Source: Oopsacas minuta (taxonomy: Eukaryota > Animalia > Porifera). From it: DNA of 64,000 nucleotides. Location of the stretch: contig JAKMXF010000353.1 in the NCBI GenBank assembly GCA_024704765.1, positions 68,925-132,924 of the forward strand. The letters are read 5' to 3'. Positions 1-64,000 of the stretch are shown piece after piece. The position numbers and the translations under genes were made by a program. Each line of letters opens with the position of its first letter. Positions within the stretch are counted from its first letter, which is position 1. Below the pieces are notes generated by a model. It ran no database searches. It saw nothing but the letters and a program-made list of their open reading frames with translations, and was not told the DNA's origin.

Positions 1-59
1 GTCTTGAGACATTTTATGCTAATTCAGAAATTGGGATTTGAATTACAATAAACATTTAA

Positions 60-245
60 CACCTGTCATATCTGAGCTCGAGGGAGCTGATAATTCCTTC
101 GAAATAACCAAGGAAGTTATATGTTTTGCTTTGACAATTTGGGACCATGTTTGTATAATATCAGACTTGGATATAGGCGGGTAATTCAATATATCCGTGT
201 TGGATATAACTGGAGTTAACTGGAGTTAACTGGAGTTGGCTGTAG
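60..245. mobile_element. MITE, CAGTCAACTCC-TIR family (Tc1/mariner-pogo-like), degenerate copy
   Basis: CCTGTCATATCTGAGCTC...GATAATT at left and GGATATAACTGGAGTTGGCTGTA at right; internal TTGACAATTTGGGACC matches the reverse complement of the 1020-1250 copy. Confidence 0.65.
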
Positions 246-595
246 TTTACTTTTCTTTGAAAGAAAACTAAGGAATTTATACACAAATATGATAATTCTG
301 CCAAGCGAATGAAAATGAGAATACAGCCTATTTTGGGCAGATAGCAAGCTGGTATAGTTTCACTGGGATCCATAGGGTCCATATAATGTTTTAATAACGG
401 TCGTGAACCGCTAGTTTAAACGGCCCACTTCAATACACGTACCATGGGGCCTATAGCCGTATAGCCGATAAGAACCTTGTGACACTAGTAGCGGTCCTAG
501 GAGAGCAAACAGGGCATTTCCCCTTGAGTGATACCCTTAAAATACAAGAGGGCAATTTTACGAGACCGAATTTTGAGTAAATTTCTTATTTTTAG

Positions 596-775
596 CGAAC
601 AGGAGAAGAAAAGGTAGCAAAAGAGCCGGCATACCTGTTATTCTATAAACAACAGGGAGAACTCAATATTGACAAAATTAGTGGGGATCTTCATAATTTC
701 GAAGATGAACCTGACAGTGATGACGAAACAGAAGAGAAAGCTGATCACCCTAGACCCAAGTGTTTTCCGATGTAA
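596..775 (+). CDS. Last coding exon of a USP-family deubiquitinase (USP32-like C-terminus)
   Basis: Acceptor TTTTTAG at 594-595, then 60 codons RTGEEKVAKEPAYLLFYKQQG...PKCFPM*. AYxLFY is the terminal motif of USP catalytic domains. Upstream exons were not recognised in the window. Confidence 0.55.
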   Translation, partial: RTGEEKVAKEPAYLLFYKQQGELNIDKISGDLHNFEDEPDSDDETEEKADHPRPKCFPM

Positions 776-1019
776 CACAAACAACAACAAACATTTGTAG
801 ATATCTTTTATAAGTCTATAATGCTTGTATGTATAAAATTGAAATCTTAAGTTCTTTTAGCTAATAGTGATTAGACCAATTATGATAGTTTATTATTTCC
901 TCAAATTTTTGGGGAGGTCTCACTGGGAGGGTCTCTGGTCAGCCCCGGGTCTGCGTGATCCTACGAATCGCCTGGGGAATTTGGTCGCCCGTGGCGGCCA
1001 TTCTAGATATTATACAAGA

Positions 1020-1250
1020 CTGTGGAATTGATATATCGAAGCTTAAGGAACCGTGATAATTACTCCGATATAACCGATAAAAAATACAATAAACTCCCGT
1101 CAGATCTAACACTGATAAATCGAATACCCGCGGATATCGAATTTCTGCAAATAAGGTCCCAAAACGTCAAAGTAACAAATATTCCATTAGTTATATTGAA
1201 GTGATTATCACGGCTCCCTTGAGCTTAGATATGACAGGAGTTGATTGTAC
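1020..1250. mobile_element. MITE, CAGTCAACTCC-TIR family
   Basis: Inverted subterminal blocks TATATCGAAGCTTAAGGAACCGTGATAATTACT and GTGATTATCACGGCTCCCTTGAGCTTAGATATGACAGGAGTTGATTGTA. Confidence 0.75.
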
Positions 1251-1414
1251 AGCGATTTTTCTAAATAAGAACTGTTATGATAGAATATTAATAATATAAA
1301 ACAAACTACAGAAGTGAACGTGTGAATATAAATGTAAATCAAACTATATTACAAAAGTCAAAACAAGCAAACAAACAAACAAACACACACACACCACACG
1401 CTAAAACAACAAAC

Positions 1415-4400
1415 TCACACAACATCAATGCTAAATGGACTCCCATAAATGTGTCCTGGTTCATCTTCATCACCCCATAATAGTTCTAATATATAGTTCC
1501 CTTTCTCTGTAGCTACAAATGAAACTGACATTGTGCCATCTTCATTTTTCATTAAGGACATTTCTGCTTTAGTTCTGCCTGATAATCTGGCACGTAGAGG
1601 CCCAGGTCCTGCCCCCTCTCCTAATAAATTGTAATGTCTCAGAAAGGTGTTATAATGTGTATATTCAATTAAATTATAGATAAACCCTCGAATCTGATAG
1701 GGTGACACATTTTGACACCAATCTCAGAGAGTTGAGAGATATCGTTTAGAAATTATAACAAGTTCCTAGATACGAAATACTCCACAAATATGCACAGTTT
1801 CAAGTTTGTAACTCTTATAAGTTCCTCAATAAATTCGAATAAACAAACAAACAAACAAATAAACTAACAACTAACCAGCTAATATTTTATAACTCGTCAG
1901 TTGGTTTACTTTAACTTCCTTCTCAAACCCAACAGCTGTAACTTTCTTCGTATCTCTAATAGCTATTCCTATCACATGTGCAATGAATGGTGACCCGCTT
2001 ATATGTTGTCCACCCCATGTAGCTTGTATAGTATAGTCCCCCGGGGCAACAGGAAGGTATTTCACCTTCATGACACCGTCTGAAGGGGTGATAACTATTG
2101 GGCCAGCTGGGTAGGGTCCTAGTACAGACACGGATAGCGGACCTGGTCCTGCATCTTCATCAATGTGTACCTAAACAGTTAACAAAAACATAAATAGAAG
2201 TGTTTTTTTGAGGCTATATTAAATAATTAATACAAACCTCGAATTCTGCGGGAACATTGACCTCTCCTTGGACAATTCCGTCCCCTGTAGTGGTACATAA
2301 GGTCCCGTCAGACACCCTACTCTCTCCTAGCACCTCAACACCCATGGGGAATCCTGGTATATCACAATCTCCCCATCTGAGATGGATATCATAGTGTCCA
2401 GCGTCTCTGTAAAAACGAATAAGATAATTTCCTTTACTACACTACAGTATCCATGGTAACAATATGGATCCCATGGGGCAACTATATGTAAGTCAGTGGG
2501 TCTGTTTCATGGGAAATTGGTCTACTCAATGGGACCATATTGGACAATGGATAGTCTACTGTCGTCAGTGGTCATATCCATGTTCAGTTAAATATGTATC
2601 AAGTATCCATAGTCCACTAATACAATTCTAACCTGCATGTATATGTAACGGTAATACTAGAATCCTCCGCTTCCTCTGCAACTATCCTTGGCTTCGTTGG
2701 CCCAGCTATCTTTATAGACAGAGGGCCAGCACCCGCGCCTGAGATAGGAATAACCTGGATACGAAGTGGTTCATTGGTATTTCCTCCTTTCAAACCATCA
2801 CCTTCTAATTTGAGCTTTGAAACATCATTTTTGGTTTCTCCACCAATATTGACAAGGAATGGCGATCCTACAGATCCATCATCCATGGTTAATTTTCTTA
2901 TACTCACATAGGAGGAGGAAATTTTTGCGAAAACAGTAGCCTATATCTGAAATTATAATTAGCCAGAGGTGTGAAAATATGATTAATCATATTTGGTTCA
3001 GTTTACCACAAAAAAACACCATTTATCAGCTGGCATAAAGTGTCGGTATATGTATGAAGGTGTGAAAATATACATGTATAAATTTACATACCAGCTATAT
3101 GAGCTTCTGCCCAGATAATCTTAACCTTATACTGTCCAGGTGAAGTTGGATGGTAGCTGACATAAATTATCTTATCCTCTTCTATCATTTCTATCGGTTC
3201 AGCTTTGCTTGGACCAAGAATATGCACTCTTAGACGAGCGACTACTGCCTCTGGACCACACCGTATGACAAAGTTACATGTTTCACCTGTAAACAAAATA
3301 ATAAACAACAATAAATCACATTATTAGCCATACATAATATCAAACCCCTCCAGTCTGATTGGTGAATACATTTTGTCACCTTTTCGCAGGGTTGTGTGAA
3401 TATTTCCGTTAGATATTTATAAATTTCAAAATGACACCATTTTCACACATACACGTGCCAAATTTTAGCCTCACCCCTTGCTGGGGTGTTAAGTTATATC
3501 TTTTTAAAATATGAATATTTTATCACCTGTATTTCCACTAATAAGCCCCATTCCATCAGCTGTACATTTGTCAGTAAACTCAGCAAAATCCACTTGGTTA
3601 TAGTAAGGTGACTTAGGAATGTGTTGTCCTGCAACCTAGATACAGAAATGGAGAATTGACACGAATACTAATAGACACTGAATTCGTCCGCTCTATCCGG
3701 TGTTCGTATTATCGACTGTATGAAGAAATAAAGAGGTGTTAAGAACTGGAACTAAGTGATTAACGTACAGTAGACATCGCTTAATAGGGTCGCTTTGGGA
3801 CTATACATTTTTTGCCATATTAATCAGAGTCTACTGTATTTACAAAACAAAACACAAACACAAACACAAACACAAACAACCTTAATTTCAATTGTGTATT
3901 CGCCAGCAACTTTAGGCGTAAACTCAACACGAATCCTGTCACCTGATTGGCTAATATCAGTAGAATTAGGCCCAGATGGACCGATAACATTCACGGTTAC
4001 ATCAGAGGGGATCAAATCTGTTCCTGAGATTTGGAACCAAGTTTTCTCGCGTGTCCTCAGGGTTCCTGTGAGTCCGGGACCTTCGGCTTTGCATCGGTGA
4101 CTCGTGCCGGCGTCCGCTGGAAGGGGTCCCTGAAGGTCTGACCCAGTAGCTACTTGATTAAGGTCAGAGAGGAGATCATCTAATGAGCTTGCAGTCTCAG
4201 AAACGGGAGGGGGAATTGGTTTGGGTGGGGGAATAACTGCTGGAGGTGGAGGTTTATTCGGTGATTTGATTGGTTGAGAGGGATAGGCTGATCGCTCTGG
4301 GATAGGAGGGCCTATAAATAGGAGAAAATATATTAACTTTCCAAAGGTAATCCCGAGAAATTAGTAAAAGGTTAGGTAGTATGTTCCCATCACAAACTAT

Positions 4401-5287
4401 TAACATACCAAGCAGTGTAGCTACTGGAGTTATAGTAGTACCCGTCAGTTTATTAGGTCCTCTTTCAAACTGTCTCTTGAGAGCTGAAACCGATATGAAA
4501 CCTTCGGTATCCTGACCAGATGTAGCCATACCCCCTTGAGCACTTGCACGACCTATAGCCCGTGCTTTTTCAGTCTTAGAGGCCACGCGGGGGGGCGAAA
4601 CCTTACTGGATTTGACATTTACTGTAACTCCTTTGTGTGGAGGCTTAGGAGGGGGATTAGAGAGGACATCAGATGGTGGAGGAGGGGGCAGATCCTCGAG
4701 CTTGTTAGGTGACCCTAAAATCAAAATCTCAAATAACCGTTCGTGAAGAATATTTAAAGTAAATAATCGTGTTATACATTTGAAAGTGTCAGAATCGAAT
4801 TATACGTCCCTGATTACCCTCATTAGCAAGTGGAAGCTAATCTCTAGGATAATTTTGAAATATTTACAAAAAGGTGTGAAAATATGATTAATCATATGAT
4901 AAATGTGTGTATAAGCACTGAATACAGTGTATTGACCAATAGAATTGCAGTCCATATGCACTCCATCAGAATCAATTTTATGCTTTTATGGCTAATTGCC
5001 AAAACCTATAATCTGATTGGGCAAAATATGTGTAAGATATTGCTTAAAATGAAAATTATAATCCATCAACATATGTATATGTAAATTTGTTGTTATTTAC
5101 CTTTAGAGAAGGTGACAACACTCTCAAACATATCACTCTGGTCAGGTGCGGGAGGGAGATCAAAGGAATCTAACAGCTCATCAGAGGGTGCGGGAGGAGG
5201 GGGCGGGGGGTCTGAAAAATCTTGTCCTATCATTTCTAGCTCAGCTAGGAGTTTCTCTGTTTCTGTGCCTAAGTCACTTTCTGTCAT
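1415..5287 (-). CDS. Multi-exon protein: N-terminal LD-motif and proline-rich region plus five filamin (Ig-like) repeats
   Basis: Exons joined by GT-AG in consistent phase (5287-5101, 4714-4409, 4311-~3880, 3635-3527, 3286-~3090, 2867-~2640, further exons to the stop at 1415). Five repeats end KSPYY, GSPFL, GFPM, GSPFI, GSPFS and contain G.GL and G.Y.I.V.W motifs. No calponin-homology domain seen. An acceptor at 5294-5295 implies an upstream exon. Confidence 0.85.
3768..3836. mobile_element. 69-bp mini-MITE in filamin-like intron
   Basis: TIR CAGTAGAC...GTCTACTG flanked by TA on both sides; same family as 17810-17914. Confidence 0.8.
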
Positions 5288-5327
5288 TACAATCTAAATA
5301 CAGATTAGGTGTGAAAATATACATATA

Positions 5328-5452
5328 GAGTTAACTCCTGTCATATCGAAGCTCAAGAGACCGTGATAATTACTTCGATATGACCAATGAAATATGTTAC
5401 TTAGAACCATATTTGTATAATTCACACTCCGATAAAACAGGAGTTGATGTGG
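5328..5452. mobile_element. MITE, CAGTCAACTCC-TIR family
   Basis: AGTTAACTCCTGTCATATCGAAGCTCAAGAGACCGTGATAATTACTTCG ... CAGGAGTTGATG. Confidence 0.75.
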
Positions 5453-6262
5453 CTTTGAGATTTGTGCCACATTGCCTAATAGGCTGCCAAAAGCGACACA
5501 ATACACAGTTTGATTATCGTATAAACCTGAATATTCTCAAAATTGATGCTTCAACCACTTCACATGACCATACCGCGTAAACTATAACCTCAAAATGGCA
5601 AAAATGTAAGTCAGAGTGTCTTCTTCCCGAAAAAGTATGTCTCACGACACCCAGTGACACACATGGGGTCCATGACCACTTGACACCCTCTGAGCCCCTG
5701 GATTTGATAAAAAACCTTTCAATGATGTGTCCACCGAAAACGAGAATAACGCGCGATAACTTTGGAGGTTGAATGATTGACATAGTTTCACACTTAAGAC
5801 ACAATATTGATCTGCTAATGAATGCATATAATGTAATCCAATTATAGTGGCATCAAATGTGGCACAGTAGTGGCATGAATTCTTATTAGTTACTGTCTTT
5901 TTGGTAATTTGGCTTCCAGCTATTTATAGCATGATTATGGCAATATTAACCATCTGCCACGTCTGAACACAATTTGATAAGAAGTGTCAGATATTCATTC
6001 TACCCAATCGCCTCGTTTTTGGCGGGATATCTCACTTCTCGGAAGTAGACAACTTTAGGAAGTGGTGGAGTATATCATAAAGTGTCGCGCTGTAACCGAC
6101 ACAACTTAAGGGGTCTATGAACACTGGTCGTGAATCACTGGTGTACAAACAAGCAAGTAAATAAGACAGTTTGTCCAAGTAAAATGAAAAAATTTATACA
6201 AAGCATGCAAATGTAAAATCTAAATAAACACAACACTACTCAATTCTTATTTACAAAACAAG

Positions 6263-6718
6263 TCAAATCCAGACAGGATAATTCCTCTGCTTTGGTAGAA
6301 TACCAGTTTTGACTCCGGCGTCTTTCCATGCTAGTATGATCTTATCCAACACCTTTCTTGTAGCTTCCTGACACTCAATCGGGACAAATACCCCTGATTC
6401 ATATTCGCATACTCCATTCACAATCCTGAAAGCGTCCCCAACGACATTATCCGGTATGACTTCAAAATCAAACAAGTAATAAAACGCGAGACGATGAAGG
6501 TCCCCGCCAAATTTTTCGGGCCCTTCCATCTGCATAAGGGTATTTACGTCCATCAAGGCCGTGTAGCCTGATTTACACTTACGGCCGTTTAGAAACCACT
6601 GTTTCTGACCATTAATCTCATATACGATACATCCAACATATGAATTGTCCGAATTGAAGCTGTGAGAAGCACATGAGAGATGCATAGTGTCAAGTGGCTT
6701 TTCTGGGCATTCAGCCAT
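6263..6718 (-). CDS. Intronless 151-aa protein of unknown function
   Basis: Uninterrupted ATG-start ORF, GC higher than flanks, globular alpha/beta-like composition, TATA-like run just upstream (6727-6745). No family recognised. Confidence 0.65.
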   Translation of the reverse strand: MAECPEKPLDTMHLSCASHSFNSDNSYVGCIVYEINGQKQWFLNGRKCKSGYTALMDVNTLMQMEGPEKFGGDLHRLAFYYLFDFEVIPDNVVGDAFRIVNGVCEYESGVFVPIECQEATRKVLDKIILAWKDAGVKTGILPKQRNYPVWI

Positions 6719-6787
6719 TTGTATGTGTTATATATTTATATAAGCTATAAATATCAACAAGCTTATTTGTTTATTTAGAATATGTAA

Positions 6788-6850
6788 GGGATCACAGGAT
6801 CTCAAAATTGGTATCGCAGTCTATGGGAGTGTCCACAGTCCACTGAAAGT
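6788..6850 (+). mobile_element. hAT-MITE fragment
   Basis: CACAGGATCTCAAAATTGGTATCGCAGTCTA matches 61437-61470, which follows a Charlie-type TIR CAGCGGTTCCCAAACTGGGG. Confidence 0.6.
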
Positions 6851-7639
6851 GTTAAAAATGTCGGGATTAAAAGCTAAGTGGTCGTTATGTAGAAGTGGCA
6901 GCTGTAGACACATATTGCCAACACTGGAAATCGCCTTAGTATCCCAGGGTTATTTATACCCACATGCATATTCTAGGGAATTTGTCAATATTGGGCGATT
7001 CTTACTTCATTTTAGGGATCCCAAAATTACAGTTGGAACCGTTGAGGGTACACAGTTGAGTAACTTCAATGACGTACATTTGAATTTCGCCGTGTGTACA
7101 AAATCCTAACTGAAACCATTCACAAATACTCATTGAATTGTCTCATTAAAGTAAACAAATATGTTTGTTTACAACTTCACGTGTGAGACAATCTATTGTT
7201 TACAGTGCATAGTAGGAATTGTTGTCTTTAATTCTGATAATATGGACATAGCCAGAACTAAATATGGAAATATAAATGTCAATTACTAAATATAGTGGCA
7301 GTTTAGTGGCAGTTTAGTGGCATTATAAGAATCCTGTTCACAAATCTTAGAAGTGTACTATTACATACAGAAAACTTGTATTCGGGCGAGACGGTTGGTC
7401 ATCATTTCTTAGAGTAAGATATCGCTTCCATATTGAGTTAGAGTTTAAGAGACTTATGTGTCAATTTTCAGCTGGTGACGCCTGCCAAATCTGCAATCAA
7501 CCCCGATCAATACAGACCCTTGTTTATGACAAGAATCATGCATAAGTGATTAAAATTACTCTGATAAATACAGGTTGCTAGGGTCGGAATTATTAGCAGG
7601 CCCAACGTAATTATAAATATGCTAGCACTAATTTTTACA

Positions 7640-7700
7640 CATTCTGTGGACCCCTCCCATAGAGTGCAATACAAATTGTGAGATCTTGTGGACCCCATGA
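7640..7700 (-). mobile_element. hAT-MITE fragment, inverted relative to 6788-6850
   Basis: GGACCCCTCCCATAGAGTGCAATACAAATTGTGAGATCTTGTGGACCCC is the reverse complement of the same family. Confidence 0.6.
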
Positions 7701-7998
7701 TGATGTCCGTGTATCACCAATGGGTCCATGACGCCAGGTTGAGATACCTGGATTATACAAAAAAGGTGTCAATATTGAATAAAAATCTTAGAATACTTTT
7801 AACTATATAAGGTGATGAAAGTGGCCTTTATGAAATTAGAGGAACATTTTGAAGAATTCAAATAGTTTTGTCATAATGCCCACAATTCCAAAGAATAAAA
7901 TGATAATATATAAACTCTCAAAGAAAGCCAGAAGCCAATGACACAAAAGAAATTAAACTCAAATATTATGCCACCGAAAAGTGTCAGCTACGTGACAC

Positions 7999-8006
7999 TA
8001 TATAAA
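7999..8006 (+). promoter_or_regulatory. TATA box candidate for the MBL-fold gene
   Basis: TATATAAA about 33 nt upstream of the ATG at 8039. Confidence 0.35.
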
Positions 8007-8038
8007 CAAACCACTTTCCAAAATTGGTAAAATTGAGA

Positions 8039-9073
8039 ATGCAGAACTTACTTCAGATAATTTTGTTGTTGACAACATTATCCGCTTTTGGAAATGCTAT
8101 TCAAATCGTGGACATCAACCTGGACGATACACAGCCCCAATATGTCCAAAACCTCGGTCTTATGCCAAACCCAGATTCCTATCTTCACATTTACGCGTTA
8201 CCCGTTGGTGACGGAGACTCCACTCTGATCCAGTGCCCTGGCGGCGATCTAATAGTGATCGACATGGGTACCAATTCGGCTGGTTCAGGATGGTCTCCTT
8301 ATCAAGTCAAAACTTGGTTGGGTAATAATATAAACTTCATAAGCACGATTGTTGTCACGAAAGCGAGTAAAGATCACTACAATTATCTTCCAACTGTACT
8401 CAAAGACAATATGAATATGAACCGTATCATTTTAGGAGGGAAGAGTTCAGACTACACAGGCAATGAATTCGTAACTTGGGTGAACCAAAGGGCACACGTT
8501 AGAGAATATGTGAATAATCAAATCCCTTGTATAACTAATTGTAAGACAGATCCACCCCAGTGTCAAGGTAGTAACGGGACAGTAAAATTCAGATTTTTAG
8601 GGGCGAATCTTGGATCGGATGCGGCGGGCAGGAGTATACTATTACAGCTGTCTGTTGGTAACAGTTTTAAACTATTTTTCCCAGGGGATTTCCAAGGAAC
8701 AGATATTGAGGATTTGGTTATGAATGAATGGATTTGGATGGGAAGTTCGATTGAATCGACACATTACAAGATGTCAAACAGAGGTACTGGACAGAACTCA
8801 AACAATTTCGAATTTCTGAAGGCAATACGTCCCAAATACGCTTTCACAAGCAGTCGCTATCCGAGTAAATCATACGGACCGGAGTGTAGCACAATAAACC
8901 GACTTCTCTCCGTTGGAACGATTGGAAAACGGTCAAATTCTGGTAGATACGCTTGCTACAACTCAAATGCAAAAGCTACGATGCAGTATGATAATTGGGT
9001 ATATGACATTTACACAACATCACCGTATCCCAGTCAGATTGAAATTCTTCAAATTGATGTCCCCATATATTAA
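8039..9073 (+). CDS. Secreted ComEC/Rec2-type metallo-beta-lactamase-fold protein with degenerate metal site
   Basis: Signal peptide MQNLLQIILLLTTLSAFGNA; motifs LHIYALPVGDGDSTLIQCP..LIVIDMG, VVTKASKDHYNYL, FPGDF, YKMSNRGT...FLKAIRPKYAFTS follow the ComEC MBL motif order; single exon. Confidence 0.8.
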   Translation: MQNLLQIILLLTTLSAFGNAIQIVDINLDDTQPQYVQNLGLMPNPDSYLHIYALPVGDGDSTLIQCPGGDLIVIDMGTNSAGSGWSPYQVKTWLGNNINFISTIVVTKASKDHYNYLPTVLKDNMNMNRIILGGKSSDYTGNEFVTWVNQRAHVREYVNNQIPCITNCKTDPPQCQGSNGTVKFRFLGANLGSDAAGRSILLQLSVGNSFKLFFPGDFQGTDIEDLVMNEWIWMGSSIESTHYKMSNRGTGQNSNNFEFLKAIRPKYAFTSSRYPSKSYGPECSTINRLLSVGTIGKRSNSGRYACYNSNAKATMQYDNWVYDIYTTSPYPSQIEILQIDVPIY

Positions 9074-9834
9074 CAATTTTCACACCTTGTGTTCATTTTT
9101 GATACCACATTATTTTGTCACTAGTAAACTGTGTTTGCATACTTCATTAAACTCCAATAGATGTAGTGTATTTTTGAATAAGGGGTTTTCGTCCGAACCA
9201 AAAACTCTTTTCGGAATTTCTGTGAGATTTATTAAGACAATCAGGATTTGTTTGTCAGATTAAATGGGCATTTCTTTCGGGTATAATTTTTAGTTTTGGC
9301 GCCTTAAATTTGTCCAAATTCTAAATATAGTAACAACTATGAGAAATGCTTAACAGATAATTAATAGCAAAAATAACCTGTAATTGTTTTCTGTATATAT
9401 TCGCCGGTAAAAATGTGTAAATATAACAGCCCAAGGGTGTTGACAAGTGGAACCATAAACAGCAATAAACATTGAATTATTGTATTCAAATCTTGATAAC
9501 ATCTGCTGGCATTCAATCGCGAGACAATAGGCCACTTTCCAACCATATGGCCACTATTAGAGCCACATTATCAATGAGATTAGTAATCATAGAAATGTGT
9601 TTATGAGAACTTTGAATAAATGTAATACACTATTCACCTGATCCTCATGTCAACTACTAATGATTACCCAAACTATGATATGCTTTTCAAATCGGGCTTC
9701 GATCGACTTTATATTGAAACCATATCGAAAATACGACGTATCTGCCGCCATATGGCTGATACAGGCTTCATAGAATGGTATTACGTGAGTTTAGAAAGGT
9801 AGTAATAGGAATTGATAAGGCCAATGTTGGTTGT

Positions 9835-10189
9835 AAACTTGTTTCAGCTCCACCGCCCGCATCAAGTTTATCTGTCACATGAATAGTGTCATTATTGGAA
9901 ATTCAATTACACAATATATTTACTAACTAACGGGTGAATAATAGTGATTTATATCCACAGACCTCCTTTAACACGCTTAATTAACATCAGTATGTCCTCT
10001 CTAATTGTCCGTTTCGGACCCTATTGACCACTGGTGGACAATTAGAGAGGAACAACCGTATTTGGAAGTAGAGTCATTGAAATATTTCATGAATTGAACA
10101 CTTTGTATTTATGATAACTCACAAAATAATGAATTGCTGCCTTCCCAGCTGCATGCTTAGATAGACATTAGGGGAGCTGAAACAAGTTT
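9835..10189. mobile_element. MITE with 17-bp TIR
   Basis: AAACTTGTTTCAGCTCC (9835-9851) and GGAGCTGAAACAAGTTT (10173-10189); a related end lies at about 48425. Confidence 0.7.
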
Positions 10190-10747
10190 CTCATTAACAG
10201 ATGTCTAAAGATTTGGTAATATTGTTAAGTTCTACCTTCCAAGGATTTCTGGATTATTTTACAGAAATTCAGGGAAGAATTATGATTTGAGAATTCAATA
10301 CAAATTCTGTGCTTTTTTTCCAAAATAATCAGTGAAGTTTATATTCTCTTGTAACTGGGACTGTGAGTTAAATGTGGGGACTTTGTGGAGGTACGGGGGG
10401 GGGCAGTCCCTATGGACATGACCTGTGTTTCCCCAAAGCTCGTTAATCACGTCATTTTCGCGATAATAATATCTAGCTGCGCTAAAATGAAGACTCCATG
10501 CATAGGGTAAGAATGTGTATAAGCAACAGAGGCCCCACTCAATCCTAATGAACGCGAAATATCCTATGGGAGCAAGCCCCTACCAATAGTGACGAACACC
10601 CTCGGGGCAGATTTTGTATGTCAAAATGGGTCCCTTGTTGTTATGTTTAATCGAACGTATTAACTTACTAACACCACACAGATTAATATATTACATCAGA
10701 GATATTACAATAGAAAATATTAAGATTCTTGCAAATAATGAATTATT

Positions 10748-12985
10748 CTAATTTTCACTGTCCTGTCTTTGTTCCTCGGATAACCGTGCTTCCAATGCTG
10801 CCATGTCTTTCATTAGCGTTTCCAGATTCTCTTTCAAATGAATATTTTTCGTCATCTCTTCCTCAAGGGCCCTTTGAACTTTACGGAACGATTCGTCTTT
10901 GTACTCGTCGTCTTCGGGTATTACGAAATTCAAAAGTTTTCTAGAGACAGATTTATTAGGAGTTGGGCTAGTAACCTTAGGATTTAAATCTGCTTTATGA
11001 CTGACAACATATGTCTTAATTATGGATTCCTTTCGTAGCAAATCGTTATTAAGGGCGGAATTTGAATCTTCTAAGTGGCTGCATTTTTCTTCAAGAATCC
11101 ATTTCTGTTGCTGAATGGTTGTAAGTCTATCGATCAAATCCTTGGTCTCTTCTTGTATAGGAGTCTCATTGAGGGTCAAATTGGAGCTGGATTTATTCCA
11201 GGACAGAGCGCTGTCACAATTCCGTCCAATCGACACGGACTCTTGCTCGTCGCCCATACTCTCTGTAAAACTTGTCTGTCTTAGCTCGCTCATTTGTTCT
11301 TGGAATTTCTGGCAACGTTTTTGTTCATGTAAAAGTTGCTTTTTGAGTTCTTTTATCATTAAAAGATTTCTCTTTTCTCCGATTCTGAAACTTAACTTCA
11401 GTTCTTCTTTCTCCTGACCGAATTTAAGAATGAATCTTTCCTTCTCATCTACAGTTTGTGACAATTCTGACACTTCTTCATTCAGAACTCCAACCTCCGA
11501 TTCATGAATCGCCCTTACTTCTTTAATTTCTTTCTCTAAAACACTTTTCGTTTCTGAGATGCCATTTTCAAGGGAAGCGATTTTACTCTCCAATTCCTCT
11601 CTCTGAATTTCGAGTTTTTTGACAGTTCTCTCTTGGTTCAGACGAACCTCAAGTTGTTCCTTAAGGTCCCGGATTTGTGTTTCCAGTCGAACTCTTTCAT
11701 CTTGGTATTCAGCAATCATAATCTCATTGGATCGATTTTTCTCATTCAATTTCCCGAATAAGTCCTCAATTCTAATCTGGTTTTCAATGGATTGTTCGTC
11801 TAACATTGCCTTACGACTGTCAGCGAGTTTTTGAGCTTGCCCGTAATCACACTGCAATCTATGTAGGTCGCTATTTGCCTTAGAAATTTCATCTTGTAAC
11901 ACACCCACCTTATCAATATTACTTTTCAACTCGTCTTGGAGGGTTTGATTCTCTTCGCCTCGTTGGCTGAGGCTTTGACGTAATTTTTCAGTGTGTTCGA
12001 TTGCTGATTTCAGTTTTTCATCTATCGTGTTTTTCTCGGTATTCAACGCGGCGATCGTTTCTGTCTCTTTTTTGGAATCTCTTCGAAATTTTTGACGTTC
12101 GCTTTTTAGAGTTTCAAATTCTTTGACAGTTTCTGGGTCGACTAGCGCAACTTTTGAGCGCATTTTTTCTAATTCCTGTTCTAATGCAATTACTTTGCCG
12201 CTTGAATTTAGTGTAATTAGTTCTTGTTTCAAATCTGATTCGGTCAATTTTTCGCGGGAAATATTCAATTCTTTTTTCAGATTCTGAGTTTCAGTTTGAG
12301 AATTTTCTAGTTTCAGTTTCAGTTCATATTGAACTAATTCTTTCTCATTTTGCAGAGCTATAATTAGTTCTTGTTTATGTTCAGTTTTTAACTCCAATTG
12401 TTTGACTTGTCCCTGCAATTCCGATACTAAATCGTCATATTTTTGTTTACTTTCAGTCAGCTGTTTAGTCAACACCCTATTCTCTTCAGTTTGTGTTGCG
12501 ACTTTTAATTCCAATTCAGTGTTCCCTGTTGCTTCGGAATCGCCATCCTTTTGAAATGAACTTTTTAAGACCGCATTTTCCGCTCTCAAATGCAATAATT
12601 CTTCCTCCAAAACTTTGAATTCCTCGACAGTACCTCGACCGTCTTTGGAAAGGCTCTTTTTCAATTTATCATTCTCCTCCATGGCATTGGCGAGCTCGTT
12701 CAGAAGGGTTTGATTCTGTTGTGTCGCGTTTTGTTCGAATTCTGTCACAGTAGCATGCATTCTATCGTAATCATCTTGTAACACCTGAACATCTTTAGCT
12801 TTCTTACTCCTACTGATCGCCCGATTAGCTCTCTCACACTCCCTGTCAAGCTGAGAAGTCTTTTCCTTCAACCCTTTGTTCTCTTCAGTTATTCGTACTA
12901 TCTTATCTCTTAAATCATAGTTCTCAGTCCGTAGCTGTAACAGGTTCCCCTGCATACGCATCAATTCTTCTTCCTTCACTTCCAT
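10748..12985 (-). CDS. GRIPAP1: GRIP1-associated protein 1 (GRASP-1) homologue, 745 aa, intronless
   Basis: N-terminus EEELMRMQGNLLQLRTENYDL...AISRSKKAKDV and C-terminus RKVQRALEEEMTKNIHLKENLETL match the conserved GRIPAP1 termini; long coiled coil between. Confidence 0.85.
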   Translation of the reverse strand: MEVKEEELMRMQGNLLQLRTENYDLRDKIVRITEENKGLKEKTSQLDRECERANRAISRSKKAKDVQVLQDDYDRMHATVTEFEQNATQQNQTLLNELANAMEENDKLKKSLSKDGRGTVEEFKVLEEELLHLRAENAVLKSSFQKDGDSEATGNTELELKVATQTEENRVLTKQLTESKQKYDDLVSELQGQVKQLELKTEHKQELIIALQNEKELVQYELKLKLENSQTETQNLKKELNISREKLTESDLKQELITLNSSGKVIALEQELEKMRSKVALVDPETVKEFETLKSERQKFRRDSKKETETIAALNTEKNTIDEKLKSAIEHTEKLRQSLSQRGEENQTLQDELKSNIDKVGVLQDEISKANSDLHRLQCDYGQAQKLADSRKAMLDEQSIENQIRIEDLFGKLNEKNRSNEIMIAEYQDERVRLETQIRDLKEQLEVRLNQERTVKKLEIQREELESKIASLENGISETKSVLEKEIKEVRAIHESEVGVLNEEVSELSQTVDEKERFILKFGQEKEELKLSFRIGEKRNLLMIKELKKQLLHEQKRCQKFQEQMSELRQTSFTESMGDEQESVSIGRNCDSALSWNKSSSNLTLNETPIQEETKDLIDRLTTIQQQKWILEEKCSHLEDSNSALNNDLLRKESIIKTYVVSHKADLNPKVTSPTPNKSVSRKLLNFVIPEDDEYKDESFRKVQRALEEEMTKNIHLKENLETLMKDMAALEARLSEEQRQDSEN

Positions 12986-13279
12986 TATACATACGCTAAA
13001 AATAGTACGTACTTGTATCTTAGTGTGTATGTCTTATACAAATAGTCAGCTATTTGGCTGGACTCCTACATTGGACTCCGCCATAATACAAAGTATAGGT
13101 ATGGTATGCATGACGTAATCCTTGACACTCTGACTCGTAAGCTTCGATACGCAAATGCAAATTTGTCCAAGGTTGCTATTCATGAATAATGTCTAATGAA
13201 TGAAAACTAAAATTAACTTTGAATGAGTAGTACGTATTATCAGAGGTCTACCTTACACGAGAAGATATTATGGAGAGAG

Positions 13280-13845
13280 TATAATATCCACCAAGCGAAG
13301 TTGCAGATATACAATTATATTATATAGCTAGAAGCGAAGTGTTGTACACACCGCGAACACTTGTTGTCCGCTAAATGCACCCATGGAACCTCATGTATAC
13401 CTTTAGTAGAACATTGATATCCCCAAAAGGTTATGCAACCACTGGGAAATGTTCAAAAAGACATAATTGCCTACAATTCTACTGCCGACAAATAGATATG
13501 TTGTCTCAATGCAAACCAATAAACCACAGTGTGTTACGCAATAGGAACAGTGCTGTTCGGATTAGCGAGGTGTAATATGTTATGTTAATAATATGAGGTG
13601 TGGGACGTGATAAATCTAGGAAAATTATCTAACAAATTTTCTCTGAGAAAAGGTGACAAGTGTGTCCATGTATCGGGAAACAAAATTATATTAACTGAGT
13701 GTGTGCCTTGTCCGAAGTACAAAGGCCAGATCTAACTGGAGAATGTATAATAAAACAAGAAGCGAAGTTAAGATATACGAGATGTTATTATAGCTACAAG
13801 CGAACACCTCTTGTCCGTAGGAAGCGCCCTTCGGAAACCTCATGA
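13280..13845 (+). repeat. Local direct duplicate (~110 bp at 13280-13395 and 13755-13845)
   Basis: Both copies carry AAGCGAAG...GCGAACAC...TTGTCCG...G(G/A)AACCTCATG. Confidence 0.55.
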
Positions 13846-13964
13846 ATAACAATAAAAATAGATAACAAGATATATGTATATCGGTAGCTTAGCCTGTACT
13901 TAATCTGCTCTGCTTGACAACCATTGAATACAATTGATATTTAGGAAAGCTTTAATAGATTTAA

Positions 13965-15179
13965 TTAACAGAAAATGTGTAATCTAAATTTAGTATAAGA
14001 AGAAGTACAAATAATTTTGTTATCATTAGTGACTACAATACTCCAAGGTGTGATTCTCTTGTCCTCTTCCTGAGTATCTCCCAGTGTGTGTAACAGAGAT
14101 CCTTCCTGAGAGAATACTTTTATGTTTGCAGCATAACAGTCACCCATGATAATATTCTGTTTCTTATCGAAACAGAATGAATAGCAACCTCTAACTTGTT
14201 CATTACCCTGTTTACCCCATGAAATAAATGATCGGAGCTTTTCACCAGTACTATTGAATACATGTAGACACGGATTGTCTGTAAAGCTCAGAACGTAAAC
14301 CTTATTGTCAAGGAATTTTAGGGCAGATGGTTCCGTCATTGTGCTGTGTGTAATGTATTGTTTGTGTTTCAGTTGAGGTGTCATAACAACAACTCTGTTG
14401 TTATAAGTATCTGTAATAAATACATCCTTGTTAGGAGCAATGGTGATGCTATTAGGATAATCGAACTCTCTTTTACCAGATCCTGTCTCTCCTACTTTAG
14501 TTATTAGATTGAAATTGGGTAATTTATACCGGAATATGCAATGTTGCCATGTGTCAGTGATATAAACATCCTCACCACTTATTGCTATACCTGATGGTGC
14601 ATGAACCTGTCCCTCACAGAATCTATTAATGAATTCTCCTCTGATAGAGAATACACAGATACTACCATAACCACCTGCTACGTAGATACGCTGAGATGTT
14701 TCATCATAAGCTATACCTCTAGCAATCAATCTCTCCCCTACTGATATTGAAGGCTGTAGGAGTGCGGGGTAGTTAGGAGTTGAAATGATTTCCCTCTCTA
14801 CCAGTTGTCCTAACACAGAGATAGCTTCCTCCAGCTTTTGAGCGTTACAGTCAAACAGCACTTCTGTTTCCTTCACCTTAACCTCCAGTTGCTTAATCTT
14901 TGTCTCGATGTCCTTCATTATGTTTTCTCTCGTGGAGTGTAGCAGGTTCTGCTTCATCCCTGCTTGGAGATTAGTTTTAGCGTTGGACAGCTCTTCTAGA
15001 CTATTAATGCGAACTGTTTCTGCAGCTTGTCTGTCCTTCTGTTTCTGTCTGAACTCGTTGATGAGCTGTACTCGTCTATCGTTGAGACAAAGTACCAGAC
15101 GGTCGAATGTGTTGTTAATACTTGCCTCTGTCGGGTCCATGACGAGAGGAGCTTCTAATTCTGGATATCTTGCAGCCAT
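13965..15179 (-). CDS. Coiled-coil plus NHL-repeat beta-propeller protein (TRIM-NHL-like, no RING/B-box)
   Basis: Coiled coil followed by repeats such as PSGIAISGEDVYITD, FDYPNSITIAPNKDVFITD, PWSIVVTNDNKII; single exon; ATG at 15179. Confidence 0.85.
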   Translation of the reverse strand: MAARYPELEAPLVMDPTEASINNTFDRLVLCLNDRRVQLINEFRQKQKDRQAAETVRINSLEELSNAKTNLQAGMKQNLLHSTRENIMKDIETKIKQLEVKVKETEVLFDCNAQKLEEAISVLGQLVEREIISTPNYPALLQPSISVGERLIARGIAYDETSQRIYVAGGYGSICVFSIRGEFINRFCEGQVHAPSGIAISGEDVYITDTWQHCIFRYKLPNFNLITKVGETGSGKREFDYPNSITIAPNKDVFITDTYNNRVVVMTPQLKHKQYITHSTMTEPSALKFLDNKVYVLSFTDNPCLHVFNSTGEKLRSFISWGKQGNEQVRGCYSFCFDKKQNIIMGDCYAANIKVFSQEGSLLHTLGDTQEEDKRITPWSIVVTNDNKIICTSSYTKFRLHIFC

Positions 15180-15632
15180 TTGTGTAGAATTGGTTGAGTA
15201 GATAAATCGCATTACTTATAGAAGAGATAGTAACCCGTACAGCTGGTAGAGTCTCGTGTGTAATAGATACAGATTAATTGTATTTGTGTCTGTAAGCAGA
15301 TTTATGAAGTTCTCTCACGGGATTGAAAGTTATTACTTGTATTCTGTAATAGTTTATTCGTTCAGACAGATTATTATAACCTTTTAACCTCATGCTATTA
15401 ATCTTCTAAGAAATTAATAATTCTTACAACATCTGTGTACTCAGAGGGTATCACCTTTACTTCGAAATATTCTTCAATTAGTTAAGAATTTTGTATTAAT
15501 AATTGGAGTTATTGCAACTTATCAAACTTCTTTTACGAATTCGGAGATTGAAATATCCGAAAATTTGTAAAAGTTGATAAGTTTGTTTACACATAAAAAC
15601 CATCAATAACAACAAAATGACAGAAGAAGTAC

Positions 15633-15665
<33 letters not shown>

Positions 15666-15770
15666 CTAAACGAATAAAAATATAGATATACAGAATGAAG
15701 GGAGATTATCTAAGAATTATCAGAACTAAAGATTAGGTCTCTACTAATGCTATATACTATATGGAATATA

Positions 15771-18700
15771 TTAGTATTGAGGGTTTATGTCTCTACGGTA
15801 ATGTTTTATATTCTGGAGAGCGCTCCTAGCGGCCTCCAACTCGCGTTCTTTTTTCGCGATTTCTGACATCATCTCGAGTTCCTTTTTGAACGCGTCACGA
15901 TCGCCACTCGGGTTGTTCGGGTCCCCAATTGTCTCCATCGTCACTTTCGCCTCTAGGGCCGCGTCGACAAGCGTATCGGTTGCTTTTTTAACTTCTAATC
16001 CTGCGCGTCGTAGCCGTAAATTCTTCTCGGAGTTCGGATCGGCTTTCACTCGACAGGCCATCAATAACTGTGCTGTATGTTTCGCAATTGCCTTGGCAGA
16101 AGCTACTAGCCTATCTTGACTTTCTGGCACTGTACTTGTAACACACGCATTGGCTGCTTCACAAAGCTCCGAGGTCGAACGAGCGACCTGTTTGGCAGCA
16201 CCCACGAGGCCCTCTGACCAAATACTATTCTCATCTACTACACCCGATTTCATCCGTCCTTGTTTAACTAACTCATGCTGTGCGTCCGTGGCTGCTTGCA
16301 CGAGCGCACGTGTAGCACGAGCTATCGCCTTCGCAGCGTGTAAGATCGCCTCCTCAAACTTCATCTCGCCACTCAACTCTGGGAGATCACGAGAAATTGG
16401 TCGAGCTTCTGCCAATTTTTTAGCTGCCATATCAATAGCAGCAGCAGCTAACAGCAGCTCTCTCTCCGCCATAACAGCTGGATTGTCTGGGTGCGCGTAT
16501 CCAAGATGTTCCTTGATGGCCTCTGCTACCTACACGGGGTGTTAATCAATTCCCTAGTTACTAGATAGGCATAAGGAATGCATACCTGTACTATTTCGGC
16601 AATACTATGCGCTACGTCATGTGATAAATTCCTCAATTGGGCCTGACTATCTTTCCTTCCAGTCCCACTCTTTACAAACTCTAGAAGAGCTGTATAATGA
16701 ATTGCAGCCTCTCTGCCACTAGTTTGACACCTTGCCCTCAGTTCTGGGTTATCAACACCATGAGCTACTGATTTTACAATTGGTAATAAGCTTGTAACTG
16801 CATTCCTTCCGTCATTAGCTGCTGCTGTCAATTCTTCTTGCTTCTGAGATCCTTGAAATATATGTGAGTTCATCTTATGTTTTTGTTTGTTTGTTTGTTT
16901 GTTTACTTGTTTTTTTGATTGTTTGGTTGATTGTGTGTTTGTTTACTTGCTTGTTTGTTTGTATGCATGTATATTTGTTTGTATGTTTGTTAGTTTATTT
17001 GTTTTCCTGTTAATCATTTTGTTTGTTTACATGTTTACTAACCTGGTAATACAGCTCTAGCAGTTCTAGCAGTAGCCTTAGTAAGCTCTTTAGAACAATT
17101 CAACATTTCCTCAGGTGATCCTCTCTTAGTTGGCTGTGCTTTGGATTCATATTCCCCTAGAGATTGGGCAATAGCCTCAATAGCTGTCTCTAATGCTCTC
17201 TGACTTCGTCCTGCTTCGTCTTCTACGCTAGTTATAGTCTTCATTAGTGAGGTTACACTAGTTACCATACTCTTAGCTGCATCCTAATACAGATAAAGTA
17301 TAACAGAATGGGTAGAGGGTCTTTTAAGAGAAATTGTGAGTTACATTTCCGACGCTCAATCAATGATAAATCATACAAAACAATCTGAAAGTGGGGGCAA
17401 CTACATCGTAAGGTTCCTTCAGCAACTTCCGGTTGCCTGTGTGCCCCAAATTATCCAGCTGATGGCAAAAGGTGTCAGGTGGATATTAGAACACAAATTG
17501 GTATTTATCCAAGAACAAATTCGAATACATTAAATTTACCTTTAACTTCAACATCTGTGCATCTGTCCTACTCTTCCCGCTAGCATTTTTCGTAGCCTCT
17601 AGTAAAGTTCCCATAGCTATAGCTACATCCTTAACCGCGTTCAGTAGAAGGATCTGGGCTTCTGGATCGTCTTCTGTCAAAGCCGAAGCGGCTAGCTTGG
17701 AATAGTCCGCGAGTTGTTGGACGTGTGTCTCACATTTGAGGGCAGTTTTTGATAGCTCATCCTAGAGAGTTATGGGAAAATGTATGAAATTCTCACCTAA
17801 ATTCATACCCAGTAGACAACGCTTAATAGAGCGACCGGTTAATCGGGTCACTTGTCCAGAAATCGGATCAAATTGGCCTGGTCCCAATGTGACCATAGTC
17901 AGCAGAGTCTACTGTGCTACAAAATGTCGATTGAACTGAAGTCATATTTGTTGCGAAAAGTTATGCTAGAATTACGTAATTAGGATAATAACAGTCAAAT
18001 ATTTTCAAAGAAAATAAAATAACATTAAGTAACTATCAAAACAACAATAACAACAAATTTTACGAAACCCCAAGAAAAATATTATCTGTTTATCCTTTCC
18101 AGAACTGAAACTATGGACTTCACATATTATCGGGGTTTCGTATACAAATAATAGGTGTGAAAATGTGTAAACAAAAGTGTGAACTATGCAACAAACCTGT
18201 GTAGCCTGTACAGATGAAACGAGTCGCTTCGTTTCTTCCACCAACTTCTGACAACTCCCTAAAAGTCCTTCTTTATGCTTACCGAAAGACTCTTTGCTTT
18301 CGGGATTCAGTGTCTTCGCATTAGCGAACATAACAGTAGTCTCAAGATCTCCAACTACTCCTTGGATTACTGATATAGCATTGATACAGGCCTGTGTTCC
18401 TTTGGAGCCTGCTTGGAGTGCTGTCATTACCAAGTTTACCTGGAGATATGTTGGTGTGTATTATTTCATACTTTGTATAACGACACACCAGTGCGTGTTA
18501 GAAGGTCAAGTTGTTTGTTAGTTTGTTTATTAGTTGTTTACTAACCTTCTCAATAACTCCCCTCACACTATTAGTATGAGATTTCCTAGCTTGAGGGTCG
18601 TTAGGCAGATTAGAATAGATACTGGCGTGCTTAACAAAGTCTATACATTCACTACCCAGCTTAGCTACTGATCGTTTAATGCGTAGAGATACTTCTTCTG

Positions 18701-21700
18701 TTTCTGCTAGCTTGACTGCTTTGCGAGCATTGTTAGACATGTTCGTGTACGTCTCTGATAATTGGGTTACAATCTTGATCATCTCACCCTGATCCCCACC
18801 TGTCTTCCCTACAATAGAATACATATGGTATGTGAAAATGGTTCAGAACGTGTAACTAACACAAACGGCGTGCTAATGCTACACAGTTTCTGCCAAATCC
18901 CCAGTTTGTGAAGGTTAAACTGGACAATAAAATATATTTTCTCAAAATATATGAAAAAGTGTTAAAGCAAAGTTTGGACATTACCTAAACTCTCTTGTGC
19001 CAGCTTAGCAACCACTTTGGCACCTTGGAATATACCATCTTGACACTTAATATAATCTTCATCCTCCAATTCTCCTGGTATAGCCTCGTCCAATTTTTCT
19101 ACTGCTTTGAACATGTTTTCAGAAGCGTTGTAATATGGATCAGATGGTCTTTGTATTGTGAGTGTTAATTCGGTTATAGCTTGTGACATCGAGTCAGCTG
19201 ACTGATCTAGCTCCGCGCATGTGTCTTTGGCTGATTTGTTACCCCCAGATTCTTTGGCAGCCATTACTAGTTGCAGTGCGGCCTCTGTTAGAGTTTTTGA
19301 TTGTTCAAGGATCGATTGTTGGTCTGTTGATGAACTGACACGCGATGCCATACCGATTGAAAAGTTCGCGAAACTTGTAAAATGACTTGTCTAAAAGGTG
19401 TGACAATTATGAATATATGGACAGGAGCGGTTCAAGGATCAGGCAGACCCGTGGAACCCAAATGTGACACCTTTATAGCACGATAGATTCCACTTAATTG
19501 CCACAAAACGATCCGAAAAGTGTCCCCGGTCCACTAAAAATGGTTCAATAACCAACTTACAAGATTTGTAACTGAGTGTCCAAGGTTCTCGGCTTCTCCT
19601 TTAGCAGCTACTGTGACAGGGAGAATTAGCTCAGAGATCTGTTCGATAGTGTTCAACAGCTGATCTCTGAATCCAGCGAGAGAATGCTCCTGTCTAGGAG
19701 GCAGGTTTTGCTGCATACCCTCCAATGTGGCTCGATCTATGTCCCCAATGGTTCTATTCAAAATCCCTAAATGGTAAAGAGAGATTTATGAAATGTGTTT
19801 GTTAAAACCCTCCAATCTGATTGGTTTAACTTTAAAAATACTACAAGTATTTCCTGTCAATAGGCGCAATAGATTTCTCAGGACATCGAATAACCCGATT
19901 AGAATCTTAATTCTCCAAGAATGGTCGAATAGTTTTGGTGCATACCTGAAGCTTTTTGACATTCCTTTTGACCAGGTGAGTTGTTACGAATAGCATTAAC
20001 AAGATTCCTAATAGAATCTGTCAGAGATTTAGAATGTTGAGCTAATAACTGCCACAAATTCTGATCATCTGGATGTAACACCAATGTTTTAGAGGTTCCA
20101 ATTAAGCTTGTGGAATTAGAAACCATATTCCGACCTGACAAGAGAATTGGTACCATGGCGTCATGAGCCTAATTAGAGGAGTAAACATAAATATTTTCGT
20201 AAGACACCAGGGGTGGTCACATGGGAACCACGACCACCCTTTCGACAGTGAGTAACGAGTGAAGACCCCTCATGATTAATTCGTGTTCGCTTTCAGAGCC
20301 ATTTGACAGATTCAGGACTATATATCCATATTTGCGAAGAATAACTCCCACTGGGGAAATATTCGAGTGAATACGGTACAAACCTGTGGACTGATTCTTG
20401 CAGGGACACTAGCAAACTCCACTGAAGATGCAAAGGTAGTAAGAGCCTCTACAGCCTCAAGAAGAGGCTTAGTACTCTCGGAACATGCTTCTCTTTTTTC
20501 TGGAGTTAAGTTAGAGCTTAACTCTTTGATCTTCTTAACAAGATTACCAGTTGAGTTAGCGACCTATATGCACAGTATAAATGTACGAACAGGCGGAATA
20601 GTTTTTGCGTCAAATCGCACGAGAAAATGTATAGATAAATATATAAGATGTAATTACAGTTAGCTCCCGTTATATCGAAGCTTAAGGCGCTGCGATAATT
20701 ATTACTTACATCTTTAGCACTATTCATAAAGTGTTTCTTTGCAACAGGATTGATAGTTTTACTTGAAGCACTCTTACAAACTGTACACAGATGACTTGTG
20801 TGTTTAGCTATAGTAGTGGCACTAGCAAGGACCTGTTGCTGGCTACAGGCCGGGTTAAGAAGCGTCTGACACGCGAGGGAGATTGAGTGCTGTGCCCTGG
20901 CGAACTGTCCTTGGTCCACGAGCCCTGGGATTGCAAGATCGGATCGCGGATCGGATACACCGACGAGATAAGCCGCGTGTCCGGAGAATTCAGTTATAGT
21001 TATCACGCTAGAGGATAAGTTCCTAATGCTCTCACAGAATTTATCATGATTCCCTTCTCTAGTACTTGTTGATATACCAGTAACGGATTCGTTTAGAATA
21101 TTACTCTTGTCTATTACTGTCTCAAGACAATCGAAAAAGCTGGCCTCATTAACAGGTTCCTAATGAATACATACATTAAGAAATATCTCAAAATACAGCA
21201 TATGCTGACATTATTAGGGTAAATACAGTTAGTGGTGATGCGAGGGGGGAAATTCCTGAGACCGCTCCTGAAAACAGAGAGGACATTACAATGCAAATAC
21301 AAATCCATACACCCTACCAGAACCAATTGAATGTACATATGCTTAATTGCCAAAAACCTACGATCTTATTATCCTAAAATGAAAGGCGTGAAAATATACA
21401 CATGAGAAAAATTTTAAATGTCAGGTGTACACTAGAGGTCAATACGTGTGCACATGCCAAATTTAGTGTCTTAATCTCTAAAGGTGGGAACAGAAGATAG
21501 TACTATACTCAGAACAGTAAACATTGTCCTAGCCTGAGTATTTGACACCTTTCAATATCCCCAGGGGAGTGTTCAGAGGTCAAATCCATCCCAGGAAGGA
21601 AAGTACCTGTACCATAAACCCCTGTAATTCCTACCCCTTCCTCTTGGAAGGTGTTATGTGACAATTACAAGGTGTTACCGACACCAATACACACCTTAGG

Positions 21701-24700
21701 ATCATCCAATACTGATGCAACCATCTGTATATTCCTCAGAGCAGTATCACACTCCTTCTGACCAGGAGCAGAGCTTGTACAAACATTAATAAGAGTATTT
21801 ATACTGTCTGTCACCAGTCTAGCTGCTGCTGCTAGCATGTGTTTAGCATTGGGTGCGTTAGGATCTGCTGCTAAAGCTTTAGCGGCTAGCAATAGTTTTG
21901 TACTAAAATAGAAATATCAAGAATAATTACAGTCGACATAAGCGGGTATTTCGGTAGAACAGGAGTTGACTGAACCTTGATATAGATATTGTCTTGAGAT
22001 AGCCTAACATCTCTTGTTGACTCTCTGCATCAGAACTACAGCTAGCTAGCTGTAATCCTGCTATCAGTAGCTCTTCATACCTCTTGCTTATTAGAGTAGC
22101 AGATGCTGCTAGTTCCTCTGATGAACCTAAATGAAGTACACAAACAATTAGAGTTTGTAAACAACAAACAACAATAATATTTAGGGAGGTAGTGGACATT
22201 TTCACCCCATCTCCCTCAAGGAGAGGAGATAATTCGACAATGTTCTTACCTTTAGATCCAACGAGCTGGGAAGCAGCTGCATTCAAATTAGCAGCAGCTT
22301 GGCTCAGATTATTCTGTAGAGCCTGGTAAGACTGATCGGGCTTCTGTCCGAATATCGAACTTTTAGGATCGATCTGCTGACTGGCCCTAGCGATGTCCTT
22401 GAGGGCTTGGTCCACGTGTTTGGGGCCTGGTAGACAGGAGACAACTTGGTTGAGGGATTGTGACACACCGCGAGCTGCTTGTGCTAGTCGAGTTTGTTTA
22501 TTCGGCAAGTTTGGATTGTCTACTGCTGCTTTAGCCTCAGCTAAAAGTAAGTTAACAATATAACAAATGTGTGTGTGTACGTACAGTCAACTCCTGTTAT
22601 ATCTAAGCTCAAGAGACCGTGATAATCAGTTTGATAAAACAGATTAAATATATGCTACTTCGACGGTTTGTGACCATATTTGTACAATTTCACGCTTCGA
22701 TAACAGCTGGCATTTGAATATATCCGTGTTAGATGTGACGGGGAGTTGACAATATAATACAAGTTCGTTTCCCATCTGCCTAGTGTAACACTATTCGACG
22801 TTCCGAAACTCACCGATGAGTAAAACGCTTTGGTCCATAACCTTCTTCGCAGCTGACAGAAGTTCATCTTGGTGTTGTTTGTCCTGATCTCCGGCGGCCA
22901 CCCCCCTGACAGAGGAGGCAAGCACCCTCAGAGCATTAGCCGTATCTCTAGCTGCTATTCCTGTATATGATTCGTTGCCCTGATTTGCTGCAGTTAAGAG
23001 TTGGGCCATGCTAGCACCAACTGTTTTAGATGTGGATCCTAGTTCCTCAGCACATTCCTTTGCTGATTCCCCTGGCAACGGGAGGAGTTTGCCAGCTGCT
23101 GCAATTTTCTGTGCTTCAACTAGATCCTAATAAATAAACAAGTAAACAAGTAAACAAATAAATACACAAATGAATAAATGAACAAATGAATGAACAGTCG
23201 AAATAAACCATTCTAGAAATTTTGGAATAAAATACACAAGAAGTTTGAAAATATGATTAATACAATAACAACACTAATGAAAATCGCACAAATGTGTGAA
23301 ACCCCAGGTGCATAACTACACTCCATAGTGCACCCATAGTCCAAGAAAATTGGACCCATATATCATACGATACACAACAAAATCACTCACCTTTCCCAAT
23401 CCTCTGATAACATCCAGTGCAGAATCTATTTCAAGAGAACCACAAACCTCAGCAGCTCTCCCTACAGCCGTCCTCAGCTCGTGTATAGCAGAAGCCGTGG
23501 CTTTTGCGAAGTTACCCAGCTGCATAGCGGCTGCTTGATCCCCGATAGTAGGGACAGCTGCTTTGGAGGTGGATATCATCTTACCAGCTGGTTGTAACAT
23601 AGATTGACTAGCATTTATTAGACCTGTTGATTGTAAATAGGAAGGTTATATGTTTGTTTGTTTGTTTGTTTGTTTGTCACTCACCAAGTTGAGCAGAGGG
23701 ACTATCAGGATTAGACATAGTAGTCTTAACAGCCTGCACTAATCTTGCAATATTATCAGCTACAACTTTACAATTAGCAATCAGCTGTTGCTGACTAGCT
23801 GAATTCCTATTGGTTGCTTCAGCTCCCTGGGCAGCTGCTATACATTGTGTACATACAGCAGCTGTTTGTTTAGCTGCTACTTCTAGTTTACGAATAACCT
23901 TCCTTTTGATTGCCTAAAGGTGTGAATATAGTCATATATTATTGACTCCATATCTACGAAATCTTTAGCAACATTTTGAATTGTTTCCCAAAGGTGTGAT
24001 ATATGATTAATCATATGATGAACAATTATACCTGTGAGGCTACTGAAGTAGTGATACTCCTCAGATCCTCAGCAGCCTTCTTCAAAGCTTCTTGAGCATT
24101 GGGGTCCTTCAGGTTCCGAGCGGACTCACTCCCAGCGGATACCATTTTAGCAGTAGCTGCTGCCAGCTGTTTTGCTGCGTCTAGAAGTCTTTGACTAGCT
24201 GATGCATCGCTCTGTTTAGACGCATCCGTCTACATGGAAATAATAATACAAACATGGAAGGTGTGGTAATATGAGTAATTTATAGATACTCGTGTGCTGA
24301 CAATTCTTAGTATTTTCACCAGAGGAAACCTGTAGAGCTATAACACACCTGCAGAGCTTTAATGAGTTCGCTAGTAGCTTGAGCTAGTCCTTGTGCTTGT
24401 TTAACCATTTGTCCAGCGTTAGGAACGGAAGAGAAGAAGTTATCATGTGCTGCTAGTATCGCCTCACAGACCTCATCATATTGTCCACCCCCTTGTCCCA
24501 TACCATGACTGATATAGTCTATCAGCTCTTTGAGAGCGGTGCTAACATTGCCAGCGGATTTTCCTAGAGACCCGAGGGCTGCTTCATCTTGAGTACACCC
24601 CTTCTGAGCTAATTCTACTAGCTTATCTACACAATAGGCTACTGCCTTGCAGGCTTCTATTAGTTGTTCCTAGGTGATTGTATATGCATATAAATTGTTG

Positions 24701-27700
24701 GTTGTTTACTTGTTTGTGTACGTACAACTAACCTGACATAGAGGACTATCAATACAAGGTACCAACACCTTAGTACAAGTAACCAGCTGTTGTGTAGCAC
24801 TAGCAGTATCTTTAGCTCCCTGAACTACATCAGCTGTTAGACTGGGATCATCACACTTAGTAGCCACGTTCTTTGCCTGCCCAATCAATTCTGTAGTTGC
24901 TGTCCCCACATGTTTAGCAAGGGCTATTATCCGTTCTTGTGTATTGGGGTCCACTTCACTCTCTCCTACGTGTTTAAGGAGATTGCCCCCTCGGTTCCCG
25001 ACATCACCTGCGGTGTCTAGAAGAGGTTTGTGGTGTCCTGTGAAAGGAGGACGTGCCTAAGAAGGTGTGATGATGTTATTAATTCCATCAGTTTGTATAT
25101 TTTGATAAATTAAGTAGAATTCAGAAATATCTGGAACGACTCAAAAACTGAAATTTTGAGGAATAAAAAAATTGACCAGGAACAGAACCGTCAAATAAAA
25201 CGTAACACCCTCGGTGGGGTTCGAACCGGGGCATCACCTGTTGGAGGAATTTCCCAGTAGCACTAGATAAATCCTGTGCAGCCTTCAGTAGGTTAGAGCC
25301 ATCTTGTCCCTCATAGGCCAAGAGGGCTGCTATCATCCTCCCGCTCTTACTGAGCTCTGTAAGATTGCTTGTTATTGTAGTAACAGCTGATCCAACAGCT
25401 GTGTAGTCTACCTCTGATACCTCACGTGTCATTGTAAGTACAGATGATGTAGCAGCTAGAAAGTAATTGAATTAAATTCCCAACAACCTCCATAAAGATC
25501 ACAATTCGGACCATGGATCATGGAAAGGGAAGTGAACTCCACATTTTTAGGTAACACAGTATTGATGATTACCTAGCATTGCTGCTAACTGTGAATTCAC
25601 ATTCTGTTTAGAAACATCCATAGTGTTCTGCTTCCAAATAATAGAAGCGGAATCTCTTCCCAAAGCTGGAAGTTCACTGGCTGTGTTCAGACTAGCGTTA
25701 ACCTGAAAAGTATAAATAGAAGTTAAGTAGGCTCAGCAAAGAACCAACCAAACAAACAAACCTGGACCAGTTTGTCCATAGCTTTATCAATATTAGCAAT
25801 GAGGGCCTGTTGTGCTTGAGTGAGAGCTCCTGGATCAGCACCCCAGGGGGCCATATGTCCATAACCTGGGACCCTACTCGTCTGAAGGTGTTGGGGACCA
25901 TCCATATGACCCCGAGAAGGGTCCCCTCCTGTCCTAGAGAATCCAGCAACTCCATCTCCTGCCAGGTTCCTCTGATCTACGTGTTGCCTCGACTAGGTGT
26001 GAAATTATGTATAATATTTAGAAATATCAAATAGTCGTGAAGTCACATTGTCTTGTGGATTATTAATGCGGGTTCCACTGTATAATCCATGGTCCGGTGA
26101 GGCGATAAGGAGAGGGTAACTAACCTGATCAACTAACTGCATCTGTGTAGCCAGCCTTGGAGCAATATTATCCTCAATCATTGTAACTTCATCATCTACG
26201 TCATGTATAAACTTCTCTGAAGCTTTCTTCTTTTTAAGAATGATATCAATATACCCGGCGATCAGCTGGGAAATCGTCTCTCCCTCTGAGGTCTGTACGG
26301 AGTAAAATGAATCATGATATTCCCCAAAATCTAGTGTGAATGAGTTCGGAGATGCCGCCCATCTTTTTACAGTAGTCAGAGGCCAAGTTGTCATTACATC
26401 TTTAGTTATCTCGTCAACTCGCATTATGCTATCTCTTGTTATTCCTATAGAGGAGAATGTTTGTTTGTTTGTTTGTTTGTTATTAGATTATGTAAATTTT
26501 CGCTAGCTTGTTTACCAGTTTGTTACAGTGCCACTTACCCAACAATCTCGGTACTAATCTATTCCTAGCCTTCATCTTCTCTTTAACAAGAAAGAATGTG
26601 ACACCATAAGTTTTAAGCGCCCTACACAGCTGTATGAATCTAAATTTAGCATCCATTTCCTTTAGTCCGTAATAGTGCTTCCATTCCTGAGCTATTAGTC
26701 TCTCTATTGTCCTTGCTTTAGCGTATTCTTTGGGGAGTATGAAGGGGAGGTTACGGATTAAGTAAGCTGGTTTGTGCTTCTCTTCGTCATAGTCACCACT
26801 CATAATCTAGATAACATAATATAGAGTAAATCAGCTGTTCCCACCACCTGGTACACCCGGTTTCATCTCGATACAAGCGGAGTAAAAGCAGGGACAGTGG
26901 AACCTCGTTAATATGAACACCAACGGACCTTCGCTCAGAGTTCGTATTAACAGGCATAGCGAACTTTCTGTGTTAAATACATTAACGAGAGACACAGTAT
27001 ACACTTAGCTCTGATTTATATAAAAAAATTCCAATTACCTGCAGTTGTAGCGCAGCAAATTTGACTGCTTCATCCTTAGTACACGGATGTGTTCCTTCTA
27101 CAATATCCTTCTGACTCTGTACATATAGCAAGCCTAGCTGAACTGGGTCATTTCCATCAACATTTTTGTCAGTGAAATAATATCGTTTCCTCAAAACTAC
27201 AACTTCCTTCTCATCGACTCCCTGGTCTCTTAAACTCTTGTCAGAGCTCAGCCATTTGAGTTCATCGTCTGTGTGTAGTTTCTGTTTCATTTGTGCCATT
27301 TTCTTAGCGTTTCTCATTGAAGGACGTTCTTTCGTGAATTTACCTTCTTCATCCTAAAATTATAATTTTTCTGTAAAAGTTTGAGAGAAAATATACATAA
27401 ACAAGTGTTTCTATCTATTTATGATCTCAGCGGGGTTCACATAATCTCACCATTTGTGAGAGGGCTACGAGGTTGGGGGCCGGGGAAAATTGTTGGGGTG
27501 AGATTCTGGAATTTAAGGAAAGAATTGACGAATATATGAGCGATGGGAACTAAACTATTATACAATAAGCTGAATAAAATAATAAACAACAAACAAACAA
27601 GTAAATAAACAAACTTACCTTGACAATAAATGAGAACTCCTCAGGATTATTCAATCCATATCTGGCGCATACTGTCTTTACCAGATCCTTAACATTCAAA

Positions 27701-28029
27701 CTGTCATCAACAATAATAGTACGAATAGTCATGTCTAATGTCTCCACGCGTAACGGCCTTTTCTTCGTACGATAATCGAGAACGGCATTGTTCTCTAACT
27801 GATAGAATTCTAGGGCCCGTGCGGATTCCAGCCAGGTCCCGAACCGGGGGTCAAGATCGTCTAACTTCAACAGACCGTAGTCATTCACGCTATCGCCAGG
27901 TTCGACTGAATCTGGGACTTTTTCTCGGATTTGTCGGCACACATCAAATACTGTCATTTGTGTGTCGAATTCTTGTTTAGTGACCTTGCTGCTACGAGCA
28001 ATGGTGATTTTGAGCGATAGCTTACCCAT
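15771..28029 (-). CDS. TLN: Talin, full length (about 27 coding exons, roughly 2550 aa by summing exons)
   Basis: Start MGKLSLKITI; FERM motifs KQKLHTDDEL.WL, YGVTFFLVKEKMK, VKRWAASPNSFTLDFG; helical-bundle rod exons in human order; C-terminal I/LWEQ (WSEGLVGAAK...LLMACRVKADP) and dimer helix KERELEAAR. ATG at 28029; acceptor near 28048 implies a 5' UTR exon. Confidence 0.97.
17810..17914. mobile_element. MITE in talin intron
   Basis: TIR CAGTAGAC...GTCTACTG, internal CGCTTAATAG shared with 3768-3836. Confidence 0.75.
21930..21972. mobile_element. 43-bp minimal MITE inside a 73-nt talin intron
   Basis: CAGTCGAC...CAGGAGTTGACTG; intron 21903-21975 defined by in-frame exon joining. Confidence 0.65.
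22584..22752. mobile_element. MITE, CAGTCAACTCC-TIR family, in talin intron
   Basis: TACAGTCAACTCCTGTTATATCTAAGCTCAAGAGACCGTGATAAT...GGGAGTTGACAA. Confidence 0.8.
26894..26962. mobile_element. Truncated MITE of the 57466-57629 family in talin intron
   Basis: CAGTGGAACCTCGTTAATATGAACACCAACGGACC...TTCGTATTAAC. Confidence 0.65.
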
Positions 28030-28184
28030 GGCAACCACGCTCTGGTATTGGAATGTGTATTACACAACTAATTAGCAACGCAGAATAAATAGCAGTAAAT
28101 AACAAAATTATTTATATCGAAGACAAGAATTATAACACAGGTATAGCTTAAACTGATAAATCGACAACAATAAACAAACAGCAA

Positions 28185-28242
28185 ACAAACAATAAACAAA
28201 CAACAAACAAACAAACAAACAAACAAACAAACAAACAAATAA
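28185..28242. repeat. (AAAC)n microsatellite
   Basis: Direct read. Similar tracts at 1365-1385, 1842-1860, 16885-16905, 23652-23676, 26460-26481, 30345-30387. Confidence 0.9.
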
Positions 28243-29409
28243 ACGCTAAATAAATAAAGAGTTCAAACATTACGTAACGCTACAAGTAGAGGGACGAGGA
28301 TGGTATGGGGAGTATGACAGCCCAATTCTGTATTAGTAAATTGGAAAAGCTTGATACAATGAGAGGGTCTCAGCATTCAGGCAATTTTGCGTTACGTAAC
28401 GTCTGAAACGGTCATTACACAAACAAACAAACAAGGCAAGTACCTCATTCAAATATAACTGACACAGTAAATAACAAAAATCAACAACAATCACCAGCTA
28501 TGAGACTATTTATTATATCATTGACGTCAATAACATCAACAAACAATAAACCAGGAAGTACAAGCTAGGATAAGGTTATGATAAATCTATGCATCTATAG
28601 CATTGCTACTATAAATTGTGTTAACTTTTGTTTATGAAAATATGTTACAAAGTAAACAAATACCCATTTACTGTGAGGGAGGATTTTGGACCCTTAGACA
28701 CCAGTAGGGGCCGTGTAAATACTCACACACCATGTTCCCATATGCAAATGTATTACCCAGTTGTCATAGTTGCCTCTAAGATAAGTGGCCACCCCTGAGG
28801 GAGGGGGCGAGTAGACAAGGGTGCAAATATTCGAGGATAGAATTGGACAATAAATCGCATCAAAAAACTGGCTACAACATTTACCTATTTTATGAAATAT
28901 ACTGGCTTCTTATATAGAAAATAGTTATGAAAGTCTATGAGAAATATTGCGATGGTTTCTATCAATTCTAATTATGAACTTTAATTAAAGTATTGAACAT
29001 TCCTTTCCTTGTTGCCATAGAAGCCAGTGAGGAATGTAGATTAATATAGAGATAGACATAATATTTTGACCAATAAGATTGCGTTGTTAAACGTTTTGGC
29101 CTCTGCTCTGGGGGGAGGTCATAAATATGCCGGGGGAGAGTACAGAGGTCGAATCTACAAGTTTGTGTATTAATAGTCCTTATAGAGTGCAAACTCCACA
29201 AACGGTGAAGCATTTTTCGGAGTCCCTGACACCAGTTTGTGGAGGTACCTGTGGGTCAAGTCAGTGGGTACACAATCGATAGACAGATATTCTTGACCCC
29301 TGGTGTTACGTTAAAGGACCTGTTACTCTTCCGTAGCTCCAAAAATGAACAGAAATCATAGAAATAAAATATCACAAATCCACACAAAAATATTTACAAA
29401 TCAAAAAAT

Positions 29410-30605
29410 TTATAATTTGGTAATTTGTGGTTGACTCAAATTTGAGCTATCCCTCTTGGCATCTGACAACCTTGGCAACCGAGATGCCATCAAAGTATGT
29501 TGATATTCTTCATAAGGATTACCTTGTATACAAATAGCTTGGAACTCTTCCTGCCGGATTGTTTGAGAGGCGAAGTCGATGTCATTATTCGCGATGGATA
29601 AACATGTCAAATTTGGCAGTGTGGATAAATCCGTGTCAATGGATTTCAAGAGATTATTATCCAGACATAACAACTGTAGATTAATCAACTTCGAAATGGC
29701 GGTCGGTAAATGTGTGATTTTATTATTAACAAGCGATAACACCTCCAAACGTGTTAATTTGAATATACACTCAGGAATAGCTGTTAACATATTTGAGCCT
29801 AGATACAGTCTAGTAACGGAGTAAAGGAATGCAAAATATGTACCGGTATCTATAGCGGTCTCTGTCAATTTATTATAAGTCAAATTAAGAGACTCCAATT
29901 TTGAGAGCTTCATCAAATCGAATAATTTCGAAAGATTCGCCAATTGGCATTTGGAAATAACTAAAGACTTTAGGCCGCTTAGAACTCCGATTTCTAACTG
30001 CATTTTGGGTAGAGATAAATTGACGTTTACGATCTCCAGGGTGTGAAGGAAACGTTTTAAACTCCAGAGATACGTAAGTGAGTGTAAATTCGAACTTGTG
30101 ACACGTACGGATGTACACATCCTGAATTTTGCGGGGAGATATGTTATCTTAACTCTTTGTTTGTCTTGGAGGATTGTTAATATTTTTTGGTGAGATAATG
30201 TGTGTACTGATTCGTCATCTAGTGATAGGATCTGATCTCCTTCAGTGAGACCTGCGATCTGTGAAATACTTCCTCTTGTTACTTTCTTAAGTACTGATAT
30301 CAGGATAGTGTCCCCGTCACTGTATTGAGCCTAGGAATAGATAGTTTGTTTGTCTGTTTGTTTGTTTGTTTGTTTGTTTGTTTGTTTACCTGTATATTTC
30401 TGAGTGAGAACCCCCATTTAGCATCACTACTTGCCCCTCTATCTAACTCTACATTCCTAACGCGTAATAACAGTGGGAGACGTCCATACTCGGGTGGACT
30501 AAAGAATGATCGTCTATCTGTCGGGGATAGATGGTTATTAAGATCAAGGATCTGTTTCTTGGAAAATGAATCTGATTGTCCAATTTTACCTCGACTGGCT
30601 GACAT
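29410..30605 (-). CDS. PDZ domain followed by leucine-rich repeats (about 378 aa, two coding exons)
   Basis: Exon 30605-30390, 59-nt GT-AG intron 30389-30331, exon 30330-29410 in frame. PDZ: WGFSL loop, AGLTEGDQILSL, TLSHQKILTIL. LRRs LESLNLTYNKL, VTRLYLGSNML, LEVLSLVNNKI, LQLLCLDNNLL, LTCLSIANNDI. The start could lie further upstream. Confidence 0.8.
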
Positions 30606-30694
30606 AATATATCTAATTATGAATAAGATTCTAAGAACATGCCGAATATAAGCAGCATCCTCGGGAAACCCGTTCTCTTCAATTCCTGTATATT

Positions 30695-30752
30695 TATACC
30701 GGTTATAAGAACATGTATTGCAGCTCCAAAGGGTGTTCTTATAACCGGTATA
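30695..30752. repeat. Perfect 19-bp inverted repeat with 20-nt spacer
   Basis: TATACCGGTTATAAGAACA / TGTTCTTATAACCGGTATA; same motif is the subterminal repeat of the 59503-59722 MITE. Confidence 0.85.
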
Positions 30753-30948
30753 CACATTGTAATCAAATTCGTATATTGAGGAACTGGTAAGAGCTACAAA
30801 CTTGAAACTCGGCAATAGAGTGTCTAATAAAACTTCATCAAATCACTCAAATATTTGTGATATTTCTAAACTCTCAGTAAAAAGTTGGCAACCGTTGGGT
30901 TAAATGGAATGTAAAAAATGGCCTCATAAAATAAAGTATAAAATATAT

Positions 30949-32422
30949 TTAAAACTTCAACCAATCTTTTAAATACAGACAACTATTAGGAGAAATATTA
31001 CCTACATCTTGACACCTATCAATTAGCGAACACATAACACAAGGTGTGAAAGTAATACCAGCTGGTAACTGCTTTGTCAATTTAATTTCCTTAGCTCGAT
31101 ACTTAAATATCTCTGTTACACTCCCGTTGTCAAGAGGAATAACTAATATATCCAATTCAAGTTTGCCTTCATCATGTAAAGCTTGTAATACTAAATCAAG
31201 CCTTCCCTTGGTAACGCGAAAGGACAATGGAATGTGTGCGGCTTTCATAGCTAAAATATCTTCACTTGAGAAATATTTATGTGTATTGTCTTTGAGCTGT
31301 CCAAGTAACAGTTTATGCATATGTAGGAATAACACGTCTAGCTCATCCATGGTTAATGGCTTTTCCCGATTAATGAGAGATGGATCAGGGTCGAAATTTG
31401 AAAGTAGGTAGACCTTGGATCGGACCCCTGTGACGTCAGGGAGTTTTATCGATTGTGCTAATCCCTGTTTCTCTAAATATTTTAGAATCTTTGTAACCTA
31501 AATATAAATACAATCAACTCCTGTTATATCTGAGCTCAAGGGACCGTGATAATTACTTCGATATGCCCAATAGGATATATGTTACTTTGACGGTTTGTGA
31601 CTGTATTCGACGAAGTAGGCGGCAAAACCTGGGGGGCGATGTCCGATTGGACCAATTATTGGACTCTCTGACACCAGCTGAAAAGGTGTAGAAATGGCAT
31701 GACTAGATATCTAGAAATAATGTGGCCAAACAGTGATAAATGCCAAATTTCAACACGATAGCTCTCCCTTTTTAATCTCCGTGTACAGCTCAACCTCGTC
31801 GGGACCTGTCAAAAGCGTCCGTATAATCTAGGTCCTTATACATAGCAGGATAGGACCGGCGAGACCAGAGGGACAAGTCTAGATAATCGAGGTTCTTACC
31901 TGTACTTGTGGCAGACTCGTTTTCCTTCTTACATCTATACTAACCATCCCTTTACCTTTAACAGATTCTAAAGTCTTATATACTAACATCTGTTCGACAT
32001 CTAGTGAACGGAGCTCTGTATTTAGTTCCGCATTCAAGTTTATTATTTCTTTTAATCTGTTTTAACAAGTAAATAATAAACTCCAACCCGACAAACTGTT
32101 AAAAAGGTGTGAAAATATGATTAATCTTATGATAAATAACAATTGAGTAACAACTAACAAGACAGCTTTACCTGTATACCAAAGTTGACCCTTGTTTACA
32201 AAGTTCTAGTTTCCCATTCGCTAGTAGTTTATTTATGACTTTCATTCGGATGGTAGGGGCCAGATCTGGTTGATCCTCTCGTATGTGTCGCTCTGTGATT
32301 CCCTTGAGATTCTCGTGACACAATTCTAACACCCTTTTCTCTAGCATGTTTAGAATTTCAGGATTATCTTCTTGGATTTCTGAGATTATCTCGTTTTTAA
32401 ATGATATTTTTGCTACTGCCAT
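30949..32422 (-). CDS. POLR3F: RNA polymerase III subunit RPC6 (C39/C34), three coding exons
   Basis: Winged-helix segments KVINKLLANGKLEL and LVYKTLESVKGKG...DVRRKTSL; C-terminal 4Fe-4S motif PCVMC..IDRC...ISPNSCLYLKDWLKF; exons about 32422-32173, 32062-31901, 31498-30949. Confidence 0.93.
31512..31610. mobile_element. Partial MITE, CAGTCAACTCC-TIR family, in POLR3F intron
   Basis: TCAACTCCTGTTATATCTGAGCTCAAGGGACCGTGATAATTACTTCGATATG. Confidence 0.75.
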
Positions 32423-32779
32423 TCACAGATATATTCTAACTACTGAAGTGAAGCTATATTTGCAATATCAATGATGGTGGAGTATTCGAATAGGGAATTT
32501 CGAAAAAGTTGAGATTTTTCAAAAAATTTGTAATTTGTAAACATTTGAAAAATTATGTCTTACATTATTTACAAAAAATTTCAAAAATCTCACGTATTTT
32601 AATTTTGCTGCGTCATCAACACCTTGTCACTTTTTCAAAAAGAATAATTCACAATTTTTCAGGAACTGGTAAGAGCTACAAACTTGAAACTGCCACGGAG
32701 TGTTGCCAGATTACGAACAAACTATATTACACGTGTATTAATAAGTACCCATAGCAAGCACCTTCAATATTCTCTAGAC

Positions 32780-32905
32780 GAATATAACAGATTACGAGAA
32801 ATACATAGTTGTGCGACAATTTCAAAATTGCATACCGTAAATCCATTCCTTGACAACGGACAAACAAACAAACAGAGAAACAACAATTGAGATTTAATCT
32901 AGATC
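32780..32905 (+). mobile_element. Non-autonomous repeat with AAAC microsatellite tail (Helitron/HINE-like, inferred)
   Basis: Reverse complement of 55535-55625; related tails near 46940 and 56000 (CGGACAAACAAAC...ACAATTGAGATTTAAT). Confidence 0.55.
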
Positions 32906-32947
32906 TTGTAAGAAATCCTTTAAGTAAATAAACTTCTAGATAACAAC

Positions 32948-34435
32948 TTATAGTAAAATTACAAATATTTCAAGATCAACCCCATCATCTCTTATAAATT
33001 CTTCTTTTAAGATAGGGATATCAGCAATATCTTCACTGCTACCACCTTTCTGCTTTATTTCTATGATACCACTTTTAGATTCCCACGTGACATTGGGGAC
33101 GCTAGGGCTAAATATACGAAATATGAATTTGACTTTGACTTTATATAATTCCTGGCGTGGGTAACGAATACTTATTGAGCCATATTTTGAAACCCTTAAG
33201 GTGAAGTTAAACTCATCAACTTGAAATTCCTGCTGCTGGCCATTTTGGAATCGGTAAGAGAAATAATTGTAATAGCTGGAGGATCTACCATCAACCACCT
33301 TCTCAATTCTCCATTCTAATTTAGAGGAATTTGTGATGGAAAATAGCGCAGCTAATTGTCGTTCAATAGTTTCGTTCTGCTTGTTAATCATTTCGCTCTG
33401 TTGCATAACAATCTCTTCCATAGCACTGAGTTTCAATTCTGTGTGTTCAGTCCTCTTCTCCTTCAAATGTTGATTGAGTTTCTTCCTCTTGATTAGTCCT
33501 ACTTCACACTTGTACTTTATAAACGGACACTCTACCTTCTTCTCTACACACTCCTCCTCTAGGTGTTGTGCCATGTCCTCACGATAAGCCACTGTGCCAC
33601 ATTCTAGTTCACATGTCAGTCGTATCTTGGGACACTCTTCTAGATGGTTAGGCATAGCACAAGCTTTGAAATCTTTCTGGCAATGTTTACATGGTATTTT
33701 ACGTTGTACACACATTGTATTTACATGTATATCGAGTTCATCACGTGGTAGCTCTATTCCACATCCTAGTTTGCATTTCTCTACCACACGACCACAATCT
33801 TTCTTTAGGTGTTGTGCCATATCCTCGCGACACATCACTGTGCCACATTTTTGTTCACATGTCATTCGTATTTTCGGGCATTTTTTGAGGTGGTTAGACA
33901 TGTCACAAACTCTAAAATCTTTCTTGCAATGCTCACAAGATATTTGACGAAAATTACACTTCTCGCTGACATGTATTTTTAGCTCATGACGTGATAACAC
34001 TATCTTACATTCTAGTTTGCATTTCTCATAAACATGTCTACACACATCAAGATGGTTCTCACATTCTCCTAGTGTTCCTAGCCATTCACAACCACGCTTT
34101 TGTAAGGGACACGAGCATTTGAGAGAGAGGACTGTGTCCCTCACGTGTGTATTAGGACTGGTTTGCTCATAGCTACGATACGAGATGTATAATTCTTCAT
34201 GATTCCTACAACACTCACAAAATTGTTCCCCACTAGTTGATATGCAAGCCTCTCTTAGTATTCCCTTACAACGTTTACAAACAAGGAGTGCAATCTCTCT
34301 GTGCGTCAATTTTTCAGTTAGAATATCCTTCCTATAACCTCGATATTCTCCTTCCTTTCCTTGGACTCGACACAAATCCCTCCCTATTTCGGATACGAGT
34401 TGTTTTGTATTCCCTTCAACACGCTTAGTTGCCAT
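32948..34435 (-). CDS. TRAF-like protein 1 (degenerate RING, tandem TRAF Zn fingers, coiled coil, divergent MATH), 495 aa
   Basis: Intact single-exon ORF; CPL..RGCEWLG..ECENHL..C finger, repeated C..C...H...C fingers, MATH start LEWRI and end FIRDDGVDLEIFV. Confidence 0.9.
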   Translation of the reverse strand: MATKRVEGNTKQLVSEIGRDLCRVQGKEGEYRGYRKDILTEKLTHREIALLVCKRCKGILREACISTSGEQFCECCRNHEELYISYRSYEQTSPNTHVRDTVLSLKCSCPLQKRGCEWLGTLGECENHLDVCRHVYEKCKLECKIVLSRHELKIHVSEKCNFRQISCEHCKKDFRVCDMSNHLKKCPKIRMTCEQKCGTVMCREDMAQHLKKDCGRVVEKCKLGCGIELPRDELDIHVNTMCVQRKIPCKHCQKDFKACAMPNHLEECPKIRLTCELECGTVAYREDMAQHLEEECVEKKVECPFIKYKCEVGLIKRKKLNQHLKEKRTEHTELKLSAMEEIVMQQSEMINKQNETIERQLAALFSITNSSKLEWRIEKVVDGRSSSYYNYFSYRFQNGQQQEFQVDEFNFTLRVSKYGSISIRYPRQELYKVKVKFIFRIFSPSVPNVTWESKSGIIEIKQKGGSSEDIADIPILKEEFIRDDGVDLEIFVILL

Positions 34436-36985
34436 TTCTTACTTTCAATTCACTTTTTTTAACATAAATACATTATACTTAATATACCTCGGGGTATCAC
34501 ATGGAAATAGTAACCAGATACACACGTTAGTGCCTATACTATATATGTTACAACTCTATTTTTACCAATTATTCGTACGATAGAGAGCTCTCTAAAATAG
34601 GATTAACATAACTTTCGGGGCATAAAGCCAAAAATTCAGTTGTAGCATTTCCCCTTAATGTTATGGTATAGGGCGCCGAACGCGAACCTTCTAACAGTTT
34701 GAACTATCCCCCGGGTTCCGTGCATTGTGTGAAAATTAAATATTCCTTCAGCTTAGTTCTTCATTCTAATTTAGTGGTATACATTAGCTAAGTACTGAGA
34801 TGAATCTATCAGAGATGATGGGAATGATCTTGAAATATTATACAGGTGTCTAAAGGTGTGAAATATTCATATAGGTACAAGTAGATGTCACTAAGAGTAC
34901 ACATGCCAAATTTGGTGTCTTAATCTCTTAAGGTGTTAATAGTGAGCGAGTACATGTATACTATGTCAACCATTTAGAACTGAGCCACTGTACTAATAGT
35001 GTTTGTTGGTACAATAATAATTATCAATCTAAAATCTACATCGTTACTTGTGCTAAATTATTTACAAAATACAAATAATTCGAGTTCGATCTCGTCATCT
35101 CTGACAAAATCAGGCTTAACTTCAGATTTGGGGAATCTAACAACTTCCCTTTTGAGTTTAGAACTCTGATAATCTTTTTTGTTCACCTCTATCATTTCAC
35201 CTTTAAAATCCTTTGTGCCTTTTGGGTTGCTATGACAAACCAGACGAGCTACGAATTCAGCTATGAAAGGCCATTTTAGTGAAAAATAACCCCATCCATC
35301 CTTAGGGAGGAATAAAATCTGTATTGAATCAGCATCGCAAGAAAACTGAATTTCAAAATTATATCCATCAATTTGAGATTGTTTTTTAACTGTAGGATGA
35401 TTGGAACCCAATTTATAACATATGCTGTCTATTCGCCATTCTACTTTAGCAGCTCTAGCGATTGTAAATAAAGTTCGCTTCAAATCTCCAGCTTCAGTTT
35501 CTAACACTTGAACTGTGTGAGTAAGTAGTTTCACTTCATTACTCTGTTGCATAATAATCTCTTCCATAGCACTGAGTTTCAATTCTGTGTGTTCAGTCCT
35601 CTTCTCCTTCAAATGTTGATTGAGTTTCTTCCTCTTGATTAGTCCTACTTCACACTTGTACTTTATAAACGGACACTCTACCTTCTTCTCAACACACTCC
35701 TCCTCTAGGTGTTGTGCCATGTCCTCACGATAAGCCACTGTGCCACATTCTAGTTCACATGTCAGTCGTATCTTGGGACACTCTTCTAGATGGTTAGGCA
35801 TAGCACAAGCTTTGGAATCTTTCTGGCAATGTCTACATGGTATTTTACGTTGTACACACATTGTATTTACATGTATATCGAGTTCATCACGTGGTAGCTC
35901 TATTCCACATCCTAGTTTGCATTTCTCTACCACACGACCACAATCTTTCTTTAGGTGTTGTGCCATATCCTCGCGACACATCACTGTGCCACATTTTTGT
36001 TCACATGTCATTCGTATTTTCGGGCATTTTTTGAGGTGGTTAGACATGTCACAAACTCTGAAACCTTTCTTGCAATGCTCACAAGATATTTCACGAAATG
36101 TACACTCTTCTCTTATATGTATGGATAGCTCATGACATGGTAACACTATATCACATCCTAGTTTGCATTTCTCATGAACATGACTACACAAATGAAGATG
36201 GTTCTCACATTCTGCCAGAGTTCCTAGCCATTCACAACCACGCTTTTGTAAGGGACATGAGCACTTGAGTGAGTTGACAGTGTTCCTCACGTGTATATTC
36301 GGACTTATTTGTTCATACCTAGGGTATACGTTGCCAACTTCTTCATGATTCCTACAACACTCACAAAATTGTTCCCCACTAGTTGATATGCAAGCCTTCC
36401 TCATAATTCCCTTACAACGTTTACAAACCAAGAGTGCAATCTCTCTGTGTGTCAATTTTTCAGTTAGAATATCCTTCCTATAACCTCGGTATTCTCCTAC
36501 CTTTCCTTGGACTCGACACAAATCCCTCCCTATTTCAGCTACGAGTTGTTTTGTATTCCCTTCAACACGCTTAGTTGCCATTTCTTACTTTCGATTCACT
36601 TTTTTAACATAAATACATTATACTTAATATACCTCGGGGTATCACATGGAAATAGTAACCAGATACACACGTTAGTGCCTATACTATATATGTTACAACT
36701 CTATTTTTACCAAGTATTCATACGATAGAGAACTCTCTAAATAAGATGATCATAACTTTCGGGGCATAAAGCCAAAAATTCAGTTGTAGCATTTCCCCTT
36801 AATGTTATGGTATAGGGCGCCAGACGCGAACCTTCTAACAGCTTGAACTATCCCCCGAGTTCCGTGCATTGTGTGAAAACTAAATATTCCCTCGGCGTAA
36901 TTCTTCATTCTAATTTAGTGGTATACATTGGCTAAGTACTGAGATGAATCTATCAGAGATGATGGGAATGATCTTGAAATATTTC
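33398..36985. repeat. Tandem duplication, period about 2.15 kb (33398-34840 vs 35544-36985)
   Basis: Coding and upstream non-coding sequence align almost base for base. Confidence 0.9.
35058..36581 (-). CDS. TRAF-like protein 2, 507 aa
   Basis: Near-identical to locus 1 up to MQQS; different MATH with LKWPF and DFVRDDEIELELFV. Confidence 0.9.
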   Translation of the reverse strand: MATKRVEGNTKQLVAEIGRDLCRVQGKVGEYRGYRKDILTEKLTHREIALLVCKRCKGIMRKACISTSGEQFCECCRNHEEVGNVYPRYEQISPNIHVRNTVNSLKCSCPLQKRGCEWLGTLAECENHLHLCSHVHEKCKLGCDIVLPCHELSIHIREECTFREISCEHCKKGFRVCDMSNHLKKCPKIRMTCEQKCGTVMCREDMAQHLKKDCGRVVEKCKLGCGIELPRDELDIHVNTMCVQRKIPCRHCQKDSKACAMPNHLEECPKIRLTCELECGTVAYREDMAQHLEEECVEKKVECPFIKYKCEVGLIKRKKLNQHLKEKRTEHTELKLSAMEEIIMQQSNEVKLLTHTVQVLETEAGDLKRTLFTIARAAKVEWRIDSICYKLGSNHPTVKKQSQIDGYNFEIQFSCDADSIQILFLPKDGWGYFSLKWPFIAEFVARLVCHSNPKGTKDFKGEMIEVNKKDYQSSKLKREVVRFPKSEVKPDFVRDDEIELELFVFCK

Positions 36986-37209
36986 GTAATCATAAATATA
37001 CAAATCTGTTTACTAGATAATTGACTATTTGCTCAAAGTATGTATACATGTATATTTGTTAATATAATAAAATCTCAAATGTATTTTGAGCACATGACGT
37101 GGTAACACTAGCTCACAGTCTTGTTATCTACTGTATTATTGAATACCAAGTAATTAACTAACAGCAATATACATATGTATTAATAACAGGTAAATAGTAA
37201 TAAATATGT

Positions 37210-38491
37210 TTAAAGTAAAGTTACAAATATTTCAAGATCTATATCTCTGGTGAATTCTTTTCTTGCAGGGATTGTAGCAATAACATAACTTTCGCTACCT
37301 TTTGCTTTATTTCTATTATATTACTTTTAGATTCCCAAATGACATCAGGCTTGCTAGGACTAATAATACGAAATATAAATTTGACTTTGACTTTAGATAA
37401 TTCCTGTCGCGGGTAATTGATATATGTATATTGAGCCATGAATTAGCTGTAAAATAAAGTTAAACCTATCAACTTGAAATTGTTGGGAAGTTGAGTGATT
37501 GTAATCTGTCATAGAATTTACCACGTTTTGAATTCTCCATTCTAACTTAGTGGTATTGGTGATGGAAAGTAGCGTTTTAAATTGTCCGTTCTGTTTAGTA
37601 ATCATTTCGCTCTGTTGCATAACAATCTCTTCCATAGCACTGAGTTTCAATTCTGTGTGTTCAGTCCTCTTCTCCTCCAAATGTTGATTGAGTTCCTTCC
37701 TCTTGATTAGTCCTACTTCACACTTGTACTTTATAAACGGACACTCTACCTTCTTCTCTACACACTCCTTCTCTAGGTGTCGTGCTATGTCCTCACGATA
37801 AGCCACTGTGCCACATCCTAGTTCACATGATAGTGGCATTTTTTGCACTTTTTATTGTGGTAAAACATTTCACACGCTTTGAAATCTATGTGACAGTACT
37901 CACAAGGTATCATTCGTCGTACGCACTCATCATTCACATGCATACCGAGCTCATCACGAGGTAGCTCTATTCTACATCCTAGTTTGCAATGCTCTATCAC
38001 ACGACGACAAAGAGATATCACAAACTTTGAAATCATGCTTACAATGCTCACAGGGTATTTTACGATACAAACACGTTTCTTTCATATCAATATTGAGCTC
38101 ATGACGTGGTAACCCTATTTCATATCCTAGTTTGCATTTCTCATGAACATAGCCGCACACATTGAGATGGTTCTCACATTCTCCTAGTGTTCCAAGCCAT
38201 TCACAACCTCGATTATACGAGGGACACGAAGACTTGAGTGAGAGGACTGTTTTACTTACATGTGCATTTTGGTGTTTCTGTTCCCCCTTTCTGGTACAAC
38301 AGGAACAAAATTCATTGACAACGCTTACAAACCAGGAGTGCAAGCACTCTTTCTGACATATTTTCAGTTATAATATCTGTTCTATAACCTAGAGATTTTC
38401 CTCCCTCTGCTCTGACTAAATACAATTCCCTCGCTATTTCGGGCACGTTCTCATCTGGTTCTTGATAAATTTCAACACGCTTAGCTGCCAT
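37210..38491 (-). pseudogene. TRAF-like locus 3, disrupted
   Basis: ATG at 38491; deletion in RING gives CKRCQ-TGA; further frameshifts split the fingers and MATH across ORFs 37972-38343, 37818-38051, 37393-37848, 37239-37439. Confidence 0.85.
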
Positions 38492-39453
38492 TTCTTACAA
38501 AAATACACTTCTTGGTATATTGTTAATTATTCGCCCAGGGTATCTCATGAAAATAGTAACCAGATACTTCAGTTCCTAGTCTACTATATTCCCATATATT
38601 TATATGATTATATCGCTATATACATTTTCAGTGTTTGTCTATCACCCCGATGATCGTTCCTGGAGAATGAACACAAATTAGAATGAAAATACGCCATACA
38701 ACATCGAAAAGGTACTATCCCAAAAATAACTAATCTAATTATCATTTTGTAGACCAATAAAACCTATATCAACAGTTTGGGGCATTGTTTAAACAATGTC
38801 CAGGAAAAAAACTGATCAACACAATAATAGACGGGCTACACACATAAGATTATTCTCAAACTAGTAATACTCAAAGAGGTGTTCATCGTGGGAACGATCA
38901 TCTCCCGTTAGATAAACTCAATTTTCATGGGTAGATGAATTTGTTGACATTATTGATTCTAAGCTTGGAAGGTATTTATGTAGATCAGACGTATATACTA
39001 GTAAAATACACCTTGTAGCTGAATTACATTGATTATATGGGGAAATTATGACAATATTTGTGGGTTGCCATATCAGATGCAGGAAGTGGAGCTGAATCAT
39101 GTTTTCACTAACAGTAACAGAGGTCTAATATAATAACGTCTAAGTGATGAGCTGATTAACCGTAGCTAATAAATACTCTACAAATTCTGTATATTTGTAT
39201 GCATTAACAGATAACCTCTGATGCTGTGAATTTATCCACAGCCTTAAGTGCCTGATTACAAACACAACGTGATACTCACTTATCTCTAACTAATTATTAA
39301 TTCATTGATTGATTAGATATGTTGAAATAGCGGATTTGTCTTTTGGAGATGATTCACAATTATTATTATTATTATGCCAGTCATTACGATATCTCATTAC
39401 AATCTTTATGTATTGAATTGATTTATAACCAAGCAATGAATGTATTATAAGAA

Positions 39454-41406
39454 ATGGCAACTGAATCCGTGGAATATCTCGAACCCGAGATAGGTAAATC
39501 TTTGTGTCGAGTCAGAAGACAAAATGGAAATTTGGGTGGTTATAGGACAGATCTTTTGGTTGAAAATATTTCAAAGACAGATATGGCTGCATTGGTTTGT
39601 AAGCGTTGCCAAGGAATCTTAAGAAAGGCATATTTTTCGGCTACTAGCGGCGAGCATTTTTGTAAATGTTGTAAGAATTTGCTGGAACCAGCAGAGCCAA
39701 ACGAACAAGTGAGGAAAATAGTCCACTCACTGAAAAGCTCGTGTCCTTTATACGACAGAGGTTGTGAAGGAATAGGAAAGCTGGGAAAATGTGCGAAGCA
39801 TCTCACTATATGTGAGTTTGTTTATGAACAATGCGAACTAGGCTGTGAGATAGTGTTACCACGTCATGAGCTCAAAATACATATGAGAGAACATTGTGCA
39901 CAACGTGAAATTACCTGTGAGTATTGTGATCAATATTTCAAAGTGTGTGATATGGGTTACCATATGAATCAGTGTGACAAAATGCAACTAACAAGTGAGC
40001 TGGGATGTGACACAGCGATGTGTCGTGAGGATATGGCACAACACTTAGAGAAATATTGTCGTCGTGTGATAGAGCATTGCAAACTAGGTTGTGGAATTGA
40101 GTTACCACGTGATGAGCTCGAGATGCATATGAATAATGAGTGTGTACAACATATGATACCTTGTAAGCATTGTAAGAGAGATTTCAAAGTTTGTGACATG
40201 CGTAACCATTTGGAAGAGTGCCCAAAAATGCTACTAAATTGTGAACTAAAATGTGGCACAGTGATGTGTCGCGAGGATATGCCACATCATTTAGAGAAAG
40301 ATTGTGGTCGTGTGATAGAGCATTGCAAACTATACTGTGGAATAGTGTTACCACGTGAGGAACTGAAAATTCATATGAAGGAAAAGTGTGAATATCGTAA
40401 AGTAGCATGTGAGGATTGCAAGAAAGATTTCGAATTTTGTGATATGTTAATACACCAACCAAAATGTCCAAAGGTTCGACTGAAATGTAAAGAAGGATGT
40501 GGCACAACCGTGGATCGTGAGGATATGGCACAACATCTAGAGAAAGATTGTGGTCGTGTGGTAAGGAGATGCAAACTAAGATATGGAAAAATAGTACCAC
40601 GTGATGAACTCAATATTCATATGAAGGAAAAGTGTGTACAACGTATGATACCTTGTGAGCATTGTAACATAGATTTCAAAGCTTGTAACATGTCTAACCA
40701 CAATAAAAAGTGCAAAAAAATGCCACTATCTTGTGAATTAGGATGTGGCACAACGGTGAGTCGCGAGAAAATGGCAAAACACATAGGGGAAGAATGTGTA
40801 GAGAAGAAGGTAGAGTGTCCGTTTATAAAGTACAAGTGTGAAGTAGGACTAATCAAGAGGAAGAAACTCAATCAACATTTGGAGGAGAAGAGGACTGAAC
40901 ACACAGAATTGAAACTCAGTGCTATGGAAGAGATTGTTATGCAACAGAGCGAAATGATTAGAAAATTTTCTAACAGATTTACAGCACTTTGTTCCATCAC
41001 CAAAACCACTAAACTCAAATGGAAAATTGGAAATATAAGAAATAATTTATCCTCCAACCTTTCTTTAACTTCTCCACTATATGAAGTTGCTGGATTCAAA
41101 TTCAATTTCAATTTATCGAGTTATGCCTCTATAAATATTCATTTCCCAAACCAGGAAACGTCCAAATTTGCTTCTGGCAAACTAAACTGGCCTTTCAAAG
41201 CAAAATTTCTATTTCGTTTGATTTGTCATAACGATCCAAATGGCACATTGGAATATAGAAGCAGAATTGAAATAAAGCAGAAAGATTGCAATAAATCTGG
41301 ATACATCAGTGATCCTGTTGCTCAAATAAATGCTGAACATGCAACTAATATGTACTATATGATAGATGGAGGGATTGATCTGGAGATATTTGTAATTTTA
41401 CAATAA
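39454..41406 (+). CDS. TRAF-like protein 4, 650 aa, four Zn-finger triplets
   Basis: Intact single-exon ORF; MATH with LKWKI, LNWPFKAKFLFRLICH, DGGIDLEIFVILQ. Confidence 0.9.
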   Translation: MATESVEYLEPEIGKSLCRVRRQNGNLGGYRTDLLVENISKTDMAALVCKRCQGILRKAYFSATSGEHFCKCCKNLLEPAEPNEQVRKIVHSLKSSCPLYDRGCEGIGKLGKCAKHLTICEFVYEQCELGCEIVLPRHELKIHMREHCAQREITCEYCDQYFKVCDMGYHMNQCDKMQLTSELGCDTAMCREDMAQHLEKYCRRVIEHCKLGCGIELPRDELEMHMNNECVQHMIPCKHCKRDFKVCDMRNHLEECPKMLLNCELKCGTVMCREDMPHHLEKDCGRVIEHCKLYCGIVLPREELKIHMKEKCEYRKVACEDCKKDFEFCDMLIHQPKCPKVRLKCKEGCGTTVDREDMAQHLEKDCGRVVRRCKLRYGKIVPRDELNIHMKEKCVQRMIPCEHCNIDFKACNMSNHNKKCKKMPLSCELGCGTTVSREKMAKHIGEECVEKKVECPFIKYKCEVGLIKRKKLNQHLEEKRTEHTELKLSAMEEIVMQQSEMIRKFSNRFTALCSITKTTKLKWKIGNIRNNLSSNLSLTSPLYEVAGFKFNFNLSSYASINIHFPNQETSKFASGKLNWPFKAKFLFRLICHNDPNGTLEYRSRIEIKQKDCNKSGYISDPVAQINAEHATNMYYMIDGGIDLEIFVILQ

Positions 41407-41712
41407 ACGTATTTGTTTAGTGAAAATACCATCAAAATATTTGTTGTAATTTGTGAATATTTCTTATGTGTATTACTATAATAATTCGCTAATTATTTTA
41501 GGATGTTTATTAGGTGTTAAATAAGTATTCGCCCAAATGTGAGCCATTAAGTCGTTCTATTCTGACCAAGTAAACCGATTACATGATACCCCATAGACTA
41601 TGAGGGTCAGGTATCCAACTAGATTTATCCAGCATTGCTAGGCACTAAAGTAAATATAATGTTACCCCAAGTATTTATAATCAAGAAATGATTTGATAAT
41701 GAATTTTATGAA

Positions 41713-43024
41713 ATGGCTGAGAAGTCCTTTGAAAATGAATCAAATGATCCAGAATTATTAATAGACGCAAAACAACTATTCCTACCCCAGATAGGAAGGG
41801 AGTTGTGTCGAGTCAGAGATTCGGACGTAATAGGCCCTAGGCACTACTCTGACATTGGAAGGGCAGTTGACAAGTTTAGTTCCCAATCTTCAAACGACAA
41901 CCGGATAGTTCACTTAAGCAAACAGGGTTCGGGAGAAGGACACGTAATCCGAGCAGATTCCCTTAATATAGGAGGGAGCCTAGGATGCAGATATAAATCA
42001 GACAGAGGAGAATTTCGAGGTTATAGGCAAGATATCCTAAAAGAAAATTTATCCAAAAGAGAGAGTACATTCCTGTTATGTAATCGTTGTAAAGGAATTA
42101 TGAGAGAGGCCTGCATATCATCTAACGGGGAACAATTTCGTGAGTGTTGTAGGAAACTCAGGCCACGTGACCTGTATGAATATACTAGCCTGAATACACA
42201 CGTCAGGAACACAATCCTCTCACTCAAGTGCTCATGTACTTCACACTTGTGCTTTATAAACGGACACTCTATCATCTTTTCAACACACTCCTCCTTTAGG
42301 TGTCGGGCCATGTCCTCACGACAAGCCACTGTGCCACATCCTAGTTCACATTTTAGTGGCATTGCGGGACACTTTCAATCAACATTTGGAGGAGAAGAGG
42401 ACTGAACACACAGAATTAAAACTCAGTGCTTTGGAAGAGATTGTTATGCAACAGTGCGAAATGATTAATGAACAGGGTGGAATTAATGATAAACAAAACG
42501 AATTGATATCGAAACAGGGCAAGGAGATAGAGGAACAAAAAGATTTGATTTCGAAACAGAAAGAGACATTAAATGAACAAAAGGATTTGAATTCTAAACA
42601 TAGAGAAAGGATTACAACACTACGTGCCGTCACTAAAACCACAATTGAAGCATGGAGAATTGAAAACTTGCGAGGTATTTTATTCTTGAACTCACCACCA
42701 TCTTATAAACCTTTTGAAGTTGTTGGTTTTAAACTCAATGTAGGCTTTTCAGATACTGTCTCAATAAGTATGCATTTCCCACCTCAGGTAGTCTCTCAAA
42801 CTAATAAACTAGAATGGCCTTTCAGGGCAATATTTGCAATTCGTTTGCTATGTCATATCAAGCCTTCTGATACCTGGGAATTCAGAAGTAAATTGATTGA
42901 AGTAAAGCATAAAGATTATACTAAGAAGCAGTACAGTTGTAAAATAGTTGAAATACCTGCAAATAATGGAATCTTTCTCAGAGATGGAGGAATTGATCTT
43001 CAAATATTTGTAATTTTACAATAA
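41713..43024 (+). pseudogene. TRAF-like locus 5: Zn-finger array deleted and last fingers inverted; possibly rescued by splicing
   Basis: Forward N-terminus to LKCSC (42237), antisense finger sequence about 42238-42374 (ORF 42021-42362), then open coiled coil plus MATH to 43024. Confidence 0.75.
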
Positions 43025-43338
43025 ATGAAGTTGTTTACTGGAAATACCATCCAATATTTGTTATAATATTTACAATATTTTGTTTGCTAATTTTATATAT
43101 TATCAAATTTTATTGTTGTTTGAAATAATTACATATTTCCTCAACTATGAGCGAAGAAAATCTCGTACGATTCCGGCCAAGTGAACTGATTGTACTTTCC
43201 GAATAGACTCTGGGTAACGGGCCGTTTAACCTTATGAATTTATCCACAGCCTTAAGTGTCTGATTACAAACTCAACATGATACTCTAAATAATGAATATG
43301 TTCATTGATAGATTAGATATTTTGAAATGGCGGATTTG

Positions 43339-43358
43339 TCTTTTGGAGATGATTCACA

Positions 43359-43385
<27 letters not shown>
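43339..43385. repeat. (TAT)n microsatellite, expanded relative to the paralogous tract near 39360
   Basis: Direct read; 39225-39400 and 43228-43435 are duplicated upstream blocks. Confidence 0.9.
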
Positions 43386-43405
<20 letters not shown>

Positions 43406-43521
43406 GCCAGTCATTACGATATCTCAGTACAATCTTCATCACTAAAGTATTTTGTTACAAATTTAAGGTTAAACTCAAATGATATATAATAAGAAATGAA
43501 CTGCTAATATAATAATATGAA

Positions 43522-45459
43522 ATGGCTGAGAAGTCTATTGGAGGGGCACCGGAATTATTAATAGACCTAGAACAACCACTCCTACCAGAGATAGGAAGAG
43601 AATTATGTCGAGTCAGAGTCAGAGATTCAGACGTTAAAGGCAAACAGGGTTCGGGAGAAGCACACGTAATCCGAACAGATTCCCTAAATATGGGAGGGAT
43701 CCCAGGGACCACAGGATATAAATCAGACAGAGAAGAATTTCGAGGTTATGGGAGAGATATTCTAACAGAAAATTTAGCGGAAAGAGAGAGTACATTCCTG
43801 TTATGTAATCGTTGTAAAGGAATTATGAGAGAGGCTTGCATATCAACTAACGGAGACAATTTTGTGAGTGTTGTAGGAAACGTGAAGAATTTTACAACTT
43901 GTATGAAAGCTATGAACAAACATTCCGAATACACATGTGAGGAACACAATCCTCTCTCTCAAGTGCTCGTGTCCTTTACTAGAACGGGGCTGTGAGTGGC
44001 TAGGAACACTAGGAGAATGTGAGAACCATCTTGATGTGTGTAGTCATGTTCATGAGAAATGTAAACTATACTGTGGAATAGTGTTACCACGTGAGGAACT
44101 GAAAATTCATATGAAGGAAAAGTGTGAATATCGTAAAGTAGCATGTGAGGATTGCAAGAAAGATTTCGAATTTTGTGATATGTTAATACACCAACCAAAA
44201 TGTCCAAAGGTTCGACTGAAATGTAAAGAAGGATGTGGCACAACCGTGGATCGTGAGGATATGGCACAACATCTAGAGAAAGATTGTGGTCGTGTGGTAG
44301 AGAAATGCAAACTAGGATGTGGAAAAATAGTACCACATGATGAGCTCAATATGCATGTGAATGAAAAGTGTTTACAACGAATGATTACATGTGAGTACTG
44401 TCATATAGATTTCAAAGCTTGTGATATGTTTCAGCACCAGGCAAATGTCCAAAGGTTCGACTGAAATGTGTAAAAGGATGTGACACAACATTGGATCGCG
44501 AGAAAATGGCACATCATCTAGAGAAAGATTGTGGCCGTGTGATAGAGAATTGCAAACTAGGATGTGGAAAGAAGCTACCACGTGATGAGCTCAATATGCA
44601 TGTGAATGAAAAGTGTTTAGAACGTATAATACCATGTGGGTACTGTCATATAGATTTCAAAGCTTATAACAAGTCTTACCACAATAAAAAGTGCAAAAAA
44701 ATGCCAATATCATGTGAACTAGGATGTGGCATACTGGTGTGTCGTGAGGACATGGCACGACACATAGAGGAGGAATGTGTAGAGAAGAAGGTAGAGTGTC
44801 CGTTTATACAGTACAAGTGTGAAGTAGGACTAATCAAGAGGAAGGAACTCAATCAACATTTGGAGGAGAAGAGGACTGAACACACAGAATTGAAACTCAG
44901 TGCTATGGAAGAGATTGTTGTGCAACAGAGCGAAATGATTAATAAAAAGAACGAAAGAATTAATACACAGGATAAAATGATTACTAAACAGGATAAAATG
45001 ATTACTAAACAGGATAAAATGATTGCCAAACAGGATAAAATGATTGCTAAACAGAGTGAAAGAATTGCTATACAGAACGAACAACTTAAAGCGCTATTTT
45101 CCAACGCCAATACCATTAAGTTAGAATGAAGAATTCCAAACGTGGTAAAATTTATAAAATATTGCACTCCCTCAACTTCTCAACAATTTCGAGTTGATAG
45201 GTTTAACTTTACTTTAGAGCTAATATATGGCTCAATATACATTCATTACCCGCGACAGAAATTATCTAAAGTCAAAGTACATTTTATATTTCGTATTATT
45301 AGCCCTAGCAACTCTGATGCCATTTGGGAAACTAAAAGTAATATAATAGTAATAAAGCAGAAAAGTGGCGAAAGATATGGTATTGCTAAAATCCCTCCAA
45401 GAGAAGAATTCATCAGAGATAATGGTATAGATCTTGAAATATTTGTAACTTTACTCTAA
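43522..45459 (+). pseudogene. TRAF-like locus 6, disrupted
   Basis: Frameshifts near 43855 and 44440; TGG-to-TGA at 45127-45129 (LEW becomes LE*); MATH continues to 45459. Confidence 0.85.
44968..45051 (+). repeat. Four 21-bp tandem units encoding QDKMI(T/A)K heptads
   Basis: CAGGATAAAATGATT(AC/GC)(T/C)AAA x4. Confidence 0.9.
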
Positions 45460-45879
45460 ACAAAGTTATTACTAGTTACCAGTTGTTAATACATATGAAT
45501 ATTGCTGTTAGTTAATCTTCTATCTCTTGTATAGTTAATTCCTTACTCGGTATTGAATAATACAGTAGACTAAGCTTAATGCTAGCCTCGATAATCTGTT
45601 ACTTTGTACCTAAAATAGAGTGATAACTGGAGACATTTGGATGCAAATTTCGTTGCTAACCTACCTTTCTGTATATTTCTAAATTGTTCGATATTCCTTA
45701 TATTTCCAAAGGAATTCTCAAAATATTTTCATTTCCCACTTTCGAAATATCGAACTGATATTTGCCGTATCTACTATCAGGAAATTTTCTGCTATTTCGT
45801 ATTGTATTGGAGATTTTAACAGATACTAATATTAGCCAAAAATTGTCTGATACACAACTTATCATTATCAGGATGTCAT

Positions 45880-46090
45880 ACTTACCAACCCTTTAAAACT
45901 ATTTCCCTGGATGCATTTCTCAAAATCCCTGGGTCTTCCAAAAATTCCCTGGATTTCAAATATTCTATGTAAAAACTATCAATTTTTCCCTCTTTTTAGA
46001 ACACATCCAAAATTCAATATTTCCCTGGATTTTCCATTATTCCTTGGATTATACGTCAAATCACTGGAAAATCCAGAGATCCCTGAATGT
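45880..46090. mobile_element. DNA-transposon subterminal region with repeated TTCCCTGGA
   Basis: About six variants of TCCCTGG within 200 bp. Confidence 0.45.
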
Positions 46091-47034
46091 TTGATAATTA
46101 TGGAATATGTACAATAGAATATAGTTGTATTACATTACGTATAGCTGTAATTATATAACTTGATATTATTTATATTTTATACACTTTCTGTTACTATTAT
46201 TCTATTTACTCTAGTAAAGATATCTCCAAATATTTATTAGTCTTAATTCAAGAAAAAGTTGAATAATTTCATTGCTAATTATTGTTGTTCAATTTTACAG
46301 CTCCTTGTAGCCACACTAATCCCCTGGAATAGGCTGTTACACCATAATCTTATTCGGATAAGACATAACTAACGGCCTGGCCTCAATTCCATATATACCT
46401 TTCTACAATACTAAATTGTATCCAATTCTATTGCAGACTAAAACATTATACTTAGTGGTTAGACCCTGTCACTTTAGCCCTGGATTTAGTTAGCCGAGTA
46501 ACTATTAACCGCTCTTATCCGTTAAGCACAATGATATCATATATTTGGTAATAATATTGCCATTTCTTAGACAAGATAAAAGGTTCAAATAGTCATCTTC
46601 ATCTAGTTTAGGCGCAATTATGCGATGATGTGTTCATTTATACCACTCGAGTGTTTTCATTTTTTGTGGAACAACGACAAGTAATATCCTAATTGATTTT
46701 AGATGTTTATTTTGTTCATTTACTTTACAATTAGGATTAATCCAAGTCCGACGATATCTTATTGGAAGAAGATTACACAATTTATAACTTGTACATGAAA
46801 ACAATATATTTATGATAAGTTTACCTATGAATCAATCGAAAACAAATATCTTGACGGGTAATTGATTGACGCAAATTTGTTGAATATTTATACCGTTAGG
46901 ATGATTGGAAGGAAATATTTAAAAAATTGAATCTATATTATTAAATCTCAATTTGTTGTTTTTCCGTTGATTTTTAAATATATTGTTGTTTTATGAATAG
47001 GCTTACTATAAATAGCTACCCAGGGGGAACTAAG

Positions 47035-47130
47035 TACGCTGAATCCGAATTGCGTTTCCAAGGTTCTCATATATAAATTTATTGTTGTTTTTACGAATAT
47101 AAAGTAAACAAATTGTTGAAATATGTATTT
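47035..47130 (+). repeat. Dispersed repeat GCTGAATCCGA(A)TTTCAC family
   Basis: Copies at 47035-47130, 50330-50400, 50470-50585 (inverted), 55686-55770, 55826-55900. Confidence 0.7.
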
Positions 47131-47629
47131 ATTAATTCAATTTTGCAATTTTATACTTTGCTAAGGTATAAAGTGCCGAGCTCCATGCGAACACAAAGTG
47201 TTCGCAAGCCCGAGCTCAAACAAGCAAAGCGGCTCGTATTTACAATTTTCATTGTTTTGATGAGTGAATTTGCTATGATGTCATATTTTGAATTGAGCCT
47301 AAACTAAATGTAGGCCTGGGGTTTGAACTTTTAACTAGTCTATCTTGATGCCTTGAAGTTTTGAACCTAAAGAAGTTCAACTCCCAAACATTATACTAAT
47401 ATTTTCTTTTACTGTGGTGTATACAACTAGACTTGTTTTTATTGTGATTCGGAAAGGAATGACATCTCGTCACCGTTCTAGCACTTCCTTGTAACGTAAA
47501 TTTCATCAATATTTTGATAAGTTTTGTATTTTGTGTCTTCAATTTTCTTTTATATACATCCCTATTATATTATAGTTTGATTATAATTATATTATTTCAC
47601 TAAATATTTGGGCTTCTTATTGTACTCAG

Positions 47630-47725
47630 TGGTCTTTAATATTCATAGTTTTATAGAAAGTCTCACAGATCCTATCACTTCGGATTGATGTAAACACAAT
47701 CTCCCTTTGATTTTACCTTCTAATT
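47630..47725 (+). repeat. Diverged dispersed repeat shared with 60288-60385
   Basis: CTTTAATATTCATAGTT...AGGTCTCAC.GATCC...TCCCTTTGAT.TTACCTTC in both. Confidence 0.65.
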
Positions 47726-49111
47726 TTGAATTTCTCTGGGAATTTGAAATTAATCAATAATTCATATCCAAATTCACATAAATATGCTCATTTTGGTAGG
47801 TAAGATTGGAAATAGCCATCCATATTATTTCAAATGCCTGCGAAATTCAACTGTTCCTATGGAAATCTTAACAATTAGACAAATGGCAACATTGAATGTT
47901 CTTAGTTTCGAATTTTCATTCGAAGGAATGACAGGGTCAAGAAGTAACTGAAACAGAGCATTCGTTCGACTCAACTAGATACCTGTTCAGTTCGTTTGGT
48001 CCATTTTACATACGATAGTTCTAGTTCATTAAAATTTCAATCAGAATAATCAAGTGATAAGTATTCTATTACAAGGTATCACCAATTAACATGAAGTGTT
48101 AAGTATATTGAAACGATGTGTATAAATGGACCATAAATCTTTTAAATACAACAATTTATCCAAATAACAAGAAGAAATACAGCATTTATTAAAGGCAAAT
48201 TTCTCATTGGATATTCATATTTCTATTACTAATAGTACTGCATGTTAGTAGACAACTACTGGAATTTAATAAGATATTACGATTGCAACACCTGCTGTAG
48301 CCTTAGGAATTTTTAGCTATAATATAATTATACATACATAGCATAACATTTAATATCAGACAGATATGTAATTGAGATTTAATAATACTTTCCACAGGTG
48401 CTAATCTAAGGCTACTGTTTTTTGGAAACTTGTTTCAGCTCCACCGCCTACATCTTATTTGGCTTCCGCATGAATATTGTCATTATTGTCATCATTTCAC
48501 CATTTACTCAAACTAGCTAATAGATCAATGTAAATGACTTTTTCTTCGTCCAGCATAGGATAATATCAAATTTGACTTCAGTCATTTTCATATTTTTTAT
48601 GGATGAACCAATTTTCCCGCTGATGCGTCACAAATCATGTCGCTTAAATGATAGGTTATGGTTCACTAACAACACTTAGTTTTGCATAATTTTGAGCTTA
48701 GAAATATTTAATACAAAATTATGAGAATTTGAATGAGACTAGACACTCAATTAATTATTGATACTAATAGAATGATGCTATGTTTCTGGGATATTTGGAC
48801 CTTTTCATAAATTATTGTTAAAGCAATGGTGAAAATTTAGTTAAACCTGATGTTAAAATGCTTTTTACTTAGGTTGTTTCTACGAAAAATTTCAGGAGTG
48901 CTTTAATTGATTCAGTTGTTCATGATATATTTACTATCATCATTGAACATTGGCGCAGCTAGGATCATGAGTCAGGGTGTGAAAGATGACGTCGTGGCTT
49001 TCATTCTCACCCGCCCCATACATTTCCTATTATGGTGGAGCAAAATCTGGGTAGGCACTATCCACTCACAAACTTAATATTTGCTTAACTTTCATTTGGT
49101 AGAATATTTGA

Positions 49112-49223
49112 TAACCGAAGCTGGGGATATTCATTGGTATAGCCGCAAGTAGGACCATATTCTGAGGGCCACCAAAATTGTCCTAGTTGCGCCTATGCCA
49201 TTGAATATCCCCAGCTTCGGCTA
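49112..49223. mobile_element. 112-bp MITE with 22-bp TIR
   Basis: TAACCGAAGCTGGGGATATTCA / TGAATATCCCCAGCTTCGGCTA (21 of 22 match). Confidence 0.85.
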
Positions 49224-52060
49224 TGGAATATTGGAGAATATTTACTGTTTGAAGCAGATTGAAATATATCCGTCAAAATGATAACAACTGTTCAAAATTT
49301 GTGTGGAACTAATCACAATAAATTCTGATCTAAATTCTAACGAAGCACCCACATTACCATTGGCGTAAATCCGTTCGGAAAAGTAAGGGGGATGATGTAT
49401 TATACTATAATTATCAATAAAGGTATAAATTCAAGATTTAGTAATTGTGGTGTCAGAAGTACACAAGGCTATCTACAACTATAAAATGAAAATTCCATAT
49501 ATTTTTCTAAATGATATAAAATTATAAATATATTTAATATTATTATAGTTCTGTTACAAATACTCCAATTATACAATTCTATTAACATAATTATGAAAAA
49601 GATTTGCTTTAAAAATACTCGGAATATACTCCTTTAGAGTGTCCTCGATCCTCTGACCCAAATGGGGGGAAATCCACCACAAAAAGTAGGGGGATATATG
49701 TATGCAGCATCCTCCCACCCAAAAGTGGGGGAGATGATTGTATGGAGCATCCCCCAAGTAAAAAAAGTTGGGGATATACGCCCATGCACATTACCTTACC
49801 CATCGATAATCCTCATATTACCCCACTTATGGTAATTACCCTGAGGGTTGGGAACCCCTGATCTGGTTTAATCAATACATATATTAATTTATATTCATGT
49901 AGATATCACGCTATCAATATCATGCTTTATGTTAATTACACCAGAGAGACTTATTGGATATTATTTAATCCAATTTATGAAACGATGATCCATCTCTATT
50001 ATGATGTAATTGATCTAAATTAGTGATAAAATGTTATTAATTATTAATTGTAGAATACTTGAATGTTTGACTTTAGACTAGTTTCTTAACACTCCACACA
50101 AATTAAGACTAATAAAAGGAAATCAGCATAATAACAATCTACAAATGTAATTTTCGTTGTGTCCTAAAATTTTAAACCTACTAATATTTAGAATTTATCA
50201 AGATCTATTCTAAAGAAGAACCAGACCTCTATGTGAATTACATACGTGTCTACATGTTTGGACAAAAATAAATCATCGTTTTTATCAAGAAAATAAACAG
50301 AATCCAAAAAGATTTGACAAAATACATGGAACATGCTAAATCCGATTTCACACTAAATAAAACAACAATAACAAAGTAATATGTACTGTTGTTTTTATTT
50401 ATACTGGTGCCCTTCGCTTGCTAGTTATAGAGCAAGTCTCTAACGATATTTTGAGATTTAGGTAATTTACACCACGGAAATAATTTGTATATTTACTTTA
50501 TATTCATAAAAACAACAAATAAATATGTATACATATGATTAATTCTAAAGTGTGAAATAGGATTCAGCATATTCGATATATTTAGTCAAGTTTTATTCAA
50601 TTATGTTTACTTTCTTTTTTAACACTATAATTGCAATACATAGCTATACTACATCTCAGAATTGAGGAATTCGAATTAATATAGCATTCCATAGATCCTT
50701 TCCTTGGTAACGAACAAACAAACAGACCATAAGCGTTGAATCCGGGGGAACTGTGGGGTCGAGCCCCCTCGTTTGGTAACAGCCCCATAAAGCTAATACG
50801 AAATATATCTGTGAGCCCCCTGATCGTCCATGTTGCCAGGAAGTTCGGCGCCCCTGAAACAATCAATAGTTTATTTTATTGAGAGTATAGGCCATAGTGT
50901 TTTGCTATACATAATGTCCAATAATTTCCACTAAATACCCCTTGGGATATAATACTCATAAACTCCAGTATTAATTATATAACTAAAGGATATGTAGCTT
51001 TGAAAGTTACGCCTTAGAGGCTGACTGGATACTAATTTATTTAGAGAGGATTATCCATCTCTATTACCAATTAATCAAGTTATTTATCATTACAGAAATC
51101 CAGAATATTTGGCTAGTTTTTTTCTCACTAAAATTTTTACACATTATTTGATTTAGTTAGACTACTACCAGCTGCTACCATAATTACTCTGGAGTTTTAA
51201 GTAACTTTCAACTGATAATTTATATCTTTTAAGGAAGTAATATTTTATTTGCAGTGAATGTTTAATACAAGTAAGAACAACACAAAGCGCTGGTTCACTG
51301 TTAGAGTTCAGATATTCTTTTTAAGTTGACATCCACTACATCTGCTCATTCTGGTGTTCAAGAGACACAAAAATGATCCAAGAAAATAATAAATTATGCA
51401 GAAATAATCATAGTTCATATTACGCAATAACTATGTAAGTTTCCCAATATTGTACATGACAATAAGTATTGCAAAATACTCGAACTATGCGAATATACGT
51501 TCAGTTTGTGTGAGTATTCAGCTCAATTTCTTTGCGAATGTAAATATCTTGTTTATACAATGATTATTGTCGAATTCGAGAATGCTATATTCGATTCAAC
51601 AGACGTAGGTACTAGCCATGAATGTGATCTTAGGTCGGAAATTGTGAAAATCAAACCTTCATATGAAATCACATTTTTAGCTGGAAATGAAATTTGGCCA
51701 TTTTTGCATTTATTCATAGCAAGGTTGCCAATCCAAGCCAATCTAATGGATTATTATTGCCGATTGCTGCATTTTCTTTCAGAATTTTGTCGCGAAGATT
51801 TGGGAAACCCTATGAGAATTCCAATAAAGAGATCTTGTGGTAATGGGATGGGAATTGGAATTGAAATTCCGTTTCCATCGAAACCGTTTCGACCTGCCCA
51901 CTTTCCAAATATGTGCGTGTCTGGATCCGTCCACATTAGCACAATCATTGCATATGGGAATTGAATTGGATTGATGAAATTTTCTTCGATCAATATGTTT
52001 CAATCTATTGTTTGCTTTCGAAATATTGTCCAATATGAACATAATAGAAGAGGTCTAGGG

Positions 52061-53389
52061 CAGTATTCCGCAAAGTGAGGTCCGTATGATGATTTTAGGG
52101 GTCCGCAGAGGGTCCATGAGAGCATTTACTTTGATTAAATAAGCATCCAATGATATCCTTGGAAATATCCTCAATATCTTTTTTGCTACGCAGATATTAT
52201 TATCAGAAACCTCAGGCGCCCTTGTAAAATAAGATTAGGGCAGTTTATAGACTATTGCAATGAGTATAAAAGAGAAGTATTTGAAAATCATCCTGTTTCA
52301 TTTCGATTTACAAACCAACTACGCTTCGTTTTATCTGCGTTTCATTGTATTTTCTAATATTTAACAAATCTGACGACATACAGCTTAGATTAATATACTG
52401 TAATAAAATTGAGATGGCCTCAAGCGGAAAATGTTTCATTTCATATCAAATCCCGTATATACTATCCAACATACCTCAAATTTGGTTTTATCGAGTCAAG
52501 AGTTGATGTTTCAAAACCAGAATGTGTAATCTGCAGTGAAATAATTCTAATGATGTGATGAAACCATCCAAACTCAAACGTCACCAAGAATCAAAACACC
52601 CAAGTACATTGAAGCTGGAGATTCAATCTTTTGAGCGGAAAAGGTTACTTTATGTATCAAACAGACCCCTACGATTAAGGATTCTTTTAGCATGACAAAT
52701 AAATATATCGAACTAGCGATCAAGGTTTCCTTTCATGTCAGTTTCAGTATTGCCAAGGCTTAAAAATCCCATAATATTGGGGGAAGAGCTGATAAGACTT
52801 GTTGTATCGAAATGGTGTCCATACTCCAAGGCGATGAAGCAGCCAAGAAGATATAATTGATACCATTATCGGTGGATACAGTAAGAGAAAAATCTACGGT
52901 AATGCTAGTGAAGAACAGTTAGTAAATGAAATTGGATATACAGATATCTGGATTAGCCCAAGGTAGGAAACTTGCACCGACTCTAGCCACAGTAGCAATC
53001 AAAGACACAATTTTGCCATTTGCAACCACCTACTTTTCGGAAAATGCGTTCAGTGCTGTGACAATGATTAAAACAAAATCAAGATATAGATTGGATATCT
53101 ACAATGATTTACGGATTGCACTCACTAAAATATCGCCCAATTTAATTTGAAAAATTGACAAATAGCATCCAAAGGCAAGGAAACCATTAATTACTAGGAA
53201 CATATTACATTACGAGACATTTTCATTGTAATATCAAACATGACTTATATCACTTGATTGTTGTCTAAGAAAATACATAGATTGTAACCATAAAATTTGG
53301 AAAATACAACACAAACCAATTGTTAGGGGTCCGCAAGGTTCGAAATGGAACAAAAAGGGGTCCGTGTTTGAAAAAGGTTTCGAACACTG
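52061..53389 (+). mobile_element. Internally deleted Charlie-group hAT transposon with intact 8-bp TSD
   Basis: GTCTAGGG at 52053-52060 and 53390-53397; CAGT.TTC TIRs; decayed transposase pieces KPECVIC...KPSKLKRH, SIAKA*KSHNIG, and dimerisation domain LPFATTYFSENAFS...RYRLDIYNDLRIAL. Confidence 0.9.
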
Positions 53390-53408
53390 GTCTAGGGCAG
53401 ATAAAGGG

Positions 53409-53575
53409 CATGGGCGTAGCCTGGGGGCGCCCAAAAATTCTCAGTATGCCCCTCCAAAATTATTGATTATATTAATCACACCAAGGGATAGTGGGATACT
53501 GGATAGATTTTTAGAGGCTGAGCCCCTCTCAAATTCTGCAGTCCCTTGAAAAATCCTGTTGCTGCTACGCCCATG
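53409..53575. mobile_element. hAT-type MITE
   Basis: TIR CATGGGCGTAGC / GCTACGCCCATG; degenerate 8-bp flanks ATAAAGGG / ATGAAGAG. Confidence 0.8.
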
Positions 53576-54880
53576 ATGAAGAGATAATCAGAAATCCCGA
53601 GGGCACTCTGTCCTCTGAAAAGAGATAGAGGCTAGCAAAAACACTGCTGTAAGTAGGGCATTTGGATCTTTCGATCAAAGATCGTGCGATCCGGATCTAG
53701 ATTCTTTTTGAGGATCTGAAGAGGATCGTCGATCCATTTGTAAAAGTAGGATCGGGATCGGGATCGGATGGATAATTTTCTGAAAAGATCCCAATCTTTC
53801 TAATATCTACAAGTAATAGTGCTGTTTCGCGCTATATTCTTAATTTAGACTGATTAACGAGCACAAGTTGTTAATAACTCGAAACTTTCAATTCAATCCA
53901 AAAGGAAGATTAGAATAACAACGCACAGTCGAAACCTGTTTTTCGTACTTATCGGTTGTTTTAACTTTATGTATTTCTCAGATTGTGAATAATATTGGAT
54001 TTACGTATATTCCCATCTTATTTTCAAACTACATCTGCCTGCAAATATCTGTTAGGAAATACCGGTTTCGGCAGTATGTAGAATTAAAGTTGTTACTACT
54101 ATATACTGACCATATTAAAGTGTAGAAGAGTGGCTAAAACTGTTTAAAACCAGTCATCTCTATTCAATTGCCATTATAAATAAAGAGCTTCATTTAGTGC
54201 ATTAAATTTTTACTTGAAGTGGCATATCAGAAACACTATCTGATTTCAACTTGTGAGAAAAATTTACTTATTAAAACAGTGTGATATATATATATATACT
54301 ATTAATTAGATCAGCTCCTTCTCAATCTATGCCATGGGGTAACTACTAGCCAGTGTGGTGGCTCGTGGAGCAAACTGTAAAGTAATGTATGAGAGCAATA
54401 ACAAAAACAGTAAATTTATCTATACAGCAAAGAAATTAGATGAGATTGGGAATGGGAAATAATAAATAGACTTTTGTATTTTAAATATTATTTTACATGT
54501 TTTATTGCTTAACAGCATTGTGCCTCGAATTGTCGCACCACCTGCTTAATATTACATATCTGTCTGAGTATGTATGTATAATTATTAAATAGCTAAAAAT
54601 TCCTAATGATACAGAATGCAGGAGTTGCAATCGTAATATCTTATTAGTTTCCAGTAGTTGTCTACTAACATGCAGTACTATTAGTAATAGAAATATGAAT
54701 ATCCAATGAGAAAGTAATTTCGAGCTAAGTCTGGCATATTATTAATTAAAATGATTTAACCGAGTTTCGTTAATGAATACCCATTAATAAGACTATAAAT
54801 AATTGCAAATTGAATTAATTTAATAATAAAATTACAAACAAATATAAGGCTACGCGGGGAAGCTGCGCGCGCGTACGTGA

Positions 54881-55213
54881 CTAATCCACTACGACAAATT
54901 CTCCATACTCATCATCTTCATCGCTGGAGTGGCTGTGTTTGATGAGATGATCTTTACTGCTATGCAAGTAGACAACTTCTTGCTCCAGACAAATTAATTC
55001 ATCTACCAGGATTGCGCGCAGCTCCAATAATCTCTCTAGTTCTGTTGCTTTTCGCATGCGGCTATCTTTGCGATATTTTTTCATTTTAATTTTTCTCCTT
55101 AGTTTTTTTATTTCTTGCTGTTCAGGTTTGGAGACATTTTTGTATTTCAATTTCTTATTTAGATCTTTTATGTCAAGGCTTACTATTTCTGCTTCCGTCA
55201 TATAGCTTGTCAT
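54881..55213 (-). CDS. Small Maf-like bZIP protein, 110 aa, intronless
   Basis: Extended homology region MTEAEIVSLDIKDLNKKL (Maf: L.DEEL..MSVRELN..L), basic region KKLRRKIKMKKYRKDSR, five leucines at heptad spacing. Confidence 0.75.
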   Translation of the reverse strand: MTSYMTEAEIVSLDIKDLNKKLKYKNVSKPEQQEIKKLRRKIKMKKYRKDSRMRKATELERLLELRAILVDELICLEQEVVYLHSSKDHLIKHSHSSDEDDEYGEFVVVD

Positions 55214-56729
55214 TGCCTTTAATAAATGCTGTATTTCTTCTTGTTATTTGGATAAATTGTTGTATTTAAAAGATTTATGGTCCATTTATACACATCGTTT
55301 CAATATACTTAACACTTCATGTTAATTGGTGATACCTTGTAATAGAATACTTATCACTTGATTATTCTGATTGAAATTTTAATGAACTAGAACTATCGTA
55401 TGTTAATACTCTTTAAAATAATTATTGGAAATTACAAACCAATTCGAGAAAAGATTATTGAGCGTAATTTACCTACACTTATGGGATAGAAATACATAAC
55501 AAAGTTCTTCAAACAAACAGACAAACAACAACAATTAAATCTCAATTGTTGTTTATTTGTTTGTCCGTTGTCAAGGAAAGGATTTACGGTATGCAATTTT
55601 GAAATTGTAGTATAACTATGTATTTATCGTGTTTATCAAGGAAGTAAATAGAATTCAATAAAACTTCACTAAATATATCGAACATGCTGAATCCGATTTC
55701 ACACTTTTGGATTAATCATATGTACATTTTTGTTGTTTTTATCAATATATAAAGTAAACAAATTATCCAAATCTCAAAATATACGTACAGGCTTGCTCTA
55801 AATGGCTAACCAAGGATAATTAAGTAGGCTGAATCCGAATTTCACATTTTCAAGTTTCTCATATGTAATTTTATCGTTGTTTGAATGAATAGATATTTTA
55901 CAAATTTCAAAATTGAGGTAGAATCATACTTTGAACGACTCTACTGGGGTAATCGAGTATGCTGAGTCCGAATATGGTATTGTAAACAACTTCTATATAA
56001 TTAACTCTCAATTGTTGTTTGTTTGTTTGTTGGTTTGTTAGTTTGTCCGTTGATATGTCAATATATTGTTGTTTTTATGAATATGCAGGAACCAATTAGC
56101 AATATCTCAAAATTTATGTAGATACTGGCACCCAACGACTACAAAAGGGGTTGATCCTACAAAATATGTCAAAAATATATGTGCCATATACGTATATTTG
56201 TGAATTACATTGTTTTAAATATATCTATATTGTAATACTTAAAGCGGCCGTCAATTTGGAGAATAATGAATACCTCGTGGTAATTTATAACAAAATGTAA
56301 TTATACTATAGAAGATCCTCCGGCTTGAACTCGGTGCCAAACACATTTCTCAAATATACAAAACTGAATTATATCAAAAGATCACAGAAATATTATCGCG
56401 AACCACGCCCGCGAAATTTAAGTAGCGTGAAATTCACATAAAAAGTGGGGCGGCTCAGCTCAGGCCGCCCATGCCCGGCCGGCCCTGCATGTGGTTCAAA
56501 TTTCAAACTCCTATCATGTATATTGGCTGAATAAGTGTGAAGTTTGCGGCGAAATAAATCGAGCACATTTAACATGTTATATTGATGTGACCAGTGCAGG
56601 TAAAGAGATGCCATTAGGACTACAGGGTGCGTCATAAGTTCTGCAACAAAATTGTACATTCAAACAATTTTCTCTAATAGCATTAATATTTAAGCATAAC
56701 TAAATAATATCGAAAGTATTTAGTATATA

Positions 56730-57300
56730 CAGGGTGGCTCTAAAGTTCTGATACAAACCATTTTGTATATAATGTTATTTCAGCATGACCTACATTATTG
56801 ATTCTCTATATATAATTAATACATACTATTAGGAAGAGATTGCCTAGTCATTTATTCAATATAATCACCCTTTTTGGAAATGACAGCCCTGAGTCTGTTC
56901 GGGAATCCTTCTACTGCGGCACGCAGAGTTTCTGGGGTATCTTCTCCCATTCTCGACACAAGGAAATCTTAGAGAGCTACCTGTGTTGTGTGACACAGAA
57001 CAAGCCTTGTTTTCCAAGATAGACCATACAGAATAGTCCATGGGATTTAAATCGGGACTGTATTGTGGCCATTCATCCTTGTGTATAAAAGTGGGACTAT
57101 TGTGCTTCAGCCAATCTTGGGTCGTATTGGCCGTATGGGCGGGAGCACCATCTTGTTGGAAGACAAATGGCTGTCCAGAAAACATGGTCTGGCTCACACC
57201 AGAACTTTGATGAAATTATGCCACCTTCAATTCCAGAAGGATTTTTTTTCCACAGATACCAGATACTCCAGTTAGTGGCCGCCGAATACAAGGTAATTTT
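56730..57300 (-). mobile_element. Tc1/mariner DD37D (maT) transposase relic
   Basis: TA-CAGGGTG terminus at 56728; FQQDGAPAH-...-WPQYSPDLNPMDYSVW with 37 residues between the last two Asp; frameshifted on both sides. Confidence 0.88.
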
Positions 57301-57465
57301 TCAATATACCTGTCTCAGTAAAAATATCCAAGAATTAGGTAAGATTTATAGTTTGTGTTTACTTGGGAGGTAAAATGTAATTCAAAGTTAATTACCTTAT
57401 ATACTGTTAAAGTATTTATCTTGTTACTTAAGGGACATTAATTGTATTACTAATGGATTTATATA

Positions 57466-57629
57466 CAGTAGAACCTCGCTAATATGTACACCAAGGGACC
57501 ATCGAGATTTGTACGTATTATCAGGAGCACGTATTAACCGATGTTTTGTATTCAAAGAATGCTCGAGGGAAAAAGTTTTGTACGAGTTTGTACGTATTAT
57601 TATCAGTGTTCGTATTAACGGTTCTACTG
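57466..57629. mobile_element. Pogo/Tigger-like MITE
   Basis: TIR CAGTAGAACC / GGTTCTACTG with TA on both sides; internal CGTATTA repeats. Confidence 0.88.
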
Positions 57630-58155
57630 TACATGATGCTAAACTATAGTGGTTAATGTGTGATTTCTTTGAGGCAAAATCAATATAAATACAAATACAT
57701 ACCTTCTACCTACCCAATTTTCAAGAAAAGGTTGGATGATAAACGTAATATATTGTGTGTGGCTTTGCATGCAGTTAGTATTGAAATCCACCTCACTCTT
57801 TGTATTGTTCATATATGTATTAATCATTATTCAAATTTTGTAGCTTCAATTCATAGCCAGCAACCCGAATGCTCTTTACCCTCACCTGAAGTACCCGAGT
57901 TAGACATTCCTCTAGAGTAGACACAGTTGTAGATAATATTTCCCTTCAGAGAATTATATCTAAGAGAAATATGCAAATCGCTCTCCATGAACTTGGTCAT
58001 GACAATACATTTCTGACAGACATCACTATGAACGCATTCAGTGTGAGTTTGAAAATTCATATATTCGCTAATGTACATCTATTACTAAACCAATTTGCAC
58101 ACATCAAAGGGATGCAAGATACAATTCAAAGTCAAGTAAGAAACATTTTTTGAGC

Positions 58156-58219
58156 TATTTACTAGTGTTATTATCTACTACTTGTAATAACAAGTAGTAG
58201 ATAATAACACTAGTAAATA
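58156..58219. repeat. Perfect hairpin, 30-bp arms and 4-nt loop
   Basis: TATTTACTAGTGTTATTATCTACTACTTGT-AATA-ACAAGTAGTAGATAATAACACTAGTAAATA. Confidence 0.95.
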
Positions 58220-58231
58220 AGACATTTTGTA

Positions 58232-58801
58232 CCAGCCCTTCCGGGTAGTATCCAAATACACCACGATGGAGCACTGCACTGGATTGCTTCGAGGATAGTC
58301 GTAAATAGGGTAGTTTACCTGTACGACTCGATGTATTACTGACAGTAACGGACGGAACTAAGGTACAACTAGCGTCACTCTACAGAAGGGAGGCCCCCCG
58401 AAGATCTTGAAGTACAGAATGTACCAATTCAACAACGACAAGGAGGCTCGAACTATTGTCTATTTGCAACTGCTGTGTGCCTCTTTTTAGCACAAGGTGG
58501 AGATCCAGCTAAGGTTAGGTGGCGTCAAAACCGTATGCGGAAGTACCTCAGAGATTGCTTAGAAACTGGAAACTTGACGCCATTTCCAAGCATTCCGGCG
58601 AAACTCTCGTCCAATGTAGAGCCATCCTCGTTCTTGATCCCATTAATCTGCGTATGCAGACTCCCTGAATACGCTTTCAATAAGACCATGGCTTGTACTT
58701 CTTGCACCAAGAAATACCACAATTCCTGTTTGGGATATAAAGATCTCAGAAAGGGACCACCAATTTCCTCTGTTTCCAATGTCGACCTCAATCAGATTTA
58801 G
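58232..58801 (+). pseudogene. Ulp1-like (C48) peptidase plus PHD finger relic, probably transposon-borne
   Basis: IQIHHDGALHWI...VYLYDS, frameshift near 58345, QQRQGGSNYCLFA, then CVCRLPE...MACTSCTKKYHNSC. Confidence 0.75.
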
Positions 58802-59502
58802 CCAAGTTGGAAACAAATAATGATCTCAACCGAGATAACGAATGTTAGAGTTAACATAATTGGTCGACTTTTGTAGGTTTTGCCAAAGGTTTCATCTAGT
58901 CTGAGACTACACATATTCAAGCTGCGAAATATACACTGAGCATCCTTTCTTTTATATAAATACGAGTATATATTACCCAAATATTACCATGGAAGAACAT
59001 GTTTATAATGATTAACTAATAAATATTAACATCTAAGAACAATAGAATTATTACCGATGAAAATTTTGGCACCTTTCCTTTCATAATTTTTTTTGCTAGA
59101 GCACAGACAAAAGTTTGACTAGTGTGAATAGGGCACTTGGTGTCCGATTGATTAGCAAAGGGGAGACGCACACCCTACGAATATCTTCAATATTTCTTGC
59201 ACCACATATCACCTTAATTCTATCCAGTTATGGCTGCAGGGCTTTTACGGAGAAAAATAAAAAAACTATAGGAACCATTTCAATACTGGGCCACTATACC
59301 AAAGTATAGTCGGCACAGTAAGAATCACATAAAAATATTCTGAACTATCAAAAATTGTGACTTCGACTTCGATGTAGGAGTTTATATACTTATTTAAGTA
59401 ACACAGAATCTCAGCACATATTTATCACCAAATTACTATGAACCACATGCACAATTCGTGTTACATACTTAAATCTCAGAATTCTATACTCTCCTCAAAA
59501 TA

Positions 59503-59722
59503 CAGTAGATGCCGGATATAAGAACACCGGTTATAAGAACATGCCCGGTTATAAGAATCATAACTCGATTTACCGAATCTTTTGTATCTTACTCCATTGA
59601 ATTTTTACCGGATATAAGAATGTTCCGTGCCAGTTATAAGAACATGTTCTTATAACCGGCACCCTGAAAAAGGAACGGCGCTCCTACCTCCGCTCCTGGC
59701 TCAGAAAAGGACGCCTTGACTG
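59503..59722. mobile_element. MITE with CCGGTTATAAGAAC subterminal repeats
   Basis: TA-CAGT...GACTG-TA ends and several direct and inverted CCGG(T/A)TATAAGAA units. Confidence 0.75.
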
Positions 59723-60779
59723 TACTACGATATGAGTGTCCATGGTGTTACTTAATACAAGAATCCCAAAATACTACGCAACAGACATTTTAATGAATCA
59801 CAAAAAATATATTTATTGAGTGTGTATATTGTCAACAATATAGTGGTGGTTACATTGGCTAATTATTGCGTAATTTTCAATTAACAAACCATAGCTACAT
59901 GTTTAATTAACAAATTGGAATTTGAAAAAATTTGCACGATTGGAAATATTGAGTAATTTTTAGATTCCTAATTGAACTGGGTTAAAGCCTGACATATGAT
60001 AATGTAATATCACCACAATTGGTAAACCTACGAAACTGATAGGTCAATACATTTGACAACTATCTCAGAGAGTTTTTCAGATATCACTTATTCTTAGAAC
60101 ATGTTCCTAGATTTATCATCTTCCACACATACGTCTGAAAACGAATCTTACAAGTGAGAAGGATGTTTCTGAATTTGGGACAAATATTTTAAAACCTCGA
60201 AACCCCAGCAAATTTGGAATTTGAATTGATGAGGCCTCGCCCATAATATTGAACCAGGGCCTCCCCAATCCTTATTTACGCCCCCTGGGCCTTTAATATT
60301 CATAGTTCTCCAGAAGGTCTCACGGATCCAAAGTGATACTCACTGATGTGAACCCAATTTCCCTTTGATGTTACCTTCTCTCTTTGGTTGGACTCCCAAA
60401 ACATTACTTACGACGATAATACATTTCAGTATCTTTGTATTCCGATAATGCTGTATATGTTGAATTTTTCAACTATACTAGTAAAGTATGGATTGCACAA
60501 TTTGTGACCAAAGAATTTATCCATACATTTGGAAAAATATAAATACAATCATTCCGGATTATCCTAAAACATATTTGAAGCATATTTTCAGGCATTAAGT
60601 TTGAACCACCCCGTTCGTGCCAGGAAATTAACCCTTTTAGGTTTTTATCCGATAACAAGTCAGATGAATTAAGTGAAGTCATAAATAAACTATATTGAAT
60701 GTCTAATATGTCTACAAAATAATGGAATAAAATTATGATAAATTATAATAATATGTCTAAGAAAACAGTAGGAGAAAGA

Positions 60780-61135
60780 TCAAAAGAGATACAGCTACCG
60801 CATCATAACCACTGTTCTTCTTCCATGGTAGCTGCACCTCAATGAAGAGGATATAGGAGAGGAGAGAAAGGAGATGTGACGCATTGGTTGTGTAAGCAAA
60901 GAGGAGTTTGCAAAGCTAGAGTTCATCCCAAAGGGATGGTGATAGTCAAGCGCACGAATGAGCACTCCCAAGGACCTGACAAGCAGGCAGCGGGCTGTTG
61001 TGAAGCGAAGCCAGGCATCAAGAGGAAAGCACGGAAGTCCCAGGATAGCGTACACCACATAGTGGGCGAAAATTTGCAGACAGCATCAGAGGGTACTGCT
61101 GCTAAACTACCCAAGCTGGACAGCCTGAAGCGGCG
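60780..61135 (+). mobile_element. FLYWCH-domain MULE transposase N-terminal relic
   Basis: THWLCKQRGVCKARVH...TNEHS...IKRKARKSQDSVHHIV...LPKLDSLKR; interrupted by the next element. Confidence 0.75.
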
Positions 61136-61638
61136 GTCTGGTAATGTTGGCTAGTGCATTCGAATGCTTTAGGTCAAATTTTAGGGTCATATTCGTGTTT
61201 AGCTTAAAATTTCCAACAGTTTGTATATATATTAACCATATTTGGAAGGATTATTCCCTAGCAACGCAAAATTCCTCAGACATGTGATAGCATTCCATTC
61301 CCAAATTTTGTCCGAACCCCATCGAGTGACTCCTTGTTCGACGCCAGTCTATTTAAGCACATATTGACCTTCTAATCCAGCGGTTCCCAAACTGGGGTAC
61401 ATGGCTCCTTGGTGGTCCACGGACGACAGCAGGGGTCCACAGGATCTCAAAATTTGTATTGCAGTCTACGAGAGGGGGTAAATATGATAGCTGGAGACAA
61501 TCAACCTACTTCCGGAAAATAATCCCTCCAAATATGGCCAATATATACAAACTGATGTAAATTTTAAGCTAAACACGAATATGATCCAAAAATTTGATCT
61601 AAAAGCATTCGAATGAGCTAGCCTACATTTACCACACC
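61135..61638. mobile_element. Foldback/MULE-like MITE with about 110-bp TIRs, with a nested hAT fragment at 61378-61470
   Basis: GGCTAG..CATTCGAATGCTTT...CATATTCGTGTTTAGCTTAAAATTT...CATATTTGGA.GGATTATT is mirrored at 61505-61625. Confidence 0.8.
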
Positions 61639-62117
61639 AGATTGTGTACTGGTGTCTAATAGAAAATTTTTCAACTTCTGGTGATCCCTTCCTCAGTTGG
61701 GATACCACGGAAAAATGCAATAAAACAATTTCTTGCCACATTTTTGAGGTATTTCACAATTGCTCACAACCTACGTAACTTTAGCCTGTTCAAATTTTCC
61801 TGTACCATGGATTACTTCAAGTCTATTAAATGTGTGTTGCAATCTTATTATTCTCGATAATATTAAATTGGTGCATTTTGGCTCGAACGTATTAATGCAT
61901 TATTGATAGATAATAATCAACACAAGCCATGGCATTCAACCATTCGAAATGAAGTCATTGGTTAATAGGGCAACATGTTAAAAATCTCCCCATTTATAGC
62001 TCTGATAAACGACCACTGGTGCGTCTTTGATTTCAGGGTTAATATCAAGTGATCTGAGGATGTTTATACATAAAATATAGAATTATTGGTAATTATAAAG
62101 TTGTCACGTAATTGAGT

Positions 62118-62465
62118 TATTAGACACCATGGATGGCACATTTTTGGCTACTGCCCACTTATAACTCGATTGTCGCGAGAGTATAATTCAAACCAGCCCA
62201 GCCAATATGACTTCATACCCAACTTCCCATACCTTTGTAATACATTTTGATACGATTTCTCTAATCAATGTGACGCAATCGTGGTATGCCCATATTTAGT
62301 AATAGTCAAGATTACACAATAGTGCTTAGAGAAAACCTAAAATGTATTACAAGGGTATTGGAAGTTGGGTATGCAGTAACATATTTGCTCGACTGGTTTG
62401 ATTAAACTCTCGCGACAATTGAGATAATAGTGGACATTTGCCAAAAATGTGCCATTCATGGTATC
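62118..62465. mobile_element. Foldback MITE with about 125-bp imperfect TIRs
   Basis: GGCACATTTTTGGC...TTGTCGCGAGAGT...CATACCCAACTTCC...TTGTAATACATTTT is mirrored at 62335-62465. Confidence 0.8.
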
Positions 62466-62749
62466 TAGTACAAGTCAGTAACGTTGTTTTGCAGAAATTT
62501 GCCCCCCATTTCTACATTCATCATTGCGGTCAATTATGATTACCTGGCACCTTTAAAGGTTTCCTACTATGGCCTAGCACTTTTGAAGGTTTCTGCACAC
62601 ATTTTATTTTCCTTTGTAGTTCTTACATACGTATAATGAAGTAATCATAATTAAAGTAATTGTTTCTATCTCTCACGTGCGTATTGCGTATACAGAAGAG
62701 AAAAAAGCGGAAAAGTCTAAGAATCTATAAATATAGACAAGACTTGGAA

Positions 62750-63020
62750 AATTATAACTGATAACGGAAGAGAATTCGCGAATACAATCTCTAAAACAAT
62801 TCCAGGAATACATGGTTGTAAATTACTATTCTCAGCTCCCTACCATCCTTAAACGAATGGTATCGTAGAATCTGCACACAAAGCGATAAAACATTCCTCA
62901 AGTGAGAAGCGGGGTAACTGATTTCAGTACTTGGAACAAATCAAGTTTTCAACTAACATAAGCCCTCGTGAGATCACAAAATATTCTGCATTTGAACTAA
63001 TGCATGGCTGTCGCTAACCA
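62750..63020 (+). mobile_element. Ty3/Gypsy-type integrase relic
   Basis: ITDNGREFAN...FSAPYHP*TNGIVES...TKYSAFELMHG, with stops and frameshifts. Confidence 0.75.
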
Positions 63021-64000
63021 CGCCTTCCATTTGAAGCTGAAAACATAACTTCCTCTAACAAAAACCTCATAAACACAAAGAAAATAATGAAGGAACAGTT
63101 CGACAAAAATTACACCCAATCAGTAAAAGTTTTAAAGTAAACGATGAAGTACTCATTGAGAATGTGTCCAGAATGAGAGCAAAGGAGAAAAGCTACAAGA
63201 CAAGTAGATTGGCCCCTATCCAAACACAAAAGTTTCTACGAGAACTTCGAAGTATGCAATAATAAAGCCATAACCCGGGTAAAGAGATCAAGGCTAAACT
63301 GGAGAGGGACTTTCAATAACGAGTGTTATCTTAGCAGCCGATTCAAATCCCCACTAAAATACCTTTTTCTCAAAAAGTATGGGTTCTATTTTGAAAAGAA
63401 CCATACCAGTGTCAAGAAGAAGGTTGGTACATTTCATATCATCACTCATAATCGCCAAATTTTGCTGATGAGTAAGCAATTTTGCATTACATTTTGGTCG
63501 AGGTTTTTTATTAATATCTCCTGAAATAATTGCGATAATAACTTCTCATTTTAATCATATTTACATCTCACTTGGTACATTGTATATATCCAATTTGAAA
63601 TTAAAATAATTATTTTTGAAAAAGTTATGAACGCCCGAACTTTAAATAGGAATTACATAGACGACCAGTTTTTACTATCAATAATGAAGTATGTATGACA
63701 GTACAGTGTACGTAAATTTTGATAAGGATTTAGTATCATTTTAATTCTATAGTTCCAATTCTATTGTGGTTTCTAGATAATAATCAAAAGATATTTGAAA
63801 TATAATAAATAACACAACACCATTGTCATGACAGTTATCATACATTATACAAAACATTACTTTTTGAATAGAAAAGAGTAAACAAATCGAAAAGTATTAC
63901 AAGATACTAATTAACCAGATATTATAGTTTGTCTGTCTATCTTTTCTGTATTGAACTGATTGATGAACTAATGAGAAATACTGATTGAATTTCCCTTGTC

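Follow-up and report, generated by a model that had tools for sequence, protein, structure and literature searches.

TRAF adaptors are usually regarded as few and conserved, acting downstream of receptors that vary. In vertebrate TRAFs the MATH domain sets receptor specificity, and one member, TRAF1, lacks the N-terminal RING finger. The glass sponge Oopsacas minuta contains a family of genes with the canonical TRAF1-6 succession of TRAF-type zinc fingers (PF02176), a putative helical coiled coil, and a C-terminal MATH/TRAF-C fold. Unlike canonical TRAFs, however, these genes are intronless and lie in tandem arrays, they encode no Pfam-detectable RING, the number of their 82-residue finger units varies, and their MATH domains are missed by Pfam, one class being without the WPF loop.

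Several well-described systems share features with this family. Tandem immune-type gene families, such as the primate KIR genes with their shuffled domains and the NLR clusters of plants, undergo mosaic evolution by unequal crossing-over and gene conversion. As in these, the sponge genes form birth-and-death arrays with pseudogenes and sharp-edged concerted segments, and recognition domains are re-paired with other gene parts, giving conflicting trees; unlike them, the sponge genes encode cytoplasmic adaptors, not receptors, and the family's homogenised segment is a short coding block found in at least 25 copies on several scaffolds. Antigenic-variation cassettes and lamprey VLR assembly are somatic or mitotic systems with silent donors and an expression site. 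The sponge genes are similar in that conserved blocks flank variable modules and appear to act as exchange sites, but each copy stands alone as a gene, and the products observed are all fixed in the germline. MATH-domain expansions confined to one lineage are described for the MATH-BTB genes of grasses and Brassica (PMC4091423, PMC3664471). Both families are large lineage-specific expansions with divergent MATH domains, whereas the partner domain in the sponge is a set of TRAF fingers and not BTB. We know of no common homogenised block in MATH-BTB families.

The window, which is the whole 64-kb stretch of O. minuta scaffold C353 that was analysed, contains a cluster of six intronless TRAF-like genes (w1 to w6; Table 1), three of which (w1, w2, and w4) are intact and three (w3, w5, and w6) broken. 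Each gene copy in the family has its own ATG, N-module, and upstream region. The largest number of zinc-finger units in the array is in w4 (zf-TRAF E 4e-36, 7 stretches). Gene w3 is in at least four reading-frame pieces, has lost its 5′ end, and has stops in both the N and C segments, and w6 has a 21-bp (7-aa) tandem repeat inside its coiled coil (family D7). In w5 the order is N-module, inverted fragment, 3′ part of the hub (the conserved block described below), coiled coil, and C-domain of class alpha, with a single zinc-finger unit left and all others deleted. About half of the family copies are broken or decaying, a pattern that, by analogy, resembles that of birth-and-death families. The family is a glass-sponge-specific, intronless, and tandemly duplicated set of TRAF-like adaptors. 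Our literature search turned up nothing on expanded or shuffled TRAF genes in sponges, Oopsacas included, and nothing on such a homogenised segment in TRAFs, and the published O. minuta genome paper does not mention the family.

Table 1. Genes, hub copies, and shared blocks of the TRAF-like array (positions are those of the window).
Feature	Position	Strand	Remarks
w1 (locus 1)	32948..34435	-	Intact, 495 aa; N class II, C class beta; ORF, zf-TRAF E 9e-21, trees
w2 (locus 2)	35058..36581	-	Intact, 507 aa; N class II, C class epsilon, WPF present
w3 (locus 3)	37210..38343 (low coordinate approximate)	-	Pseudogene; N class III, C class beta; ORF pieces, trees
w4 (locus 4)	39454..41406	+	Intact, 650 aa; N class I, C class gamma; ORF, trees
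w5 (locus 5)	41713..43024	+	Rearranged copy; intact class alpha C-domain
w6 (locus 6)	43522..45459	+	Pseudogene, four frame pieces; N class II, C class beta; ORF pieces, trees
Hub of w1	33395..33546	-	99.3% identical to w4 copy, BLAST
Hub of w2	35542..35690	-	BLAST; variant positions
Hub of w3	37609..37760	-	Pseudogene copy, yet 99.3% identical, BLAST
Hub of w4	40799..40950	+	Reference copy, BLAST
Hub of w6	44780..44931	+	Pseudogene copy, 98% identical, BLAST
w5 hub, 3′ part	42375..42457	+	Hub positions 70-152, 96.4% identity
w5 inverted fragment	42237..42362	-	Last zinc finger and first ~47 nt of hub; ORF 42021..42362, minus strand
w1/w2 shared block, w1 copy	33399..34850	-	Promoter, N-module, zinc fingers, hub
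w1/w2 shared block, w2 copy	35545..36985	-	Promoter, N-module, zinc fingers, hub

The encoded proteins start with a degenerate N-module resembling a RING, followed by between two and six TRAF zinc-finger units of 82 aa, a putative coiled coil, and a divergent MATH domain. PF02176 fingers pass the Pfam threshold in the intact genes w1, w2, and w4 and also in fragments of w3 and w6. In the first 130–140 residues no RING family is reported by Pfam even at E values up to 10, and the cysteine pattern of the N-module, judged by eye, is partial (CxxC ... CxCC). Heptad-like K/Q/E repeats occur, and the putative coiled coil varies in length among copies. Pfam does not detect MATH in the C-domains (the best hit is MATH_2 at E 0.064), and comparison of a C-domain sequence profile with solved structures gave only weak matches, with TRAF chains on top (E 0.044), so that structure prediction was needed for this domain. 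AlphaFold models of the end domains of w2 (pLDDT 79) and w1 (pLDDT 82) match the SPOP and USP7 MATH folds with probability 1.0 and TM 0.55–0.62, and the w2 model matches TRAF2/TRAF5 as well (probability 1.0, TM 0.55–0.62). The w1 model has a predicted helix at residues 2–19 ahead of the MATH fold, and its class beta is a MATH fold by prediction and fold match, without the WPF loop. On these predicted structures both C-domain classes examined fold as MATH, the assignment made earlier from sequence alone.

The hub, ~150 bp long, covers the last half zinc finger together with the beginning of the putative coiled coil. By BLAST and alignment it is 98–100% identical at the nucleotide level across five of the window copies, and the sixth (w5) is split and partly inverted. 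The sequence-only reading had described a near-identical ~150-bp block at five loci and a split one at locus 5; BLAST places all five within a few bases of the positions given there, and at locus 5 it finds the inverted 5′ part at 42237–42281 (-) in addition to the forward 3′ part. In w4 the island of raised identity spans ~40773 to 40956. Genome-wide the hub is found at no fewer than 29 places on seven scaffolds and in at least 25 gene copies, and it is not peculiar to the array in the window. Among 21 full copies across the genome, mean pairwise identity is 0.90–0.97 in the hub, 0.65–0.80 upstream, and 0.4–0.6 downstream.

A sharp transition is seen between w1 and w2. Their identity is 92–100% over a stretch that begins 415 bp upstream of the ATG and ends at the 3′ edge of the hub, and beyond it drops to ~50%, the level of unrelated sequence. 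This bears out the earlier description of near-identity from promoter through hub followed by an abrupt switch. The shared block includes patches of 78–88% identity (positions -460 to -760, counted from the hub), and its N-part patches match other paralogs as well as each other. In the C-domain tree the nearest relative of w2 is b8, a copy on scaffold C343, and the w2 hub is w1-like at hub positions 16–65 and b8-like at positions 126 and 141; the phase of these variants places a recombination junction inside the hub, between hub positions 66 and 125. A second pair, a3 and f1, also switches at the hub 3′ edge. The hub is not the sole breakpoint, as the w4/a4 and w6/a3 switches fall within the zinc-finger repeats, where breakpoints are approximate only because global pairwise alignments are noisy across genes with differing numbers of finger units.

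Trees built separately for N-module and C-terminal domain, which the sequence-only reading had expected to conflict, are strongly incongruent. AU tests reject shared clades with p values from 1.6e-4 to ~6e-61, the groups other than {w1,w2} and {w1,w3,w6} having been picked after the trees were seen. Four of the six C-domain classes are paired with two or three N classes. The proposed resemblance of the locus 1 MATH domain to those of loci 3 and 6 is recovered as a single clade (support 100/99). The likeness proposed for locus 2 with loci 4 and 5 extends to the WPF motif, which all three have in common, but their C-domains belong to three different clades. Together, the tree conflict and hub junctions support the interpretation that N-modules and MATH-type C-domains have been re-associated by ectopic recombination. 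Pairwise dN/dS in the MATH domain is mostly 0.2–0.73 and exceeds 1 solely in pairs with w5, which is rearranged, or b6, which is frameshifted in the hub; we make no claim of positive selection on MATH.

Within the genome, the similarity of the hub copies extends to synonymous sites. Median pS over 171 gene pairs is 0.12 in the hub and 0.43 in the 150 nt upstream, with fewer synonymous differences in the hub in 165 of these pairs, far more than chance would give; dS for the same pairs is 0–0.19 in the hub versus 0.3–1.3 in the flanks. Third codon positions in the hub are conserved like first positions (0.915 versus 0.921), and third positions upstream are at 0.72. The ratio pN/pS is similar in the two segments (0.43 in the hub, 0.54 upstream), which indicates that the hub is 'younger' rather than more constrained. 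Pseudogenes w3 and w6 retain the hub at 98–99%. In comparisons with two sponge-derived assemblies (L030 and L031), of the hub codons that encode the same residue in both, only 55–65% use the identical triplet, and a control finger gives the same 55–65%. A solitary paralog on scaffold C318 of the same genome keeps the peptide motif, with only 63% identity of hub nucleotides.

Paralogs within the genome are thus alike at synonymous sites beyond the level of their flanks, without the same conservation between species, and the segment concerned is tract-limited with different trees on its two sides. The low synonymous difference within the genome, taken with the divergence between species and the divergent C318 paralog, points to a hub kept near-identical by concerted evolution via gene conversion and not to a conserved nucleotide element. 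A second array, in L030, has the same island in weaker form (third positions 0.73–0.93 versus 0.45–0.70), and a third array, in L031, is homogeneous throughout without a distinct island. When hub variants are grouped by genomic cluster or by gene class there are ~24 mean differences either way, a comparison distorted by frameshifted copies; among single variants, those of w3 and w4 follow genomic cluster and those of a3 follow C class.

We consider it probable that the family evolves by three kinds of germline non-allelic homologous recombination. Unequal exchange within the 246-bp finger repeats would alter the number of units. Short-tract gene conversion would hold a segment of ~150–175 bp, from the last half finger into the first heptads of the putative coiled coil, near-identical in all array members genome-wide, and crossovers or conversion tracts ending inside the hub would re-pair N-modules and promoters with different MATH classes. 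Because the hub is the last homology before a coiled coil of variable length and an unalignable MATH domain, reassorting exchanges would tend to resolve there, and each exchange would renew its identity. Our inference is that conversion drives the homogenisation, with heterology downstream setting the sharp 3′ boundary of the hub.

Alternatively, purifying selection could act on the bases of the hub themselves, if these served the nucleic acid directly by forming an RNA structure, a DNA-binding site, or a target for small RNAs or RNA-binding proteins common to the family. We regard this as unlikely: although synonymous sites are near-invariant in ~20 paralogs, including those on different scaffolds, they diverge between species at the control-finger rate and are not conserved in the solitary C318 paralog, and both the retention of the hub by pseudogenes and the near-equality of pN/pS in hub and flank argue against it. 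An RNA element in particular is rejected, as the predicted hub RNA fold is no stabler than shuffles (z = +0.92) and Rfam gave no match anywhere in the array. It is likewise improbable that the hub is a selected recombination hotspot with preferential breaks that reassorts promoter/N-module halves and MATH domains across arrays on different chromosomes. If such a hotspot did exist, the adaptor family would gain a combinatorial repertoire in the germline, and conceivably in somatic cells.

The chimeras could also be artefacts, with the assembler or polisher having collapsed or homogenised the hub and attached N halves to MATH halves of other genes. The genome was assembled from hybrid data with SPAdes, then scaffolded, polished with Pilon, and gap-filled (PMC10280926), and the use of a hybrid de Bruijn method with short-read polishing (PMC10280926) is itself a point for this explanation. 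Hybrid short- and long-read assemblies of this type can over-homogenise repeats and mis-join at them, which is the chief caveat to the present reading. Short-read unitigs end 18–30 nt into the hub and none bridges it, the small contig C293 terminates inside a hub, and, reasoning from the trees, swapping two assembly blocks would render the three minus-strand genes class-congruent. At C343:1573-1800 two hubs are joined head-to-head at an N, and because of that N the junction is probably a scaffold join and was discounted as a candidate second biological breakpoint.

Against an artefact, SNPs within the hub are linked in phase to each flank within the length of one k-mer. The variants A54/A72 are found only alongside fingers of the w1/w2 type and alongside the MATH starts of w1 and w2. 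Gene w3 carries G54/G72 on either side, which means that the MATH domain of w2 cannot belong to the w3 N part. Copy-specific hub variants are retained, showing that the copies are not fully collapsed, and d1 and w5, which have uniquely shortened or rearranged hubs, still pair N class II with a C-domain that is gamma-like in d1 and alpha in w5. The breaking of raw-read unitigs inside the hub itself indicates that exact 31-mers are truly common to the copies, and separately assembled arrays from another sponge have the same island. We therefore think it quite unlikely that mis-assembly created the chimeras.

A dedicated hotspot or programmed, possibly somatic, reassortment in which the hub is a selected cis-signal, as in systems of the antigenic-variation or VLR type, is very unlikely. 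The architecture, with a conserved hub bordering variable modules, would fit such a process, as would the occurrence of four of six C classes with several N classes and the location of the w5 inversion breakpoints inside the hub; however, an ATG and upstream region in every copy leave no place for a single expression site fed by silent cassettes, the recombinants are germline-fixed in the assembly and have diverged since, and the decay of about half of the copies and the further breakpoints in the finger repeats also speak against it. There is similarly little likelihood that protein-level purifying selection alone, for example to keep the last finger and a coiled-coil trigger for trimerisation, accounts for the hub. 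The peptide motif is conserved in homologues of other assemblies and in the solitary paralog, and pN in the hub is low (0.05), but selection on protein cannot explain a 3.5-fold lower synonymous difference or a third-position identity of 0.915; it probably contributes by keeping identity sufficient for conversion to act. Insertion of a mobile element into every gene is rejected because the hub is part of the reading frame and sits at the homologous place in genes of other species.

Germline recombination with gene conversion thus remains our preferred explanation. The sequence-only reading had proposed a combinatorial diversification system operating by ectopic recombination, and its re-pairing of modules is upheld by the AU tests and hub junctions, whereas nothing points to a dedicated mechanism. 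The combinatorial interpretation holds only as germline evolutionary shuffling, with nothing to indicate a programmed or somatic process, and the case, though unusually clear, is one of ordinary gene-family recombination, not of a programmed generator of diversity. It is a clean natural instance of segment-limited concerted evolution, in which a short coding block is homogenised across dispersed paralogs and both flanks diverge, and the locus is useful for studying what sets the boundaries of conversion tracts. A practical consequence of the hub is that short-read or hybrid assemblies of such arrays, and whole-gene trees, are unreliable. In this early-branching animal lineage the adaptor itself is a large, fast-turning family with at least 25 copies, whose putative recognition domain has been repeatedly re-paired with different N-terminal and promoter halves, which suggests that diversity in glass sponges may sit at the level of the adaptor.

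The 12.5-kb array consists of six intronless TRAF-like genes (w1-w6) in a mirror layout (w1-w3 minus, w4-w6 plus). The only Pfam matches in the array are TRAF-type zinc fingers (PF02176, E 1e-17 to 4e-36), with neither RING nor MATH domains detected by Pfam in its proteins, and the closest named homologues are Oopsacas minuta proteins. The finger unit is 246 bp (82 aa) and its count varies among copies. Long open frames of up to 138 aa lie antisense to the finger repeats in every copy, and look like a by-product of repeat codon composition rather than genes. Directly 3' of the near-identical block described below, the w6 coiled coil contains 21-bp (7-aa) tandem repeats encoding K/Q/D-rich heptads, and the repeat expansion in a4, a family copy on scaffold C343, is far longer; coiled-coil length thus ranges from ~20 to ~140 residues across copies.

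Features of the TRAF-like array and of related copies elsewhere in the genome
Feature	Position	Strand	Description
w1	32948-34435	minus	intact, 495 aa
w2	35058-36581	minus	intact, 507 aa
w3		minus	broken, several frame pieces
w4	39454-41406	plus	intact, 650 aa
w5		plus	rearranged: N-module and inverted fragment, then distal gene part
w6		plus	broken, several frame pieces
Block of w4	40799-40950
w1 end domain	32948-33320		class beta, without WPF
w6 end domain	45142-45459		class beta, without WPF
a3 end domain	C343 about 5530-5865		class beta, without WPF
Antisense open frames	33594-33947, 35740-36135, 39969-40600, others
75-nt element	39301-39375 and 43301-43375		ends in (ATT)n
w6 coiled-coil repeats	44924-45091
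a4 coiled coil	C343 about 7420-7840
w3 replacement	37842-38010		167 nt swapped for 20 other letters
w5 inverted fragment	42237-42362
Head-to-head blocks (L032)	C343:1573-1800
Solitary paralog (L045)	C318:313199-314441		413 aa

The end domains had been labelled MATH in the sequence-only reading, which is right by fold and not by sequence. A profile of 30 C-terminal domains gives weak matches to solved structures, with TRAF and meprin chains at the top (best E 0.044), and AlphaFold models of the end domains of w1 (pLDDT 82) and w2 (WPF class; pLDDT 79) resemble the SPOP and USP7 MATH folds (Foldseek probability 1.0, TM 0.55-0.62); the w2 model additionally matches TRAF2 and TRAF5. The class beta end domains lack the near-universal WPF loop through a 9-residue deletion, and are predicted to keep the MATH fold despite this loss.

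The ~150-bp block, which encodes the last half zinc finger and the first heptads of the coiled coil, is as nearly invariant as first described, with 98-100% identity among w1, w2, w3, w4, and w6. It is not special to this array, as the genome has 29 or more matches (87-100% identity) spread over seven scaffolds, and almost all of the about 24 loci found by a genome search with a MATH profile contain it. Among 21 full copies the mean pairwise identity is 0.90-0.97 in the block, 0.65-0.80 in the upstream finger unit, and 0.4-0.6 downstream. Third codon positions are conserved almost as well as first positions within the block (0.915 versus 0.921) and at 0.72 upstream of it. Synonymous differences in 171 pairs from 19 copies have a median proportion of 0.12 in the block versus 0.43 in the preceding 150 nt (lower in the block in 165 of the 171), and non-synonymous differences drop in parallel (0.05 versus 0.23), such that the block acts like a segment of younger common ancestry and not merely one under stronger constraint. 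Single pairs show dS of 0-0.19 in the block, compared with 0.3-1.3 in their N-module (the degenerate RING-like front part), finger unit, and MATH domain.

Trees of 22-23 copies, one from about 300 nt of N-module (LCRV to CENHL) and one from about 380 nt of C-domain, are in conflict, as had been anticipated. Four of the six C classes pair with more than one N class (two or three), and the 22 genes comprise eleven combinations. No transferred clade survives the AU tests: {w1, w2} fails on the C data (p 8e-8), {w1, w3, w6, a3} on the N data (p 6e-61), and the remainder with p of 1.6e-4 to 6e-10. Only {w1, w2} and {w1, w3, w6} were fixed beforehand, from the sequence-only reading, and given the large margins the post-hoc choice of the other groups matters little. 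The proposed kinship of the w1 MATH domain with those of w3 and w6 is recovered, with a3 as a further member. Pairwise dN/dS of the MATH domain is 0.2-0.73 in intact pairs, with no clear sign of positive selection.

Classes of N-modules and C-domains (a-f names are copies elsewhere in the genome)
Class	Members	Support
N class I	w4, a3, a4, c3, d2, f1	100/100
N class II	w1, w2, w5, w6, c2, d1	98/95
N class III	w3, b1-b8, e1, e2	89/84
C class alpha	w5, a4, c3
C class beta	w1, w3, w6, a3
C class gamma	w4, f1, d2; d1 as sister
C class delta	b1-b7
C class {w2, b8}	w2, b8
C class {e1, e2}	e1, e2

The abrupt switch reported between w1 and w2 is also evident: from a point 415 bp before the ATG down to the 3' edge of the block, the two share 92-100% identity, and beyond this edge identity falls to noise level. 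The w2 block is w1-like at informative positions 16, 20, 39, 54, and 65 and b8-like at 126 and 141, and as b8 is the nearest relative of the w2 MATH domain, the junction lies inside the block. The a3/f1 switch is likewise at the 3' edge, and the w5 inversion-plus-deletion also has breakpoints in the block (hub positions about 47 and 70). The w4/a4 and w6/a3 switches fall within the finger repeats, and the block, though often the breakpoint, is therefore not the sole one. The shared N part of w1 and w2 is itself a mosaic, in which the last 550 bp are 100% identical and patches of 78-88% match other paralogs equally well. The inverted fragment of w5 has GT and AG dinucleotides at its flanks. Both w4 (N class I) and w6 (N class II) have a 75-nt element about 150 bp before the start codon, 96% identical between the two, and upstream modules may therefore also be exchanged.

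Mis-joining of N and MATH halves during assembly could generate a similar pattern. The O. minuta genome is a SPAdes assembly of Illumina and corrected PacBio reads that underwent scaffolding, gap filling, and Pilon polishing (PMC10280926), and a hybrid pipeline of this kind can go wrong precisely at a 150-bp repeat with more than 25 copies. One 1-kb contig terminates in the block, and on C343, 1.7 kb from the scaffold end, the blocks of two different family members are joined head-to-head at a single N, probably a scaffold join of two contigs both ending in the repeat; moreover, exchanging two assembly blocks would render the three minus-strand genes class-congruent. Unitig coverage from four runs of one sample includes every MATH domain and ends 18-30 nt into the block, never bridging it, showing that exact 31-mers are truly common to the copies in the raw data. 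However, A54/A72 is confined to w1/w2-type fingers and to the MATH starts of w1 and w2, whereas w3 has G54/G72 on both sides; as these lie within one k-mer length, the w2 MATH domain cannot belong to the w3 N part. Furthermore, the blocks of d1 and w5 are shortened or rearranged in ways unique to them, and yet these genes remain discordant in N and C classes. We regard assembly error as very improbable. Two of the four runs gave contigs in which 20 other letters take the place of 167 nt of the w3 pseudogene; this may reflect an allelic structural variant or sequence from another paralog.

Two other sponge-derived ENA assemblies (L030, ERZ25069837; L031, ERZ25071281) also have this intronless TRAF-like family in dense tandem arrays, where the peptide motif is the same and as many as about 10 genes occupy 21 kb. 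Between O. minuta and these arrays, same-amino-acid codons are identical in only 55-65% of cases within the block, equal to the control finger. The L030 array has an identity island as in O. minuta, but weaker, and the L031 array is homogeneous throughout; L030 also contains a ~4.85-kb segmental duplication spanning several genes. A solitary O. minuta paralog outside the arrays, on scaffold C318, has the family domain order and a recognisable block peptide, with 63% nucleotide identity in the block and third positions at about 0.5, and would make a useful outgroup that escaped homogenisation. Folding finds no stable RNA structure in the block, there is no Rfam match, and pseudogenes w3 and w6 hold the block at 98-99% identity. 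Taken together, these comparisons carry the signature of gene conversion acting among array members in concerted evolution. They do not fit a deeply conserved nucleotide element, given the between-species codon divergence, the diverged C318 copy, the lack of RNA fold or Rfam match, and the persistence of the block in pseudogenes.

The family is best read as a birth-and-death one that evolves through non-allelic recombination in the germline. Unequal exchange among finger repeats would alter unit number, short conversion tracts would keep the block homogeneous, and exchanges resolving within it would join a promoter/N-module half to a different MATH class. The block forms the final stretch of homology ahead of the length-variable coiled coil, which plausibly halts heteroduplex extension to give the sharp 3' edge, and protein-level constraint on the last finger and coiled-coil start probably maintains enough identity for ongoing conversion. 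The combinatorial system originally envisaged stands as to re-pairing of N and MATH modules by recombination, supported by tree conflict and switches at the block, but not as a dedicated one: a programmed or somatic system finds no support, as the copies do not divide into silent cassettes and an expression site, the recombinant genes are fixed and subsequently diverged, and about half of the copies are decaying.

Segment-limited gene conversion and domain re-pairing are well known in tandem families of other genes. We found no report of either in TRAF adaptors or sponges, and the words TNF, MATH, expansion, and tandem are absent from the published O. minuta genome paper (PMC10280926). The array represents a clear and well-supported case, and a warning for the annotation and phylogeny of such arrays.

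Follow-up and report, generated by a model that had tools for sequence, protein, structure and literature searches.

The window analyzed, a 64,000-nucleotide stretch of the genome of the glass sponge Oopsacas minuta, holds six TRAF-like loci in tandem:

Locus 1: 32948-34435, minus strand, 495 aa
Locus 2: 35058-36581, minus strand, 507 aa
Locus 3: approximately 37393-38491, minus strand, frameshifted
Locus 4: 39454-41406, plus strand, 650 aa
Locus 5: 41713-43024, plus strand, rearranged TRAF-like copy
Locus 6: 43522-45459, plus strand, frameshifted

Each of loci 1, 2, and 4 is one uninterrupted ORF, identical in NCBI, in which Pfam detects three to seven TRAF-type zinc fingers and neither a RING nor a MATH domain. 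Dozens more copies are present in the genome, on contigs C343, C325, C334, C193, C33, and C293, several of them riddled with frameshifts. The family is large, fast-evolving, and intronless, and its members combine a degenerate half-RING, TRAF zinc fingers, a coiled coil, and a MATH domain. All six loci of the window carry, 70-240 nt ahead of the start codon, a CATG(T)GATAC(C/T)C-like motif (34490-34530, 36640-36680, 38540-38580, 41585-41600, 39255-39270, and 43265-43280); it may be a shared promoter element, but by itself is too short for significance. There was no indication of promoter loss at locus 5, where a CATGATACCCC-type motif, again too short for significance, is kept as upstream of loci 1-3. 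The AATAAA at the stop codon is kept in locus 5.

Inversion and deletion at locus 5

The following features of locus 5 are referred to below:

41713-42235, plus strand: N-terminal coding part, 174 codons plus 1 nt, ending in SLKCS(C); exon 1 in both intron models
42139-42141, plus strand: Cys to Arg replacement (CGT) at the first Cys of an FCxCC motif
42236-42237, plus strand: junction 1 and proposed GT donor, from side-by-side alignment with paralogues in both orientations
42237-42374, minus strand: inverted fragment of the last TRAF-type zinc finger, 46 codons, antisense to the gene, from the flip in blastn orientation
42236-42356, plus strand: 121-nt candidate intron of the first-pass annotation, CAT/GTACTT ... 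TTCACATTTTAG/TG (slashes mark splice sites), in frame
42236-42299, plus strand: 64-nt intron of the public gene model LOD99_9211 threaded on the window, acceptor TCAACACACTCCTCCTTTAG/GT
41713-42405, plus strand: 230-aa ORF of the unspliced reading, made up of the N-terminal part and 56 further residues, TGA at 42403-42405 (ORF list)
42357-43024, plus strand: coiled coil plus MATH/TRAF-C half (ORF, AlphaFold2, Foldseek)
42375-42475, plus strand: conserved start of the coiled coil, NQHLEEKRTEHTELKLSA... (blastn, junction alignment, copy comparison)

When 41401-43300 was compared with the window by blastn, 41918-42244 proved colinear with locus 6 in the same orientation (84% identity), 42237-42363/42373 matched, in opposite orientation, the last finger in each of the five paralogues (80-91%), and 42375-42518 was back in the orientation of the paralogues (84-97%). 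The zinc-finger array is gone from locus 5, and a 138-nt piece of its last finger is present back to front. Indeed, the antisense translation of 42237-42374, KCPAMPLKCELGCGTVACREDMARHLKEECVEKMIECPFIKHKCEV, is free of stops and is matched by Pfam zf-TRAF (E=3.6e-7). The first-pass annotation had placed the last finger in antisense where the rest of the array is deleted; the blastn flip and the zf-TRAF match bear this out and set the extent at 42237-42374. Homology of the N-terminal part ends past SLKCSC, and ~0.5-1 kb of fingers, corresponding to 166-328 finger codons of intact copies, is absent between this point and the inverted fragment. At the second junction, 22 nt of linker are absent.

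Alignment of the junctions with the paralogues showed that G42236 and T42237 derive from an ancestral TGT Cys codon. Junction 1 reads TGCTCATG[T]ACTTCAC, in which T42237, shared with the inverted fragment, is the 1-nt microhomology; junction 2 lies at ~42373-42378, has a microhomology of 2-4 nt, and abuts the 5' edge of the conserved coiled-coil segment. The proposal that the junction creates the GT is thus incorrect, since this GT belongs to the TGT Cys codon of every paralogue (TCATGTCC) and the only new bases, ACTTCA, come after it. No forward copy of the inverted fragment is left in locus 5, and the event was therefore an inversion with flanking deletions rather than an inverted duplication. 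A template switch, also proposed at first pass, is possible, but the lack of a forward copy and a microhomology of only 1-4 nt lend it no specific support. We conclude that locus 5 carries an inversion together with deletions on its flanks. Both belong to one complex rearrangement that turned round the last-finger piece and removed the fingers on one side and the linker on the other.

Elsewhere in the 61.46-Mb, 365-contig genome no copy with the locus 5 arrangement, and no site spanning either junction, was found. Comparison of 19 copies of the inverted fragment revealed two private changes in its 138 nt, which suggests either that the event is recent or that the fragment has been homogenized by gene conversion; in both cases, open flanking frames would be expected without selection. 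A near-identical source for the inverted piece was not found, the best matches being locus 3 and a C325 copy (91%). An inversion in situ would be simpler than capture from a minus-strand neighbor, for or against which these matches do not speak.

The first ~100 nt of the coiled coil (NQHLEEKRTEHTELKLSAMEEIVMQQSEM) show 95-97% DNA identity across paralogues (examples of homologues: 40868-40960, 37591-37691, and 33384-33477), compared with 70-85% in the flanks, a pattern that points to gene conversion or to constraint on the DNA or RNA itself. At C343:1472-1900, two copies meet head to head in this conserved segment around one N (~1687), which may reflect a genuine palindrome formed by rearrangement at the same hot spot or else an unresolved assembly join. 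In C325:272000-281000, we observed two heavily frameshifted copies (3245-4630 and 5260-7113). One C325 copy is the nearest relative of the N-terminal half of locus 5 and has the same 28-codon insertion, and the other is one of the two nearest relatives of the MATH half. Locus 5 itself may be a recombinant of two lineages.

Candidate introns, splice sites, and public gene models

According to the first-pass annotation, removal of 42236-42356 would join the two halves of locus 5 in frame. Recalculation confirmed the arithmetic: 41713-42235 (523 nt) and 42357-43024 (668 nt) add up to 1191 nt, that is, one frame of 396 codons plus a stop, with a phase-1 donor and the junction string TGCTCAT/TGGCATTG at 42235/42357. 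The downstream MATH frame is likewise free of stops as claimed, being open from 42260 to the stop at 43022-43024 (ORF list). However, 406 other GT..AG pairs in locus 5 give one open frame as do 42236-42356 and 42236-42299, and among these 408 pairs 42236-42356 ranks 26th by summed splice-site score. Because so many pairs yield an open frame, the in-frame property of 42236-42356 is no more than chance.

Locus 5 has already been modeled publicly. LOD99_9211 (P0113; an entry with one member, NCBI only) is a 415-aa protein called "hypothetical protein" in NCBI and "MATH domain-containing protein" in UniRef, without a Pfam domain. Exact threading on the window placed its exons at 41713-42235 and 42300-43021 around a 64-nt intron (junction 42235/42300, TGCTCAT/GTGTCGGG). 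The model shares donor 42236 with the 121-nt candidate and differs from it in the acceptor, at 42299 (score 9.4) instead of 42356 (4.1), so that 19 antisense-derived residues, VGPCPHDKPLCHILVHILV, are retained. The finger-less spliced reading of locus 5 is hence already in databases, and the inverted-finger nature of the predicted intron is absent from the record. The public annotation was made with BRAKER 1.9/AUGUSTUS 3.2.3 with TopHat RNA-seq hints. For locus 6 it gives P0021, "Ankyrin, TRAF-type zinc finger protein" (503 aa, 43522-45129), which spans two frameshifts by introns of 52 nt (43992-44043) and 44 nt (44391-44434) and ends ahead of the MATH part. Both introns are shorter than any intron inferred in the talin gene (see below), and their acceptors are poor (-1.3 and 0.8). 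With P0021 the gene finder has probably patched over a pseudogene, and because the same annotation patches locus 6 in this way, LOD99_9211 is weak evidence of splicing.

As a reference for splice-site quality, we used 25 introns inferred in the talin gene (15.7-28 kb, minus strand) from its open-frame segments by GT..AG and frame constraints with self-trained matrices, a heuristic set from one gene only; ranks were obtained by leave-one-out scoring against these 25 sites. The inferred introns look canonical, with G at donor position -1 in 23 of 25 and at +5 in 16 of 25, and are 56-535 nt long. The donor of locus 5, CAT/GTACTTC, scores 2.4 with the heuristic matrix, below 23 of the 25 talin donors. 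It has neither G-1 nor G+5, a combination found in just one talin donor, and its score is equaled or bettered by 20% of the GTs between 39 and 46 kb. Acceptor 42356 (4.1) falls below 23 of the 25 talin acceptors and has a competing AG 12 nt upstream. Acceptor 42299 (9.4), by the same heuristic matrix, exceeds 18 of the 25 and is mid-range.

The sequence TTCACATTTTAG does end at 42356, and the likeness to acceptors of the window noted at first pass is fair: 6 of the 25 talin acceptors carry CACAC or ACACC before the AG. The exact 13-mer TTCACACCTTTAG occurs at 23914-23926 on the minus strand, in an inferred talin acceptor, and at 34850-34862, also on the minus strand. Allowing up to two mismatches, the window has 13 occurrences where 2.4 would be expected. 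Many talin acceptors have (T)CACACC 5-10 nt before the AG (e.g., 23914-23926, 19391-19405, and 25057-25072), and this may be a branch-site-like motif unusually near the 3' splice site in Oopsacas minuta.

The acceptor-like sites of locus 5 are also found in copies that have undergone no inversion. Read in antisense, 8 of the 19 fragment copies have the acceptor corresponding to 42299, ACACACTCCTCCT(C/T)TAG/GT, with scores of 8.2-9.4, and the AG of 42356 has a counterpart in 14 of 19, in two of them within the identical 22-mer. Judged by these copies, the acceptor-like tracts arise inherently from reading the last finger in antisense; the pyrimidine-rich tracts ending in TAG correspond to its Glu, Cys, Val, and Lys codons. 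No improvement of splice sites since the inversion is visible among the 19 copies, nor is any later change required to account for the sites. Since splice-like motifs pre-exist in the paralogues, the "intronisation" step that the first-pass annotation placed after the inversion has no visible counterpart in the sequence.

Long ORFs of 96-138 aa without a stop run along the finger arrays on the strands opposite to the genes (39969-40600, 33594-33947, and 35740-36135), owing to the mix of Cys, His, Glu, and Lys codons. This explains why the inverted fragment in locus 5 reads through. The rearrangement breaks the frame, and the unspliced product would be the 230-aa ORF, whose 56-residue tail consists of antisense finger and an out-of-frame stretch. 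The exact 230-aa sequence is not present in the public protein collection.

Domain content and constraint in the two halves

The N-terminal part of locus 5 is homologous to locus 6, loci 1 and 2, and the C343/C325 copies, and contains a Cys-rich, degenerate half-RING-like motif. Pfam found no RING in any family member compared and no hit at all in the N-terminal part of locus 5. A profile comparison with the RING and first finger of TRAF2/TRAF6 gave a weak, sub-threshold match (E 0.02-0.03) in which the second RING half is absent. AlphaFold2 modeling of the Cys-rich region (locus 1, 150 aa, seven-sequence alignment) gave a pLDDT of 35. For the coiled coil plus MATH half (42359-43021), AlphaFold2 predicted a helix (2-89) and an eight-stranded beta sandwich with a mean pLDDT of 76, and the top 50 Foldseek matches were all MATH/TRAF domains (USP7, TRAF4, SPOP, TRAF6, and TRAF1; E ~2e-4, TM 0.5-0.58 normalized to target); Pfam MATH models remained below threshold on this half. 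Sense zf-TRAF fingers are absent from locus 5, compared with three to seven stretches in intact paralogues (E 1e-17 to 4e-36, Pfam). Hence, of the domain content ascribed to the 396-aa product at first pass, the coiled coil and MATH domain are found at the level of the fold and fingers are indeed lacking, but the half-RING comes down to a weak, sub-threshold profile match.

Both halves are free of stops and frameshifts (174 codons in the N-terminal and 222 in the C-terminal half), and all N-terminal indels of locus 5 relative to its relatives are in frame. The first Cys of the FCxCC motif is kept in 14 other copies reading through the motif, the C325 pseudogene and one FCEFC variant among them; of the copies compared, only locus 5 has FRECC. 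In the weak profile match to the TRAF2/TRAF6 RINGs, the lost Cys falls on a TRAF2 RING ligand (E 0.02) and may thus have bound zinc. In addition, the N-terminal half has four private departures at otherwise invariant columns (0-2 in intact copies), and its locus-5-specific changes are 6 synonymous and 30 non-synonymous, compared with 6 and 11 in an intact relative. These counts indicate relaxed constraint on the N-terminal half of locus 5. The C-terminal half shows two departures, both conservative, at columns invariant in seven other copies (0-4 in intact copies).

The nearest relatives of the MATH half are the intact gene C343:6417-8216 and a C325 pseudogene (77-79% DNA identity). The ratio of non-synonymous to synonymous change, put forward at first pass as a check on the MATH domain of locus 5, was calculated against C343:6417-8216 and gave dS 0.13, dN 0.17, and ω 1.3. 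When the branches were separated with locus 4 as outgroup, locus 5 had 2 synonymous and 15 non-synonymous changes, but the branch of the intact gene, with 4 and 20, was equally rich in non-synonymous change. Across the family, ω is ~0.6-1.3 overall and 0.65-0.68 in the C-terminal domain even at larger distances. Because intact paralogues too have ω near or above 1, dN/dS cannot separate function from decay at locus 5.

Pseudogene, spliced gene, or artifact

On balance we lean, by a little, toward locus 5 being a recent unprocessed pseudogene produced by inversion plus deletion. Measured against functional paralogues, the lesion is disabling: the fingers are deleted, the frame is shifted, and the ORF is cut to 230 aa. 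The family is, moreover, rich in pseudogenes, among them loci 3 and 6 and the two C325 copies near the halves of locus 5. An evolutionarily recent event would have left both flanking halves open, and the in-frame GT..AG pairs would be fortuitous, the GT being a Cys codon common to all paralogues; one such pair would then have been used by the ab initio gene finder to build the 415-aa model. Locus 5 resembles unprocessed pseudogenes of tandem arrays in having a structural lesion, adjoining frameshifted copies, an excess of non-synonymous change, and a lost Cys; it differs from them in its open flanking ORFs and undamaged MATH domain, as expected of a very young pseudogene or of a gene that is not a pseudogene. 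The open halves, the undamaged MATH half, and the retained upstream motif and AATAAA run counter to the pseudogene reading, as does acceptor 42299, which is as good as real ones; the 64-nt intron could have read support.

That the inverted fragment is removed as a new spliceosomal intron to yield a finger-less protein of 415 or 396 aa is, in our estimate, rather unlikely. Both versions of the intron restore one frame, LOD99_9211 has the corresponding structure and comes from a pipeline that took RNA-seq intron hints, acceptor 42299 combines its score with a CACAC...TTTAG pattern that six of the 25 talin acceptors share, and the intron length is inside the range of the inferred talin introns. 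The intact flanking ORFs and MATH domain and the coiled-coil start nearly identical to that of paralogues fit as well. Against this stand a very weak donor, a family otherwise without introns (loci 1, 2, and 4 are annotated as single ORFs), and the mini-introns that the same annotation puts into pseudogene locus 6, and no transcript-derived protein of locus 5 was found in the protein collection; the loss of an invariant Cys in exon 1 and the unimproved splice sites point the same way. If splicing does take place, the odds favor the 64-nt intron over the 121-nt one by about three to one. The finger-less product could enter trimers of paralogues via the near-identical coiled coil and modulate them. 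The locus might also be expressed unspliced, as the 230-aa N-terminal ORF and/or a 192-aa coiled coil plus MATH protein, from the first in-frame ATG of that half (42446), acting as a decoy subunit. The two ORFs are open and the coiled coil plus MATH half is predicted to be structurally sound, but the downstream ORF lies behind an upstream ORF of 230 codons with no sign of an internal promoter, neither exact product was found in the public collection, and nothing sets this reading apart from a young pseudogene; we give it little credence. An assembly artifact in a repeat-rich tandem family, hiding a true locus with a normal finger array, is similarly improbable. The finger arrays are internally repetitive and common to oppositely oriented paralogues, and the head-to-head junction at C343:1472-1900 has its N exactly in the conserved coiled-coil segment. 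However, the window is without any N, the assembly (365 contigs; hybrid SPAdes, then SSPACE with -n 15, Pilon, and GapFiller) was polished with Illumina reads (PMC10280926), a microhomology of 1-4 nt is too short for merging in a k-mer graph (k>=21) or by SSPACE -n 15 overlap, and long-read chimeras do not typically take the form of a 138-nt inverted piece bounded by two clean junctions.

The intronization model (Irimia et al., 2008; Catania and Lynch, 2008, PMC2586383) predicts weak splice sites and a transitional phase of alternative splicing (PMC2586383). Locus 5 is like it in having a frame-disrupting exonic stretch between fortuitous weak GT and AG sites, the loss of which would repair the ORF, and differs in that the stretch is an inverted exon fragment rather than a mutated exon and that its length need not be a multiple of three. 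That a frame-breaking exonic stretch can become an intron via latent weak sites is an established hypothesis (PMC2586383), and locus 5 would be a new and unusually clear candidate rather than a new kind. It is unlikely that the 138-nt inverted exon fragment is indeed spliced out via the GT of a Cys codon and an AG of the antisense finger, which would make it a datable intron birth in a family otherwise free of introns and turn a TRAF-like protein with many fingers into a finger-less coiled coil plus MATH subunit able to enter trimers of its paralogues.

TRAF1 is a vertebrate TRAF without a RING that keeps the coiled coil and TRAF-C/MATH domain and can hetero-oligomerize with full-length TRAFs; it is an old, conserved gene and retains one zinc finger. 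The predicted product of locus 5 is similar in that it keeps the coiled coil and TRAF-C/MATH domain without the catalytic and adaptor N-terminal modules. Unlike TRAF1, it would have no finger and a damaged half-RING-like motif, and would come from a lineage-specific rearranged copy. The "TRAF1-like regulator" of the first-pass annotation is speculation.

If the splicing reading is true, locus 5 would represent a rare and mechanistically transparent intron gain, in which an inversion broke the frame and latent splice signals rescued it, and a dominant-negative-like TRAF would have arisen in one step within a rapidly diversifying immune-type family of an early-branching animal. If locus 5 is not spliced, the gene finder has probably patched over pseudogenes in both LOD99_9211 and the model of locus 6, and such patched models matter for counts of TRAF/MATH genes in sponge genomes.
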